DNA of 64,000 bases from an uncultured Verrucomicrobiae bacterium (GTDB lineage: Bacteria; Verrucomicrobiota; Verrucomicrobiia; Chthoniobacterales; JAFAMB01): NCBI GenBank assembly GCA_963762565.1, contig CAVXLD010000003.1, forward strand, positions 911,672 through 975,671, given 5' to 3'. Shown piece by piece: positions 1 through 64,000 of the stretch; positions within the stretch are counted from its first letter, which is position 1, and every line of letters begins with the position of its first letter. Both the position numbers and the translations under genes were made by a program. The notes beneath the pieces were generated by a model. The model saw only the letters and a program-made list of their open reading frames with translations, did not search any database and was not told where the DNA came from.

Positions 1-2
1 GC

Positions 3-248
3 AAACTCAAATGGAAAGAGGAACGTGAACTGGAGACGATCGAAGCCACCATCCTGGAGGCCGAGGACAAGGTGATCGACCTGGAAAAAGTGTTTGCCGA
101 TCCCGACTTTTATAAAAAACACGGTAAAGACTATGCGACGTTGGAAGCGGACCTAAAAACGGCCAGAGAACGAGTGACCGAGCTATATCGTCGCTGGGAA
201 GAGCTGGAACAGATCAAGCAAGCGAGCACTGTCTTCAAGGCGCCGTGA
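3..248 (+). CDS. 3' end of ABC-F family ATPase (Uup-like C-terminal coiled coil), partial
   Basis: Manual translation KLKWKEERELETIEATILEAE...DPDFY...LYRRWEELE resembles the Uup C-terminal domain; open from the window edge to TGA at 246-248. Confidence 0.8.
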   Translation, partial: KLKWKEERELETIEATILEAEDKVIDLEKVFADPDFYKKHGKDYATLEADLKTARERVTELYRRWEELEQIKQASTVFKAP

Positions 249-283
249 TCCGCCGAACCATGGGGTCCCGGCGGAAGAATTAA

Positions 284-499
284 CTCACGCAAAGACGCAA
301 AGGCGCAAAAGGTTAAGACCATGCGGGCTGAGCGTTTTCAACTTCGACGCGATGGATCGGATTGGCGGGCGAAGATAATCTAAGGCCGAGCCACGAAGAA
401 ACGGCCCCTTATGAATTAGTATCTCCCGACGATGCCCTCGTACGTCTGCGTAGGGTTTGCAACTTTCTTAACCTTTGCGCCTTTGCGTCTTTGCGTGAG
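284..499. repeat. ~215-bp palindromic element with 9-mer-array terminal inverted repeats (family A, copy 1)
   Basis: ctcacgcaaagacgcaaaggcgcaaaaggttaag ... cttaacctttgcgcctttgcgtctttgcgtgag. Confidence 0.85.
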
Positions 500-535
500 A
501 TTTTCTGCGCTCGGGTTGCGGCGATTTGTCTTTAT

Positions 536-1514
536 TTAGAACGATTCGCCGACCATCTCCTCGCTCTTCTTCCAGAGCGCGGCGGCGGTCTTGGAATCGA
601 GCGCATACCCGCGCATACCTTCGCTGCCCGGGCCGAGGTCGACATCATCGGGTACGAGGTGGGCAACGTGGCAGTTCTCGCAATACTTGCCCCCGATCTC
701 CTCAGCGCTGGCCACTACCCCAGCCCACACGGAGGTTGCCGCTCCCTGCTGGACTGTCTTCCATTGCAAAGGTTCCTTACCTTCGGCGGCAAGCTGTTTC
801 TCCATTTGCTCTAGCAAACCTTTCATATATTCGGGATCCATGTAACGGGTCAATTCGGTGTGTATTATCCCTGGATGGACAGCTGCCGCCCGGACGCCAT
901 CGCTCCCGGTGCCGCTCGTCGAAGGCGACCGCAAATTGAATATTTGCGGTTTTCGACCGCCCATAAGCCACAAACGGTTCGTAAGTGGCCCGTTCAAAGT
1001 TCGGATCGTCCAGGTCAACATTAGAGTAACGGTGGCCCGCTGAAGACAAGTTGATCAGGCGAGATCCGGTTCTCATCAATGGCGCAACCCGATTAACCAG
1101 GACAAAGTGGCCAAGGTGATTAGTACCGAACTGGGTTTCAAATCCGTCCGCGGTATGTCCGAAAGGTGTGGCCATCACCCCGGCATTCGCGATGACCAGG
1201 TCGAAGGGTTCACCCTTGGCTTTGAGCTCGTCCGCGCAGGCACGCACACTTTTGAGATTAGCGAGGTCGAGCTGGACCAATTCAAACTGTCCGCCATTCG
1301 CCGCAGCATCCTTTCGGATTTGAGCGGTGCTTGTTTCCGCTTTCTTCAAATCCCGGGCTGTACCCACAACCTGGGCGCCGCGCGCTGCTAAAGATCGCGC
1401 CGTTTCCACCCCGATCCCAGCCGAAACACCGGTAACCAGGATGCGTTTGCCGTGAAGATCGACACCGGATAAGACCTCATCGGTGGTTGAAGCCGGGCCA
1501 AATAGATTTGCCAT
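536..1514 (-). CDS. SDR oxidoreductase (retinol-dehydrogenase/WWOX-like), frameshifted near 899
   Basis: TGVSAGIG, NAGVM, FGTNHLGHF and YGRSK in ORF 777-1514; continues GVRAAAVHPG...QGAAT in ORF 536-1021; one extra base at ~899 (cga-t-ggc). Confidence 0.85.
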
Positions 1515-1545
1515 TTCTTACTCCTATTGATAAATGTTTAATAAA

Positions 1546-1589
1546 CGGAGAGAGTCTCCGCAATACATAAGTGGAGACTTTCTCCGCTT
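1546..1589. promoter_or_regulatory. Two palindromic operator-like sites, probably for the adjacent TetR
   Basis: cggagagagtctccg and aagtggagactttctccgctt lie between the divergent SDR and TetR genes. Confidence 0.65.
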
Positions 1590-1603
1590 GCAAGTGATTT
1601 TCT

Positions 1604-2269
1604 ATGCCGGCAAAGACCCGCACAAAAACCCGCATCAAGTCTCCTACTCGCAAACCGCGTGCTGATGCACTGCGTAACCGCACGCGCATCTTGGAGATCG
1701 CCAAAGTGGCGTTCACCCGGTTCGGAGGGAACGTCAGTCTGGATGATGTGGCCCGCCGGGCGCGAATCGGCGCGGGGACACTGTACCGCCACTTCCCCAC
1801 CCGGGACGCTCTATTAGAGGCCGTTTATCGCACGGAAGTAGAGAAACTGGCTGCAGCCGAACTCGAATTTGCCAAGTCCATGCCTCCGGCCCAAGCCTTG
1901 CGAGCATGGATGTTACTCTTCGTAGACTACATCGCAACGAAACAACTGATCGCACCTGCGCTGAACAACATTGTGGGCGGACCGTCCAAGCTATTTGAAT
2001 GGACTGGTAGTCAGATCAAGGGCGCGATCGACAATTTGGTGAACCGAGCGATCGAAAGCGGTGACATTCGGTCCGACCTCGACCCAGTTGACTTGCTGCG
2101 GGCTCTCATCGGCGTGTCGAACGTGGCGTCCAGCCCGGACTGGGCTCAAAGCGCGCGCAGGCTAGTGGACATTCTCCTTCTCGGCTCGCGTCCCGTGCCC
2201 GAAAGAGCTTCACCACCAAGAAACAGAAAACGTGCACAGAAGATCACAAAGGACACAAAGACAGAATAA
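1604..2269 (+). CDS. TetR/AcrR family regulator
   Basis: RADALRNR...SLDDVARRARIGAGTLYRHFPTR HTH; last ~15 aa are repeat-derived. Confidence 0.92.
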   Translation: MPAKTRTKTRIKSPTRKPRADALRNRTRILEIAKVAFTRFGGNVSLDDVARRARIGAGTLYRHFPTRDALLEAVYRTEVEKLAAAELEFAKSMPPAQALRAWMLLFVDYIATKQLIAPALNNIVGGPSKLFEWTGSQIKGAIDNLVNRAIESGDIRSDLDPVDLLRALIGVSNVASSPDWAQSARRLVDILLLGSRPVPERASPPRNRKRAQKITKDTKTE

Positions 2270-2270
2270 A

Positions 2271-2471
2271 CTCACGCAAAGGCGCAAAGGTTAAGGCACA
2301 GGCACGTGCCGGGCAAAGCACGAGGAGATCAGGGGACACAATAATTCTAAACCAACGCTTCTCTTGGGAGCTCGGCCTCTTTTCGCTAGCCGACCCGATC
2401 CATCGCTTCGAAATCGAAAACGCTCAGCCCTGCATGGTCTTAACCTTTGCGCCTTTGCTTCTTTGCGTGAG
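2271..2471. repeat. Family A palindromic element, copy 2 (interior inverted relative to copy 1)
   Basis: Same TIRs; interior is a diverged reverse complement of 318-465. Confidence 0.8.
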
Positions 2472-2513
2472 ATTTTCTATGCTTGGGTTGTGGCTATTTC
2501 GGCTCTGGCCTTA

Positions 2514-3269
2514 TCACTGCGCGGTATAGCCGCCGTCGACTCTTAGCACCTGGCCGGTGATGTAGGAAGATTGATCCGAGGCCAGGAACAGCGCTGCCTG
2601 GGCTGTTTCGATCGGTTGCGCGGCCCGTCCCAGCGGGATGATATTGGTCGCCAAGTTCTGGATTGACTGGTCATCGCCTAGCCCCCGTCTAGCCATATCA
2701 GTGAGAGTAACCCCCGGACTGAGAACGTTGACTCGGATCCCGGCCTTAGCCAATTCCAGGGCTGCGCTGAAGGCTAGCGCATTCACGCCACCTTTACTGG
2801 CGGCATAAACAGCAGCTCCGGCAAAACCGACTTCAGCGACAATACTTGAATTGAAGATGATGGAGCTACCCGGAGGCATCACTGCGGCTTCATATTTCAA
2901 GCTCAGAAAAGCTCCTTTGAGATTGATGCCGATGACTTCATCAAAGACAGCTCCTGTTTGTTCGGCCAGCGGCACACCAAACTTGCCTTCTATTCCTGCG
3001 TTGTTAAATGCGACATTGAGCGTGCCGAACGTCGAAACGGTTTCGTTAATGAGTTGCTCAACCTGATCCGCTTTAGAGACGTCGGCCTGAATGAACTTAG
3101 CGGTTCCGCCCGCCTTACGAATCAAAGCGGCAACTTCTTCTCCTTCTTCTTTTCGCCGGCCGGCCACCACCACTTTTGCGCCTTCGCCAGCGAATAAAAT
3201 GGCTGTTTCCCGACCGATTCCAGACGTTGCCCCGGTCACCAATGCTACTTTGTCTTTCAAAATATTCAT
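2514..3269 (-). CDS. SDR oxidoreductase (glucose 1-dehydrogenase-like)
   Basis: TGATSGIG, NNAG, YAASK, ITGQVLRVDGG. Confidence 0.93.
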   Translation of the reverse strand: MNILKDKVALVTGATSGIGRETAILFAGEGAKVVVAGRRKEEGEEVAALIRKAGGTAKFIQADVSKADQVEQLINETVSTFGTLNVAFNNAGIEGKFGVPLAEQTGAVFDEVIGINLKGAFLSLKYEAAVMPPGSSIIFNSSIVAEVGFAGAAVYAASKGGVNALAFSAALELAKAGIRVNVLSPGVTLTDMARRGLGDDQSIQNLATNIIPLGRAAQPIETAQAALFLASDQSSYITGQVLRVDGGYTAQ

Positions 3270-3301
3270 TTAAGCAATCTAGTTGTATTTTTCAGTTCCA
3301 T

Positions 3302-3323
3302 TTCTTTACCGGCTAGTATAGAA
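3302..3323. promoter_or_regulatory. Imperfect palindromic TetR operator candidate
   Basis: ttctttaccggctagtatagaa between the divergent SDR and TetR genes. Confidence 0.55.
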
Positions 3324-3358
3324 TGCAGAAGAGTGGTTTCGTCAACTAATCTTTACTA

Positions 3359-3967
3359 ATGAGTACAGAAATCCATTCGTCCCCGGCTCGCGGCCGTCCC
3401 CGCTGTTTTGATCTGGAGGAGGCGCTGGACCGGTCGCTGCTGCTTTTCTGGGAAAAGGGGTTCAAAAACACCTCCCTGGACGAAATCGCTGAAGCCGTTG
3501 GCGTTAAAAAACCTAGTCTCTACGCGGCCTTCGGAGACAAAGAGATGCTCTTCCGCAAAGTCCTCCGGAGATATTCCAGCAAACTCAGTGAACCGGTCCA
3601 GGCTTTGGATCGTTATGCTGATATTCGTGAAGCCGTCAATGCATTTATCGAGCTCGGAATTGCCGGCGGTTGCGGCAAGGGACATCCGCGTGGCTGTTTA
3701 TTAGTGAGTGCTTTTGCCGATAGCGCCCTACTCCCACCGAACCTGGCTAAGGAAATCAAAGGGCTCGTCAACCAAGCCGACCAAGCGGTTGCACAACGCT
3801 TAAAGAAAGCCGTTCGTGACAGGCAACTCCCCCCTGATTTCGATGCGAAAGGCACCGCCAGATTCCTCATTACTTTGATGCATGGCGTCGCCCTGCGCGT
3901 CCGAGCCGGTGAAAGCCGCGCCGATTTACAAAGAATGAAAAAAGCCGCTCTCCGTTGCCTTGGCTAA
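3359..3967 (+). CDS. TetR/AcrR family regulator (ComR/NemR-like)
   Basis: RGRPRCFD...FWEKGF...SLYAAFGDKE...PRGCLL. Confidence 0.93.
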   Translation: MSTEIHSSPARGRPRCFDLEEALDRSLLLFWEKGFKNTSLDEIAEAVGVKKPSLYAAFGDKEMLFRKVLRRYSSKLSEPVQALDRYADIREAVNAFIELGIAGGCGKGHPRGCLLVSAFADSALLPPNLAKEIKGLVNQADQAVAQRLKKAVRDRQLPPDFDAKGTARFLITLMHGVALRVRAGESRADLQRMKKAALRCLG

Positions 3968-3982
3968 TAAGAGAAAGAAAAT

Positions 3983-4270
3983 CTCACGCAAAGACGCAAA
4001 GGCGCAAAGTTTAAGAGGAGATGTGAAAGGTGATCGCTGAAAGATCTACCGAGAACGTTGCATTCCGAACGACGTTCGGCTGAGCTCACGTCGAAGCCTT
4101 CGTTATCTTCTATAGAAATATCTCTCTTTGTGTCCTTCTGTTGAAATGCTGCAACGCGACAAGGCCAATAGCCGGAATGCCATGCTCCCGCTGTGACCTT
4201 TCACCTCTCACTTTTCACCTTTCACGTTTGTCTCCGCTCTTCCCTTTGCGCCTTTGCGTCTTTGCGTGAG
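3983..4270. repeat. Family A palindromic element, copy 3 (different interior)
   Basis: ctcacgcaaagacgcaaaggcgcaaag ... ctttgcgcctttgcgtctttgcgtgag; internal tttcacc-type 7-mers. Confidence 0.8.
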
Positions 4271-4362
4271 ATTTAACTTTCTTTGGCCTTCAGCCCTGGG
4301 TCAGGCGTACGACCATCCACGCCCTGAAAGCACCTCCAACCCCGCTTTGGCGGGGTGCAATT

Positions 4363-4488
4363 CCGGGAGGGCGCGCGTCCCCGCGCGCCGCGACGACGTG
4401 CTACCACCCAGCGGCGTATTTTCTTCCGGGATCAAAACACGTCCCCGGTTTCGGTCACGACGGATCGCGAGGACGCGATCCCTCCCGG
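4363..4488. repeat. REPIN-like doublet (GGAG-type REP, family E)
   Basis: ccgggagggcgcgcgtccccgcgcgcc ... ggacgcgatccctcccgg; homologs at 18371, 20977 and 55186. Confidence 0.8.
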
Positions 4489-4869
4489 CGATGGGCCCCC
4501 CACATTCTAAGAGCGAAGCGCCTCACGAGTGGCGCCCGACGCACCTTTCCGCACCAAAACCCAGGTTTGAAACCCTGGGATATGATCTATAGCCGCTTGG
4601 CGGCAAGTCCGATACCTAGGGTACACCTATACAAAAATGACAATCCTGACAGGCTTTTCGCTTCTACTGTTTTCTAGTCTTGGCCTGTTGATAGCAATTC
4701 GTGACGATCAGCGACTACGCACAACGCGTTGGATACCGACTAATTACAACCTATTTAGAACGCTTTACCAATTTGTTATTAAGAGACGTTTCGCTGCGGT
4801 CGCCCGTGACGAATTTGTTACAGGGCTCCGCTTGTAGCGTTGTTACGCCAATGCAAGTAAGCGGCCTCT

Positions 4870-7641
4870 ATGTATCGTCCTTCTTTAACGAAAGGAATCG
4901 TTACTGCCCTCCTCCAGGGCGTCGTCGGCCCAGCGGCTTTCGTAGTCGCTGGACCGGCGTTAGCAACCCCTTCACTCCCGTACCCTACGTACACCGTGGG
5001 TCCGCAAGCGGACGGCTCATACGTGATGTCGGTCAATCAGACCATCACGCCTGCCGGCACGTTGGTGAAGTTGGGTACACCGACACGCGGTAAGGCGCTC
5101 GCGCTGAACCCGAACACCTCCACCAATACGGCCGCCGTGCTGCAGATGGGCGCCTCCTCCTCTGTCCAGATCTTTGATCTCGTCAGCGGCCAGCTGCTGC
5201 AAGCCTTTTCGCCGACCGGCGATAGCAGCGGCTCATTTACCGGCATTGCCTATTCGGCCGACGGCACCAAGCTGTTGTTCAGCCAAGATAGCAGCAACGT
5301 CACCATCGCCAACGTTGATCCGACCACCGGATTGCTGAGCGGCGGAACGCAAGTCGCCCTGCCGAAGCCGACTTATCCCAATATGTACAGCCCAAACACG
5401 GCCTATCCAGCGGGTGTGGCGTTCTCGACCGACGGCACCACCGCCTACGTTTTGCTGAATCAGAACAACACACTTGCCGTGATCGACTTGACCAAGGCGC
5501 AGCCAAAGTTAGTCAGACAAATCCGGGTTGGTAACGTTCCTAACAGCATTGTGGTGTCCGGCAATCGCGCTTATGTCAGCAACGAAGGCGGACGTGTCGC
5601 CAAGTCCGGTGATTTCACCGATCTTTCATCTGGCGTGCCGATCGTTACAGATCCGACAACCGACAGTGCCAGCACCGGCACCGTCTCGGTGGTGAATCTC
5701 GAGACGCTAACGGTCGAGAATAACATCAGGGTCGGCTTGCATCCGGCCGGTCTGGCGTTGGCCAATGGTTTGCTCTATGTCGCCAATGCTTACAGTGATA
5801 CTGTTTCCGTGGTCGACACCACCACCAATAAGGTAGTGCACACTATCAATGTAGGCGTACCGCTGCCCAGCATTTCCGGGTTTACGCCCAACACGTTGGG
5901 GACCACCCCCAACGGCATCGCGGTCAACGGAAACACTCTGTATGTGACCCTGTTCACCGTCAACGCCGTTGCGGTGGTTGACCTGACTGATCCGAAAAAC
6001 AATGCCGTGCTAGGCTACATTCCGACGGCGTCGACGCCGAGCACCGTCGCTTTCGACCAGGCCCATAATCAACTCGTGGTTTCCAACCACAAGGGCATCG
6101 GCACCGACAGTATCACGGTCACGAACGAGTATTCCGATACCGGTTACAATTCGCATCCGGATACCGGCACAGTCAATCTCATCCCGATCCCGACCGTTAC
6201 TCAACTGGCGGACTATACCACGCAGGTTTGGCAGAATAATCACTGGGACCTGACGCAGAACGTTCAAGTGGGCAAGAAATACGTTAACCCGAATGCGACC
6301 CCGGTGGCTATCCCGGAACACATTGGCGAGCCTTCGCTGATCAAACACGTGTTCTTGATCATTAAAGAGAACCGCACCTACGATCAGGTGTTCGGCGATG
6401 TCGCGACCGCTAACGGTAATGCTTCGCTCGCGGTATTCGCGCCTTATACGCCCAACCAGCACGCGTTCCTGCAGCGTTTCGCGACGCTCGACAACGTCTA
6501 CGCTCCTTCCCGGCAGTCAGCGGATGGACATCCCTGGATTGTAAGCGCGCTTGCGGCCTACGCCGACGAAAGCCAGTCCCCAGACTGGATTCGCAGTTAT
6601 CCGGGCGGCAATGGGTATGACTCCATGGTTTACACCCCGCGCGGTTTCCTCTGGGACGCAGCGACGGCACAAGGTTTAACCGTCAAACTGTACGGCGAGT
6701 GGAGCGGCAGTCAGAGCATCAACGGCAATTACAGCTGGTCCGATTGGTACGCCTATTCGCAGTACTTGGAAGGCAAGATCCCGACCAACCCGACCACCAT
6801 CACACCGACCACTGACACCGAGAGCAGCACGGTCCCGTCAGTAATCGCCGCTTTGGATCCGCACTACCCGAGCTTCAACACCGGCATTCCGGATCAATAC
6901 CGGGTGGATTACTGGTTGCCGATCTTCAACAATCAGGAAAGTACCGGCACGCTGCCTGCCCTCACTATTATCTGGTTGCCGGATGACCATACCTCTGGCT
7001 ACTCGACGGGCTATCCGATCCCGACTGCCGCGCAGGCCGACAACGACCTGGGGCTGGGACGCATCGTTCAAGCCATCACCAACAGTAAAGACTGGGCTAC
7101 TTCGGCAATCTTCGTTGAAGAAGATGACGCCCAGGATGGAGTTGACCACGTGGATGGCCACCGTCAACCGGTCCAGATCATCAGCCCGTACGCCATTCAG
7201 AGCAACGGCGTTGGTGATCATACTACCTACACGTCGGCCAGCATTGACCGTACGATCGAACAAATCCTCGGCTTGACGCCGATGACGGAGTTCGATCTGG
7301 TCGCCTCGCCGATGCGCACCGCGTTTACCAACACGCCGGCTAACATTGCGCCGTTCACCGCATTGCCACCGACGATTTCGCTGAACACATTCCCGAGCCC
7401 GAGCGCAAAGAACGCGGCCAACACAAGCGCGGTCAGCAACCTCAAGGTCGCCTGGAACCGTGCTTCAAACGAAATGTTCAAAGGCAAATTCAACAAGTCC
7501 GATTCGGTCGACGAAACCTTCTTGAACCATGCGATCTGGTATTCCGCCACGGACTTCACCCGCCCCTACCCGGGTGAGACCAAAGTGTTGATGCCTAGCG
7601 ATCTGAAACTTGCTAACCGCAGCGTAGAGATCGAGGACTAA
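4870..7641 (+). CDS. Secreted YVTN/YncE beta-propeller fused to a phosphoesterase (alkaline phosphatase superfamily) domain
   Basis: N-terminal hydrophobic segment, YVSNE/YVANAYSDTVSVVD blades, IKHVFLIIKENRTYDQVFGD, SADGH, EDDAQDGVDHVDGHR. Confidence 0.9.
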   Translation: MYRPSLTKGIVTALLQGVVGPAAFVVAGPALATPSLPYPTYTVGPQADGSYVMSVNQTITPAGTLVKLGTPTRGKALALNPNTSTNTAAVLQMGASSSVQIFDLVSGQLLQAFSPTGDSSGSFTGIAYSADGTKLLFSQDSSNVTIANVDPTTGLLSGGTQVALPKPTYPNMYSPNTAYPAGVAFSTDGTTAYVLLNQNNTLAVIDLTKAQPKLVRQIRVGNVPNSIVVSGNRAYVSNEGGRVAKSGDFTDLSSGVPIVTDPTTDSASTGTVSVVNLETLTVENNIRVGLHPAGLALANGLLYVANAYSDTVSVVDTTTNKVVHTINVGVPLPSISGFTPNTLGTTPNGIAVNGNTLYVTLFTVNAVAVVDLTDPKNNAVLGYIPTASTPSTVAFDQAHNQLVVSNHKGIGTDSITVTNEYSDTGYNSHPDTGTVNLIPIPTVTQLADYTTQVWQNNHWDLTQNVQVGKKYVNPNATPVAIPEHIGEPSLIKHVFLIIKENRTYDQVFGDVATANGNASLAVFAPYTPNQHAFLQRFATLDNVYAPSRQSADGHPWIVSALAAYADESQSPDWIRSYPGGNGYDSMVYTPRGFLWDAATAQGLTVKLYGEWSGSQSINGNYSWSDWYAYSQYLEGKIPTNPTTITPTTDTESSTVPSVIAALDPHYPSFNTGIPDQYRVDYWLPIFNNQESTGTLPALTIIWLPDDHTSGYSTGYPIPTAAQADNDLGLGRIVQAITNSKDWATSAIFVEEDDAQDGVDHVDGHRQPVQIISPYAIQSNGVGDHTTYTSASIDRTIEQILGLTPMTEFDLVASPMRTAFTNTPANIAPFTALPPTISLNTFPSPSAKNAANTSAVSNLKVAWNRASNEMFKGKFNKSDSVDETFLNHAIWYSATDFTRPYPGETKVLMPSDLKLANRSVEIED

Positions 7642-7659
7642 AATCGATCGATTAGATTA

Positions 7660-7708
7660 TCCTCCCCCGGTTAGGGCATCAGCGGGCAACCGGGGGAGGA
7701 GTCTTTTT
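7660..7708 (+). terminator. Intrinsic terminator
   Basis: 13-bp stem tcctcccccggtt/aaccgggggagga followed by gtcttttt. Confidence 0.75.
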
Positions 7709-7822
7709 AGGCTGGTACGTCGTACACCTTTTTCAGTTTTTCTTGAGTCCAAGTATTCGGAATCTGGGCCTGTACACCAGTCGTTAGTCCGGCCAAGACT
7801 AAAAGACAGAGAAAGGAAGTTC

Positions 7823-8917
7823 TCATCGGTGTGACTGAGGTGAAGGTGAAGGTAACACGACAGTTTCTATCCCGCCTTTCGCATCGGCGACAACATCGGT
7901 TACCTTACTATCTGGAGCCGTGACGTCGACAACCCACGTGACAACTGGCCCGCCTTGTCCGCCAGCATTCAATTTTGTCAAGATCAACCCGGTAACCTGG
8001 GAATTCGGTATGGCGACTTTGGCTAGCGCGTCCGACTCCAGCTTTGCGATGATGGTCCAATCGACATCGGCAATGTTGAAGGAGGGCTTCTCCGGAGTTT
8101 GCGTCGTTAGGGTTCGGCCGAGACGCTGGTCCGCGGCGTAGCGAATGCGTTGCACCAACCCATCCAGGCCCCATTCGAAACCAAAAGTTGCTTCGGCGCC
8201 TAACTGTTTTTTAAGCTCCGCCGTCGAGATATTGGTTTCAAAGCCGACACTGCGCGCTTCGACCCAGACCTGGGTCAGGACGGGACCGGTGCCAACCATG
8301 TCACGGAAGGCGGCTGCGGCCTCTGCAATCAGGTCAGGTTCTTTGAACAGGTTAAAAGTCTTGGCATGCTCAGTTTCACTGAACTCGCCGCCCAGAATCA
8401 CGCATTGAGCGTTCGCGTTTACATCGGCACGTTCCCGAGCGCCCTCGATATGCAACGACACAAAGATGTCGCCCGCTACTGCCTTCGATAACACCGGTAT
8501 CGCGCGTACGATCGCGATCAGCGTGACCGCCCCATCCGCGATCGCGGCACGTTTGATCGCCGATTTCTCCAATTTCGACATCTCTGAAAATGCGACCGCG
8601 TCGAGATCGAAGAGCTTCGCCCCTAAATCAGGATCGCGCTGATAATCAGCGTGCTCAGGTCCGAACACCCAAGGGAGAATCCCTGCGATACGAACGAAAC
8701 GCCATCGATTCAAATGCCCAAGATTGTCTGGATCCTGTACTTCGACGTTGACTTCGCCAGGTTGGATCCACATCTCGCGCACACGTGCCTGTTTACCCAT
8801 CGCAGAACGCAGCTGTGAGACGGCCAAATTCAAATCGCTCTGATCATCTACATAGCTCGCCTCCGCGCGGCCGGACGCCACCATGATCAAAGCGATTACA
8901 GTCCGGAGAGCCTTCAT
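7823..8917 (-). CDS. Hypothetical secreted protein with an internal duplication
   Basis: 364-aa ORF with a signal-peptide-like start; FDLDAVAFS..KLEKSAI vs FNIADVDWT..KLESDAL. Confidence 0.7.
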   Translation of the reverse strand: MKALRTVIALIMVASGRAEASYVDDQSDLNLAVSQLRSAMGKQARVREMWIQPGEVNVEVQDPDNLGHLNRWRFVRIAGILPWVFGPEHADYQRDPDLGAKLFDLDAVAFSEMSKLEKSAIKRAAIADGAVTLIAIVRAIPVLSKAVAGDIFVSLHIEGARERADVNANAQCVILGGEFSETEHAKTFNLFKEPDLIAEAAAAFRDMVGTGPVLTQVWVEARSVGFETNISTAELKKQLGAEATFGFEWGLDGLVQRIRYAADQRLGRTLTTQTPEKPSFNIADVDWTIIAKLESDALAKVAIPNSQVTGLILTKLNAGGQGGPVVTWVVDVTAPDSKVTDVVADAKGGIETVVLPSPSPQSHR

Positions 8918-8977
8918 ATGTAAATGATTGCGGTCGAAAAACTTATCAGAGAAAGCCGGGAATGGGCCAGCAAAGAA

Positions 8978-9252
8978 TTAACAGAAGAAAACGAAGAACA
9001 GAAAATCCCACACAAGGGCACAAAGACACTAAGAAACGGAAACTTTAACAAGAGGGCCGCAAAGGTAGCAAAGACCGAGTTTTAGCAGACTCTGATGTGA
9101 GGTTAGCCATTCAAAAGCTAGTCCACCCGTCGCGCCTATTGTGGAAGCCTAACGTGCGAATCCCAAATCACCAATCGTTCATTTCTTTGCGGCCTTTGTG
9201 GCCTTCCTGTTAAATTTTCTGTCTCTTAGTGTCTTTGTGCTTTTGTGTGAGA
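8978..9252. repeat. Nested inverted 9-mer-array element (family B)
   Basis: cacacaagggcacaaagacactaaga..ttaacaagagggccgcaaagg mirrored by ctttgcggcctttgtggccttcctgttaa..tcttagtgtctttgtgcttttgtgtg. Confidence 0.8.
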
Positions 9253-9265
9253 TACGGCAGTTAAA

Positions 9266-9607
9266 ATGAAAACCATCCCAATTTTCCTCGCTTTTATGTC
9301 TTTGTTCGTTGCAGGCGCCAAGGCTGGCGCCCAGGAACGTCTGGCAGCGTGCCGTCAGCAAATTGATTCGATTGATCAGCGCTTAGTGGACCTAATCCAG
9401 GAACGCGCTCGCGTAGTCCAGGAGGTTGGCGCCATTAAACAAGAAGCACACCTTCAGGTAACCGATACCAGCCGGGAACAAGCCGTGATCCAGAACGCGG
9501 AAGCCCTAGCAAAAGATGGCCCGCTACCAGCCGAAGCCGTTGGCCGTATCTATCAAAAACTCGTTGAAGAGATGCGCAATTGGGAAGCGGGCCTGACTAA
9601 GAAGTAA
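9266..9607 (+). CDS. Chorismate mutase (AroQ class) with a signal peptide
   Basis: LAACRQQIDSIDQRLVDLIQERARVVQEVGAIK..D.SRE; hydrophobic N-terminus ending AKA-GA. Confidence 0.85.
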   Translation: MKTIPIFLAFMSLFVAGAKAGAQERLAACRQQIDSIDQRLVDLIQERARVVQEVGAIKQEAHLQVTDTSREQAVIQNAEALAKDGPLPAEAVGRIYQKLVEEMRNWEAGLTKK

Positions 9608-9617
9608 TGGAGTAGTT

Positions 9618-9825
9618 GGTAGGGCGAGGCTCCGGAAAGAGCCACGACGGTCGCAGGGTCGAGTGACGCCTCGTCGGTATATTAGGTTCAACTTCTACGC
9701 GCGGCCGAGCCGTGGGTTACGCGGGCCCCCGGCTCGGCAGCGTTCAGGTGTTGCATCCCATATTTTGGCGAAACGCTATCTCGCTCTGCGACTTCTTTCC
9801 GACCATTCTGGAGCCTCGCCCTACC
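9618..9825. repeat. GTAG-family REP doublet
   Basis: ggtagggcgaggctcc ... ggagcctcgccctacc perfect 16-bp inverted ends. Confidence 0.75.
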
Positions 9826-9855
9826 ACTCCTTGAACTCCTTGATTATATTTCCAC

Positions 9856-10329
9856 ATGAGCACTACCTCCGTTTCACCTCGCATGGAGCAACCGAAAGTG
9901 AACCAGCTGCTGGGCCCGGCATTGAAGAGCCTCTACGATATCGAAGGGCATCTGCGAAAATCGACGCTCGAGCCTGAGCTGCGGGAATTGATAAAATTGC
10001 GAGTCTCCCAGATCAATGGATGTGCTTACTGCATCATTTATCATCGCCGCGACGCGCTGAAGCTGGGGGTCGCTGAACGAAGAATCCATCTGCTTAATGC
10101 CTGGAGGGAAGCATCCGATTCCGAATATTCGGAGCGAGAACGCGCCGCCTTAGCCTGGGCGGAAGCGGTGACGTTAATCTCTCTGCATCATTTGCCCGAT
10201 GAAGTCTACGCTGAAGCCGCCCGCGTTTTCTCCGAACAGGAACTGGTTGATCTTAACCTGGCCGTGATGAGTATCAATGCGTGGAACCGTCTTTCCATCG
10301 CGTTCCGATACGAGCCCGACCGCGACTAG
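9856..10329 (+). CDS. Carboxymuconolactone decarboxylase/AhpD-like protein
   Basis: ELIKLRVSQINGCAYC...INAWNR. Confidence 0.92.
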   Translation: MSTTSVSPRMEQPKVNQLLGPALKSLYDIEGHLRKSTLEPELRELIKLRVSQINGCAYCIIYHRRDALKLGVAERRIHLLNAWREASDSEYSERERAALAWAEAVTLISLHHLPDEVYAEAARVFSEQELVDLNLAVMSINAWNRLSIAFRYEPDRD

Positions 10330-10332
10330 GAT

Positions 10333-10600
10333 CCACCACAGAGACACAGAGGGATATTCACCACAAAGGCACAAAGGACACAAAGACAGAAAATTTGACA
10401 GGAAGGCCGCAAAGGCCACCAAGACGGATCCTTATTCAGAAGCAAAGGGAGACAACCAAGGGGAAAAGTGTCAGCGGAGCGTCAAGATTGCTTTTCTTAA
10501 ACCTTAGTTGCCTTCTCCTCAAAGAAATCTGGCTTTGCGGCCTTTGTGCCCTTCCTGTGACATTTTCTGTCTTCGCGTGCTTTGTGTCTTTGTGGTGAAA
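10333..10600. repeat. Nested inverted 9-mer-array element (family B)
   Basis: ttcaccacaaaggcacaaaggacacaaagacagaaaatttgacaggaagg ... ccttcctgtgacattttctgtcttcgcgtgctttgtgtctttgtggtgaa. Confidence 0.82.
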
Positions 10601-10718
10601 TTTGCCTTTTGCGCCGAGGGACAAACTCGGCGAAATTCGGGAGTATCCCCCAGTCCGTTTCCCCTGCTTTGCTCGACCTAAATGGGCTGAAGGAAAGTAA
10701 CGTTCACCTGGAGGTAAT

Positions 10719-11552
10719 ATGAGCCAGAATCTCACCCTGCTCCGGCAGAATTACTGCCGGTCCGTCGTGGTGGATGGTCCACCCGATTTCTTTCCGCTGG
10801 AAAGAGAATCCGAACAAGGAAAAGCAGTCTTGGCGAAAAAGCCGACTAAAGTTCAGCAATGGCAAAGGTTTAATCCACACGGGCTTTTGCAAATTTATCG
10901 AGACCAGCAAAGCGGCGCTGAACTTCCTGTGTTTGCGGTATTCAACCTGGGAGGCACTAACCGTCTGACCGCCGAAGTCACCATGACTTCCGTCTCTGCA
11001 GACAGTGAGCCTGGGGACCTAACCAGTTTTCTTCCATTCGGCAGAAGCCAGGAATTTGTGAAGAGAATCAATGCGGCCAGAATGCGGGCTGAACGGATTG
11101 CGTTTAAGGTATCCGCGCTGATTGGAATCGCCGGCTTGCTAGCCTTTTTTTTGTCGCATAATCCAGGCGTTAAACCAGCCGCGCTACCGTTCCTAGTGAT
11201 AGGAGTATGGAGCCTGGGCACATTTCTCTCTTATCTAATCGCCGAGTTTCTGCTTAACCGATTTTATCCTTGGAAGAAATTGATCTTAACTGCCGAGTTC
11301 GATGGCATTCTACCGAGCTCGACCCGCGAGATTGCGCTGGCCGCAAAACACCGGTTCAATAACCTCTACCTGATTGTAGATCAGCAGAAGCGTTGGCAGA
11401 GCACACTTCTACGGGATCCCGTACCACGCGCCCTCGATCCTCTGCTAATTGGAGAACTTAAGCATGGCAGCCGACGCCGCTTTTTCTTGTTAGATCAATT
11501 TGATCTGACCGCAGCCGAACAGTATCTGGCGGACGAATTTGCGACCAAATAG
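10719..11552 (+). CDS. Hypothetical membrane protein (2 TM segments)
   Basis: GGAGG RBS before ATG; 277 aa; two hydrophobic helices. Confidence 0.7.
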   Translation: MSQNLTLLRQNYCRSVVVDGPPDFFPLERESEQGKAVLAKKPTKVQQWQRFNPHGLLQIYRDQQSGAELPVFAVFNLGGTNRLTAEVTMTSVSADSEPGDLTSFLPFGRSQEFVKRINAARMRAERIAFKVSALIGIAGLLAFFLSHNPGVKPAALPFLVIGVWSLGTFLSYLIAEFLLNRFYPWKKLILTAEFDGILPSSTREIALAAKHRFNNLYLIVDQQKRWQSTLLRDPVPRALDPLLIGELKHGSRRRFFLLDQFDLTAAEQYLADEFATK

Positions 11553-11627
11553 CCGCGAAAACTTGTCGCGCCGTAGCTTGCGAAGGCGGACGGCACAAAA
11601 AGCGCAAAAAAAGGAAGTCGGAATAGC

Positions 11628-12078
11628 CTAGCAGACTGTTGAAAAACGCATGTCTTCTGGCCTGGAGGGGAGCCGCTTTGGCACGTAACAGAAGATCCCG
11701 CGATGTTTGCCTGGACGCGTGCATGACCGGAAATCTCCTTAAACAGGCGGCTCCCGGGAACGTTTCAACGCGTGTTAGGTTTGTTGGCACGACGCCCGGA
11801 TGAACAATCTCCGAACGGAACTATGGACGAAACATTGCGTGCGGTAATTCCCGGGAGCCGCCTGTTTAACACCCTATTTGGCTTTCCTCGCAATGGATAG
11901 AATATCACGAGATCTTTAGGCTCGTTCCAAAGCGGCTCCCCTCCAGGCCAGGCTGCTATTACCTTGTCCCTCCGGGACAGCCAACCGGCGTCTTTTAACA
12001 GTTTGCTAGGCTATCATGAGCCGCCGCTTCGCGGCTAATCTGCGGCTCATTGAAATCGGTTTTTCAACAGTCTGCTAG
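11628..12078. mobile_element. MITE with IS5/IS1182-like ends bounded by CTAG, containing a REP cluster
   Basis: ctagcagactgttgaaaaac ... gtttttcaacagtctgctag; second degenerate right end at ~11990-12009; no transposase. Confidence 0.7.
11662..11947. repeat. REP cluster (family F, ggaggggagccgctttgg / ggcggctcccgg)
   Basis: Nested inverted pairs; homologs at 56211-56310 and 60937-61219. Confidence 0.78.
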
Positions 12079-12370
12079 TGTCCTGTCCCATAAGTAACGT
12101 GGCTTTCGTTGCGATCAAAATGGGCCGTCGGCAAGGCGGTCCGAGCCGGACTGGCGGTAGAGGGCGCATATCTAGATCGATACGTAACCGACGAGCAACG
12201 CAGCCGCCGGCCCATTTTCATCGCAACCCTCCGGGCCGTGGCCAGTTGGCTGTTTTTCTGCGTTGCTCGCTCGACCCGTATGAACCAGATATGGGCGCTT
12301 CGCTCGCGCCTTGAAAAACAGCCAACTGACCGACGGCGAAAGCCACGTTATTTATGGGACAGGACACTAG
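12075..12370. mobile_element. MITE with ~34-bp TIRs bounded by CTAG
   Basis: ctagtgtcctgtcccataagtaacgtggctttcg ... cgaaagccacgttatttatgggacaggacactag; partial second copy from 55095. Confidence 0.78.
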
Positions 12371-12507
12371 TTGTCGACGACCCTCTGTTTCCTCTGTTAC
12401 CTCCTGTTTAAAAATCTGTCTTTGTGTCCTTCGCGACCTTCCTGTTAAATTTTCCATTTTCTTAGTGTCTTTGTGCCTTTGTGTGAGAATCGCTTTCCTT
12501 GTTACCC

Positions 12508-13647
12508 CTACCCTTTATCTACCGTGGTGGTGAGTGCTTGGGTTTGGCCAGTTGAACTGGCGCGGTATGCGGCTTCGATAATGTCGATCACATGTGTCGC
12601 GTGTTCAGGGGTGACTAAAGACGGTTTTCCTTCTGTGACCCAGTCGATTAGCTGCATCACATCTTCGAACACATGCTGCTCGGGAAGGTCACGATGGAAT
12701 TCGTTGATGTGCGGCAGCAGCCATTGATTTCCAAGGCTCTGGTCTCCAGACGCGCCGGCAGCTTGGCGAGCGATGTCGGCGCCGGGGTACTGCAGCGGTT
12801 CCCCATTGAGTGTCAGTCCAACGATCGATCCGCGGGTCCCGAAATAATTTCCGCTAAACCCCTGAGTCACCCTTCCACTGGCGGTACCGTATACAAAAGC
12901 AAAAAGGTTCTCCCCAAAGTCTAAGAGCATCACCGTGTTATCGTCCGCGTCGCAGGCAACCATCTTGCCGCGGAACTCGCGCTCCTTGATCCGGGTACCG
13001 GATAGGGCCGTGACCCGTAACACCGAACCTAGGATTCCGGTTAAAGCGGTCAGCGAATACACCGTCATATCGTAGAGCGGACCGCCTCCGGGTTTACGAA
13101 AATACCAAGACGGATCGATATTCGAGAGAACATCGGTACCCTGCCTTTCATGTTCGTCCTCGTGATAAGTCCCAAAGGCTGCGCCACACACTGCCCAGCA
13201 AAGCGAGCCGATATCCCCGCGGCCGATCATTTCTTTGATCTGCTGATTATGGGGTCGAAGCATCTCTCCCGGTGAAGGCAAAAGGCGGAGATTCCGCTCC
13301 CGAGCCAGTCGCGTAAGTTCTTTGGCCTCAGCTGCGGTAATGGCCATGGTCTTGTTGCAATGAACGTGTTTGGAAGCCGATAGCGCCTGACGAACCTGGT
13401 CGAAATGGAAATGGATTGGCGAAGCAATCGTGACCGCGTCCACCTCGTCACAGGCCAGTAGCTCCTGGTAATCACTGAACCAACGAGCAATCCCAAATTT
13501 CTCGGCTGCTGCTCGGGCCCGGTCAGCAACCGGATCACAAATCGCCGCTAACGACACCCGCTCAGCCACATCCGGTTGTACCAAGTGGCGCAGCACCCGC
13601 AGTGCAATGGTCCCGCCCCCAACGATTCCTAATCCAATTTTACTCAT
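12508..13647 (-). CDS. Gfo/Idh/MocA family oxidoreductase
   Basis: GLGIVGGG Rossmann motif, DAVTIASP, KHVHCNKTM, GGGPLYDM. Confidence 0.92.
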   Translation of the reverse strand: MSKIGLGIVGGGTIALRVLRHLVQPDVAERVSLAAICDPVADRARAAAEKFGIARWFSDYQELLACDEVDAVTIASPIHFHFDQVRQALSASKHVHCNKTMAITAAEAKELTRLARERNLRLLPSPGEMLRPHNQQIKEMIGRGDIGSLCWAVCGAAFGTYHEDEHERQGTDVLSNIDPSWYFRKPGGGPLYDMTVYSLTALTGILGSVLRVTALSGTRIKEREFRGKMVACDADDNTVMLLDFGENLFAFVYGTASGRVTQGFSGNYFGTRGSIVGLTLNGEPLQYPGADIARQAAGASGDQSLGNQWLLPHINEFHRDLPEQHVFEDVMQLIDWVTEGKPSLVTPEHATHVIDIIEAAYRASSTGQTQALTTTVDKG

Positions 13648-14246
13648 GTTGTCGGATTACTTAGACGGATTTTTGAGCACAAACGAACGAAGGAAACGAA
13701 GAGCGGATCTGGTTTAGTTCTTCGAAAGAAGCAGAATCATCTTACAGTTCCCGCGATAGCAATGAAAACCTTTGGCACGCCCAACCAGTTAACCGGCTAG
13801 GGAACGTCGGCAACAACACCCCTGAACTCGATCAGCTCGCAGTTCTGGCGCAACCACCCCCGGATTGTTCCAGGAATGATAGGCCAGCAATCAGACTGAC
13901 CACTTTCTTTATTCAGCCAGTCTTTTTTCGCGCCGTCATCCGAATGCCACTCTTCCGGTGAGAACTCCGATGGCTGAACCGTCCCGGTGAATCCATCTAA
14001 AGGCAAAAAACATAGGACTGCGCTTGTTTCAAAGCCTGCTCTTGAACAGGATTCGGGCCCAAACTAACGCCTTAGCTCAGGAGTTAGATGCCGCCCCTTG
14101 ATGTCAATGAACGCCCCCCAAACCTCCTATAACCCCGGGAAAAAGCATACAAACGTGGAATCAGCTTGTATTCTTATAGCTTTGAGAGCTATGACATTTC
14201 TAGAGAGTCCGGAAACTCGCGTCGTTTTGGCGGTTAAATCTCGACG

Positions 14247-14429
14247 ATGGCCCAGATAATCACACCCCAAGAGTTTGAAAGACGGCTCGCCACTGGCGAG
14301 AGCTTCTTCGATAGCGTTAGCGCCAAATATATTCTCAGGATGCCGGGGAGCAGAGTACATCACCCAGGGAAGATGAGAAGCCGCCTCAAGACGAGAGCGA
14401 TTCGGCGCCGGTCGAAGAAGCAGCTCTAG
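14247..14429 (+). CDS. Possible small basic protein
   Basis: 60-aa ATG ORF in an otherwise unannotated gap; no motif recognised. Confidence 0.3.
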   Translation: MAQIITPQEFERRLATGESFFDSVSAKYILRMPGSRVHHPGKMRSRLKTRAIRRRSKKQL

Positions 14430-14913
14430 AATGCTTTTAGCATTGCTAAGCATTTGCCTTCAAATTCGGGGCCTGACTGCTAACGCCTTTGATCTCAACG
14501 GCGAGCACTCACAATCATTGCGGCTTCATCGGGCATCGCGTCCGCCGGAGTAGACCGTACGGTCGGGCCCGCTGCGGATATGTATCCTGCGGCGGCGATC
14601 ACCAAGTTATATTCCAATGGTTTGAATCAATCCGATCCGAATCTTCATAGTTTCTAAGGGAGCGCAGCAGCAACTAGAGCACCAAGAACTTTGATTTCGC
14701 CGTCACTGCAGATCGGCCTTGAAAGAGGCTTCGGTTGGCCGTTAAGGGATGCCGCTAGCGGCGCGTAGTCTCAGCGCGAAGATCGACTCGGTGATCTCGG
14801 AGTGTAGTGGTTTTGCCCGACCACAACCAGGCAAAAGTTAAACAATGCAAGTTCTTAAGAACAAAACTCCAAAAGTTTTAGCCTCACCGGTCTTTAGTAG
14901 ATTGAACGGGGCC

Positions 14914-15663
14914 ATGAAACCATCCCAGGCACCGTCTTCGGACTCCTACCCCGTCGAAGAAGATTCCTTCGAAAAACATTGGGCTCAGAACCGCGGTTCC
15001 CCTGGTTGGTATTGCCTGCGTTCAGCACGAAAACAGGAGTTCATAGCAGCGGCCCATTTGAAGGCTTTACCAAATGTACAAGTCTTCTGCCCGAGAATTC
15101 AATTCCGGCGGCGCTCGAACGTCTCTGGGAAAAGTATGCTGTTCGCCGAGGCGTTATTCCCTGGACATTTTTTTGCACGCTTTCCTACAACCGAAATATT
15201 GGCGGCAGTTGAGCAGCTATCTGGTGTTCGGGGTGTCGTGTGCTTCACTGGAAAGCATGCAGTGATGGAGGAAAAGGTGATCGCGGCGCTGCGTGTAGAA
15301 ACGAAGGCAATCATGAACGGGCTTGCCGCAGGGGACCGCTTGCGTTTAACCAACTGCGGAGTCTCCAGGCTCGAGGCCGTCATAACACACATATTATCGG
15401 CTGACGAACGGGTGCAGACCCTTTTGGATTTCCTCCAGTCCGAAACGAGTACGCAAGAGTCCTTAAAAAATGCGTCGATGAGCCGGCCGGGACTGACCAT
15501 CCTTCGCTTTTCGACTCGATTCAGGTTGATTAGCTCAAATGGTGCTTTCAATCCGTCCGCGTCTAAACTAGCGGAACTCGCAGAACCCAATTTGCCGGCA
15601 AACGACCGCGATCTATCAAAAGGCTTGCCATTCTCGACCTCGTATCGGCAGGCAATCGCCTAG
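14914..15663 (+). CDS. NusG paralog (RfaH/UpxY-like antiterminator) with a degenerate KOW domain
   Basis: GWYCLRSARKQE..AAAHL..VFCPRI..EALFPGHFFARF..GVRGVV; GDRLRL..ERVQTLLDFL; start uncertain (14845 or 14914). Confidence 0.75.
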   Translation: MKPSQAPSSDSYPVEEDSFEKHWAQNRGSPGWYCLRSARKQEFIAAAHLKALPNVQVFCPRIQFRRRSNVSGKSMLFAEALFPGHFFARFPTTEILAAVEQLSGVRGVVCFTGKHAVMEEKVIAALRVETKAIMNGLAAGDRLRLTNCGVSRLEAVITHILSADERVQTLLDFLQSETSTQESLKNASMSRPGLTILRFSTRFRLISSNGAFNPSASKLAELAEPNLPANDRDLSKGLPFSTSYRQAIA

Positions 15664-15818
15664 CCATCCCCAACGCGTGTCCGTGCTTCCGTGGGGGTTA
15701 GCAAGCCGGTAGGTTCCGCAACGATTCCTAGTCCGATTTTACTCATGTTACGCCCAAAGGCAGAATTATTTCACCACAAAGACACAAAGGACACGAAGAC
15801 AGATTTCGTGTTTTTCTG

Positions 15819-16895
15819 TTAAATTTCCGGTTCCCGTTGTGAGCTTGTGCAAACCATCTCGAGCCTCTCGGTAATCATCCTTGAGATCCGGCCTGCCGCC
15901 GGAGGATCGAGGTTTGCTAGTACGACGACCAGATAGCCGATATCCGGAAACATCTCGAAGATACCATTCATCCCAATCGCGCCACCGCTGTGACCGACAC
16001 CCCGCAGACCGTTCACCGTTCGAGTTTCAAAGCCGTATCCATAGTGACTACCATGGTCCGTCTCGACCCTTCCAGCCGTGACCAATTCGGTGTAGTGAGC
16101 ATTCAGCAGTCTCTTGGCCTGTAAAGCGATGGCGAAACTCAAAAGGTCATGAACCGTTGAATAACCGCAGCCTGCTGAACTGCCGCGAAAGGGCAAGCTA
16201 GTGGTATTCGGACGCGGGTACGGCAAGGGAACTATATTAGAGCTCACCATCGTCCCAGCTGCACAGGTGTAACCGACGCTGCGATCAGGCACGAACTGAT
16301 CTTCCGGCTCGGAACCGCTAGACCGCATCTCCGCAGGGACATAGATATGGTCGCGGACATAGTCGTAGTAACTCTGACCGCTAACTCGCTCGATCACCAC
16401 GCCCAGTAGTATGTATCCGTAGTTACTATATTCCCAGCGGCTACCCGGCTCGAATCTCAATTTCCTGTCTGCATAAAGCATCACAAAGAAATCCTGCAGA
16501 GTGCGTAGCTCCAATCGATGAGCCTCGTATTCTGGGCCGAACAGATCACCGGTGCCTCCCGTGTGACTTAGTAATTGCTCAATTGTTACTTTCGACGCTG
16601 TCTCCTTATCCGGATAATCGGTTAAGTAGGCTCCTAAAGAAGCCACCAGCTGAAGTTTCCCGGCTTGCACGAGCTGTACGACCGCAACTCCGGTAAACAT
16701 CTTATTGATGGAACCAACTCGCAACCGGGTCTGAAGCGTATTCGGGATTCCCCGTTCACGATCAGCCAACCCATAAGCTTGGGCGAAAATGGGTTGTCCT
16801 CGCCTGGCAATTAATACCGCGCCAGAAAAGCGATCCTCAGCGCTCTCCTGGTCCAGCTTACAATGGAGGTCCGAAACCATTTCGTTCTCAGTCAT
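15819..16895 (-). CDS. Serine hydrolase, beta-lactamase-like family
   Basis: GSINK (SxxK), LLSHTGG, YSN, GHSG. Confidence 0.9.
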   Translation of the reverse strand: MTENEMVSDLHCKLDQESAEDRFSGAVLIARRGQPIFAQAYGLADRERGIPNTLQTRLRVGSINKMFTGVAVVQLVQAGKLQLVASLGAYLTDYPDKETASKVTIEQLLSHTGGTGDLFGPEYEAHRLELRTLQDFFVMLYADRKLRFEPGSRWEYSNYGYILLGVVIERVSGQSYYDYVRDHIYVPAEMRSSGSEPEDQFVPDRSVGYTCAAGTMVSSNIVPLPYPRPNTTSLPFRGSSAGCGYSTVHDLLSFAIALQAKRLLNAHYTELVTAGRVETDHGSHYGYGFETRTVNGLRGVGHSGGAIGMNGIFEMFPDIGYLVVVLANLDPPAAGRISRMITERLEMVCTSSQREPEI

Positions 16896-16912
16896 ACATT
16901 CGGCAGAAACAA

Positions 16913-17150
16913 ATAGCCCTGAAAAGGCACAAAAGGCGCGGAAAAAGCGGACAAGAATTTCAACAGAAGAACACAAAGGTCACAAAGATAAAAGATCACG
17001 CCAAGGGATTCTTACCGAAGGTAGCGAAGGCCTGAGGCTCAAGATTTCTAGCTTTCTTTAGAAGATCCTTCCTTCGTTACCTTCGTTTGCTTCTGTAAGA
17101 AATCTGTCTTCCGTTTTTTTTGCGCTTTTTGCGCCTCGTCGCGGCTATCG
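16913..17150. repeat. Nested inverted 9/10-mer-array element between the divergent beta-lactamase-family genes
   Basis: aaaaggcacaaaaggcgc..ttaccgaaggtagcgaagg mirrored by ccttcgttaccttcgtt..ttgcgctttttgcgcc. Confidence 0.7.
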
Positions 17151-17197
17151 CCTCTTACACGGTCTTGAACTCGGTACCTGGTCATGCTTGTTCCAGC

Positions 17198-18367
17198 ATG
17201 GTTCGTCGTACAAAGAGTATCGTTAGGGGAAACGTCCTTCTGGCCACCTGGCTATCCTCCGTGCTTAGCGCCGCGGCTGATAATCGACCGGATCCGATCA
17301 AGAGCATTGTGGATCGGGCAGTTCAACCTGTAATGCTGAACTACAGCATCGCGGGAATGGCGGTCGGTCTTACCGTTGCGGGCAAACAATACATCTTTAA
17401 CTATGGCGTCGCATCGAGGACGACTCGAAAACCGGTCACAAATGATACGCTGTTCGAGCTCGGATCGATCAGCAAAACATTCACCGCGACGTTAGCATCT
17501 TACGCCCAGGTCAGCGGATGCCTTTCCTTGGCAGATACTGCCAGCAAATATTTGCCCGATCTCCAAGGCTCTAAATTCGGGGACGTAACACTCCTCTATC
17601 TCGGCACGCACACGCCGGGAGGTTTTCCGTTGCAACTCCCGGAGAGCATACGAACAGAGGATGAATTGATGAGTTACTTGCGGGCATGGCAGCCCCGCTA
17701 CGCGCCAGGGACCTATAGAACGTATGCCAATCCTAGTATTGGTATGCTCGGCTTCATCACAGCGAAAAGCCTGGCTGGGGATTTTGCCGAATTGCTGCAA
17801 CAAAACGTGTTTTCCCCTTTAGGAATGAACAGCACGTATATTGACGTTCCTAAAACGAAGATGGCCGATTACGCGGTCGGCTATACCGAGGAAGGTGGTC
17901 CCACCAGGGAAGGAACGGACTTTCTATCGCGTGAAACCTATGGTGTTAGGACCACCGCCGCCGATATGCTTCGGTTTATCGATGCGAATATGGATTCGAG
18001 CAAGCCGGACGACAAACTGCAACGCGCAATCATCGATACCCACACTGCGTACTTCACCGCCGGAGTCATGACTCAAGACCTGATCTGGGAACAGTATGCA
18101 TATCCGGTCGACCTCAAGACTCTGTTGGATGGCAACTCGCCCACGATGATCTTCAAAGCGGCGCCGGCTACGCAATTAGCACCGCCACAGGAACCTCGGG
18201 AAGATGTGTGGGTGAACAAAACCGGTTCGACCAACGGTTTCGGAGCGTACGTGGCATTCATCCCCGCAAAACGGTTGGGAATCATCATCCTAGCCAACAA
18301 GAGTTATCCTATCGATCAACGAGTTACCATTGCGTATCAGATCCTGGAACAGCTGGCCGGTAAGTGA
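17198..18367 (+). CDS. ampC: Class C beta-lactamase
   Basis: FELGSISKTF, YANPSIG, NKTGSTNGFGAYVAF..ILANKSYP; signal peptide. Confidence 0.9.
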   Translation: MVRRTKSIVRGNVLLATWLSSVLSAAADNRPDPIKSIVDRAVQPVMLNYSIAGMAVGLTVAGKQYIFNYGVASRTTRKPVTNDTLFELGSISKTFTATLASYAQVSGCLSLADTASKYLPDLQGSKFGDVTLLYLGTHTPGGFPLQLPESIRTEDELMSYLRAWQPRYAPGTYRTYANPSIGMLGFITAKSLAGDFAELLQQNVFSPLGMNSTYIDVPKTKMADYAVGYTEEGGPTREGTDFLSRETYGVRTTAADMLRFIDANMDSSKPDDKLQRAIIDTHTAYFTAGVMTQDLIWEQYAYPVDLKTLLDGNSPTMIFKAAPATQLAPPQEPREDVWVNKTGSTNGFGAYVAFIPAKRLGIIILANKSYPIDQRVTIAYQILEQLAGK

Positions 18368-18370
18368 ATT

Positions 18371-18497
18371 CGGGAGGGATCGCTGCCTCGCGATCCTTTA
18401 TTAGCGAAGCCGGGCAGGCATGATAATCGCGGAACAAAATACGCCTTTCCGTCGTGGCCCGTCCTCGCGGCGCGCGGGGACGCGCGCCCTCCCCGGC
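18371..18497. repeat. REPIN-like doublet (family E)
   Basis: gggagggatcgc..gcgatcc ... ggcgcgcggggacgcgcgccctccc. Confidence 0.8.
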
Positions 18498-18545
18498 TTG
18501 GCGCCTCTCCTGGATTCTGGCTCCTGGCTCCTCTATTTTGCCCCC

Positions 18546-20933
18546 ATGGCCTACCCCTACCAGGACAGAGCGAAAACAGTCTCCGAGCGCGTGAAGGATC
18601 TTTTGGCTCGAATGACCATCGAGGAAAAGATCGCTCAAATGCATGCCTTCTGGCTGATTCTTTCAGAAGACGGCAATCATCGACCTCGCGCCAACGATGA
18701 ATTCACTCGGAGTAGTGATCCGGACCGGATACAGCGGTTGTTGAGTGATGGACTCGGCCAGATCACGCGTCCATTGGGGAGCCATGGGGTTGATGCTCGA
18801 CAAGGAGTTCGAGCACTCAACCGGCTACAACAATTTCTTTGCCAAGAAACGCGTCTCGGTATCCCGGCCATTTCGCATGAGGAATGTCTGAACGGTCTGA
18901 TGGCGCGCGGATCAACTCTGTTTCCCTCTGCACTGGCTTATTCATCGACTTGGAACCCGGAGCTGATTCAGAGAATAGGAGAAATCATCGGACGGGAAGC
19001 GCGCAGTGTCGGGTGTCACCAGGGGTTAGCACCGGTGCTAGATGTTTCCCGGGATGTCCGTTGGGGTCGCACCGAGGAGACCTTCGGCGAAGACCCATAT
19101 CTCGTCGGCGTGCTGGCCACTCGTTATGTGCGCGGATTACAAGGTCAGAGCCGCGATTTTCTGGCCACCTTGAAACATTTCGCCGGGCATTCGTTCAGCG
19201 AAGGCGCCCGAAATCATGCACCAGTCCATTTGGGGTGGCGGGCACTTAACGATATTTTTCTGCTGCCATTCGAGATGGCAGTTAAACAGGCCAATGCCGG
19301 ATCGGTTATGCCAGCCTATCACGATATCGACAATGAACCGTGCCATGGCTCCCGCCGTTTGCTGACCGAAGTGCTGCGCGACCAATGGGGTTTTGATGGG
19401 CTAGTGGTGGCGGACTATGTCGGGATCAGCTTGCTCTATCGCGATCACAAAATCGCGGCTGATTCGGCAGAAGCGGCCGCTCTCGCCTTCAATGCAGGGC
19501 TCGATATCGAATTGCCCGGCGAAGATTGCGCGGTCAATCTTAAGACCGCTCTGGATCGCGGACAGATCAAGCTCGAAAGAATCGATGAGATCGTAGCGCG
19601 GGTGCTAACCGAAAAATTTCGTCTCGGTTTGTTTGAACATCCCTATACAGATGAAGAGCAAATTGCCCTGCGCACCCCGGAGGCGCTCGAGGTCGCCCGC
19701 GAGGTTGCTCGGGAGTCAGTCGTCATTCTCGAAAACAATGGGATTCTTCCGCTTGGACCGAGCAAAATAAAACGGATCGCACTGATCGGCCCGACTGCAG
19801 CCGATCCGATGGCGTTGTTAAGCGGGTACAGTTTCCCGGTGCATCTCATCATTAATGATATGACGGAAGACGCCGGCGACATCGTAACCCCGCTTGTCGC
19901 ATTCCAGGCGGAGTTCGGCACTGCGAATGTTCGTTACACTCAAGGCTGTCCCATCCTGGGAGAACGGCGGGGGGGCGCCCCGGTTTTTCCGGGCGATGTT
20001 ACCGGTGATAACATCCTCGATCGTACCCCTCCCATTTGGCAACGGCTCGATATGATACCGATTGCGGCCGCAAACGCTAAAAGCGCGGACGTGGCGATCG
20101 TGTGCGTGGGCGACCTGGCTGGCCTTTTCCAGACCGGCACCGTCGGTGAAGGCTCCGATACCGATTCCCTCACCCTACCCGGGGTTCAGCAACAACTAGT
20201 CGAGGCAGTGGTCGCCACGGGTACGCCAACTATTGTGGTAATCACGGGCGGCCGTCCTTACAATCTCGGTGGGTTAGAGTCACGCGTTGCCGCTCTGGTG
20301 ATGGCGTTTTCTGGGGGCCAAAGAGGTGGGCAGGGATTAGTGGATGTGCTTACCGGCCGGGTTGAGCCCACCGGACGATTAACGGTTTCAGTCCCGAAAA
20401 GCGCCGGTGCGATGCCTTACTTTTACAACCATAAACTGAAAAGCGCCGGCACGCCGATCGCCTTGCATTTTGGAAGCCGTTACCCGTTCGGTTACGGCCT
20501 TTCCTATACCCAGTTCGAATACCGCGACCTCAAAGTGGCCCAAAATCCGGTGGATATTGAGACCGGCGAAATCGTTCTTTCATTCACTTTGATCAACATC
20601 GGCGAACGGGCCGGAATTGAAGTCCCACAGCTTTACGTTCGCGATTGCCTGGCCTCTGTCGTACGCCCGGTAAAAGAGCTCCGCGCTTTCGGTCGGATTA
20701 GGTTGAGACCCGGGCAAACCGCGGAAGTAACATTTCGCGTCCCAGTGGATATGCTGAACTTCACCGGCATGGCCGGCCAGCGGATTATCGAGCCCGGCGT
20801 TTTCGAACTACAGATCGGCGCTTCCAGCGCCGATATCCGGCTACGGACGGAACTGACAATGACCGGTCAAACCCGCATACTAGGACGAGACTGGCGCATG
20901 GAAAGCTCGTGTGAAATTGAGCAGAGAGGATAG
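18546..20933 (+). CDS. GH3 glycoside hydrolase (beta-glucosidase/xylosidase) with an Fn3-like C-terminus
   Basis: RWGRTEETFGEDP, LKHFAG, WGFDGLVVADY, PFGYGLSYT. Confidence 0.93.
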   Translation: MAYPYQDRAKTVSERVKDLLARMTIEEKIAQMHAFWLILSEDGNHRPRANDEFTRSSDPDRIQRLLSDGLGQITRPLGSHGVDARQGVRALNRLQQFLCQETRLGIPAISHEECLNGLMARGSTLFPSALAYSSTWNPELIQRIGEIIGREARSVGCHQGLAPVLDVSRDVRWGRTEETFGEDPYLVGVLATRYVRGLQGQSRDFLATLKHFAGHSFSEGARNHAPVHLGWRALNDIFLLPFEMAVKQANAGSVMPAYHDIDNEPCHGSRRLLTEVLRDQWGFDGLVVADYVGISLLYRDHKIAADSAEAAALAFNAGLDIELPGEDCAVNLKTALDRGQIKLERIDEIVARVLTEKFRLGLFEHPYTDEEQIALRTPEALEVAREVARESVVILENNGILPLGPSKIKRIALIGPTAADPMALLSGYSFPVHLIINDMTEDAGDIVTPLVAFQAEFGTANVRYTQGCPILGERRGGAPVFPGDVTGDNILDRTPPIWQRLDMIPIAAANAKSADVAIVCVGDLAGLFQTGTVGEGSDTDSLTLPGVQQQLVEAVVATGTPTIVVITGGRPYNLGGLESRVAALVMAFSGGQRGGQGLVDVLTGRVEPTGRLTVSVPKSAGAMPYFYNHKLKSAGTPIALHFGSRYPFGYGLSYTQFEYRDLKVAQNPVDIETGEIVLSFTLINIGERAGIEVPQLYVRDCLASVVRPVKELRAFGRIRLRPGQTAEVTFRVPVDMLNFTGMAGQRIIEPGVFELQIGASSADIRLRTELTMTGQTRILGRDWRMESSCEIEQRG

Positions 20934-20976
20934 CCGCAGAGATAGGAGAAGGAGCCAGGATGGGGCGGGCCTTGGC

Positions 20977-21101
20977 CCGGGAGGGATCGCGTCCCCCGCG
21001 ATCCTTTGTTAACGAAGTCGCGCACGTGTTGTTGTGGACGAAAATACACCTTCGGGTTGTGGCACGTCCTCGCGGCGCGCGGGGGCGCGCGCCCTCCCGG
21101 C
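20977..21101. repeat. REPIN-like doublet (family E), direct repeat of 18371-18497
   Basis: Same orientation, similar along the full ~125 bp. Confidence 0.8.
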
Positions 21102-21213
21102 TCCCCTCCTCGAACTCCTGAACTCCTCTCCGCTTGGGCGTTGCTGTAACGCCCAACCGGTGCTCGGCTCCCTCGCAAAGCAGAGCGTCGAATCCAAGCA
21201 GCTTATGGCCGCA

Positions 21214-24200
21214 TCAAATGTTCCACGAGTTCATGCCGACTAAGTTGCCATTGCTGTCGTAGATCGGTGACCAACCGCTGTAAGGGTCGCTGCCGTTCGG
21301 CACCAGGCCTGGCCAATAGGGCGTACCATTGCTTCCTGGGCCGCCATCGGTAGGATTATTATTATTAGGGTTATTGTTAGTGATTGTCTGTTATTGTTAT
21401 TGTCGCTACCGCCCGTACCACTACCGCCGTTGTTATTAGGATCCCCGTCGTTGTTGGGGCAGGACCCGCCGCCATTCTGACCGCCATTCTGACCACCGCC
21501 CTGATCTCCTTGACCACCACCCTGATCTCCTTGACCGCCGCTCTGTTGATTGCCACTGGGAATGTTGCTCTGCCAGGGACCTTGACCGATTTGGATTGCG
21601 CTGCCAGGGACATTGACCGTTTGTATTGGTTCCCAAGTTACCACCACTCCCGGTATTGGTTCCCCAGTTACCACCACTGCCGTTATTGGTTCCCCAGTTA
21701 CCACCGCTGCCGGTATTGGTTCCCCAGTTACCACCACTGCCGGTATTGGTTCCCCAGTTGCCACCGCTGCCGGTATTGGTTCCCCAGTTGCCACCGCTGC
21801 CGGTATTCGTTCCCCAGTTGCCGCCGCTCCTGAAGTCGTTCCGTTGTAGTCGAGCCCGCTCCGGTCTATTCCGAACGTAGGTCTACCTCCGACGTACGCA
21901 TACAGATTGATCCCGCCTACTTCTCTAATTGGATCGCGATTTAACCAGCGCTTGAGCCCGTTATCGTAGGCGCGAGCAAGAGCAAAATGCAGTCCGCTCC
22001 GTTGATGATAGAACAGTCCTGCATACCCGATATCCGGATGAATCGTTCCATTAAATTCCGTCAATTCTCCATACAAGCCGTAATCAATCTGCGTCTGGAT
22101 CGTGCCAGTTATATCCGTCAAGTTACGGGTGCTACCCAGATGATCTTTCCCATAGAAATAGTCTGTCGCACCTTGCTTAAATCCTTGTGGAAAATATTCT
22201 TTTGTGATCGTACCTTTCGTGGTGCGTTGTTCCGCAAGGTTTCTACCCATCCAGACATACAGAGCGTTGCTGGAGGTCTTACTGTTGGTCGTCTCTGTCA
22301 GCTGTACTAACCGCCCAACGCCGTCATAGGTAAACGCCGTCGAGTTGCCGGTCCCTGCGTAGGCAATTCCGATCAGCCGGTTTGCGCCATCCCAGGTGTA
22401 GGTTAACGCCCCGGTCACCGTCTTCGGATTCGCAGAAACAGCGGCGATACCATTCAACGCATTCCCGTTGGCGTCGTAACCGATCGTGGTGCTACCCGAG
22501 CTTCCTGGAGTGATCGAGGTCACCTGATTCAGGCCATTAACCTGGTAGACGGCGCCTTGGAACGCTCCTAAGGTGCTGCTACTTATGACCTGTTTGAGGT
22601 TAATACCTGGGTCATAAGTATAGTTGCCCTGCCCCAAAGCCAGCCCGGTACCCGCCGTCGCCGTGGCGCTGAACGTCGACAGCTCGTTGTCAGCATCATA
22701 GGTCAAGTTCCAGGTTCCAGTACCATCTGCCGGGTTCGTCTGTTGCCAGCTCAGCATGTTGCCCATGGCGTCATACGTGTATTGATGGCTCAGCGTATTA
22801 CTGCCAGTTACCTGCTGCATCTCTTGCAACCAGAAATTTCCCGTCGCGCCATAGTACTGAAAACCGAACGTCTGTTTGTTCGGCTCGGTCAGCGTCTGCA
22901 GCATTGGAGTGGTACCCACATATTTATACGTCGACGTTCCTAGACCATTCGCCTGCTGCGTGACTCGCCCAATGGCATCGTAGGTGTAGCTTCGTTTATC
23001 CAGGGTACCCGCTGTATCGTAGATCAGATCCTCTACCACACGGCCTAATTGATCGTAGTTATGGTAAATTGTTCCATAACCAGCCGGCCTCACCTCCGCG
23101 TCGAGCTGCAGAGCTCCCAGCTGTCCAACGTTCCAATAACTGTAGGTCGTTGTCCCCGTTCCGTCCGTCATCGAAGCTAAACGCCGGAAGGCATCGTAGG
23201 TGAATGCCACCCCGGGAGTGGGCGCAGCATAAGTGACCTCACGAAGCAAATTATCAACCCCGCGGGTATAGGTGGTAGTTTGATTCTTGGCATCAACCAC
23301 AGAACTTAATCGACCGCCCAAGTCGTAATTGCAGTTCACCGTGGAGTTGTCGGGATAAATCTTTTGGATCAACCGTTCTTCCACGTCTCGCACAAAGGTA
23401 GTCGTGTTCCCATCTCCATCCGTGATCGCATCGAGCGAGCCGCATCCGCAGTAACTGAACTGAGTATCCCGCCCCAGAGGATCAATCACTTCGATCATCT
23501 GTTGCAGTGAATTGTATTTGTAGTGCGTAACGTTGTTCAGTCGATTGGTCCATTGAATCAGGCTCATCGCCTGGTATTGATAACTGTCGCTGGTGCCGTC
23601 CGGGTAACTGATCTTCGTGATGCGGTTCAGGTTGTCATAGCCATAGGTCTTGGTGAACCCGTCCGCGTCCGTATAGGTCAGGACTCTTCCGAAGGTGTCG
23701 TAAGTAAAACTTGCTTGGGTTCCGCTCAAAGCATTGACCACGTTCTGAAGTAGCCGTGCGTGTCGTAATTGTAGGTGGTCACCTCATGTTTGGCATCGGT
23801 GATCTTGGTGACCTCGCCAAAACTATTGTACTTGAAGTCCGTTATCTGGCCCGCTGCATCGGTGATTTGGGTGGGGCGATGCTGGGTGTTATACACCGCG
23901 GACATGGTAGTTTGATAGGTCGATCCATCCCATTGCTGGGTCTGGATTATATCGATCCCGTTCGGCGCGTAGGTGTACTGCGTGCTCCGTCCTGCCGGGT
24001 CTACAACCGCGGTAACGTTGGCCAGAGAATTATAACTGTATTGCGCGAGCTGCGTGGTCCCGCTTGCATCCAGCACTCTGCCAACCAGGGACGGTTTTCC
24101 AATGTAGACCCCGTTCTGGAACGCGGATTGGCCTTGCCCTGGGTAATTCCTCCAGACTCGGGATTCGAGCGCCTTACAGGTAGCTTCTAAAAGGCGCGAA

Positions 24201-26408
24201 GTCGATGCCCCATCAGGCGTATGCTGGAAATGGTAGACCATCGCCTCGGTGTAGACATAGGGCGCTACTGCCATCGCGTGCTGATCCCAGAAGAATGTAT
24301 CCCGGTAATTGAGGTACTCGTTAAAGAGGTCCATCCCCGACGGAACCAGAGAATCGCTAAATGGGTAATTGACATCCTGATTATACTCCACCCGGCTATG
24401 TCCGCCCGCGGGATCATAGATATCCACTGAGCGTCCCGTTCCGATGTCACCAAAGTTCTCAGCGAAATAGAATTGGGTTTTACCGTATGGCGTCGTCAGT
24501 TGATGAACAAGTCCGCCGTCGTACTCGAACTTCGATTGGATACCGACCACGTCCTTCGTACTAGACAACATTAGTGTCCCGTTAACGCTCGTATAAGTTA
24601 AATAAGCCGTGCGCCCGAAGGGGTCTGTCACTGACGTTATTTTGTAGTGGATCTGTTTTCAGCGCGTAATGTAGCTTTGTCACCTGCCCAATCGCGTCTT
24701 TCACACCTACTAACCGGTACTGGCTGTCGTAGGTGAATGTCAGCTTGTTTCCTTGGGGGTCTACGAGCTCGGTCAGGAAGACCTGCCGGCCGGGACCGTT
24801 GACGCCGTTCGGTTGCGCGTAAATCTCGGCCGAGCCGTCCGGAAAGAATCGTTCATAACTAGTGGCGGAGGTCAGCACCAGCGTGGTGTTGCTGACGACA
24901 TCCATGGCGTAAGTTTGGTTTGTCGTATTGTAGCCGCTAAAGGTGAGATAACCGCCACGTGGTGGAAACAGGTTCACATCGGCCCCGGGATTCGTTGGAT
25001 CATCCACTACGTAAGCCATCCAATCATGAACCCAGTTAGGCCCTAGATTCGAAAAGCTGAAGGTAGCAGGCTGGCCGTCCGCGCGTTGTTCATAACGCAC
25101 CGTAAACATCGAAGCAGGACCAACCGGCGGACTATATCCCTCCGGGGTATCGAACACGGTGAGACTAACTGCTTGTAATTTTACGTCGTAGTGAGCCATG
25201 CCCAAGCCGCCACCGCAGCCACAGCCTGGATCATCGCCCCCTTCGCCACCGGGCGCATTGTTGTTCGTCTGGCCGCAGCCCCACACACTGGCGACCTGAT
25301 CAGCCGCGAGGGAATGCCAACCGGCAGGCAATGGTCCTGACGGTACAAGAAAATAGCCGCTGGCTTCTGCATCCAGCGCTTTAGGTGTGACCCAGATATT
25401 GTTGTTGAAGGTGAGATCCTTAGAGAGGTACTTGCCGTTCTTCTCGGTAACCAAGGCCGCGTAGTGCCCCACTTTCCAGTGAATGACCGCCGGTGTAATC
25501 ACCGGTGCGCCGGGGTCGCGTTTGGCAATCTGGTATTTCATACCCGCGGCCAGGGCTAGGTTCTCAACCTGGACTAAGGAACACCCTTTGCTGGTCGATT
25601 CCTCCGCTGCGATCTTCTGGTCACCAGGGCCGGAGAGATGCTCGGTCGAACGAATCTCCGCCAGGGCTAACGGCCCGCAGCGGAAAGAGTGGGCCGGGTC
25701 ATGTTTCATCAGAGCGAGTGCATCCTTCAGATTGGTTACCTGCGCAGCGGCGCCACCTAGGAAATGACGCGAGGAAATCTCGCCCAACAGTTCTTCCAGT
25801 TGGCTGACCCTGCCTAAACGGGCGTACATTCGGCCTAGCTCGGTCACAGTCTGATTAACTAAGGCAACTGCCTCCGGGCCAGTTGCCGTTTTGCCTCCAT
25901 CCCACGCTTGTTCCCAAGCCACCAGGACTTTGGAATAATAACCCTGGAAATAGTAGATCTGGCCTAAGTTATACAGCAGCCCCACTCCCCACCGCGATTC
26001 CGGGTAACGTTCGCAGAAACTCGTCAGCGCCGATACATCGTCGGGATTGGTCCGGCTGGCATATTGGTGCAAAGCAACCGACAATTCCTTGTTCTCCTCC
26101 TTCGCTAAGGAGTCGGACAGCTTAGTCATCGGTACTAACGGCTCGCTAAATAAGCTGCATCGGATGACCTCGTCGTCGGTCGGGGTATCCGAAAGCTTAA
26201 ATCCAGACGGCGCCTCAACCTGTGGTACGGTTCGATTCACCGTCACGGTAGACGCCGGCGAGTTGTCGGTATTTATAGCGACCGATTTTGCTTGTGAATT
26301 TGCAGAATAACTATCCGCCGCTAACGCGTACAGCGGCCAGCCAAACAACGGCTGCGTAAGCATCAGAACAGTCGCTAAACCTCGCAGCGACCAAGAACTA
26401 TTTTTCAT
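21214..26408 (-). CDS. Secreted Rhs/YD-repeat protein: signal peptide, TPR-like, C39-like peptidase, Rhs core, repetitive tail; ~1730 aa, three apparent frameshifts (~24647, ~23749, ~21390)
   Basis: ORFs 24582-26408, 23726-24631 and 21240-23741 join through small indels; CGPLAL..HWKVGHY..D; many YD repeats; DHLGS, RAYD..RWLNRDPI..GGINLYAYV...DRSGL; an alternative frame gives a coherent end ..GWSPIYDSNGNLVGMNSWNI*. Confidence 0.85.
21623..21830. repeat. Seven 30-bp coding tandem repeats (V/A-V/A-TGEPIPA-x)
   Basis: gtattggttccccagttaccaccactgccg units at 21623, 21653 ... 21803. Confidence 0.95.
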
Positions 26409-26591
26409 AGAAAGACAGGGTTGACTTGAAAATTCAGGCAGGGTTCAACGCCTTTATCCAAATAGAAGGAGGAACGGCGTCGCATATACTGGCGAAAATG
26501 ACAAATAACAGATGACAGATGACAAATTTGGCTGACAATCGCGGGTCCGACTCGCCTACGGCAAACCGCTAACCGTTAGCCGCCAACCCGG

Positions 26592-27647
26592 CTAACCTCC
26601 GGTGATTTTGACAATCGCGACGGTCCAATTGTACATCTGGACGATATACGCGTACTTGCCGTTCGGGGTGATTGCCACAACACCGGGCGTTTGGCCGAGC
26701 GTGATAGGGCTCCCTACGATCGCATTGGTCGCAGTGCTGACCATCACAACGCTTTGAGCATTCTGATTAGGCACATAGAGATAAAGACCGTCCGGGGTAA
26801 GAGCGCTTTTTAACCAATAGTTGCCGAGTGTGCTCGTCGTGATTTGCACGGTCGCGGTAACCGTGTTGGTGGCGGTACTGATCACCGAAACCGCACCACT
26901 CCAGCACGTCACATACAGTTTTGTGCCGTCAGGCGAAAGCTTGATATCAGTTGGACCTGAAGCGACCGGTATCGGATCGCCGACGATTAGTTGAGTGGCG
27001 ACATCGATCTTGTCTACTGTGTTATCGGCGTAGTTAACTACGTAGGTGTACTTTCCCTTGTCTGCAAATACGAGACCGGACGGTTGGTCACCCGTCTGGA
27101 CCGGCTGCGGTAACACCGTGTTGTTCTTGAGGTCAATGACGACGCACTGGGCTTGGAAAAGGTCGCTTACCCAAGCCAAGGTGCTGGAAGGATTGATTCC
27201 GATATCATAGGGGTATAGCCCCATCCCCGAGAAGGTTCGGCCCAGGCTGGGGGTCGCGGTTGAAGCACCAACAATCTGGGAAACGTTTCCGGGCAAGGTC
27301 CAAACCCCGCCATTATAGTTGCCAGGGTCGGCCACCAACACCTGTTCTCCGTTCCGGGAGATAGCCAGATACTGTGGATTGCCGTCGAGTGCAATCGTAT
27401 TAGGTGCCACGGTATTCGTTGCTGTATCGATGACGTAAAGGGCATTATACGCGTTCGACGCGACATAGACGTATTTACCGTCCGGGGTTACGGCCATCCC
27501 CGCTGGCAGCGGGATTTCTACTGTTCCAATAACCGTATTGGTGGGTTGTGCGCTCACGGAAGGGATTACGGCTGCCAAGCATGCGGCGGCCGCCAGGGGC
27601 AAAACACTGCGCAGGATGCTGCGCCATCGACCATCTTGTCTTTTCAT
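26592..27647 (-). CDS. Secreted YVTN/YncE beta-propeller (paralog 3)
   Basis: Signal peptide; TPDGKYVYV, VIDTATNTV blades. Confidence 0.9.
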   Translation of the reverse strand: MKRQDGRWRSILRSVLPLAAAACLAAVIPSVSAQPTNTVIGTVEIPLPAGMAVTPDGKYVYVASNAYNALYVIDTATNTVAPNTIALDGNPQYLAISRNGEQVLVADPGNYNGGVWTLPGNVSQIVGASTATPSLGRTFSGMGLYPYDIGINPSSTLAWVSDLFQAQCVVIDLKNNTVLPQPVQTGDQPSGLVFADKGKYTYVVNYADNTVDKIDVATQLIVGDPIPVASGPTDIKLSPDGTKLYVTCWSGAVSVISTATNTVTATVQITTSTLGNYWLKSALTPDGLYLYVPNQNAQSVVMVSTATNAIVGSPITLGQTPGVVAITPNGKYAYIVQMYNWTVAIVKITGG

Positions 27648-27668
27648 AGAAAGGCTGATCTGAGACCA

Positions 27669-27692
27669 CCGCAGAATTCAGGAATTCTGCGG
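27669..27692. promoter_or_regulatory. Perfect 11-bp-arm inverted repeat just upstream of paralog 3
   Basis: ccgcagaattc-ag-gaattctgcgg. Confidence 0.5.
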
Positions 27693-28097
27693 CTACCCGA
27701 AAGAGATAGAGAAACCTCGGCGGATATACTTTGAGAAACGCGATCAGGCGCAACGGCCTCTCAAAAGGGCCGCATCGCAGCAGATGGCGCGTGCATCACC
27801 CATTGCGGAGGGGAGCCGCATTAGAGATCTGCCGACGTAGGATCGAGAAACGGTCTGTTGGGCGCCTCGCTGAAAGGCAGGGGCGACGGCGGCTCCCTAT
27901 GGGCGTGGCCACTGCCGACCAGCCTTCGCCAACTAACGTGTCGAGTAGGCGTTGAGCCCCGGGGCGTCGCGTTTATCCAAACCCGGAAACTGCGAACATT
28001 TTAGGCGTCGAGACCCGCCCCCAACTGCCACCCGGAATGCGACGCCCCTCCGTTCCACACGCCGATTGCGGGCCTTTCATTTATGACCCTAAAGACA

Positions 28098-28130
28098 GAA
28101 GCGAGGCCGCCCCTAGGCATGCCTCGCTTC
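28098..28130 (-). terminator. Hairpin downstream of paralog 2
   Basis: gaagcgaggc...gcctcgcttc; related hairpin at 29365-29398. Confidence 0.5.
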
Positions 28131-28223
28131 GCACAACGACCGATCACTTCTCTCAGTCTTTAGCAACCCGGTGGCCACGACGGCCTCGGCCCGCGGGCGC
28201 GTGACGGCGCCGCCCCAGCGCCT

Positions 28224-29216
28224 TCAGTTGATCTGGATTACCGACACGGTTCCATCGTACTCGTTCGATATGTAGGCGTACCTACCGCTGGGCGTAATTG
28301 CTGCCATGATCGGGACGTTACCGACCGTGATAGGTGATCCCATGAGTTTCCCGGTAACGGTATTCAGCACCACAACCGTATTACCTTCAATTAAGTTGCC
28401 ATTGGATAGCTGCCCAGCGTCCGGCACATAAAGGAATTTCCCGTTTGGAGTCACCGCTGGATAGACCAACAGGTTAGTCCCGTTAGGGCTCGTTACCGAG
28501 ATACTTTTGGTGACGGTATTGCTAGAGGTCGCGATCTCATAGATGGCGTCATTCGCGGCGATGTACACGTTGGCGCCATCCGGTGAAATCGCTATACCCG
28601 TGGCCACCGTAGCGATGGGGATGGTTGTGGACACCGTGTTGTTAGCGGTATCGATAACCGAGACGACGTTGCCATTCACCAGGTAAGCCTCGGTGCCGTC
28701 CGAGGTAAACACTACTTCAGTTGGAGTTCCTCCGACCGAGATCGGATTAAGCACAGTCCCGTTAGAAATCACGGTGACCGTGCCGTCCGAGGCATTAGGA
28801 ACATAGATCAGCGTCCCATTCGGGCTCACCGCTAAGTCATTGGGAATATTCCCGGTCGGATAAGTTGTCGTAATTTTCTTCCTCGACATCGAAATTACAT
28901 CGACAACATTGCCATCATTTGTCGAATAGAGTGTCTTCTCGTCAGGCGAAAACGCCAATCCGTTAGCTCCCGAAGGGTTCTCAACATTCGTGGGGAATGT
29001 AAACGAAACCGTGTTGGTGCTCACGTCGATGGCCGAAATATTGGCGCCGTTTGCGACATAGACATATTTACCACTTGGCCTGGCAATAATTGCCGAGGAC
29101 TGGCTGCCAACAGCGATTGTGGCGATAACAATGTTTTTTAAGTCAACGGTCTCCCTGGCGACAAGGGAGGATAAGCTTGCGCTCGTAATGATAAGAATAG
29201 ATAGAATGGCTTTCAT
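28224..29216 (-). CDS. Secreted YVTN/YncE beta-propeller (paralog 2)
   Basis: MKAILSILIIT signal peptide; YVYVAN, VIDTANNTV, YISNEYDGTVSVI. Confidence 0.9.
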   Translation of the reverse strand: MKAILSILIITSASLSSLVARETVDLKNIVIATIAVGSQSSAIIARPSGKYVYVANGANISAIDVSTNTVSFTFPTNVENPSGANGLAFSPDEKTLYSTNDGNVVDVISMSRKKITTTYPTGNIPNDLAVSPNGTLIYVPNASDGTVTVISNGTVLNPISVGGTPTEVVFTSDGTEAYLVNGNVVSVIDTANNTVSTTIPIATVATGIAISPDGANVYIAANDAIYEIATSSNTVTKSISVTSPNGTNLLVYPAVTPNGKFLYVPDAGQLSNGNLIEGNTVVVLNTVTGKLMGSPITVGNVPIMAAITPSGRYAYISNEYDGTVSVIQIN

Positions 29217-29268
29217 AGTTGTTGATTCGCCTGATTCAGAAATGAGGACCAAATCAAGCGTCAGGCCA

Positions 29269-29297
29269 TACAACGGAGAAAAACGAGCCGGGTTTCA
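29269..29297 (-). promoter_or_regulatory. ECF-type promoter TGAAAC-N16-CGTTGTA
   Basis: tgaaac ccggctcgtttttctc cgttgta, ~53 nt before ATG 29216; identical boxes at 30573-30601. Confidence 0.75.
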
Positions 29298-29364
29298 CAA
29301 AAGATAACAGCCCCTTATCATGTGGCCCTGCGGTGGTTTGGTATCCCGAGGGGACTAGCGCCAG

Positions 29365-29398
29365 AAGCGAGGCACGCTCCCCGCTGCGTGCCTCGCTT
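29365..29398 (-). terminator. Hairpin downstream of paralog 1
   Basis: aagcgaggcacgc...gcgtgcctcgctt 13-bp stem. Confidence 0.55.
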
Positions 29399-29426
29399 TT
29401 CACTAACCAAACGCTAATGCTCTAGC

Positions 29427-30518
29427 TCACTGAGCTGGCTTGATCTGGATGACCGAGACGGTGTCACCTCCGAAGTTGCTGCAATAAGCCAGGTTACCTG
29501 TCTTGGACATAGCAATCCAGGCCGGCCCAGTTCCGACGGTAATAGCACTTCCGACTTGTTTATAAGTGCCCGTACTAACGACAATGACCGTATTCCCGTA
29601 AGTAGTCCCGCTGGTATAATACTGGGGTACATACAAGTAGGCGCCGTTCGGTGTTATCGCCGGCACACTCGGAACTTCACCGGGCTCAAACGTCTTAACT
29701 ATGCTGTCACCCTTTATGACTGAAATCGTGGCCAGTTTGAAATTTGTGCAGTACACCAAGGCGTTTTTTGGATTCATCACGCAATACAATGGGTCGCCGA
29801 TGGTGGAAATGCTGTGCTCCACCTTTGAGGTAGCAGTATCGATCACATAAACGAATCCACTTCCGTCTTCGCAGGCATAGGCTAGGTCGCCATTCTTCGA
29901 AAACGTCGCCGAGGCGGCATGTTCGCCGATGGTGATTGCAGTCTTCACCGTCTCTGTGCTCGTCTCGATGACTGAGATAGTCCCGGACCCTTCATTGGCA
30001 ACGTATACCAATTTACCATTCGGGCTGATCGACACATACCGCGGGTTAGTACCGACGGTTATTGTTTTTTCGAGGGCCCCGGTGCTCGCGTTTAGGACGC
30101 TGATTGTCCCGGCGGAAACGTCATTGGATACATACAATTTTGTCCCATCCGGGGTAATCGCCATGCCGTCCGGGCTAGCGCCAACACTGGTAAAGGTGGT
30201 CGTCACCTTGTTCGTGGTGGTATCTATGACCGATATCGAGTTACCCAAATAGTTACCCACGTAAGCAAGATCGGCCGTCGGACTGAGAACAATCACGTGC
30301 GGCCCCGAACCGACATTGACGGTCGCCACGACCTTATTGGTAGGTGCGGTCTCTGTCGTGATTCCATCGGTCGTTTCTTCCGCGATCGCCCGACCGACCG
30401 GGCAGGCGACGAAGAGAACGGCAAGAGTCGGAAAGAGGAATTGTCTAATAAGTTTCAGCCGGATTGATCCGGTTCCCCTTTGTTGAGGCTCCGGAGAACG
30501 TATGTCATGCCTTTTCAT
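29427..30518 (-). CDS. Secreted YVTN/YncE beta-propeller (paralog 1)
   Basis: Signal-like LFPTLAVLFVA; YVGN/YVSN/YVAN blades; start taken at MKRH (30518). Confidence 0.88.
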   Translation of the reverse strand: MKRHDIRSPEPQQRGTGSIRLKLIRQFLFPTLAVLFVACPVGRAIAEETTDGITTETAPTNKVVATVNVGSGPHVIVLSPTADLAYVGNYLGNSISVIDTTTNKVTTTFTSVGASPDGMAITPDGTKLYVSNDVSAGTISVLNASTGALEKTITVGTNPRYVSISPNGKLVYVANEGSGTISVIETSTETVKTAITIGEHAASATFSKNGDLAYACEDGSGFVYVIDTATSKVEHSISTIGDPLYCVMNPKNALVYCTNFKLATISVIKGDSIVKTFEPGEVPSVPAITPNGAYLYVPQYYTSGTTYGNTVIVVSTGTYKQVGSAITVGTGPAWIAMSKTGNLAYCSNFGGDTVSVIQIKPAQ

Positions 30519-30572
30519 AATCTTTTTGGTGACGCCATCCGGAAATAAACGACCGAATCGGGCGTCAGGCCG

Positions 30573-30601
30573 TACAACGGAAAAAAGGGGACCGTGTTTC
30601 A
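30573..30601 (-). promoter_or_regulatory. ECF-type promoter TGAAAC-N16-CGTTGTA
   Basis: tgaaac acggtccccttttttc cgttgta, ~55 nt before ATG 30518. Confidence 0.75.
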
Positions 30602-30837
30602 GAGAAAAAAGATGGGGGGCGAGGCTCCGGCGCTTCCTCAAGGGCCACGCAAGGCGATTGTTGTTCCGAAACCCCGTAACGGACAGCGCCGCAGGGCTGC
30701 CGAGCCGGACCCAGCGCATGCCATCGTCGATTGGCGCCCATTGATTAACTACCTGCCGGAACTGAGTCCTCGCGGCGCGCGGGGACGCGCGCCCTCCCCG
30801 ATTTGCACCCTGCGGAGAGCAAAGTCCGGCTTCGCGC

Positions 30838-33800
30838 CTAGCTCGGTTTCAGCTCCTCAACCAGCCTCTCACATTTCTTGGTGAACGGATGATCTTGACC
30901 CAAGATCTTGCGTGCACCCTGTGCTGCCCTTTGGGCTAACTCATTTGCCTCTTGAGTCTTGTTCTGAGCCCGCACGCATTGCGCCAGATTGAAACAGGTC
31001 TGGAGTGTGTCCGGGTGTTCAACACCGAGTACTTTCTCTCTCAGTTTGAGCGCCTGGCGATACTCCACCTCGGCTTCATCATGTTTACCTTGGTGCTCGA
31101 GGGCGGTGGCCAGATTATCGCGCGTATGCAGGGTGCTCGGTTCTTCAGGCCCGGCTACCTTCTCCTGCAGCTGGAGCACGGCGCCGTCTTCCGTTTCTGC
31201 CTCTACGGATTTGCCTTCTTCATCCAGCACAAAGGCAAGCTGGCTACGCGTTACCAACGTATCCGGGTGCTCAGGGCCGAGCACTTTTTCTCGAAGTTGG
31301 AGCACGGCGCGGTCTTCGGCTTCGGCTTCGGTCTGTTTGCCTTCGTCATCCAATACCACGGCAAGATCGGTTCGCGCCAAAAGCGTGTAGGGATGTTCGC
31401 GACCAAACACTTTGTCGTCGAGCGCGATCACCGCACGAGCTTCGGCTTCGGCCTCAGCGTACTTGCCTTCGAAGCCCAGCACTTCAGCCAGGCTGGTGCG
31501 GACTAACAAGGTGCCCGGATGCTCAGGACCATACACCTTCTCTTTCAGCTTAATTAAAGTACGGTCCTCCGCTTCAGCCTCGGCGTATTTGCCCTCGTCA
31601 GCCAGCCCCGCTGCCAGATTACTCCGGCCCATCAGCGTGTCAGGATGTTCAGGACCAAGGACTCGTTCCCGAAGTCTCAATACCTCGCGATCCTCGGCCT
31701 CGGCTTCTGCCCGCTTATTTTGCTCATGCAACATAACGGCCAGATCTCCGCGGGTAACCAATGTGTCCGGGTGCTCAGGGCCTAGCACTTTCTCCTGTAA
31801 TTTGAGCACCGCGCGACACTCGGCTTCAGCCTCTGGCCATTTGCCCTGGTAATTGAACGCGAGGGCCAGATCCATCCGCATTTTCAAGGTGTCAGGATCA
31901 TCAGGTCCCAGCACCTTTTCGCTGATCTTCAGCGCTGCGCGACACTCGGCCTCGGCCTCTGCATACTTGCCCTGATCCAGAAGCGCAGCCACCAGGTTTT
32001 TTCGGGTTTTCAGGGTTTCAGGACTCTCGGCGCCGAGAACCTTTTCTTGCAGACTGATGACCGCTCTGTCCTCATTTTCGGCCTCAGCGTTCTTGCCTTG
32101 AACCCAGAGAACGACTGCCAGCCAGTAGCAAGCTTTCAACGTATCGGGATTCTCCGGACCCAGTACGTGTTCTCGCTCCGCTATCACTTCACGAAGCAGT
32201 TGTTCGGCGTCGGAATACTTTCCTTGATCATTCAGGACGACGCCAATCGCGAATTGCACCCGGGCCCACTCTACCGGGTCGCGGCTGCGGTCGGTGAGTT
32301 TCTCGGCAGAATCCAGTCGCAGCAACGCCTCGGCATAGTCAATGCGGTTCTCGGCCGCCAACGCAGCCAGCTCAAAAGCCTTAATCGCTTCCGTCTTCTT
32401 TGGCGGGGTCGCGCCCTGAGCTTCATCAGCGGCAACCAAGGCGAGGCGTTCGGCTTCGTTGTAGTCCTTGGCAACATAAGCAGCACTGGCTCGTTCGTAG
32501 GTTGTTGAACCGGGCGCGCGTTTTAGCTGTTCGGCAAACCGCGGCAGTTGCTTCTCCACCAGGGCCGCATCTAATCCATATTGTTTTGCTAATTCCTCAA
32601 TGACCCGGGTCCGGGCTGCGTCCGGATCTAGTTTTGTTTGGGCTTGCCGCTGATCAGCTTCCTTTTGTGGAAATTGGGTGATCATCTGGCCCATCGCTTC
32701 GCGGATCTCGGCCAATTGACGGCTTTGTTCATTCTGCCGCCCCATGATCCAAAGCACCAGACCTCCCCCTATCGCCAGCGCCACTAGCAAACCAGCACCA
32801 ACCAGCCACTTTGAAATTGGTTTACGACGCCGAGGCCACCAGAATGGCGACCATTTTCCGCCGGCCCGCTTCACCGGCGCCAGCCACTCGACGGTTGAAT
32901 GCAAATTGGCCTTGCTCAGATGCCTCCCCGATTCCACCGCCTGGTTGACGATCTTGATCGCCTTGATTAGCTCGGCTGGTCTCTGAAATCGAGCCGCCGG
33001 ATTTTTCTCGAGCATTACCTCAAGCAATGCTTCGACGGGTTGCGGAACTTTCGACAAAGCCGCCAGCGGCAAGTCCCCATGCTGGTGTTGGTAGACCAAT
33101 TCGGAGCCGGAACCCTTAAAGGGCAGTTCACCGGTCAGCATTTCCCAAAGCGTAATCCCCAGCGAGTACAGATCCGAACGGATGTCTACACCGACGCCGG
33201 AGAACTGTTCTGGGCTAGCGTATGCCGGGGTTCCGGCGAATGAACCCGGTATCGATAGTCCCCTGGATTCTGTTTCATCGAGCGATTTCGCTAATCCGAG
33301 GTCGATAATTTTGACACTCTCGATCTCGCCTCCTTCGCGATTCACCATGATGTTACTCGGTTTAAGGTCGCGATGAACCAGGTGATTCTTCTGGATCGCG
33401 CTCAGGCCATTCGCCACTTGCGACACGATCTCCAATGCCTCCGGAACGCTCAAATGGGCCGGTTGGCTCAGGATCCGTTCCAGGGTTTCGCCTGAAACAA
33501 ATTCCATGGCGTAAAAGTAATTCTCGCCAGTTTTTCCAAGATGAAACACGCTGGCGACATTGGAATTTCGTACTGCGGCGGCCGCTCTGGCTTCCCGGAC
33601 AAAACGGGCGCGAGCGGAGTCGTCCTGAACATAGCGAGAACTGATTACCTTTAAGGTGACGGGGCAGTGAAGTTCGACATCGATGGCTTTGTAAGTAACC
33701 CCCATGGCGCCGCTCCCCAATTCCATCGGTTTGCCATCGTCGCCTACCATGATTTCGTAGTGCCCAAACCGCAGGTCGCCCGGCCGGTTCGCTGCGTCTT

Positions 33801-33945
33801 CGGCCGGCAAAGCGGGCTTTTCCGGCTCCTCTGCTTTTGCCTCGGCATCACCGGGCTCTAAAGCCGCGCGCAAAACGCAGACCGGACAATACACGCGGTC
33901 GTCGTCGAGCAGCTTTCCGCAGGTTGGACAAGCTTTCGTAGTCAC
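30838..33945 (-). CDS. Membrane Ser/Thr protein kinase with an N-terminal CxxC..CxxC motif and C-terminal 42-aa TPR repeats
   Basis: LGSGAMGVTYKA, HRDLKPSN, DLGLA, GTPAYASPEQ, DLYSLG; TM helix; about 11 LGPEHPDTL-type repeats. Confidence 0.95.
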   Translation of the reverse strand: MTTKACPTCGKLLDDDRVYCPVCVLRAALEPGDAEAKAEEPEKPALPAEDAANRPGDLRFGHYEIMVGDDGKPMELGSGAMGVTYKAIDVELHCPVTLKVISSRYVQDDSARARFVREARAAAAVRNSNVASVFHLGKTGENYFYAMEFVSGETLERILSQPAHLSVPEALEIVSQVANGLSAIQKNHLVHRDLKPSNIMVNREGGEIESVKIIDLGLAKSLDETESRGLSIPGSFAGTPAYASPEQFSGVGVDIRSDLYSLGITLWEMLTGELPFKGSGSELVYQHQHGDLPLAALSKVPQPVEALLEVMLEKNPAARFQRPAELIKAIKIVNQAVESGRHLSKANLHSTVEWLAPVKRAGGKWSPFWWPRRRKPISKWLVGAGLLVALAIGGGLVLWIMGRQNEQSRQLAEIREAMGQMITQFPQKEADQRQAQTKLDPDAARTRVIEELAKQYGLDAALVEKQLPRFAEQLKRAPGSTTYERASAAYVAKDYNEAERLALVAADEAQGATPPKKTEAIKAFELAALAAENRIDYAEALLRLDSAEKLTDRSRDPVEWARVQFAIGVVLNDQGKYSDAEQLLREVIAEREHVLGPENPDTLKACYWLAVVLWVQGKNAEAENEDRAVISLQEKVLGAESPETLKTRKNLVAALLDQGKYAEAEAECRAALKISEKVLGPDDPDTLKMRMDLALAFNYQGKWPEAEAECRAVLKLQEKVLGPEHPDTLVTRGDLAVMLHEQNKRAEAEAEDREVLRLRERVLGPEHPDTLMGRSNLAAGLADEGKYAEAEAEDRTLIKLKEKVYGPEHPGTLLVRTSLAEVLGFEGKYAEAEAEARAVIALDDKVFGREHPYTLLARTDLAVVLDDEGKQTEAEAEDRAVLQLREKVLGPEHPDTLVTRSQLAFVLDEEGKSVEAETEDGAVLQLQEKVAGPEEPSTLHTRDNLATALEHQGKHDEAEVEYRQALKLREKVLGVEHPDTLQTCFNLAQCVRAQNKTQEANELAQRAAQGARKILGQDHPFTKKCERLVEELKPS

Positions 33946-34709
33946 TCCAACTGGCCGTCCGAAGCGATTAGTGCGTCACAGAGAGCATGAATTTCTTCAT
34001 CTACGGTTGCGGGATCGCTGACCGTCCGTGAGACTTCCTCCCGCAAAATTTCGCTGTGTCTCTTTCGAAAACGATGAATGAGGGTTTTCGCGCCGCCGAG
34101 GGTACCTTGGAGTTGCCTGGCAACTTCCTCGTAAGAAGGTAACTCTTTACTATTCTTGGGATCTAGAAATGGTTGTAGCGTGTCGAACAGTGATTTCTTA
34201 CCCTGTGAGGTATACTCGACCCGGAGGCGGTCGATTACATGGGTTAACAGAGTCAGTGCCCAGCGCGCATCAAACGCGCTTTCGGCATTCAGTGGGTTAG
34301 CGGTCTCTCCAAGATAACGTTCTTCGCCGCTTTCCAGGTCAATGCCAACAAACTCGATGTGCCCACCGCGCTTAACACTGTTTGTCCGATCAAACGCGTC
34401 GTTCAGGTAGTTTTTCAATGACACCAAAAGGAACGAACGGAACTTTCCTTTTTCGGGGCTGACCTTTCTCAACGATTTCCGTTCAAGGAGACTCAGGAAG
34501 AACCCTTGGGTCGAATCTTCAGCGTCCTGAGCGCTATACCCTCGGCGTCGCACGAAAGCGTAGAGCGGATACCAATAAAGACGACAAAGATCTGCGAGGG
34601 CCGATTGCGAACCCGGAAGCTGACTTTGTGCGGACAACAAAACAGCGCTCCAGTTCGTTGTTCGGAACTCACCTGCTTGCACACCAGCCAGGCTCTCGGT
34701 TCGGCTCAT
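33942..34709 (-). CDS. ECF sigma-70 factor (kinase-associated type)
   Basis: FRTTNWSAVL, LCRLYWYPLYAFVRRRG..DAEDSTQGFF, GKFRSFL; 4-nt overlap with the kinase start. Confidence 0.92.
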   Translation of the reverse strand: MSRTESLAGVQAGEFRTTNWSAVLLSAQSQLPGSQSALADLCRLYWYPLYAFVRRRGYSAQDAEDSTQGFFLSLLERKSLRKVSPEKGKFRSFLLVSLKNYLNDAFDRTNSVKRGGHIEFVGIDLESGEERYLGETANPLNAESAFDARWALTLLTHVIDRLRVEYTSQGKKSLFDTLQPFLDPKNSKELPSYEEVARQLQGTLGGAKTLIHRFRKRHSEILREEVSRTVSDPATVDEEIHALCDALIASDGQLE

Positions 34710-34776
34710 TAGTCACCCTTCTCTTCTTTGCCTTTTTACACGGAAATAAGCGGGGTGGGAAGGAGGAAGAGGGGGA

Positions 34777-34975
34777 GTGAGAAGTGAGAAGTGATTGGTG
34801 ATTGGTGATTGGTGATTGGTGGGGAAGCGGCCCTCGTCCGGTGAAAGGTGAAAGGCACCCGCTCGGGAGGGAGTTGCATTCTGGGTCGGAAAAAGCGCGA
34901 GGCGCTGCGACCCTTTCCATGAGATGCTTGCACCGCCTCTCACCTTTCACTTCTCACTTCTCACTTTTCACCTTC
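34777..34975. repeat. Inverted 7-mer-array element
   Basis: gtgagaa/gtgattg/gtgaaag arrays ... ttctcac/tttcacc arrays. Confidence 0.8.
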
Positions 34976-36312
34976 CCCTCGCCTGGCGCGTTCAATGAAA
35001 CCCGCATGATAAGGGCTGCCGAGGGATGCGCGCCGGGCTTCAGGTTGCCGTGATAATCAATCACGTCCCAGCCAGAATTGGCAATGTAGTAAAAATCGTC
35101 ACCTACGACGACGCCGTGCGTTGGGTCGCCCAGGCTGTCGGTTGAACGTTCGATTATCGTCTCAGCTATAATTTTCGTGAGAGCTGAGTCCAGTTGAAAA
35201 ACAACAACGCGTTCGGGGGATGTGCCGTTTTGGACCGCGAGCAACTTCTGACCGTCTAGATACAGGCCATCAATACCATTGAGAGCAAAACGATCTTCAG
35301 TACTCAACCAGCGGACCTGTTTAGTACTAACTTCCAGGACACCGATCCCGCGTAAATAATCAGGCACGAAAATTTTCTTTCCGTCCTCATAAGAGGCCGG
35401 CGTTTGGGGCGAAATAAAATCGCCCGCGTCCAGGCGTTCTAATCCCTCGTTGCTTTCCTTTACTCGGTAGACGCCGCCCCCGTCACCATCGCTGATGATC
35501 ACGTCCCCGTCAGGCGCCAGCGTCATATCACCTAGAGCGCTGCCGCGCGGTCCTTCAATCCGGTGCAAGAGCTTACCGGTTGTCAGGTCATAACAAAGCA
35601 CTGCGGATCTACCCCAATCCGATTCCGACACGAACACAAAGCCCCGTAGCGCCACCTCAGTAGCCCATATGAGGTTTCGCTTGGGATCGATCTTGATGGC
35701 TAGTAGCGGCCAATCATCGGGCGCCTTGGCAAACTCGTTAATGGCGCCGTCGAAATCTGCCGAGATTATCTTCTTCCCGCGAACCGTCGTAATGAAGAAC
35801 CGCTTTGTGTTCGCGTCGTAGTCTAAATCCTCTGGCAGCAAGGCCGGTTCCGACAAATGTAACGCGGTTCTACCCAGCGAAATCGCGACCCGGTTCTTTG
35901 CCATGCCATCCTGGACCTTTGCGAATTCGGGTTGTTTGCGAAGCAGAGCAAATTCGGATGACTCAGTCAGCAGATCTGTGGATTGGCCCATCTGAACAAA
36001 CTTTTCCAGGTCGGAAAAGGCGCCAGCAAAGTCGCCGGTGTGTACTTTGGCTCGAACGAGCTCAAGGATTGAGTCCGGCGCTCCGTTCAGCAGTTCCACT
36101 AAATTCTTGGCGCCGGCCACGCTGCCAGACCAATCGTGATTCTTGCGAGCGGTCTGCAATTTCCCCTGAATCGATCGAAAATCAGCAATCGCGGTGTCCG
36201 CGCGGGATGAGAGTGAAGACGTGATCAGGCAGAGGAAGAGCGCGTTCCGAAAATAGCAAATAAAGGAGTTCAAGGGGAATTGGGGCAACGGAGTGTTGAA
36301 GTATTGCAGCAA
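34954..36312 (-). CDS. Secreted protein with an SMP-30/NHL-like beta-propeller; start uncertain
   Basis: PEDLDYD, LGDMTLAPDGDVIISD, GIDGL..LLAVQNG, DPTHG. Confidence 0.75.
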   Translation of the reverse strand: MLQYFNTPLPQFPLNSFICYFRNALFLCLITSSLSSRADTAIADFRSIQGKLQTARKNHDWSGSVAGAKNLVELLNGAPDSILELVRAKVHTGDFAGAFSDLEKFVQMGQSTDLLTESSEFALLRKQPEFAKVQDGMAKNRVAISLGRTALHLSEPALLPEDLDYDANTKRFFITTVRGKKIISADFDGAINEFAKAPDDWPLLAIKIDPKRNLIWATEVALRGFVFVSESDWGRSAVLCYDLTTGKLLHRIEGPRGSALGDMTLAPDGDVIISDGDGGGVYRVKESNEGLERLDAGDFISPQTPASYEDGKKIFVPDYLRGIGVLEVSTKQVRWLSTEDRFALNGIDGLYLDGQKLLAVQNGTSPERVVVFQLDSALTKIIAETIIERSTDSLGDPTHGVVVGDDFYYIANSGWDVIDYHGNLKPGAHPSAALIMRVSLNAPGEGKVKSEK

Positions 36313-36395
36313 TGCGGATCGAGCGTTCTACGTGGTTACTCCGTTCTGTCTTACTGCTTACCGCTTACTGCTTACTGCTTACTGCCTCTCACCTT

Positions 36396-37382
36396 TCACC
36401 TTTCACTTTTCACCGTTCCGCCCCGCGCTCCCGCGCCGCCCTCCCGCGCAATTCTTCTTAACGCTTGCGGCGGATGGCCATAGGTTCGGACAACGGCCCG
36501 TCGCATACGCTCCGGATCACTGAACCCGACTCTCTGAGCGATCGTTTCGATTGGTTCGTCGCTGTTCTCGATCCGGGTTTTAGCCGCTTCAGCTCGCAAC
36601 CTTTCGATCGCTTTGCTCGGGGTTTGCCCGGTCTCCGCCAGGAACACTCGTCCGAACTGGCGCGGACTCAGCCCGGCCGCTTTCGCCAGTTGCTCAACCG
36701 AAGTCACCTTGGAAAGATGAGCGCGAACATAACTCAACGCACGCTGAATCCGCTCGGAGCGTGCTTCCAGCTCGAGCAAGACTGAGAACTGCGATTGGCC
36801 GCCGGGCCGGCGATAATAGACCACGAGGTCTTGAGCAACGGTTTTTGCCATTTCTTGACCAAAATCTTCTTCGATCAACGCCAATGCCAGATCGATGCCG
36901 GCAGTCACACCTGCCGAAGTCCAGATCGAACCTTGTTTCACAAAGATCCGGTCGCCCTCGACGCGAATGCCCGGATATTTTCTTTGTAAAAGAGCGGCCA
37001 CCCGCCAGTGGGTTGTGACTCGCAGCCCGCTTAACAACCCTGCTGCTGCCAGGATAAATGTTCCTGAACAAACACTGGTCACGCGCCTACAGTTCTTCGC
37101 CGCGTTCTGTACAAATCTTTTTAGTCCCGGTGAGCGCCCTGCCTCACGGGTTCCTAGTCCCCCGACCGTAATCAGAGTATCAAACCGCCATGAACCGATC
37201 TTTTCGGTAGCGACCACTAATCCCGATGAGCTTTTCACGGGTCCGCCTGACTCGGATAGCACATGAAGTTGATATGGCTTCGGCGTCACCCGTCGGCCCG
37301 GCATTTCGAATGCCGCTAACGGCCCGGTCAGATCCAGGATTTGAAACTCCGGGAACACCAAAAAACCAACTTTGCGGGTCAT
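36396..37382 (-). CDS. GlxA-family (DJ-1/AraC) transcriptional regulator
   Basis: SVCSG, TTHW, TSAGVTAGIDLAL, RPGGQSQFS, AraC HTH. Confidence 0.93.
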   Translation of the reverse strand: MTRKVGFLVFPEFQILDLTGPLAAFEMPGRRVTPKPYQLHVLSESGGPVKSSSGLVVATEKIGSWRFDTLITVGGLGTREAGRSPGLKRFVQNAAKNCRRVTSVCSGTFILAAAGLLSGLRVTTHWRVAALLQRKYPGIRVEGDRIFVKQGSIWTSAGVTAGIDLALALIEEDFGQEMAKTVAQDLVVYYRRPGGQSQFSVLLELEARSERIQRALSYVRAHLSKVTSVEQLAKAAGLSPRQFGRVFLAETGQTPSKAIERLRAEAAKTRIENSDEPIETIAQRVGFSDPERMRRAVVRTYGHPPQALRRIAREGGAGARGGTVKSER

Positions 37383-37441
37383 GACGTTAAATGAGGGATC
37401 TATGTCCTTTCAGACAAACTACTCTTTGCCTTGTTAGAGCG

Positions 37442-38140
37442 ATGTCAAATTTTAGTCCGTTAACCATTGTATTCCCCATTTACCCCGGTGTTACCCAACT
37501 CGATTTCACCGGTCCACATCAGTTCTTTTCCCGATTACCGGGTGTAAAGCCGGTAGTGGCTTCGATCGAAGGTAAATCGATCGTCGGCGATGGCCTGACC
37601 TTTTCCGACCTAGTCTCGCTGGAACAGATTGATCGGTGTGATGTGCTATGCGTTCCCGGCGGGTTCGGTTGCACGGATGCGATCCAGGACCCGCGATATC
37701 TATCCGCTATCCAGTTGTTGGCAGAGAACGCCCGCTACATCACCTCAGTTTGCACCGGTTCCTTGATACTCGGCGCCGCCGGTCTATTGGAAGGAAAACG
37801 GGCAGCGTGCCATTGGGCTTGGCGCGAATTTTTGCCTCTCTTCGGCGCTATCCCTGACCTTGGCCGGGTAGTTCGGGACGATAACACCATCACCGGCGGC
37901 GGAGTCACCGCCGGGATCGATTTCGCTTTAACCGTAGCCGCCGAGCTCACCGATCCCACTATTGCTCAATCCGTACAGTTAGGACTGGAGTACGCACCTG
38001 CCCCACCCTTTGACGCTGGTACTCCCGATGGCGCCCCGGCCGATGTCCTGGCTCGAGTTCGCAGCCTCATGGGAAAAGCCGCGGTCAAACGCCGGGCAGC
38101 TCTTGAGCAAGTCGCGGAACGCTTCGCGAATAGCCAATAG
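37442..38140 (+). CDS. DJ-1/PfpI family protein (isonitrile hydratase-like)
   Basis: QLDFTGP, VPGG, SVCTGSL, TGGGVTAGIDF, EYAPAPPF. Confidence 0.9.
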   Translation: MSNFSPLTIVFPIYPGVTQLDFTGPHQFFSRLPGVKPVVASIEGKSIVGDGLTFSDLVSLEQIDRCDVLCVPGGFGCTDAIQDPRYLSAIQLLAENARYITSVCTGSLILGAAGLLEGKRAACHWAWREFLPLFGAIPDLGRVVRDDNTITGGGVTAGIDFALTVAAELTDPTIAQSVQLGLEYAPAPPFDAGTPDGAPADVLARVRSLMGKAAVKRRAALEQVAERFANSQ

Positions 38141-38396
38141 CCAATAGCCAATAGCCAAAACGCGAAGCGAATGATCCGGCGGCGGCCGGAACAGATAACA
38201 AATGACAAATGGGCGGTTGGAAGAAGGGCGAAGCGCTGCAGCAGCGAAGCGGCGTCGGCAGGGAGGGCGCGCGTCCCGGCGCGCTGTCCGTCGGATTTTG
38301 CCGCGAAGCGGCTATACAGAACAGCGCGAAGCGCGTCCTCAAGGCACCAATTTGCCCTCGATTAATTAATCGTGGTTTGAGAGGATTCCGCCTAGT

Positions 38397-38702
38397 ATGC
38401 GAATGCTCCTCAATGTCACCATCCCCCACGAACCATTTAATTCATTTGTAAGAGACGGCACCGCCGGACAGAAAATCGGTCGCGTTCTCGACGAGATCAA
38501 ACCGGAGGCAACTTATTTTACGGAGCAAGGTGGCCGCCGCGGCGCCATTGTAATCGTAGACCTGCCGGATCCATCCAAGGTTCCCAGCCTAGCCGAACCT
38601 TTTTTCCTGACTTTCAACGCTGATGTCGAGTTCAGGGTCGTTATGAGTCCGGCCGACCTTCAGAACGCCGGTCTCGACGAAATGGGAAAGAAATGGAGCT
38701 GA
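38397..38702 (+). CDS. Conserved small protein (DUF3303/GYD-like)
   Basis: KPEATYFTEQGGRRG..IVDL..PSLAEPFF..FNADVEF. Confidence 0.75.
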   Translation: MRMLLNVTIPHEPFNSFVRDGTAGQKIGRVLDEIKPEATYFTEQGGRRGAIVIVDLPDPSKVPSLAEPFFLTFNADVEFRVVMSPADLQNAGLDEMGKKWS

Positions 38703-38927
38703 CGCTTCGCGTATAGCCAATAGCCGATAGCCAAAGCGCGAAGCGAATGACAGATTACAGATAGCAAATTAGGGACGGTCGCACCTCTCACAGGGCGGGT
38801 GGCGGCGGCCTTTCCACGACTCACCCGTTCGACGCGCTTGCAGCTTGCCTGTGTCGAGCTTGCTAGACGCTCAGGGCGGGCCTTCTCACTTCTCACTTCT
38901 CACTTCTCACCTCTCACGCGAATCAAG

Positions 38928-39821
38928 CTAGTCCACCCAGAACCGATTCGTGTGGAAGTCGAGCGTTACGCTTCGACCGTTAAAGAGCGCCTGGCCGACG
39001 GTGCCATCGAACATCCCGTCCGGTTGATGTACTTTTTCGGTCGCGAAATAGAGCGGCGCGTCACTCATGAGGTCCTTGTTCGCAAAAGATTCTCCCTTGG
39101 CTTTGCCTTCGACCATGTCGACACCGCCGTCGGTAAAGGGAAACTTTTGGATTTTGGTCGAACCTGCTTCGGTTTTGAGGCCGAGTTTGTCGACCGAAGT
39201 GGAGTAAATCAACATAGTCCCGGTGAACAGGGTATCGATTTGTATCGTGACAGGTTGCCCGTTCACTAGAAATCCGGTGGCGGTAACGATGGCCGGACCT
39301 CGATGTCCGAAGGTAGGAAAGCTTAATGTGCCGGCAGTCTCAGGCGGAGTAACTTCGGCTCCGGCCTCAGAAAGCTGAAGCTTGTGATGGAGGTAATCGA
39401 TTGTGACGACGCGATCTTTAAGAGCAGTATAACAAATGGTGCCTGCCGCTGCCGGGAAGGTTCCCTGATCGATCGCTTTTTGGAGATCAACGACCAGAAA
39501 GGTCAGATGCGTAAGCCCTAAGGCGCCCAGTGCGGCATTCTCAACAGTGGTCGTGAAATAGTCTGGGATCACCTTGCCGTCCCGGGTCTTGTAAGGCTCG
39601 ACGCTTAACCCCAAACTCTTCGCATCGTTCAAATTCAAGATCGATACCGCGTTGCCGGTATCAAGAAGAAGCTTTACCGGCTTGCTGGTCCCGATTTGGA
39701 CGGTTACGCCCGGTAGACCGGAACAATCGATCAGATCGACTTGGGTTGCGGCGCCGGCGGCGGTAGACCCCAGAGCTATCGCTGCCAAACCAAGCGCAAT
39801 TCTAGTTAGTCTTTCTCGCAT
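38928..39821 (-). CDS. Secreted retropepsin-like aspartyl protease (two lobes)
   Basis: LLLDTGN and IQIDTLFTG; DGTVG..TLDF; signal peptide. Confidence 0.75.
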   Translation of the reverse strand: MRERLTRIALGLAAIALGSTAAGAATQVDLIDCSGLPGVTVQIGTSKPVKLLLDTGNAVSILNLNDAKSLGLSVEPYKTRDGKVIPDYFTTTVENAALGALGLTHLTFLVVDLQKAIDQGTFPAAAGTICYTALKDRVVTIDYLHHKLQLSEAGAEVTPPETAGTLSFPTFGHRGPAIVTATGFLVNGQPVTIQIDTLFTGTMLIYSTSVDKLGLKTEAGSTKIQKFPFTDGGVDMVEGKAKGESFANKDLMSDAPLYFATEKVHQPDGMFDGTVGQALFNGRSVTLDFHTNRFWVD

Positions 39822-40129
39822 GCGGCCCTTACTAAAGCAGGGGATAAGAAAGTTCAATAGAGAGAAGGAGCTGGGAGGCGCGTGTGGGCGTGTCGGCGTG
39901 CTTTTTCGTGCTTCCGCCTTCGCAAAGCCTACGGCGCGACAGGCCGTGCTCGAAGTTTGTTATGAGTCGGAGTAAATAGGCTCCGCGTACCATGGTCGAC
40001 CGATTCAACAAATGCACATCAGCGGCCTGAGGACGGGCTTTCAAAGAAGATTCGGTCGTTGTGGCCTTCGTGTTAATTTTCTGTTCTCTTTCGATGAAAC
40101 TTTCAAACCAGCAGTCGGGATAGCTTGAT

Positions 40130-40747
40130 ATGCACGCGATGTTATCGTGGACGAACAATGAGCCGGGTCTCTCGAATCGGCTGAAGAGAAAGTTTCTATT
40201 ACCGCTTCTTTTGGCGACGACTGTTGTCCTTCCCAGCCTGGCCAGATGCGAGCAAACGGACGACGAACTCATTGTTCCTGGTAAACGGATCGGCGAGTGG
40301 CGCCTGGGCGCGAATGCCCAAAATCCGGAGCCGACCCTGGCTCTGCCGGACTGGTCGATTTACATCCGCTTCAAACATAGACCCGGCGTACGAGCCAGGC
40401 TTCGTCCAACCACAATCGCAGTACATAAAGTGAGCAACCGTTCCCTTGGAGTTGAACCAGCGGACGGATTTACCGTGGATCTGATCTACGTTGATGGCGG
40501 CGCTTATCATACTGCCAACGGCTACACCATCTATTCTGACCAGGAACTTGGGCGCTTGTATCCGCAAGCAACGCCGTCATCAGAGAACCCAAAAATCTAT
40601 GACGATAAGAAGCAAGGCATCGCGTTCGAGTTTGGCGCTGATGCCTTCGCTAAATCTTGTGTTGGGATAATGGTGCATCTCCCCGGAAAACCGGCTTTTG
40701 CGACTCTGGATCAAGTGATGGAATTCCGTAAGAAGGCCGGGTATTAG
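40130..40747 (+). CDS. Hypothetical secreted protein
   Basis: Hydrophobic N-terminus; LIVPGKRIG..LG and YDDKKQGIAFEF; start uncertain. Confidence 0.6.
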   Translation: MHAMLSWTNNEPGLSNRLKRKFLLPLLLATTVVLPSLARCEQTDDELIVPGKRIGEWRLGANAQNPEPTLALPDWSIYIRFKHRPGVRARLRPTTIAVHKVSNRSLGVEPADGFTVDLIYVDGGAYHTANGYTIYSDQELGRLYPQATPSSENPKIYDDKKQGIAFEFGADAFAKSCVGIMVHLPGKPAFATLDQVMEFRKKAGY

Positions 40748-40802
40748 GGTTCGCAGTTCGCGGTTTGCGGTTCGCCGTTCAGCGGAGTCGAAGCGGTTCG
40801 CG

Positions 40803-41237
40803 CTACTTTCGTAGCGGAACCAGCGCGGAAAGTCTCGGTTCACGCAGGTAAAGTCCCACCCAGAGCAGCATCGCAAAGTAGACCGGGGACAGGACATGGG
40901 AGAAGAATGGGTCGCCATGCCGTAAGTGTGAGGCGACGGCCCCTCCCAGGTACCCGGTCAATAATATCGCTCCGAATACAGACGTCTGTGGGATGATATA
41001 TAGAATGACACAAATCAATACGACGATCCCAAGGCCGAAAATAACATCTTCCGGATAACCGAGCTCAACCGTCGCTTTCACCACAAAGTCCGGTTTCATT
41101 ATTTTCATGATACCGTCCATGAGCAGAAAGAGCGCAGGTAACGCGCTGAGAATTCTACCAGTCCAAAGTCTTCCTTTGGAGACAGAGCGTGGAGATGTTG
41201 GATCTTTAACTAACAAACTATCATTTGCTGAATTCAT
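40803..41237 (-). CDS. DoxX family membrane protein
   Basis: GRILSAL..FLLMDGIMK..LGYP..GAILLTGYLGGAVASH. Confidence 0.9.
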   Translation of the reverse strand: MNSANDSLLVKDPTSPRSVSKGRLWTGRILSALPALFLLMDGIMKIMKPDFVVKATVELGYPEDVIFGLGIVVLICVILYIIPQTSVFGAILLTGYLGGAVASHLRHGDPFFSHVLSPVYFAMLLWVGLYLREPRLSALVPLRK

Positions 41238-41269
41238 TGTTCTAGTTGGCGTGTGATGATTTTCACACA

Positions 41270-41299
41270 TACAACGAACGAAACAGGCCGTTGAGGACA
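41270..41299 (-). promoter_or_regulatory. Possible ECF promoter TGTCCT-N17-CGTTGTA
   Basis: Same -10 heptamer as the YncE promoters, different -35. Confidence 0.4.
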
Positions 41300-41530
41300 G
41301 CGTTTGCTTGTCTTCGAGTTTGATTTTTTTACTAGCCCTGGTTCACCATTCCCGGCGGGGAACTTGCCAGGCTCGATTGCGACCACCTCAGAATAGAAGA
41401 AAGAATGCTCCTTAAGTACCTTTAACCTGCTACGCGAGTGCTTTTTCGGACTTGGGGCAGTACTCCAAAACTCCCGCACTCCATTACTCTGACGTGGCTT
41501 CGAAAATGTGGACAGGTATCGGATCCGGTT

Positions 41531-41760
41531 TTGTCCCGAAGGGACTTTACGATGGTAGCCAGGCATGAAATGCCTGGGAACGCATCCCAGGCGACCCGTC
41601 CCGGAGGGTACGGTATGATCGCTCGGCGAGGCTCTACTATTGTCTTAGCCGTGGACAAAACCTGCCCCTCGGATCATACCGTTCCCTTCGGGACGGACCT
41701 GTTTGCCGATTACCCAGGCATTTCATGCCTGGCTACCTTCATTTAGTCCCTCCGGGCCAA
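41531..41760. repeat. ~230-bp long imperfect inverted repeat (REP/MITE-like)
   Basis: ggtagccaggcatgaaatgcctggg..cggtatgatc ... gatcataccg..cccaggcatttcatgcctggctacc. Confidence 0.8.
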
Positions 41761-41966
41761 TAACCTGACACCTGTCCACGTTTTTGACTCCACATCGCTT
41801 CGCGTGGCCGGATTCGACGACAGCGACTCGACTGAGCTCGCCGAAGTCCTGTCCGACGAAGCCTATGCTCTATGTTGCCAACCGCTCGAAGTCGGCCTCG
41901 CAAGCGAGGCGCGCTCCACAACTAGGGAGCTGGCGAAGTAGGAAGGACGAGAACGAAGCTCCTGTC

Positions 41967-43568
41967 TTATTCAACTGCAAAGATACCAAACGAGACAGGG
42001 GCCATCTCTAAGCGGCCATTATGGAGAACCGTGCGCTCGGTCAGCAATGGACGCAGCGTACCAAGTTCAATCTTTTCTTCCAAATCAGCCGCACAAGCTC
42101 GTGCTGCTGGATTAATCGCGACCACTATGCGCTCGTCGGTCCCCTCACGCAGGTAAACAAATGGGTACCGATTTTCCTCCCCATACAGGGCCCGAAAGGG
42201 CGCCGGGTTGGCAAGCGCAGGATGCTCACGACGCAGTTTCAGCAATGCGCGGGTAAAATTCAGCAGGGATCCGGGATCGTTTTCCTGAGTTGCAGCATCC
42301 GGCCGAGAGTCGGATGGATCGATCGGCAGATAAAGCTTTTCCGCGGGTGCAGTTGAAAAGCCGGCGTTCCTTTCCTTAGACCACTGCATCGGGGTCCGTG
42401 AACCGCAACGCTGGATATTATCGAGTAAACCCCCTTCTTTGTTTGGCGAATCAGGCAAAAACTTCATGCCAATCTCGTCGCCGTAGTAGATGCAAGGTAC
42501 GCCGGGCATGGTTAGCAACATGGCAAAGATAGTGCGCACTTGCTGTGTATCTCGTCCCCAGGTTGCTCGCGGCATATCGTGATTGCCCGTCGGAAGTGAA
42601 ATATAACCGTGAGATTTACTCGCGATGTAATGCTTAAGATAATTACCCAGAAAGGCCTGAATGTTGCCTCCCCCAGCCCGTTCGAAAAAAGCCGCCGGCT
42701 TGCGTCCGTCTCCTTCCACCTGCGATTTGGGGCCAAGGAGGAACGCATAAGCGGGCTCGCCAAACTGCAGCAGAAAGTCGATATGAAACCCGGCTGGAAC
42801 CGAAATGGCAGGATTACTCCATTCAGAAATTAGGACCGCTTCCGGATGCTCCTGGTCGAGCCAACCGCGATAATAATTCCAAAGTGCGGTGATTGCCTGA
42901 TGGTCCGGGTCGTTGCGAATCAGCGAGGCTGCCAGATCGACTCGAAAACCGTCGGCGCCCGCATCCAACCAGAATTTCATGATGTTTTTGAGCTCCTCGC
43001 GCACACTGATACAGGCAGGATCTGTAGTGGAAAGTTGCCAAGGCGCCTTTGGATTGGCGTACCCGTAGTTGAGCGCCGGTTGGAAATGAAAAAAATTCGG
43101 TAGATACCGCTCGGGCCGGCGATCTTGCCCGGGATAGGGTTGGGAGCCGGTAACATTCTCCCCAGGCGGCGTCCAGATATACCAGTTTGAGTATCGATTA
43201 GGCCAGTCGAGCGCAGACTCTTGGAACCAATGACTCAGCACGGAGGTATGGCCGGCGACCAAGTCGAGACAGACCCGAAGGCCGCGCTGATGAGCCTCGG
43301 CACAAAGCTTCTTGAAATCCTCGTTTGTGCCATATCGGGGAGCGACCCTGTAAAAATCGGCAATATCATAGCCGGCATCACCAAACGGGGACTCGAAGAT
43401 CGGGTTCAACCAAACGGTGTTACAACCGATAGAACGGATGTAATCGAGCTTTTGGGTGATACCGGGCAAATCGCCGATGCCGTCGCCATTAGAATCGTAA
43501 AAGCTTTGAGGATAGACTTGATAGAATACAGCGGTTTGAAGCCAGCTTGGTCCGGGTGGAACTGCCAT
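41967..43568 (-). CDS. GH13 alpha-amylase family glycosidase (alpha-glucosidase-like)
   Basis: YPQSFYDSNGDGIGDL, GYDIADF, DGFRVDLA, NHD, YYGDEIGM, RTPMQW. Confidence 0.93.
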   Translation of the reverse strand: MAVPPGPSWLQTAVFYQVYPQSFYDSNGDGIGDLPGITQKLDYIRSIGCNTVWLNPIFESPFGDAGYDIADFYRVAPRYGTNEDFKKLCAEAHQRGLRVCLDLVAGHTSVLSHWFQESALDWPNRYSNWYIWTPPGENVTGSQPYPGQDRRPERYLPNFFHFQPALNYGYANPKAPWQLSTTDPACISVREELKNIMKFWLDAGADGFRVDLAASLIRNDPDHQAITALWNYYRGWLDQEHPEAVLISEWSNPAISVPAGFHIDFLLQFGEPAYAFLLGPKSQVEGDGRKPAAFFERAGGGNIQAFLGNYLKHYIASKSHGYISLPTGNHDMPRATWGRDTQQVRTIFAMLLTMPGVPCIYYGDEIGMKFLPDSPNKEGGLLDNIQRCGSRTPMQWSKERNAGFSTAPAEKLYLPIDPSDSRPDAATQENDPGSLLNFTRALLKLRREHPALANPAPFRALYGEENRYPFVYLREGTDERIVVAINPAARACAADLEEKIELGTLRPLLTERTVLHNGRLEMAPVSFGIFAVE

Positions 43569-43842
43569 AAAAGTCGGTAAATCTCACGCAAAGACCCAAT
43601 GCCCGCAACGCTTCGCGTAGCGATGCGGGCGCGGCGCCAAGACGCAAAGATCGGAAATTGAACAGAACAACACAGCGCGGCATAGACCACACCGAACACA
43701 AGGAATTTCCACGAGAGACAGCAAAGGAAAATTTCACAGCAAAGGTCGCAAAGACGGATTTTCAGGCTCACATCTCGTGCGGGATCCGCGATCGGCTATT
43801 GGCTATTGGCTATTCGCGAACGAGCTTCAGGCGAGTTCGCGC

Positions 43843-44415
43843 ATGCCGTCCTACACAACAACCCGCGTCATTGAAGGTGTCCGTAGTCATTCTCCGGTGC
43901 CTGACTCGACCGCGGGGCTGAAGCCGGCGGCGGTAATCGTCCCGATTCAAGATGTAGGTGGAGAGCATTATCTAACCCTGATTGAGCGTGCGGCAACGCC
44001 TGGCCCTCATGCCGGAGAGATCGCATTTCCGGGCGGAAACATAAAGGGTGAAGATCAAGACGCTTTAGACGCGGCTTTGCGAGAACTCGAAGAGGAGATT
44101 GGAGTTGGTCGCGAAAACGTACAGATCATTGGGCAACTCGACCAAGTCGTCGTCGCGTTCCGATACCTGGTCACACCGTTTGTTGGGATGTTGATGTCCC
44201 CTGTCAAGTTCAGGCCTAACGTAAAAGAAGTCAGCGCGGTTCTTTCCGTACCGGTATCAGCTCTGCTCGAGCATGATTGTTTCACCGCTGTGCCCAGAAC
44301 AGACGGAAAGCAGGGTTTTATCTATCATTATCGTTATCAATCCTTCGATATCTGGGGGGCCACTGCGAGAATTCTTAAGCAGCTACTGGAGCTGGGGTAC
44401 GGCCAGCGCTATTAG
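43843..44415 (+). CDS. Nudix CoA pyrophosphatase (NudL-like)
   Basis: HAGEIAFPGG, ALRELEEEIG, IWGATA. Confidence 0.9.
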   Translation: MPSYTTTRVIEGVRSHSPVPDSTAGLKPAAVIVPIQDVGGEHYLTLIERAATPGPHAGEIAFPGGNIKGEDQDALDAALRELEEEIGVGRENVQIIGQLDQVVVAFRYLVTPFVGMLMSPVKFRPNVKEVSAVLSVPVSALLEHDCFTAVPRTDGKQGFIYHYRYQSFDIWGATARILKQLLELGYGQRY

Positions 44416-44671
44416 CGCGCCGGCCGATTAACTGATAGCAAGGGAATGACAGATGACAAATGACAGATTACAAAAGGCCGCGCGCTCCCGTCTCCCGCCT
44501 CTCACCTCTCACTTCTCACGTCTCACCTCCCAGTGAGTCCCAGAATGAGAAAGGCGAATATCAATTTGAGACGATAATTTACGTCGGTCCCCGGTTTCCC
44601 CTGCGAAAACCGCGGCAAGATAGAGTTCAACTGCCTTTGGCATAATTTGTGCACCTCGGACCACGAGTTCC

Positions 44672-47101
44672 ATGAACCTATTCCAAGATTTACGATTCGC
44701 TTTCAGACAGCTACGCCATGCTCCCGGCTTTACGTTTACGGCGGTCGTGATTCTGGCGTTGGGGATCGCCGCTAACGTGATCGTTTTTGGCGCTCTGCAG
44801 GGATTAATTCTACGACCGTTAAACGTGCCGCATCCGGATCAGGTGATGCAGCTGGCCCGAGAGACTAACGCCTATCCGATTTTCAGTTATCCGGAAGTAC
44901 GCGATGTCCGTGACAATAACACGGTGTTTTCCGGGGTCGGCGCGGTTTCTATCTACAACGTAGGCCTGGAAGTGGATGGTGTCTCTCGACCGGTCTGGAC
45001 CTATGAGGTGAGCGGGCAATACTTCGAAGTCACCGGCATCAACCCGTTCCTAGGCCGTCTACTGCAACCCGCTGATGATGTCCATCCCGGCGCTTCTGAT
45101 GCGGTCGTGCTGAGCTGGCCGGCATGGAAAAGCTATTTCGGCGCTGATCCTAACATCATCGGTAAGAAGGTTCGTATTAACAAGCGATCTTATACCGTGG
45201 TTGGAGTTGCTCCCGAGGGTTTCTACGGGACGGAGAAATTTTTTCAGCCTGATATTTTCTTGCCCCTGGCCAACAAAGGATCAACCGAGGGTGCCGATAC
45301 GCTTGAAGATCGCCGCGTACGGAGCGAGACAGCGATCGTACGTATCAAAGACGGCGCCGGCCTGCCGCAAGCGGAAGCCGAACTGAAGACGATCGTCGAT
45401 CGGATAAAGCGGCAGTACCCGGCTGAGGAAGATGCTCTGGTACTGCGATTGGTTCGTCCTGGATTCGCCGGTGAGTTTCTGGGGGGACCAATAAACGGTT
45501 TTTTGACCGGGATGATGGTGCTAGCCGGGATCGTGTTGTTAGCCGCCTGCGCGAATCTTGGCGGTTTATTCGCGTTGCGGACACTTGACCGCACCCGCGA
45601 GATTGCGATTCGTATCGCCATCGGATCTAGCCGGTGGCGCATTTTTCGGCAACTTTTGGTGGAGGCTTTGTTGATTTCAATCATCGCGGGCGCCTGCGCT
45701 TGCTTGCTGGCGTGGCTGGCGTTAACCGGGTTGGCTAACTGGCACCCGCCTACTCCATTTCCTTTCATGTTTCTGGTAGTACCCCAGCCGTCTTTGATAG
45801 CGGCGGCATTGCTGATTTCGATCGTGGCCGCGGTTCTATTCGGGCTCATGCCCTTGCGACAGATCTTCAAGACCGATCCGAATGAAGCGATTAAGACTAC
45901 CGGTAGCCGAGCTTCTACCCGCCGGGGTTGGACGCGGGACCTGTTGTTAACGGCTCAAATCGCTCTTTGTTGTATCACAGTGACGGCTGCCTTTGTCTCG
46001 CTGCGCGGGCTGTCTAGAGCAATGAACATGGACGTCGGATTCAATCCAGCTAACACCGTTAGGACCGAATTCGATTTGGGTTGGGCCGCTTACAATGGCG
46101 ATGCGGCAGCACATTTCCAACGAGAATTGCTCGACCGCGTTTCTCGCCTTCCAGGCGTGCAAGCAGCCGGCTACACAAATGCTACCCCGCTGTCGCTCGA
46201 GGTGAACACGACCGCTATCTACTCGGATACGACAACCGAGTTCAAGGACTCCAACATGATTGACAACGCCTTCATGTATAGTCTTTCACCCGGCTATTTG
46301 AGCGCCGCCGGAACAGCCTTGCTGGCCGGACGTGACCTGAGCTTTCTCGACACTCCACAGACGTCGCCAGTTGCGGTTGTAAACCGCCAGTTCGCGCGCG
46401 AAGTGTTCCACTCCGAAGATGTTATCGGCCGCTATTTCAAACGCGCCGACGGTAAACCAATCCAGATCGTTGGCTTGGTAGCTGATGGAAGATATCTGAC
46501 ACTCAGCGAAGATCCGGCGGCAGCGGTGTTCTTGCCGATCTCGCAACAACCGCAAACCAGCACAGTTCTGATTGTGCGAACCCAGCCCGCCGATGCGAAC
46601 ACCGAAATGGCCGCCACGATTCGCAAAGTGATCCGGGAGCTCGACCCGGCTGTACCGATCCTTGTTTCCGGCTCGTGGACTAACCAACTGGGCCTTTCAA
46701 TGTTTCCGTCTCAAATCGCGACCGTCGCCCTCAGTCTGTTTGGTGTTTTCGGTTTGCTGTTGTCGGTCACCGGAACTTTTAGTGTTGCTTCCTATACTGT
46801 CGGTAGACGGTTACGTGAGCTCAGCATTCGGGTTGCCCTCGGTGCACGCGGCAGACAAATTCTATGGGCTGCACTCGGCCGTATGCTGACGTTGCTGGCG
46901 TGCGGATCGGTCGTCGGGATTCTACTAGGGGTGGCCGGCAGCCAAATCCTCTCAGCCATTGTTTACCAAGCGTCGGCCCAAGACCCATTCGTGCTTTTAG
47001 CTGTGGCCGCAACGGTGCTCGTCACCGGAATCTTGTCGGTCGCTAGCCCGGTGCGCCGAGCGCTGTATGTCGATCCAGCACGGTTACTCCGCGAGGAGTA
47101 G
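44672..47101 (+). CDS. Duplicated MacB/FtsX-type ABC permease (ADOP-like)
   Basis: QDLRFAFRQL..PGF, LAACANL, REIAIRIAIG, RELSIRVALGA, RRALYVDP..LR. Confidence 0.92.
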   Translation: MNLFQDLRFAFRQLRHAPGFTFTAVVILALGIAANVIVFGALQGLILRPLNVPHPDQVMQLARETNAYPIFSYPEVRDVRDNNTVFSGVGAVSIYNVGLEVDGVSRPVWTYEVSGQYFEVTGINPFLGRLLQPADDVHPGASDAVVLSWPAWKSYFGADPNIIGKKVRINKRSYTVVGVAPEGFYGTEKFFQPDIFLPLANKGSTEGADTLEDRRVRSETAIVRIKDGAGLPQAEAELKTIVDRIKRQYPAEEDALVLRLVRPGFAGEFLGGPINGFLTGMMVLAGIVLLAACANLGGLFALRTLDRTREIAIRIAIGSSRWRIFRQLLVEALLISIIAGACACLLAWLALTGLANWHPPTPFPFMFLVVPQPSLIAAALLISIVAAVLFGLMPLRQIFKTDPNEAIKTTGSRASTRRGWTRDLLLTAQIALCCITVTAAFVSLRGLSRAMNMDVGFNPANTVRTEFDLGWAAYNGDAAAHFQRELLDRVSRLPGVQAAGYTNATPLSLEVNTTAIYSDTTTEFKDSNMIDNAFMYSLSPGYLSAAGTALLAGRDLSFLDTPQTSPVAVVNRQFAREVFHSEDVIGRYFKRADGKPIQIVGLVADGRYLTLSEDPAAAVFLPISQQPQTSTVLIVRTQPADANTEMAATIRKVIRELDPAVPILVSGSWTNQLGLSMFPSQIATVALSLFGVFGLLLSVTGTFSVASYTVGRRLRELSIRVALGARGRQILWAALGRMLTLLACGSVVGILLGVAGSQILSAIVYQASAQDPFVLLAVAATVLVTGILSVASPVRRALYVDPARLLREE

Positions 47102-47313
47102 GGTGGAGCGACACCGTGGAGCGTGCCTCGCTTGCGAGGCCGATGGAGAGCAGGGCGAATGGCGCGAAACATCCGAGACCCATCTGCGCTCTACCTCATA
47201 TGATCTCGAACGCCGTTTCGGCGCGGGGGTGGCGTTCGCGTCCGTCAGATTTCAGGCCCAGCCATAGAGCACAGACGTCACCTCAAAAGTACCTCGCAAT
47301 TTCTCTTTGTTCA

Positions 47314-47556
47314 CCGTCGGCCTCGCGAGCGAGGCACGCTCCAGGGGTGGCGACCCCGTCGGCCTCGCAAGCGAGGCACGCTCCACGGGTGGCGACCCCG
47401 TCGGCCTCGCAAGCGAGGCACGCTCCACGGGTGGCGACCCCATCGGCCTCGCAAGCGAGGCACGCTCCACGGGTGGCGACCCCGTCGGCCTCGCAAGCGA
47501 GGCACGCTCCACGGGTGGCGACCCCGTCGGCCTCGCAAGCGAGGCAGCGCTCCTCC
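47314..47556. repeat. 42-bp tandem REP-like repeat, 5 full units plus a partial
   Basis: ccgtcggcctcgcaagcgaggcacgctccacgggtggcgacc at 47314, 47356, 47398, 47440, 47482, 47524; dispersed copies near 47116, 48735, 48890, 59180-59530 and 63790-64000. Confidence 0.93.
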
Positions 47557-47690
47557 GTAAGAGCCAGAGGCTTGTTCGCGCAACGTTTGCGGCCATTGAG
47601 ACGCAAACCGGCGTTGTTGCCCGATTCTGTCGTTCATTGCGCTCCGACGACAAAACCAATCACAAGGATTTTGAGGGAGGAAAAGTAGAA

Positions 47691-47948
47691 ATGGACCCGA
47701 TGAATAGCATTTGGTACTACACAGAGTTTCAACGGCAATTGGGGGAGCGATCATCGCCCCAAGACTTCGGAGAGACTCCGTCGAGCTCAGTTGAGCCACT
47801 CAGTCGAGGTGCTCTTGCCAAGCCGGATGTCCGGCCTGGCGGATCCCAAAGAGACTGGCTTATCGATCTCGGCCTGCCCGTCCTCGTATTTGTTGCAGTG
47901 ATTTGCTTTGGCCTGCTTTGCTTTTTGTTTCCAACGTTTCTGAATTAG
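47691..47948 (+). CDS. Small membrane protein
   Basis: GGAGG RBS, ATG 47691, C-terminal TM helix. Confidence 0.55.
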   Translation: MDPMNSIWYYTEFQRQLGERSSPQDFGETPSSSVEPLSRGALAKPDVRPGGSQRDWLIDLGLPVLVFVAVICFGLLCFLFPTFLN

Positions 47949-48018
47949 GGTTTGACCCTTGTTCTGTTCGAGTGTTTGGGCAATCGGTACCGGGCATTTC
48001 CAGCTACCCACTACACCT

Positions 48019-48450
48019 ATGAATCTTCGTTTGACGCATTGCTTGATATTATTGAGTGCAACTCTCTGGCCAGGTCCCTGTGCGGTAATGGCGAAAGAGC
48101 CGCAGGTTGCGGTAGAGCAACTATTGCAATCGACGAAATCCTGGGACGGAACGGTCTATAAAGGTTATCCGACTGGACAGCCTCAAGTGACGGTACTGCG
48201 GATCAAGATTCCGCCACACACATCGTTACATTGGCATTATCACCCAGTTATCAGCGTTGGCTACATTCTTTCCGGCCAACTCACCGTGGAAAAGAGGGAG
48301 ACCGGTGAACACATAACGGTCCGGACTGGCGAGGTTCTGCCGGAAACAGTCGGCACTACCCATCGAGGTTTCACGACAGAGAGCCCAGTCGAGCTGATCG
48401 TCTTCTACGCCGGGCAAGCCGGAACGCCAATTACTGTGCAGCGGGACTGA
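48019..48450 (+). CDS. Secreted cupin-domain protein
   Basis: LHWHYHP..GYILSGQL..E..GTTHRG. Confidence 0.88.
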   Translation: MNLRLTHCLILLSATLWPGPCAVMAKEPQVAVEQLLQSTKSWDGTVYKGYPTGQPQVTVLRIKIPPHTSLHWHYHPVISVGYILSGQLTVEKRETGEHITVRTGEVLPETVGTTHRGFTTESPVELIVFYAGQAGTPITVQRD

Positions 48451-48566
48451 GGGCGCGAAGGGAAAAGGAGTTCAGGAGTTCGGGAGTTGCAGGAGTTCAG
48501 GAGGAAAGACGATCATATTACATAACATCTCCTGCTTATGTTATTACTACGTAATATTAGCCCGGG

Positions 48567-48722
48567 ATGAATAGACCAGCACAGTCATTTCGTGATCTGA
48601 TCGTTTGGCAGAAAGCCCACGAGTTTGTGCTTCGCACTTACGAGCTTACCAAGCAACTCGACTGGGCTGAGGTGCATGCGTTGCAGGCAGCGGGCGGTAC
48701 GGACGTGAGAAGTGAGAGGTGA
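48567..48722 (+). pseudogene. Truncated four-helix-bundle protein (TIGR02436 / '23S rRNA IVS protein' family)
   Basis: Manual translation MNRPAQSFRDLIVWQKAHEFVLRTYELTKQL then unrelated sequence; absent from the ORF track. Confidence 0.8.
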
Positions 48723-48985
48723 GAGGTGGACGCCGTGGAGCGTGCCTGGCTTGCGAGGCCGACGGTGAGCAAGGGAACATCGTGAGGTACACCTAAGTTC
48801 TGTCAGCGCTATATGTCGCGACCCGTAGTTCGTCCCGCCAAGCAGGACGGCCTGACGATCGGCCTGCCCCATCCTCCGCCCTGGTAACCACGGCCTCGCA
48901 AGCGAGGCAACGCTCCAGGGTTCCGACCGAATCGGCCTCGCAAGCGAGGCACGCTCCACGGCTGGCGCCGATCACTTCTCACTAA

Positions 48986-51286
48986 TCACTTCTCACCCTT
49001 GCGCAGCGCTTGGCTAAACCAATCGCCGCCAAATTGAGACGGCTTCGTTGAGCTGGTGCGATCGCCTGATTGTCCCTTACCACCTTGGCTGCGATCGCTC
49101 GATCTAGACGACGCCGATCCGATCTCGGGCCGGCTCTTCATCGAGAGAGCGATGCGTTTTCGCGGTAGATCCACCTCCACAACAGTTACCTGCACTTTTT
49201 GGTGTACCTTCACAACGTCCGCCGGATTTTTGACGAAGGAATCACTCAACTGGCTGATATGCACTAAACCATCCTGGTGTACTCCGATATCAACAAACGC
49301 GCCGAAAGCGGTGACATTTGTAACAATGCCAGGCAGTTTTAGACCCGGCTTTAGATCCTCAAGTTTGTTGATCCCTTCAGTAAACGAAAAGGCTTCGAAT
49401 TGCTCGCGAGGATCGCGCCCCGGCTTTGCTAACTCGCTCATGATGTCGGTTAGCGTGGGAAGCCCGATCGCGTCGGTGATGTAACTCTCCAGCCGGATGT
49501 CTTTGCGTAAGGCAACATCGCGCATCAGATCGTTCACGGTACAACCGCGATCGGCGGCCATCCGATCCACAATGGAATAACTTTCGGGATGCACTGCGCT
49601 TGCATCCAGTGGCTGGGTACCCTCGCGGATCCGGAGGAACCCCGCTGCCTGTTGAAACGTCTTTGGTCCCAGGCGGGGCACGTTTAACAACTGTTGCCTG
49701 TCGACAAATGGCCCATTCTCATTGCGATAGGTCACAATGTTTTCAGCAAGTTGGGCATTTAAACCGGAGACATAAGCGAGGATCTGCGGACTAGCCGTGT
49801 TCAACTCGACGCCGACGTTATTAACACAACTCATTACCACGTCATCGAGCGACCGTTTCAAAGCACGCTGATCGACATCGTGCTGATATTGGCCAACCCC
49901 AATCGATTTGGCATCGATCTTCACTAACTCCGCCAGCGGGTCCATCAATCGCCTTCCGATAGAGACAGCACCGCGTACGGTTACGTCCTTATCGGGAAAC
50001 TCTTGCCGGGCTACTTCCGAGGCCGAATAGATGGAAGCGCCGCTTTCATTCACCATTACAACGGTGATCGTTTTCGGTAAGTCCAAGCCGCGAACAAACA
50101 TTTCGGTCTCGCGTCCGGCGGTACCGTTACCGATCGCGACGGCCTCGATCCCAAAATGCTGGCAGTAGGCGCGAATTTTTGTGGCCGCCTCGCTCGCGTT
50201 TCGGCTCCCCTGCTCCGGGTAAACCACGTCATGGTGCAGAAGTTTGCCCTGAGCATCCAAGCATACAATTTTGCAACCGGTCCGGAACCCGGGATCAATG
50301 GCCAAAACTTTCTTCCGGCCCAACGGCGCCGCCATGAGCAGCTCTCGAATGTTGTCGCTGAAAACCTTGATCGCTTCTTCATCGGCCCGTTTCTTCAAAG
50401 CGATCCGCGCCTCCGTCTCCATGGATATTTTGAGCAGGCGCTTGTAGCCATCGTGGCCTGCCAATTTTACCTGCTCGGCACACGGCGATTTTCCTCGAAC
50501 GAATAGCGATTCCACAATGCCGAGTCCTTCTTCTTCCGGCGGTTGAATCCTAAAATAAAGAAAACCTTCGGATTCACCTCGCCGGATCGCCAGAATTCGA
50601 TGAGACGGCGCTTTGCCAGCGGGTTCGTTCCAATCAAAGTAATCCGAAAACTTTGCCCCTTCCTCCTCTTTCCCGGTCATCACCTTAGAGCTCAGAACCC
50701 CTTTTGCTTGAAACAACTCTCGCATTCTGGTTCTAGCGCTCTCATCATCGCTCATCCGTTCGGCCAAAATGTCTCGCGCACCTGCGAGGGCATCTTCCAC
50801 AGTTGCCACGGATTTTTCTTCCTCTTCGCGTTTAACGACAAAACGGTCCGCTTCCTTGACGGGATCGACAGCAGCATCTGCTTGATTTTGAAAAAGAAAA
50901 TCGGCCAGCGGTTCTAGCCCTTTTTCCTTGGCGATAGTCGCGCGCGTCCGTTTCTTCGGCCGGAACGGCTGATAGATGTCCTCCAATACAGTCAACGTCG
51001 ATGCTGCACCCAATTTTTTCTTGAGTTCATCGGTCAACAGATTGCGTTCCTCTAAGCTCTTGAGAATTGCTTCCCGACGTTCATCGACCTCCTGGAGTTG
51101 CTCGAGGCGATCGCGAATTGTGCCTATCTGAACTTCGTCAAGCGACCCGGTGGCTTCCTTTCGGTAGCGAGCCATGAACGGCACTGTGGCGCCATCGTCC
51201 AGAAGCGCCCGAACCGCTCGGACCTGGTTCGGTTGCAGTTTCAGCTCGTGAGCGATCTTGGCAATGTGAATTAGGTTTTCAGCCAT
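48986..51286 (-). CDS. tex: Tex family RNA-binding transcription accessory protein
   Basis: GATVPFMARYRKEATG, DPGFRTGCK, ESGASIYSAS, IGVGQYQHDV, C-terminal S1 domain. Confidence 0.96.
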   Translation of the reverse strand: MAENLIHIAKIAHELKLQPNQVRAVRALLDDGATVPFMARYRKEATGSLDEVQIGTIRDRLEQLQEVDERREAILKSLEERNLLTDELKKKLGAASTLTVLEDIYQPFRPKKRTRATIAKEKGLEPLADFLFQNQADAAVDPVKEADRFVVKREEEEKSVATVEDALAGARDILAERMSDDESARTRMRELFQAKGVLSSKVMTGKEEEGAKFSDYFDWNEPAGKAPSHRILAIRRGESEGFLYFRIQPPEEEGLGIVESLFVRGKSPCAEQVKLAGHDGYKRLLKISMETEARIALKKRADEEAIKVFSDNIRELLMAAPLGRKKVLAIDPGFRTGCKIVCLDAQGKLLHHDVVYPEQGSRNASEAATKIRAYCQHFGIEAVAIGNGTAGRETEMFVRGLDLPKTITVVMVNESGASIYSASEVARQEFPDKDVTVRGAVSIGRRLMDPLAELVKIDAKSIGVGQYQHDVDQRALKRSLDDVVMSCVNNVGVELNTASPQILAYVSGLNAQLAENIVTYRNENGPFVDRQQLLNVPRLGPKTFQQAAGFLRIREGTQPLDASAVHPESYSIVDRMAADRGCTVNDLMRDVALRKDIRLESYITDAIGLPTLTDIMSELAKPGRDPREQFEAFSFTEGINKLEDLKPGLKLPGIVTNVTAFGAFVDIGVHQDGLVHISQLSDSFVKNPADVVKVHQKVQVTVVEVDLPRKRIALSMKSRPEIGSASSRSSDRSQGGKGQSGDRTSSTKPSQFGGDWFSQALRKGEK

Positions 51287-51554
51287 GCGAAAAAAGGTGG
51301 GGGGAAATATGGAAAAGAAGTTCGAGGAGTTCAAGGCCTGCCGCGACGTAGGCCTTGCGGAGTCGGGGAGTTCAGGAGTTCAGAAGCATGTTATCGACGC
51401 TATAGCATCGCTCCCAGATTCCCGGACGAAGGACCTTTATCCTTGCAATTTCGTGCTTCGGACCACCCTGAACTCCTGAACTCCGAGCAAGCTATTGTTG
51501 ACTCTCTGGTGACGATTTGGCACAAATTGTCCACTAGAATTCCCTCCCAGAAAT

Positions 51555-52550
51555 ATGAGCCAGAATCGAATGTTAGCCATCATCGCGGCTGTCATCAGCA
51601 TCTCCTGCCAGCCCGCCTACAGCGCGACAGTTTCCGCCATCGTCGCTTTTGGCGACAGTCTGAGCGACCTCGGAAATACTGCTGCTTCAATATTTCCAAA
51701 CGATCTCACGGGCTACAACCCCTACTATTACGATCAAGGACGCTGGTCTAACGGACCGCTTTGGGTCGAAAATCTGGCGAGACAGATGTCTTTGAACGCT
51801 CTTCAGCGTAATGACGGGACGAACCTGTACGGAACTGACTTCGCGTGGGCGGGATCAACCAGTGGCACCGGTTACTCGTATTACTATCTGGCAAACCTCC
51901 AACAGCAAGTCAAATTCTACATAGCGTTGCTGACAACTAAATACGCCCAGATACCGGATATCAAAACGACCCTTTTTACGGTCTGGAGCGGCGGCAACGA
52001 TGTTCTTTACTATACCCAGGATGATACTCCCATCACGGCCCAAAAAATGTGTGACAACATCGCGGCTGCAGTCACAGCCCTTTACAACGCGGGTGGCCGT
52101 TCTTTTATAGTTCCTAACCTGCCACCGCTTGGCGATAAACCGAACTATCGTGGTACGAAGTATCAAGACAAAGCAAATGACTTGATCAATATGTATAACC
52201 CACTGTTGCAAACCCGCCTCATGCAATTGCAGTCGCAACTGACAGGGATCACGATAGTCGCGTTTGACGCCTATCAGGCCTTTAAGGCGGTACTAATGAA
52301 TCCTCAGGATTATAAACTGACGAATGTGACCGACCCGGCGTTCGTCCCCAACTCGAACCCCTTTAGGCAGTACGGTTCTGTGGTTGCAAATCCGGATCAG
52401 TATATGTTCTGGGACGACACGCATCCGACACGGGTGGGACACGCGATCATCGCCAAATTCTTGGAAAATGCACTTGCGATAACGCCCGGATCGCAGCTCG
52501 GACTGCGGAATCAACCAACCTCTTCGCTGCTTTTAGCTGGGTCTCAATAG
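51555..52550 (+). CDS. Secreted SGNH/GDSL hydrolase
   Basis: FGDSLSD, GRWSNG, GGND, FWDDTHPT. Confidence 0.93.
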   Translation: MSQNRMLAIIAAVISISCQPAYSATVSAIVAFGDSLSDLGNTAASIFPNDLTGYNPYYYDQGRWSNGPLWVENLARQMSLNALQRNDGTNLYGTDFAWAGSTSGTGYSYYYLANLQQQVKFYIALLTTKYAQIPDIKTTLFTVWSGGNDVLYYTQDDTPITAQKMCDNIAAAVTALYNAGGRSFIVPNLPPLGDKPNYRGTKYQDKANDLINMYNPLLQTRLMQLQSQLTGITIVAFDAYQAFKAVLMNPQDYKLTNVTDPAFVPNSNPFRQYGSVVANPDQYMFWDDTHPTRVGHAIIAKFLENALAITPGSQLGLRNQPTSSLLLAGSQ

Positions 52551-52576
52551 TCCGATCCTGCGCCTTAGGCCTTTGG

Positions 52577-53698
52577 TCACGGGCTGAAGATCAGAACAAT
52601 GTAGACGCCGAAGACAACCAGATGGACTGTACCCTCCAGCACCGTCGTCCGTGATCCGCAAAAGGTAATCACGCTAAGGAGCAAGGTCGTCGCCAACAGG
52701 ACAGCACTAGCGTTGTCGATACCGAGCACAACCGTTTGACCTGTGACAAACCCGATGCTGACCACGGCTGGTACGGTAAGGCCAATCGTGGAGGCAGTTG
52801 AACCCAGACACAGGTTAACTGCGCGTTGCAGTTGGTTGTCGAGCGCGGCGCGCAAAGCGCTCATTCCCTCGGGGGTGAAAACAATCAAAGCAATTAGCAC
52901 GCCGCCGATAGCTGGTGGAGCGTGAAATAGCGTGACGCCGTAATCAAGCAGCTTTGCCAGTTGCTTGGCTAATAGCACGATCGGCAAGATCTGAATGATG
53001 AGTAAAAGCGTGTGCCAACCCACCTCTCTGAATGTTGGCTTAGTTTGCGCCGGATTAGGTTCCAACGAGTGGCCAGAGGTCACCCCGAGGGAAGGCTCGA
53101 TAAAGAAGCTCCGATGGCGAACGGTCTGAACGGCTAAAAATACCGCATAAAGGAGGAGGGTAAACAGGGAGAAGAAAAGGGACTGGGTGTTGCTTAGTGT
53201 GGCATTGGCGGTCGAGACCGTGAACTTCGGCAAAATGAGCGTAATGACGGAGAGAGGTACGATGACGGAAAGATAGGCGACCGCGCCTTGAAGGTTATAT
53301 TCTTGCTCGTGGTGGCGCAGCCCGCCTAAGAGCAATGCCAAGCCCACGACCCCGTTCAAGACTATCATTAGGACAGCGAACATCGTATCGCGGCCCAGCG
53401 TCGGCGCCGAATGCGCGCTCAACATTAAAGCGCTGATCAGCGCCACCTCGATGATCACAATCGTGAGTGTCAATACCAGGGTACCGAGAGGTTCGCCAAG
53501 AAGCTCGGCAAGATGGTCCGCCTGACCCACCACGCCGAAAGCGCACCAAAATATTACCGCAAGTAGCCAGAGAAAAAGTAGCGCCGATTTCGGTATCGAT
53601 TCGAGCTCACCGAGCCAGAGTTTCCCGAAGAAAAGGAAAGCGATCACCGTTCCCCAGGCGATCGCGCAACCAGCAATGAATTTCTTTTTTGTGGTCAT
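52577..53698 (-). CDS. chaA: Ca2+/H+ antiporter (ChaA-like)
   Basis: GEPLGTLVLTL..IEVALI, RDTMFA, PEG..A..AA..NQLQR.VNL.LGS..STIGLTVP. Confidence 0.88.
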   Translation of the reverse strand: MTTKKKFIAGCAIAWGTVIAFLFFGKLWLGELESIPKSALLFLWLLAVIFWCAFGVVGQADHLAELLGEPLGTLVLTLTIVIIEVALISALMLSAHSAPTLGRDTMFAVLMIVLNGVVGLALLLGGLRHHEQEYNLQGAVAYLSVIVPLSVITLILPKFTVSTANATLSNTQSLFFSLFTLLLYAVFLAVQTVRHRSFFIEPSLGVTSGHSLEPNPAQTKPTFREVGWHTLLLIIQILPIVLLAKQLAKLLDYGVTLFHAPPAIGGVLIALIVFTPEGMSALRAALDNQLQRAVNLCLGSTASTIGLTVPAVVSIGFVTGQTVVLGIDNASAVLLATTLLLSVITFCGSRTTVLEGTVHLVVFGVYIVLIFSP

Positions 53699-54105
53699 AG
53701 GCCCGATCAGTCAGGTCAAGTCACGTCCCCGCGTCTACCTTCCTCTTGGACATTTAGGGCGGGTTCCCCAAAATTCATTCCGTACAATACGGAAAGATCA
53801 CAAAGACCACAAAGGTAACCGTGTTGTGGGTTATTCTGGACGAAGCTCGTTAGGGTCTTACAGAAGATCCGAAAGTGGGCGGCTATTATCCCCGTCCAAA
53901 CCTGTGGACGGTCACTTATTCTGCCTTTGTGATCTTTCCTTATTGTGCGAACCTGATTTCCATCCGGTGTGCCAGGCCTCGTGGCAGTGAATCAGGGTCC
54001 GCTCGGCCGTTTTATTACGGACTCCTAGGGCTTCGTCCGGCGGGCGCCGGACTCTTATGAGCCGCAGCTTCGCTGCTAAAGCGGCCACCAGTTACCTCTC
54101 ACTTC

Positions 54106-55087
54106 TCACGTCTCCCGTGTAGCTCCGATCATCCTTTTGCGGTATTCAGCGGGGGTGACGCCGACCGCATGCACGAACGCTCTACGGAGTGTGTCAGCGT
54201 TAGCGAATCCGCATTGCCAGGCTACTTGTTTGGGAAAGGCGTCGCCGGACTCCAGTAACCGACGTGCAGCGGCTACCCGCGCTTCTTGTACCCACGCTGC
54301 GGGCGTGACTCCGACCTCTTGGCGAAACAGACGCGCAAAATGACGGGGACTGAGTCCGGTTCTGCGCGCCAGGTTAGCGATGCTGAGATCCTCAGCCGGA
54401 TTCGCTGCGATCCAGCGTTGAATTTCTTGCAGCGCAGACCTGCCTACAGGAACAGCCTCGCCTTTACGACTGAACTGCATCTGTCCCCCTGGCCTTTTAA
54501 AGAACATGACGAGTTGGGCGGCCACTTTCATGGCAACTTCCCGTCCAAGATCCTCCTCAACGAGCGCCAACGAAAGATCCAGTCCTGCTGTCACCCCGGC
54601 CGAAGTTCTCAACCGTCCATCACGAACAAACAGCGCGTCCGGATCCACCGTGACCGAAGGAAATCCCTGAGCTAGGCGATCGGCGACTGCCCAGTGGGTT
54701 GTTACTCGTCGCCCATTTAACAGGCCGGCTCTTGCTAATAAAAACGCCCCGCTGCACACGGAGCCATAACGGCGAACACCGCGTGCGACCTCACGCAGCC
54801 AATCGACCACGCGGCCGTCGATTGAAGCTTCAGCCATGTTCGGCGCGCCGGCTACCAGTAGCGTATCTATTTTTTCAGTGAGCTTCTGACCAACAACCGC
54901 GTCCGGCATTAGACGTACACCAGACGAACTACGGATCGCTCCCAGCGATATGCCGACCACACCTAGCTGATAAATATCCGTCCCGCATTTGCGCGTTGGC
55001 TTCGGCAAATACATCAAGGGGACCGGACACATCGAGCAATTGAACTCCTGGAGTAGCCAGGATGGCAATGGTCATTTTCTTCTTCAT
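54106..55087 (-). CDS. GlxA-family AraC regulator, frameshift near 54989
   Basis: MKKKMTIAILATPGVQLLDVSGPLDVFAEAN in one frame; continues ..SVCSGAF..TSAGVTAG..RPGGQ in another (caa-a-tgc). Confidence 0.85.
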
Positions 55088-55094
55088 TTGCAGT

Positions 55095-55410
55095 CTAGTG
55101 TCCTGTCCCATAAATAGCGTGGCTTTCGTCCGGAAGCTGCCCATGCGCGTCAACATAAGGGCCCAGGCGTTGGCCGGCCCCTGACCGGGAGGGCGCGCGT
55201 CCTCGCGCGCCGCAAAGACGTGCCAGGCTTACAGACGTATTCCGATCACTCGATCGACAAACACGCTCGGCTTCGGGAACAATCCCGCAGCCGTGGGACG
55301 GGGACGCGATCCCTCCCAGCGCCGCGTCCGGCACGTGCCTAACAGCTGCCAGGCAGCTGCCGGATCAGGTGGCTGTTCTTCAAGGCGCGAGCGACGAGCA
55401 TATCTGGATC
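55095..55410. mobile_element. Partial copy of the 12075-12370 MITE interrupted by a family E REPIN (55186-55319)
   Basis: ctagtgtcctgtcccataaatagcgtggctttcg; tggctgttcttcaaggcgcgagcga matches the MITE interior. Confidence 0.65.
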
Positions 55411-55516
55411 GACGACGCTTTCGGCCGTTATGGCAGAATTTAACGTCTTACGTTTATTGAAGACACGCTATTCTATCCCGTAGCTTTCGCCAGGTTTTAT
55501 TAATCGGAGAAATCAA

Positions 55517-56161
55517 ATGACCATTACTACCATTGAAGGAATCACTGTCCCTGACAGCAGACTTGCACATGAAGTAACGGAACTGGTTCGGGACACCGAA
55601 TCCCCGTTATTGTTTCATCATTCCAGCCGGGTTTATTATTGGGGAGCGTTAGCCGGTAAGCGCCGCGGCCTGAAGTTTGATCCTGAGTTACTTTACGCTG
55701 GCGCCATGTTTCACGACATGGGACTAACTCATCAACACAGCAGCCAGAACGAGCGCTTCGAGGTCGATGGCGCCAATGCCGCTCGCGATTTTCTTCGCCG
55801 GCATGGGATCGCGCAGTCGGACATCGATACAGTCTGGACTGCGATCGCTCTACACACGACGCCGGGTATTCCGCAACATATGCACCCAGTGATCGCCTTG
55901 GTCACTTCCGGTGTTGAAATGGACGTGCTCGGTATCGCCTACTCAGAGTACAGTGACGCCGAGCGCCAGGCGGTTGTGCAGGCACACCCGCGCACCGAGC
56001 ACTTCAAGGAAGACATCATCCAAACGTTCTATAACGGGATTAAGCACAAACCTGAAACGACCTTTGGGAACGTAAAAACGGATGTCCTGGCAGACAAGGA
56101 TCCAGCTTTCCGGGCAATAAATTTCTGTAGCGTGATCCGCGGTTCCGCCTGGCGAGGCTAG
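55517..56161 (+). CDS. HD-domain protein (cyanamide hydratase-like)
   Basis: HHSSRVY, FHDMGL, RFEVDGANAARDFL, IALHTTPG. Confidence 0.9.
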   Translation: MTITTIEGITVPDSRLAHEVTELVRDTESPLLFHHSSRVYYWGALAGKRRGLKFDPELLYAGAMFHDMGLTHQHSSQNERFEVDGANAARDFLRRHGIAQSDIDTVWTAIALHTTPGIPQHMHPVIALVTSGVEMDVLGIAYSEYSDAERQAVVQAHPRTEHFKEDIIQTFYNGIKHKPETTFGNVKTDVLADKDPAFRAINFCSVIRGSAWRG

Positions 56162-56387
56162 CGCGGAGCCGAGTCGAAACGCGCCTGGCAAGTTCGTCAC
56201 GTTGGGTAGTCCCCGGGAGCCGCCTGTTGCATCCATTTTCGGACACATGCGCGCGGGACGCGAATAACGTTAGGTCTTAGGTCACGCGCCAAAGCGGCTC
56301 CCCTCCAATCGACCCCCCCGACTTCGCAAGGCCTACGTCGCGGCAGGCCTTGAACTCCTTCGGTTCTCCGCTATTTGCCTAGCGGAC

Positions 56388-56723
56388 ATGAACCGCTCCA
56401 GAGTCAATCTCACCGGCCTGATCGTGCTGGTCATCGGCCTTGCTGCCGCTGAGGGTATCTATTGGATCGGGGGACAAGCTGCTGCGGGAGATGCGAAAAG
56501 CCAGCAGTCACAAGAGTTGACCAGCACGATGCAACTCGAAAATCAGCGAAAATCAGATCGCGAGATCGAAGAAGGGTTTGGAAAGGTCTACGTATCAGTG
56601 ATCCACGCCGAACAATGGTGGGCTTCGTTGCCGGGGTATCAACAGGCTTCATTTGTGATCCTGGCGATCACGGTGCTTGTTGCGCTGGCCTGTTTCATTC
56701 TGGCCGCGCAGCTGCGGGTCTAG
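56388..56723 (+). CDS. Hypothetical membrane protein
   Basis: Two hydrophobic segments. Confidence 0.6.
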   Translation: MNRSRVNLTGLIVLVIGLAAAEGIYWIGGQAAAGDAKSQQSQELTSTMQLENQRKSDREIEEGFGKVYVSVIHAEQWWASLPGYQQASFVILAITVLVALACFILAAQLRV

Positions 56724-56842
56724 CCGATGGGCCAGTAAGCAGTAAGCAGTAAGCAGTAACCAGTGTGTCAGTAATCAGTTCGGGTCGCTCCCTAGGATGC
56801 TGATACTGTCTTAGTGACGATGTACTGCTTACTTCAAAACCG

Positions 56843-57124
56843 ATGGACCAATCGAAGGAACCAGCTAATAAAAAGACCCATCGCGGCCAAAGGCCCCTTT
56901 GGTGGATTGCTATCATCTCAATTGTGATTGGCTCATTACTGGCCGTCATTTCGTTTATCGTCTTGGCTCAGCCCGTGACCGAAGAAAATCTTTGGACGCT
57001 CGCCGCGATTCCTCTCTTAATCGCGGGCGGTTGTATCACTTTTGTGGGTGTCGTGGTTCTGATCGTAAATGGCGCACTTAGAGGAACTTTGCCCGAGGAA
57101 CCCGGCGAAAAAAGTGAGAAGTGA
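56843..57124 (+). CDS. Hypothetical membrane protein
   Basis: Two TM helices; stop codon lies in a 7-mer repeat. Confidence 0.6.
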   Translation: MDQSKEPANKKTHRGQRPLWWIAIISIVIGSLLAVISFIVLAQPVTEENLWTLAAIPLLIAGGCITFVGVVVLIVNGALRGTLPEEPGEKSEK

Positions 57125-57274
57125 AAGGAGTTCAGGGTTGGTCGACGAACAAAATTGCAAGCACCAAAACTCCGTTGGACCGAGAATCTCGGAGCAACCC
57201 TATAGCGTCGAGAGCAGGCTCCTGAACTCCCGAATTCCTGCAACTCCTGAACTCCTTTCACTTCACACTTCTCA
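57113..57274. repeat. Nested inverted 7-mer plus ggagttca-array element
   Basis: gtgagaagtgaaaggagttcagg ... cctgaactcctttcacttcacacttctca. Confidence 0.75.
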
Positions 57275-57329
57275 TGTTGGCTCTAATTCTGCTAATTCCT
57301 ACCTGAGTCTGCTCCGTTTATTACTGGAT

Positions 57330-58145
57330 ATGAGAAACTTGCGATCGTTATGGCTTCTATTCGCTGTGTCAGTTTTTGCCGTTTTTGCCAGGGGCGATGA
57401 CGCATCAGTTGTTCAAGTCGTAGCCCAAACCGAGCGCGCTTTTTCAGCGCGCTGCGCTGAAATCGGGATTCGGGATTCGTTCCTCGAATATTTCGCGGCG
57501 GATGCCATCCGTTTCAGTCCTGAACCGGGATTAGCCCGTCCGGACCTCGAAAAGGAGCAGAACTCGACCAAAGTCCGGTTGACTTGGGAACCGAAAATAG
57601 TCCGGGTGGCGAGTAGCAACCAGCTGGCCGTGAGTACAGGCCCCTACGTTCTACAAAGCGGTGCCAATAAGTCGTACGGCTACTATCTTTCGATTTGGAA
57701 ACTTCAGACCGACGGAGGATGGAAGGTGGCGGCCGACATTGGGGTTTCTGGGCGTATCGCTCCGAAGCTGCCCGATGATTTTCAAAGCTACCAAGACCCG
57801 CCCGACCAAGCCAGCCCGCCTGATCTTTTGTCCTTCGAACGCGAACAGTTCAATGGTGTTCTCGACCTCGACAAGGTCTATCGTTCCGTTGCCTCCCCTG
57901 AGACCGTGTTCGAACGCGATAACGAGCCCCTTCAGGCCGGAGAACCCGACTTCGCGGTCTTTTTGTACTTGCAAAAAGGCAAACGAACAAGTCTCTCGCA
58001 AGCCGGTGGAGACACATCCGGTAATCTCGGTTTTACTTACGGCACACAAACTAACGAAAAGTCCACCCTTGGATACTTGCGCGTTTGGGTCTTACGCCAG
58101 TCACGTTGGTCGCTGATGTTTGACGTGGCAACGAGTGCCAAATAG
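57330..58145 (+). CDS. Secreted NTF2-like (DUF4440) double-domain protein
   Basis: ERAFS..G.RDSF..YFA.DA, LTWEP..STGPY, GYYLSIWKLQTDGGWKV..D. Confidence 0.75.
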   Translation: MRNLRSLWLLFAVSVFAVFARGDDASVVQVVAQTERAFSARCAEIGIRDSFLEYFAADAIRFSPEPGLARPDLEKEQNSTKVRLTWEPKIVRVASSNQLAVSTGPYVLQSGANKSYGYYLSIWKLQTDGGWKVAADIGVSGRIAPKLPDDFQSYQDPPDQASPPDLLSFEREQFNGVLDLDKVYRSVASPETVFERDNEPLQAGEPDFAVFLYLQKGKRTSLSQAGGDTSGNLGFTYGTQTNEKSTLGYLRVWVLRQSRWSLMFDVATSAK

Positions 58146-58281
58146 AAAAAAAGAAGTTCAAGGAGCTCGTAGGGCTCACGATTTGAGCTTGCAAAGGATT
58201 CAGAAGGTTCAGCATTCCTTTGGCGTTTGGCGTTTGGCGTTTGGCGTTTGGCGTGCCGGCGTTCGGCGGCGCTGAGTTCGC

Positions 58282-58310
58282 TTGACTTCGTTCCAAATGG
58301 AGCTTTTATT
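58282..58310 (+). promoter_or_regulatory. Sigma70-like promoter of the TA operon with operator-like repeats
   Basis: TTGACT-N17-TTTATT, ATG 8 nt later; tccaaatgga and cagaatgga repeats. Confidence 0.5.
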
Positions 58311-58318
58311 AGTACAGA

Positions 58319-58723
58319 ATGGATTATCGCCTCAGTTCAACTGATCTAAAGGATTACGTCAAAATGGCGGCCTTGGCGGTTCGCGGTTTGGAGCCGGGGG
58401 TCGCCTTAGACCTGGCCAAACGATTAGACATCTCACAGGACAGATTGTCGGAGCTCGCCCAGATCGCCAAGACGACTTTACATCGCCGGATAAAAGAGCA
58501 TCAGCCTTTGGCCCAGGACGAATCCGAGCGCGTGATCCGCCTCTACACTGTCTATCAAAAGGCGGTCGAAGTATTCGAGGATGAAGAGCGTGCTGCCCGA
58601 TGGTTCTCATCTCGTCCAAAAGCATTGGGAGGCAAAACGCCTCTCGAGTTTATGAAGACTGAGCCCGGCGCCCGGTACGTCGAGAAATTATTGGGACGCA
58701 TCGAACACGGCGTATTTTCGTGA
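58319..58723 (+). CDS. Xre/MbcA/ParS-family antitoxin
   Basis: TTLHRR..ESERVIRL..A.EVFED.E.AARW..P.ALGG.TPL..GRIEHGVFS. Confidence 0.93.
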   Translation: MDYRLSSTDLKDYVKMAALAVRGLEPGVALDLAKRLDISQDRLSELAQIAKTTLHRRIKEHQPLAQDESERVIRLYTVYQKAVEVFEDEERAARWFSSRPKALGGKTPLEFMKTEPGARYVEKLLGRIEHGVFS

Positions 58724-59175
58724 GAGCTTGGCGAATCTGTAAGGAGAGATTCGCCAACACCGCCTTTGACGGAGAAGGCGCGTTTCGCGACGGAGGACGT
58801 TGGAATTCTGAGGGGGTACGCGTCGTTTACGTCGCCGGTAGCGCTGCCCTGGCGACACTGGAAATTCTCGTCCATGTGAGCGAGCCGGATGATCTCTACC
58901 GGACCCCGTTCGTATTAATTCCAGTCGATTTTGCAGCGGACCTGGTCAGCGAACCTCCTGCGCTACCACCAGGCTGGCATGAAGATCCGCCACCCGTGGC
59001 AGCAGCAGCCGTTGGCGATGAATGGGTAGAAAGTCAGACGTCCCTTCTTTTAAAAGTGCCCAGTGCAGTCATCCATTCTGAGTTCAATTACCTGATCAAT
59101 CCAGCACACCCGCGATTTGGGGAACTTATTATCGGTCCTGCTGAACCGTTCCAATTCGATTCCCGGCTCAAGTAA
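58720..59175 (+). CDS. RES-domain toxin (NAD+ phosphorylase family)
   Basis: WRI..GEGA..GGRWNS.G..VVY..LATLEILVH..VPSAVI..NYLINP.HP; 4-nt overlap with the antitoxin. Confidence 0.93.
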   Translation: MRAWRICKERFANTAFDGEGAFRDGGRWNSEGVRVVYVAGSAALATLEILVHVSEPDDLYRTPFVLIPVDFAADLVSEPPALPPGWHEDPPPVAAAAVGDEWVESQTSLLLKVPSAVIHSEFNYLINPAHPRFGELIIGPAEPFQFDSRLK

Positions 59176-59533
59176 GGCCCTGGGGCGCTGCCTCGCTCGC
59201 GAGGCCGACTCGGTCGGAGCCGTGGAGCGTGCCTTGCTTGCAAGGCCGAAGCGGTCGGCACCGTGGAGCGCTGCCTTGCTTGCAAGGCCGAAGCGGTCGG
59301 CGCCGTGGAGCGCTGCCTCCTCGCGAGGCCGTGGTAAGCAAGGGTATCGGTGTGGAAGTCATTTGGTCGGGCCGCGCTCTTGCGTCTAAAGATGCAGAAG
59401 TCGCGCGATAGAGCGCAGACAGCGATAGGGACTGACTGAGCGACTTCCCCCGCGAACCACGGCCTCGCAAGCGAGGCAACGCTCCACGGGTGGCGACCCC
59501 TTCGGCCTCGCAAGCGAGGCAGCGCTCCACGGT

Positions 59534-60844
59534 TCAGCCGCCGTACTGTTCCTCGACGAACGGCAACAATCCGGCCTTCTCTAATGCAGACAATGGGGCG
59601 AGGAAAGTCACTTGGATCACACCTGGGTGCCGGCCGATTTCGATTCCTCCTGTGATCGTTGCCCGATTCATCACTTCCGGCACGGTTAGCGAGAGCAATT
59701 CAGCCGCGCGACGAAGCCCGACTTGAGTCGCTTTATTCAGATCCGGCCCGGAACCGATAACTGAGATCGGGGCCGATTCTTCGAGTTGATCAATTCCCCA
59801 TTTTTTCGCCAGCCGTTGCGCACGATCTTTCTCGGCGTGGCTAAACGGCCGGGCTAACGGAGGCAAGTCCTCGATTAGCGGAAACAAAACCGGTCCTTCC
59901 AGTGTGCGCCCTTTCAACAGCTCTACTTCTAAGGTCAAGGTTCCAGAAACGTCCATAGTATGACCGGCGATCTCGCCGTCGCCTTGAAGCGCGTGCATAT
60001 CTCCAAAATAAATGCCGGCGCCAGGTACTTTCACCGGAGCCAATAAAATTGCTCCTGGCCGGACGGCATCAACGTCCATGTGGCCATCCGTTCTGAGCTC
60101 AAGCTGCTCTGCGGTGATCGCATAGTCGTGCGGAGCACCGATCAGGAAAAATCCGAAATCACCGGCGTTATGTGAGTCCGGCATCCTCACAGCAGGGGTG
60201 GTTCCGAGCTGTCCAAGAAACGGACGTAACCTGGCCGTGAGCCCAACCAGATCGTGCGGGGCATAGGTTAAAATCGAATGTTGAGCCGAACTCTCCGGTA
60301 AAGCTGCGAATTGATTAGCGGAGCGCGCAATCCGTTCTGCGGCCTCTTGCGGAACCGTGACTCCAACCTGCCGGGTTTCATCGAACACTACCGTGTAGCC
60401 ATTCACGATCTGAAACGGATTAACCGGCGTGTTACATTTCACGCAGCGCACTGCTTGTTGGCCGATGCCTTCGACGTAGGTGTCAGGATAGAGCGTCCCA
60501 CAACTCGGACACTTCGGAGCAGCGTAAGGATCGCCCAGAAAATGGCCCTCGACCCAACGGTCATGGCCCGAGGCTGTCGCAAACGAGGTCACATTAATAT
60601 CACGGATTCGAAGAACTACCGCATCACCTGGCACCGCTCCTTCCACATAAACGGGAACGGTCACTTCATGTCCGCCTCGGATTCTAGGGGTGATCATCGG
60701 GCCCCAGCAGCCCGGCGCTGTGTTCCCAACAATCGTTCCTCCGGACGCTACCGGGCCAAGCATCGGTTTAGCCGGATCCAAAATACCGTCGGTCAGTTCA
60801 GAAACCATGACCGTCCGCCTCGCATCTTTCTTTGTCTCAGTCAT
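59534..60844 (-). CDS. Acetamidase/formamidase family protein
   Basis: GGHEVTVPVYVEGA.PGD, DGHMD, GDMHALQGDGEIAG. Confidence 0.9.
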   Translation of the reverse strand: MTETKKDARRTVMVSELTDGILDPAKPMLGPVASGGTIVGNTAPGCWGPMITPRIRGGHEVTVPVYVEGAVPGDAVVLRIRDINVTSFATASGHDRWVEGHFLGDPYAAPKCPSCGTLYPDTYVEGIGQQAVRCVKCNTPVNPFQIVNGYTVVFDETRQVGVTVPQEAAERIARSANQFAALPESSAQHSILTYAPHDLVGLTARLRPFLGQLGTTPAVRMPDSHNAGDFGFFLIGAPHDYAITAEQLELRTDGHMDVDAVRPGAILLAPVKVPGAGIYFGDMHALQGDGEIAGHTMDVSGTLTLEVELLKGRTLEGPVLFPLIEDLPPLARPFSHAEKDRAQRLAKKWGIDQLEESAPISVIGSGPDLNKATQVGLRRAAELLSLTVPEVMNRATITGGIEIGRHPGVIQVTFLAPLSALEKAGLLPFVEEQYGG

Positions 60845-60936
60845 GATGTTGCTCCTTTGTATCTTCTAAGGGGTGTCGCGTCGCGAACTGTCTTGAAGCT
60901 CGCCCCCAGCAAACAAATAGCAACAGGAAGGAGTCC

Positions 60937-61219
60937 GATTGGAGGGGAGCCGCTTTGGCGTGTCGCCAAACGACCCAACATTATTCGCGTCCAGGCTCAT
61001 CTGTCCGAGAAACGATGCAACAGGCGGCTCCCGAGAATTACCCAGCCGCCTGCAACTCTGCCGATCCGACCGGAAACGAATCGAAACGCCCAGGGTAGAT
61101 TTCGTCACCTTGGGTTATTCGCGGGAGCCGCTTGTTGGCCTCGTTCAGAGAACGCATCCAGCCTTGGAACGAAATTCGAGGGGTCTTAGGCAACACGCCA
61201 AAGCAGCTCCCCTCCGAAT
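60937..61219. repeat. REP cluster (family F)
   Basis: ggaggggagccgctttggcg ... cgccaaagcagctcccctcc. Confidence 0.78.
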
Positions 61220-61321
61220 TTATTACCTCCGAGGTAATTGCTGGTCGCTCGGGCGATTGCGATAGTGGAGGCGCAGCGCAATTAGGCGCGGGCAAATCAG
61301 CAACCAAACAAGGATAAACAG

Positions 61322-61870
61322 ATGACTACTTACCAAATCCATACAATTGAATCGGCACCGGAAAAATCGAAACCTTTGCTAGAGCTATTCACAGGAGCGA
61401 TAGGGTTTGTTCCCAACCTCGCCGGAGCAGTTGCGAATTCGCCTGTCCTAGCGAACTCGCTACTGGGAGTGTTTCAAAATGTTCATGGCGGGAGTTTCGC
61501 TGAGGCTGAGGTCCAAGTCCTACTCCTAACTAACGCGGTGACTAACTCGTCCAGCTGGCCGGTCGCATTTCACACTGCGCTGGCTCTCAAACAAGGGATA
61601 GATCCCGCAGACGTTCAGGCGATCCGCGAGCGACGGCTACCGAAACAGCAACGGTATGCTGCGCTTTCTCGATTGGCGAAGGCGTTGATCGAAAAGCGGG
61701 GCCAACTGACCGACGATGATACAGCAACATTTCTGGAAGCCGGTTTTGAAAAAGAGCACGTGCTTGAAGTTGTTGCCGTCGTGGCAGCATCGACCATCAC
61801 GAACTACGCAGGCAAGATCACGAACCCGCCACTGGAGGCGTTCTTGCAAGAGTACGCCTGGAAGGCGTAA
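61322..61870 (+). CDS. Carboxymuconolactone decarboxylase-like protein lacking CxxC
   Basis: HTIESAPE.SKP, GFVPNL..ANSP, NSSSWPVAFH, TITNY. Confidence 0.82.
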   Translation: MTTYQIHTIESAPEKSKPLLELFTGAIGFVPNLAGAVANSPVLANSLLGVFQNVHGGSFAEAEVQVLLLTNAVTNSSSWPVAFHTALALKQGIDPADVQAIRERRLPKQQRYAALSRLAKALIEKRGQLTDDDTATFLEAGFEKEHVLEVVAVVAASTITNYAGKITNPPLEAFLQEYAWKA

Positions 61871-61966
61871 TTCAGTGTGAAACCAAAGACAACCGATGAG
61901 GTTTTGGCGCCCCTACCGTTTCCAGCGGAAGGGGCGCCCATCTTGGTTGTGCGATCTGATTTCCAA

Positions 61967-62902
61967 ATGAGCTCAAGAAAGACCGCTACAGCACCGGCCG
62001 GTAATCAACTCGGAAATATGTTGCGTCACTGGCGGAATGTTCGGGGGAGCAATCAATTGGATTTATCCATCGAAACCGGCATATCCCAGCGACATATCAG
62101 CTTTATCGAGTCGGGACGCAGTACCCCTAGTCGCCAAACGTTGTTAGAGATCGCCCAAGTTTTGGACGTGCCTCTGCGCGAACGAAACACCCTGTTACTG
62201 AGCGCGGGCTATGCCCCCGTTTATTCCGAGGCAGCCTGGAACTCAGCCGAAATGCAAAGCGTAACCAAAGTACTGGAACGTATCTTGAATCAGCATGAGC
62301 CCTTCCCGGCCTTGGTGATGGATCGATACTGGAATGTGCTGATGACGAATGACTCAGGGCCTCGTTTCTTCAACTGCTTTATCGACATGTCACGGCGCAA
62401 AGCTCCACGCAATGTGCTCCATTTGATCTTTGATCCAGATGGGATGCGCCCGTTTGTTGAGCATTGGGACGAAGTAGCGAGTAGCCTGATTCACCGGGTG
62501 CATGCCGAAGCCACTGGTCGGGTAATGGACGCACAAACCAAAGACTTACTCGCTGCCTTGCTCGCTTATCCTGACGTGAGAACCGGTTCGGCATCAGCAT
62601 CCCGTCGGCCGAATAGCGGATTGACGGGAACCCTATCCGGAAGACGACGTAATGCGGACCCTACCGTCAGTTCTGCGACGATCCTCCCGATTATTCCGAT
62701 CAGCTTCCGAAAAGATGACAAAGTGCTGAATTATTTTTCGATGGTTACAACGGTTGGCACTCCGCAGACGGTTGCCGCCCAGGAATTGCGCATTGAGACG
62801 ATGTTTCCGGCCGACGATGAAACAGAGCGTGAGCATGTCGCACTGTTGGAAGGAAGCCCGAGGCACGACGGACTGACGGTGCGTTTCAACCGTTTGCCGT
62901 GA
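61967..62902 (+). CDS. XRE HTH regulator with MmyB-like C-terminus
   Basis: LRHWR..QLDL..ISQRHISFIESGRS.PS, HEPFPALVMDRYWN, ELRIETMFPAD. Confidence 0.9.
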   Translation: MSSRKTATAPAGNQLGNMLRHWRNVRGSNQLDLSIETGISQRHISFIESGRSTPSRQTLLEIAQVLDVPLRERNTLLLSAGYAPVYSEAAWNSAEMQSVTKVLERILNQHEPFPALVMDRYWNVLMTNDSGPRFFNCFIDMSRRKAPRNVLHLIFDPDGMRPFVEHWDEVASSLIHRVHAEATGRVMDAQTKDLLAALLAYPDVRTGSASASRRPNSGLTGTLSGRRRNADPTVSSATILPIIPISFRKDDKVLNYFSMVTTVGTPQTVAAQELRIETMFPADDETEREHVALLEGSPRHDGLTVRFNRLP

Positions 62903-62939
62903 AATATTCGTTGCTTCGCGGCTAAAGAAATCCTCCAGG

Positions 62940-63737
62940 CTATCCCCTCCGCTTCAGCCTCAAACTTTCCCACGATCCATCCGTCGTCCAGCCGCCATCG
63001 ACGGCGATTGCTTGGCCATTGATGAAGCCACTCTGATCGGGATCTGCCAAAAAGGAAACCGCGGCTGCGATGTCCTCGGGCGAAGCAAAACGCCCCATGG
63101 GCACGCGATCCGTGATGTCCGTGTCGCTATAACCACTGCTGACTTGGTCCGCTACGTCCATGGGAGTCTTTACCCAACCCGGGCACACAGCATTACAACG
63201 AACTCCTCGGCCGCCCCATTCCGCTGCCAGTGTTCGGGTAAGACCGATCACGCCATGTTTCGACGCGTTGTATGCCACTCGGTCGGCAATACCCACCAGG
63301 CCGGCGATCGAAGCAATGTTGATGATACTCCCGGAACGCTGATCCAACATCATCAAGCCGAACACACGGCAGAGAATGAAGGGAGCAAGGAGATTCACTT
63401 CAAGAACGCGACGAAATTGAGTCGCCGAGACATTTTCTGCCGGAGAGATCGAGCTGATACCAGCATTATTCACTAGCACATCCACTCTGCCCCATTTCGC
63501 CTTTACTTGTTCCCCAAAATTCACGGCCAGATTCTCGTTAGAGATATCGCCAATGAATTCCATGGATTGGGTTATCTCCCGAACCTCCGCCAGTGTTTCC
63601 ACCGGCGAACGCAAATCGTTCAAGGCAAGTGCAAATCCCCGCTGGGCCAAGGCCCGCGCCACGGCTCGTCCAATCCCTTGAGCCGCGCCTGTGACCACAA
63701 CTACTCGGAGAGGCTTCGTTTCATTTTCGGTCGGCAT
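62940..63737 (-). CDS. SDR oxidoreductase
   Basis: TGAAQGIG, NNAG, YNASKHG, VDGG. Confidence 0.93.
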   Translation of the reverse strand: MPTENETKPLRVVVVTGAAQGIGRAVARALAQRGFALALNDLRSPVETLAEVREITQSMEFIGDISNENLAVNFGEQVKAKWGRVDVLVNNAGISSISPAENVSATQFRRVLEVNLLAPFILCRVFGLMMLDQRSGSIINIASIAGLVGIADRVAYNASKHGVIGLTRTLAAEWGGRGVRCNAVCPGWVKTPMDVADQVSSGYSDTDITDRVPMGRFASPEDIAAAVSFLADPDQSGFINGQAIAVDGGWTTDGSWESLRLKRRG

Positions 63738-64000
63738 GGGGAAAAGGAGTTCAGGCGGTCCTGGAGTGCAAGCAGATGAATCGTAGGGGCTGCCACCCGT
63801 GGAGCGTGCCTCGCTTGCGAGGCCGATGGTGAGCAAAGATGAAGGTGTGGCATGCCAATCGTCCGTCGACGCTCTGCAGTGTGCGGAGCAACAGATGTCG
63901 CCAATAGCGCGCCGAACAAAATGGGATATGCATCGCGATGTCCCCATGCTCGCCATCGGCCTCGCTTGCGAGGCAGCGCTCCACGGGTGGCGACCCCTGC

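Follow-up and report, generated by a model that had tools for sequence, protein, structure and literature searches.

A conserved pair of YVTN propeller and Rhs genes, probably a two-gene unit of its own, beside a kinase-linked ECF sigma factor module in an uncultured Verrucomicrobiae bacterium

In sum, the interval from position 21214 to 34709 of the 64,000-nucleotide stretch of soil-bacterial DNA analyzed here (the window) holds two unrelated neighboring modules that do not make up a single system. The first, module 1, is a kinase-linked ECF sigma factor unit of an ordinary kind that is expanded in the lineage, and module 2 is a conserved two-gene secreted unit made up of a YVTN propeller (propeller 3) and an Rhs protein. 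We give the overall explanation by two modules, with propeller 3 and Rhs as a secreted unit, a probability of roughly 55%. As a first-pass annotation had stated, the interval carries six co-oriented genes; all of them, and all features described below, lie on the minus strand. This co-orientation is weak evidence for a single system, since the genome that holds the window (G000; 93.7% complete) is rich in such genes (YVTN-like ORFs, 24; related sigmas, 9; kinase ORFs, 32) and the six genes are separated by gaps of 180 to 580 nt. Scans for sigma-70 promoters and for terminators gave numbers at chance level (9 versus 9.1 and 16 versus 17.3, respectively).

Results

The Rhs/YD-shell gene (21214..26408) encodes about 1,730 amino acids. 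It had been annotated as a single gene with a signal peptide, but in the assembly its reading frame is broken into three ORFs (24582-26408, 23726-24631, and 21240-23741), with additional frame switches within the tip, and the signal peptide, called by eye, lies below the hydrophobicity threshold used. Read contigs from four runs of two studies (three of the runs belong to a single study, and the source sample may be among them) show single-base differences from the assembly near 21823 (2 of 4 runs), 23747 (3 of 4), and 24645-24647 (4 of 4), and in the tip region 21069-21588, net changes that restore the frame are found in runs X1 and X2. Thus, the read contigs restore the Rhs frame at most breaks, and the split in the assembly is due to single-base errors. 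We infer a further break near 21590, which is shown by none of the differences listed here. Two other readings of the split gene were rejected: a pseudogene on the strength of the read contigs, and programmed frameshifting on that of the read contigs together with the homologues, which are single ORFs.

The Rhs protein consists, in this order, of a putative signal peptide, a TPR-like helical domain, a C39 peptidase domain with an intact triad, a YD shell, and a C-terminal tip. The AF2 model of the N-terminal part of the close relative L033 (pLDDT 88.8) has TPR, C39, and Rhs folds; the TPR-like domain (25707..26096) resembles the TPR of YbgF (VIA Z 7.9), and the C39 domain (25335..25691) matches 6mpz over 117 residues (Z 10.4, rmsd 2.7). 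A phmmer search of the N-terminal domain against solved structures gave nothing significant, and PF03412 scored above threshold in some homologues, with the window Rhs itself not matched. The codons of the Cys, His, and Asp of the triad are at 25679, 25466, and 25418, and the three residues are invariant in 120/120 sequences. The C39 domain is followed by a linker (25272..25310) that resembles a double-glycine leader (consensus as given in PMC10885120) and is a candidate cis cleavage site, with hydrophobic residues at −12, −7, and −4, Gly at −2, and Cys at −1. At this proposed site, −1 is Cys or Lys instead of Gly, Ala, or Ser, and most outgroup sequences carry Gly at −7. PF05593 and TIGR01643 place the YD/RHS repeats above cut-off, as does TIGR03696 for the Rhs-associated core (21855..21950; 59 bits versus a cut-off of 32.5), in whose translation the two-aspartate autocleavage motif described in PMC13018210 is visible. 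No propeller family matched within the Rhs chain. Indeed, residues 336 to 669 of the L033 model align to residues 708 to 1424 of the TLP over 241 residues, and because about 330 residues cover what needs about 710 in TLP/teneurins, there is no in-chain propeller. This absence does not in itself speak for a partner encoded in trans, since T6SS Rhs proteins have no in-chain propeller either.

Propeller 3 (26592..27647) lies directly upstream of the Rhs gene. Co-occurrence across genomes, which the first-pass annotation had named as a check for its single system, held for this pair and failed for the sigma factor and kinase: a propeller is directly upstream of Rhs in 9/9 distinct close relatives with varied flanking contexts, as expected for the proposed Sec-type YD shell with a separately encoded propeller, whereas the window's type of sigma/kinase pair is found at none of the nine close Rhs loci, several of which are on contigs too short to test. 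Furthermore, among 43 family genomes, the Rhs N-terminus and propellers of the propeller-3 type each occur in 2, which are the same for both, and the three propeller matches in the congener G004 are its three Rhs-adjacent genes. In a quick tree, 12/12 Rhs-adjacent propellers fall within one 99%-supported clade of 14, which includes propeller 3 (the second tree of this study, from which L013 was left out, was a quick tree as well). The 10 propeller-Rhs loci represent about four sub-lineages of one clade.

Pairwise identities of Rhs and propeller co-vary (Spearman 0.66, Mantel p 0.0002); co-divergence is expected for any adjacent genes. An AGTATAT-type motif (26482..26490) precedes the start of Rhs by about 82 nt, a twin lies before propeller 3 (27722-27730), and similar motifs are present in several orthologous loci. 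As a dedicated regulon signal the motif was rejected: it has no genome-wide enrichment, and 11 of 303 sites precede genes, similar to controls.

In the wider Verrucomicrobiota family, to which the window clade belongs by its N-terminus, one segment of the shell, the "socket" (22374..22541 in the window), may indicate how neighboring proteins are attached. Here it contains the shell's own YD hairpin and a clade-specific loop; in relatives, it holds an incomplete Ig insert or the hairpin is absent. Shells with the insert, which in 4/5 cases enters the PF09136 profile (83 positions) only at position 18-21, lack the first Ig strand, and adjacent proteins end in that strand. An Ig-strand donor is present upstream of 16/19 such shells at a donor HMM cut-off (E<0.05) that was picked after the output had been seen, and a pattern set beforehand likewise gave 16/19 (with L082 replacing L067); a YD donor is present in 0/19. 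Next to hairpin-less shells, the neighbor protein begins with the missing YD hairpin in 7/7 cases (6 by HMM, 1 by eye) and an Ig donor is found in 0/7, so that there are no crossovers overall. The test set comprised 38 loci, of which 28 were callable, ten being left out because of contig ends or broken genes; the automatic socket calls missed or mis-called several loci, and L070, L080, L084, L085, and L088 were called by eye. The pattern makes it likely that the partner would donate exactly the element that its shell lacks, and judging from their sequences, these other family members appear to attach adhesion proteins that are encoded separately. The window clade keeps its own hairpin, its shell has no deletion of at least 5 columns that a propeller end could fill, and neither Ig-strand nor YD-hairpin donor motifs were found in the propellers. 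Hence, with a complete shell and propellers devoid of donor motifs, the docking mode of the family is not directly applicable here.

A shell with its own socket hairpin and nothing missing would also suit an arrangement in which propeller 3 and Rhs are co-inherited and co-expressed but form no lasting complex, the shell being self-contained and the propeller an independent secreted binder or a transient periplasmic folding helper. The separate upstream motif of each gene and gaps of up to 400 nt agree with this, as do two propellers of the same clade that stand alone in G000, far from any Rhs (C3:870445, with 67% identity, and C3:192218). However, the pairing is kept in 10/10 loci at 60 to 87% Rhs identity and in several contexts, and elsewhere in the family, the adjacent gene encodes a fitted partner. 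We consider the absence of a complex unlikely.

The C-terminal tip of Rhs (21214..21854; about 210 amino acids, read through with X at the breaks) consists to 81% of G, S, N, Q, T, and P, has an entropy of 3.09 bits, and includes a 10-residue Gly-Asn-Trp-Thr repeat that occurs seven times. The tip matched no toxin family, and it does not have the features of a folded toxin domain. Tips are mutually unrelated on a conserved carrier among 109 scored homologues, as in polymorphic toxins, and they are of low complexity in 9/10 clade proteins versus 13/99 in the outgroup. The clade tips are unrelated repeats of 44 to 210 amino acids with a common composition but not a common sequence; the exception is P0007 (locus L034), which has an ordinary, folded-looking tip and likewise no downstream ORF. 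A tightly coupled downstream ORF was found in 0/5 close clade relatives, compared to 25/29 Ig-type loci and 540/1,360 background ORFs. The window locus has a TTG-start ORF of 123 amino acids 57 nt downstream of Rhs, which we discount as an immunity gene since it runs across a dispersed repeat and into the convergent GH3 gene and is disrupted in X2 by an 8-nt deletion. Going by its sequence, the tip looks like non-toxic cargo, and the earlier suggestion of a function other than classical toxin warfare has gained ground. The absence of T6SS, VgrG, and PAAR, noted before for the window, extends to the whole 93.7%-complete genome, in which the search for VgrG OB-fold, Hcp, PAAR, and VipB (PF04717, PF05638, PF05488, and PF05943) found none.

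Tips of this kind could also be left over from a disarmed polymorphic toxin that has lost its ancestral toxin tip and immunity, so that repeat slippage now alters the tips freely and selection, if there is any, acts on the shell alone. Their unrelated repeats and varied lengths would be expected then, as would the patchy occurrence of the module (2 of 43 family genomes), the many differences around the tip end in the X2 contig, whose shell is nearly identical, and the folded tips and immunity-like neighbors retained in Ig-type relatives. Against such decay, both protease motifs are intact, the last ~18 residues of L039 (~60% identical) nearly match those of the corrected window tip, and L037 retains two stand-alone genes encoding a signal peptide, a core, and a low-complexity tip (a weak search among 27 candidates found no relatives of these mini-Rhs genes). 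We regard a disarmed toxin as improbable.

Module 1 starts with the gene of an ECF-type sigma factor (33942..34709), which may be ECF59-like and which overlaps by 4 nt, as annotated before, the gene of a membrane-bound Ser/Thr kinase with a TPR array (30838..33945) and a single strong TM segment (residues 379 to 402). The sigma is one of the 9 related sigmas in G000, most of which adjoin a kinase gene. With a co-encoded Ser/Thr kinase and no anti-sigma alongside, it has the arrangement of kinase-associated ECF sigmas, but unlike EcfP/ECF43, in which DAED is replaced by a phosphorylatable Ser/Thr motif (ECF43 as defined in PMC8999054), it has kept DAED at residues 62 to 65. The parallel drawn earlier to EcfP/PknT-type activation does not hold as such, since with DAED retained, the EcfP mechanism is not directly transferable. 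The ECF-type promoter motif TGAAAC-N16-CGTTGTA (30573..30601) precedes propeller 1 (29427..30518, the likely start being 30518 and not 30719) and is found at the same place in G004; a second copy (29269..29297) precedes propeller 2 (28224..29216, likely start 29216), which is assigned to module 1 by this promoter and is absent from the sigma locus of G004. The motif has 33 matches in 17/43 family genomes, compared to 8 with a reversed control. It is probably from this motif that module 1 drives its secreted propellers, with its own sigma as the presumed cognate factor.

The three propellers of the window are 27 to 35% identical pairwise. They had been described as signal-peptide YncE propellers, of which the hydrophobic N-termini and the YVTN assignment stand (TIGR02276 above cut-off in all three); the YncE equivalog NF052280 scores far below its cut-off, and therefore, they are not YncE orthologues.

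Do all six genes nevertheless belong to one inducible system, in which a kinase-activated sigma turns on three propellers and Rhs? The first-pass annotation had assumed so, and apart from the shared orientation, the minus-strand gaps were free of terminator-like sites in a simple scan, so that transcription from the promoters of propellers 1 and 2 could read through; moreover, some sigma or kinase lies near L001, L006, L008, L070, and L084, and L036/L039 have an ECF of another type nearby. Yet in G004, the sigma (85% identical), the kinase (73%), the promoter, and an orthologue of propeller 1 (71%) share a locus that has no Rhs, close loci have Rhs without them, and eight further sigma-orthologue loci showed no propeller or Rhs match. 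Furthermore, the quick tree does not place propellers 1 and 2 in the clade of the Rhs-adjacent propellers, their upstream motif differs from that of propeller 3/Rhs, and the sigma/kinase pair is abundant in the lineage. A six-gene system is thus highly improbable, and the assignment of all three propellers and the sigma/kinase pair to the Rhs protein is not upheld. Least probable of all is an unconventional toxin tip (amyloid-like or membrane-active) with the upstream propeller as its periplasmic immunity or neutralizing protein: every characterized relative returned is a toxin carrier or a teneurin, and the Trp-spaced Gly/Asn repeats of the tip presumably resemble prion-like sequences, but immunity proteins are tip-specific, and here the propellers follow the shell phylogeny while the tips are mutually unrelated, alike in composition and not in sequence.

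Discussion

In our model of module 2, propeller 3 and Rhs would leave the cytoplasm by Sec, as their N-termini suggest, and may pass to the outside through one of the two secretin systems that G000 encodes. The C39 domain, with its triad and the leader-like motif in place, would then cut in cis at the linker and free the TPR-C39 pro-domain from the shell, a step that we hold to be somewhat probable. By homology, it is very likely that the core aspartyl motif would release the tip inside the shell. The composition of the tip argues with good probability for a disordered, harmless Gly/Asn/Gln/Pro polymer and not an enzyme toxin, in which case an immunity gene would be unneeded. The propeller may take the place that accessory proteins have elsewhere in the family and serve the shell as a partner that binds surfaces, with the clade-specific socket loop as a possible docking site; co-inheritance is consistent with such an association, for which we see a little less than an even chance. 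The likely role is adhesion, the building of a matrix or aggregate, or the protected export of an aggregation-prone peptide.

Sec/T2SS-exported RHS polymorphic toxins, some of them with N-terminal inactive transglutaminase domains, have been described (Zhang et al. 2012, PMC3482391), and they share with the window Rhs a signal peptide, a papain-fold domain before the RHS repeats, the core, and a variable tip. The window Rhs differs in its C39-like domain with an intact triad, its low-complexity tip, the lack of a credible immunity gene, and its separate accessory protein; in the relevant portion of PMC3482391, Tox-PL-C39 is treated as a toxin domain and not as an N-terminal processing domain. 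Literature listings gave no description of this Rhs architecture or of the donor motifs, although the architecture lists of PMC3482391 could include family members. BiTLP (PDB 9ifo) and metazoan teneurins likewise have a Sec-exported, plugged YD shell, N- and C-terminal autoprocessing, and an associated beta-propeller and adhesion domains. TLPs as described in PMC13018210 have the NHL propeller and adhesion domains in-chain, and their tips are toxins with immunity genes; in the window, the propeller is of the YVTN type and is encoded by a separate gene, and FN-plug, NHL, and YD parts are not combined in one chain. Verrucomicrobiota are not among the six TLP phyla named there.

The closest shell and plug structures are those of T6SS Rhs effectors (RhsA 7q97, Tse5 8cp6, RhsP 8h8b, and Tre23 7pq5; VIA Z 18-22), with which the core aspartyl motif is shared; the window Rhs has, in contrast, no PAAR/VgrG region but an N-terminus of signal peptide, TPR, and C39, in a genome in which no T6SS markers were found. 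In the BC component of Tc/ABC toxins, two polypeptides can contribute to one YD container. The structural match to it is lower (Z 10-16), the window shell is essentially one chain, and the partner in the relatives gives only a hairpin or one Ig strand. The C39 peptidases of PCAT/AMS transporters (LahT 6mpz, ComA 5xe8) agree in fold (Z ~10, 117 residues), in the Cys-His-Asp triad, and in positions −12/−7/−4/−2 of the linker, whereas the window enzyme, presumably exported, is not fused to an ABC transporter, and its candidate substrate lies in cis and departs from the canonical residues at −1. Module 1, in which the genes of the sigma and of a membrane Ser/Thr kinase overlap and no anti-sigma is adjacent, resembles the kinase-associated ECF groups (ECF43 with EcfP/PknT and EcfK/PknS, ECF59-62, 217, and 283; PMC8999054, PMC7826278). 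It is ordinary for the lineage, but it provides an unstudied group of kinase-linked sigmas with a promoter candidate.

How Rhs/YD shells are displayed and aimed without T6SS or Tc machinery is called an open question in PMC13018210 (2026), and the family offers a testable answer: a fitted partner that donates the missing element. A broader and still doubtful reading is that of a previously undescribed modular Rhs platform in Verrucomicrobiota, in which a Sec-exported shell is matured by its own C39 domain and an adhesin is plugged into its wall by Ig-strand or YD-hairpin donation; the window clade would have lost both toxin and immunity, filled the socket from its own chain by a hairpin and a loop, taken on a YVTN propeller as partner, and now export disordered, polymer-like peptides. 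The window locus represents an Rhs lineage with non-toxic-looking cargo and, if this is true, a rare natural case of a repurposed toxin container. If the platform reading is true as well, a bacterial weapon would have shifted toward adhesion or matrix, echoing the origin of teneurins but built from separate chains.

Gene content of the locus

The candidate system comprises two separate modules, one of sigma factor, kinase and propellers 1 and 2, the other of propeller 3 and Rhs. All six co-oriented genes reported by the first-pass annotation are present on the minus strand by ORF reading and profile searches: an ECF-like sigma gene (33942-34709), a kinase-TM-TPR gene (30838-33945) overlapping it by 4 nt, three YVTN propellers (propeller 1, 29427-30518; propeller 2, 28224-29216; propeller 3, 26592-27647), and Rhs (26408-21214). 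Propellers 1 and 2 probably start at 30518 and 29216. The absence of T6SS, VgrG and PAAR genes claimed for the window extends to the whole assembly (6.1 Mb, 93.7% complete), in which VgrG OB, Hcp, PAAR and VipB were unmatched. The genome has one Rhs core and two secretins; the other parts are abundant (24 YVTN-like ORFs, 9 related sigmas, 32 kinases). A soil-dwelling member of Verrucomicrobiota is inferred, as the locus sequence occurs in soil metagenomes and the nearest named homologue bears the label Verrucomicrobia.

Upstream of the sigma gene lies an unannotated secreted protein (34954-36312), a 27% paralogue of which adjoins another sigma/kinase pair (contig C11:200670-205876). The window also encodes a YVTN/NHL propeller fused to a phosphoesterase (4870-7641) and a NusG paralogue followed by two divergent beta-lactamase-family serine hydrolases (14845-18367). 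Intergenic gaps (20977-21081, 26495-26527, 30766-30814, and 34777-34970) contain dispersed short repeats and tandem arrays of 7-mers, where read depth is very high, and contigs from three runs skip ~200 nt at 27825-28025.

The Rhs protein

In the assembly, Rhs is read as three ORFs, with more frame switches within its C-terminal tip. Comparison with contigs from four runs (two studies) revealed single-base differences at 21823 (2/4 runs), 23747 (3/4) and 24645-24647 (4/4), and net changes restoring frame at 21069-21588 in two runs. A break near 21590 is suggested by the 31-nt repeat period; none of these contig differences shows it. Judging from the reads, the gene is intact in nature, with a product of ~1,730 amino acids, and the split is an assembly matter.

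The first 673 mature residues of a close relative (L033, 83-88% identical), modelled with AF2 (pLDDT 88.8, pTM 0.89), are predicted to form a TPR bundle, a domain with the C39 double-glycine peptidase fold (Z 10.4, rmsd 2.7 over 117 residues versus 6mpz), and an Rhs plug and shell (Z 21.6 versus 8qja). No in-chain propeller is present in these residues, whereas teneurin-like proteins are described with a propeller in the same chain (PMC13018210). All 120 of 120 sequences keep the C39 Cys, His, and Asp. In the 13 clade rows, the stretch directly after the domain is hydrophobic at −12, −7, and −4, with Gly at −2, a pattern reported for C39 substrates (PMC10885120). At −1 stands a non-canonical Cys or Lys, and cleavage in cis at this site is therefore only hypothetical. 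The tip (~211 amino acids, read with X at breaks) is 81% G/S/N/Q/T/P and carries seven Gly-Asn-Trp-Thr repeats.

Pairing of propeller 3 and Rhs

Within a large Rhs family (846 matches), twelve proteins at 64-75% identity form our clade, set apart with 100% support in a quick tree. After three duplicates were dropped, nine distinct loci remained, three in the congener G004 and six from metagenomes. All nine have a co-oriented YVTN gene immediately upstream of Rhs, and our sigma/kinase type was found at none, several contigs being too short far upstream. Of 43 family genomes, two have the Rhs N-terminus, and these two are also the ones with the propeller-3 type; G007 has one further weak fragment. 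In a quick tree, all 12 Rhs-adjacent propellers fall within one clade of 14, which includes two stand-alone genes of the window's genome and excludes propellers 1 and 2. Identities of Rhs and propeller co-vary, an effect that adjacency alone can account for. Propeller 3 and Rhs share an upstream motif, different from that of propellers 1 and 2 and kept in several orthologues, with no genome-wide enrichment.

A stand-alone propeller ~60 kb from the locus (C3:870445-871503) is 67% identical to propeller 3 and has no Rhs beside it. In L034 and L024 (L038), the gene directly upstream of Rhs encodes 525 amino acids, the propeller being extended at its N-terminus by a further domain of ~190 residues, and is preceded by a second propeller gene. 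One module sub-lineage (L036, L039, L023) is flanked by a different ECF sigma, divergently transcribed upstream of the propeller, with anti-sigma-like and CHAT-like neighbors (named by eye). Downstream of the Rhs in L037 are two small genes (10885-11769 and 11843-12649), each encoding a signal-like N-terminus, the final ~65 residues of an Rhs core, and a low-complexity tip; a weak search (27 candidates) found no relatives. Ordinary orphan Rhs cassettes are not known to have an export signal.

A proposed socket and donor in the wider family

In the discovery set (~25 first outgroup loci), the gene next to Rhs mostly encodes a large secreted protein that bears one of two motifs at its end, and one site near the shell end, the socket, varies in step with that motif. 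With criteria fixed beforehand, apart from an HMM cut-off (E<0.05) chosen later, 38 new loci were then taken, of which 28 were callable (five by eye); the counts are given without p-value, kin not being independent. Nineteen shells have an Ig insert of 100-120 residues; in four of five cases its match to PF09136 does not begin until profile position 18-21 (of 83). In 16 of these 19 the upstream gene ends in an Ig first-strand-like motif, and a YD donor accompanies none of them. Of the three misses, one has a broken upstream gene and two have variant ends; L059 of the discovery set is a further exception. Seven shells each lack one YD hairpin, and the neighbor's mature N-terminus is such a hairpin in 7/7 (six by HMM, L078 by eye), with an Ig donor in 0/7. 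Two shells with their own hairpin have neither donor type. Neither socket type forms a single clade (8 and 5 changes in a quick tree, at least 2 forced), and the strongly supported sister pair L083/L060 differs in socket and partner alike. The main argument for socket complementation is that the donated piece is apparently the missing piece. A tightly coupled downstream ORF occurs in 25/29 Ig-type loci versus a 40% background; these loci look like classical toxins.

Ig-strand donors directly upstream of Rhs (L005, L007, L009, L040, L041, L052-L057, L064, and others) are large, secreted, and multi-domain (RCC1, LamG, FN3, TSP3 in L064); their shared ~20-residue end resembles a bacterial Ig first strand, which the adjacent insert lacks. 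YD-hairpin donors (L001, L002, L004, L008, L012, L013, L054, L060-L062, L065, L066, L070, L078, L098) are large Ig/LamG proteins with a single hairpin at the mature N-terminus, exactly the one missing from the adjacent Rhs, and often occupy the immunity-gene position.

At the socket, our clade has its own hairpin and a conserved extra loop, a stretch of 29 columns where it departs furthest from the outgroup; in the alignment, no outgroup element is missing from its shell. No donor motif was found in its propellers. Tips are of low complexity in 9/10 clade proteins (the exception being P0007) versus 13/99 others, and a coupled downstream ORF was found in 0/5 clade relatives. The propeller takes the family's partner position; with neither donor motif nor missing element, docking, if any, must therefore differ.

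The sigma/kinase module

A ~50-nt block with TGAAAC-N16-CGTTGTA lies upstream of both propeller 1 and propeller 2 and nowhere else in the genome. Across the family, the motif has 33 matches in 17/43 genomes versus 8 for the control, and these sites are a candidate ECF regulon. The sigma (85%), the kinase (73%), the motif, and propeller 1 (71%) are found together again in G004; propeller 2, propeller 3, and Rhs are all absent from that locus. Three of four G004 motif matches precede propellers, and at eight further loci with a sigma orthologue there is no propeller and no Rhs. Kinase-linked ECFs are described in PMC8999054 and PMC7826278. Because the sigma retains DAED, it falls outside the EcfP-like type as PMC8999054 defines it.

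Among family loci L099-L128, the motif is also found, in other genera, before a recurring secreted protein that lacks annotation (L101, L106, L119, L121, L125), and in G019 (L138) it directly follows a related sigma-kinase pair.

Proposed model

Beyond the observed architecture, motifs, pairing, and module separation, we propose for propeller 3 and Rhs a model to which, as a whole, we give a probability of about 0.55. Rhs would be exported by Sec, the C39 domain would remove the pro-domain, and the Rhs core would cut off the tip, a putatively disordered, non-toxic cargo; the propeller would be the surface-binding partner. Propeller and Rhs may instead be co-inherited but unbound, a reading that we consider unlikely. 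A disarmed toxin with drifting tips is less plausible still. The single inducible six-gene system first suggested is improbable, as sigma, kinase, motif, and propeller 1 occur without Rhs in G004 and no sigma/kinase of this type was found at the nine clade Rhs loci, as far as their contigs reach. An unconventional toxin with upstream immunity is the most doubtful reading.

PMC3482391 reports RHS toxins exported by Sec, some of which begin with an inactive papain-fold domain, and bioRxiv 2023.11.21.568195 notes N-terminal C39 domains on giant Omnitrophota proteins; C39 plus RHS proteins are already labelled in databases. A literature search over listings of open-access papers found no description of the architecture, the donor motifs, or the Rhs-YVTN pairing. 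Novelty apparently rests mainly on the socket-and-donor pattern and on the putatively non-toxic clade, whose role may be adhesion, matrix building, or protected export.
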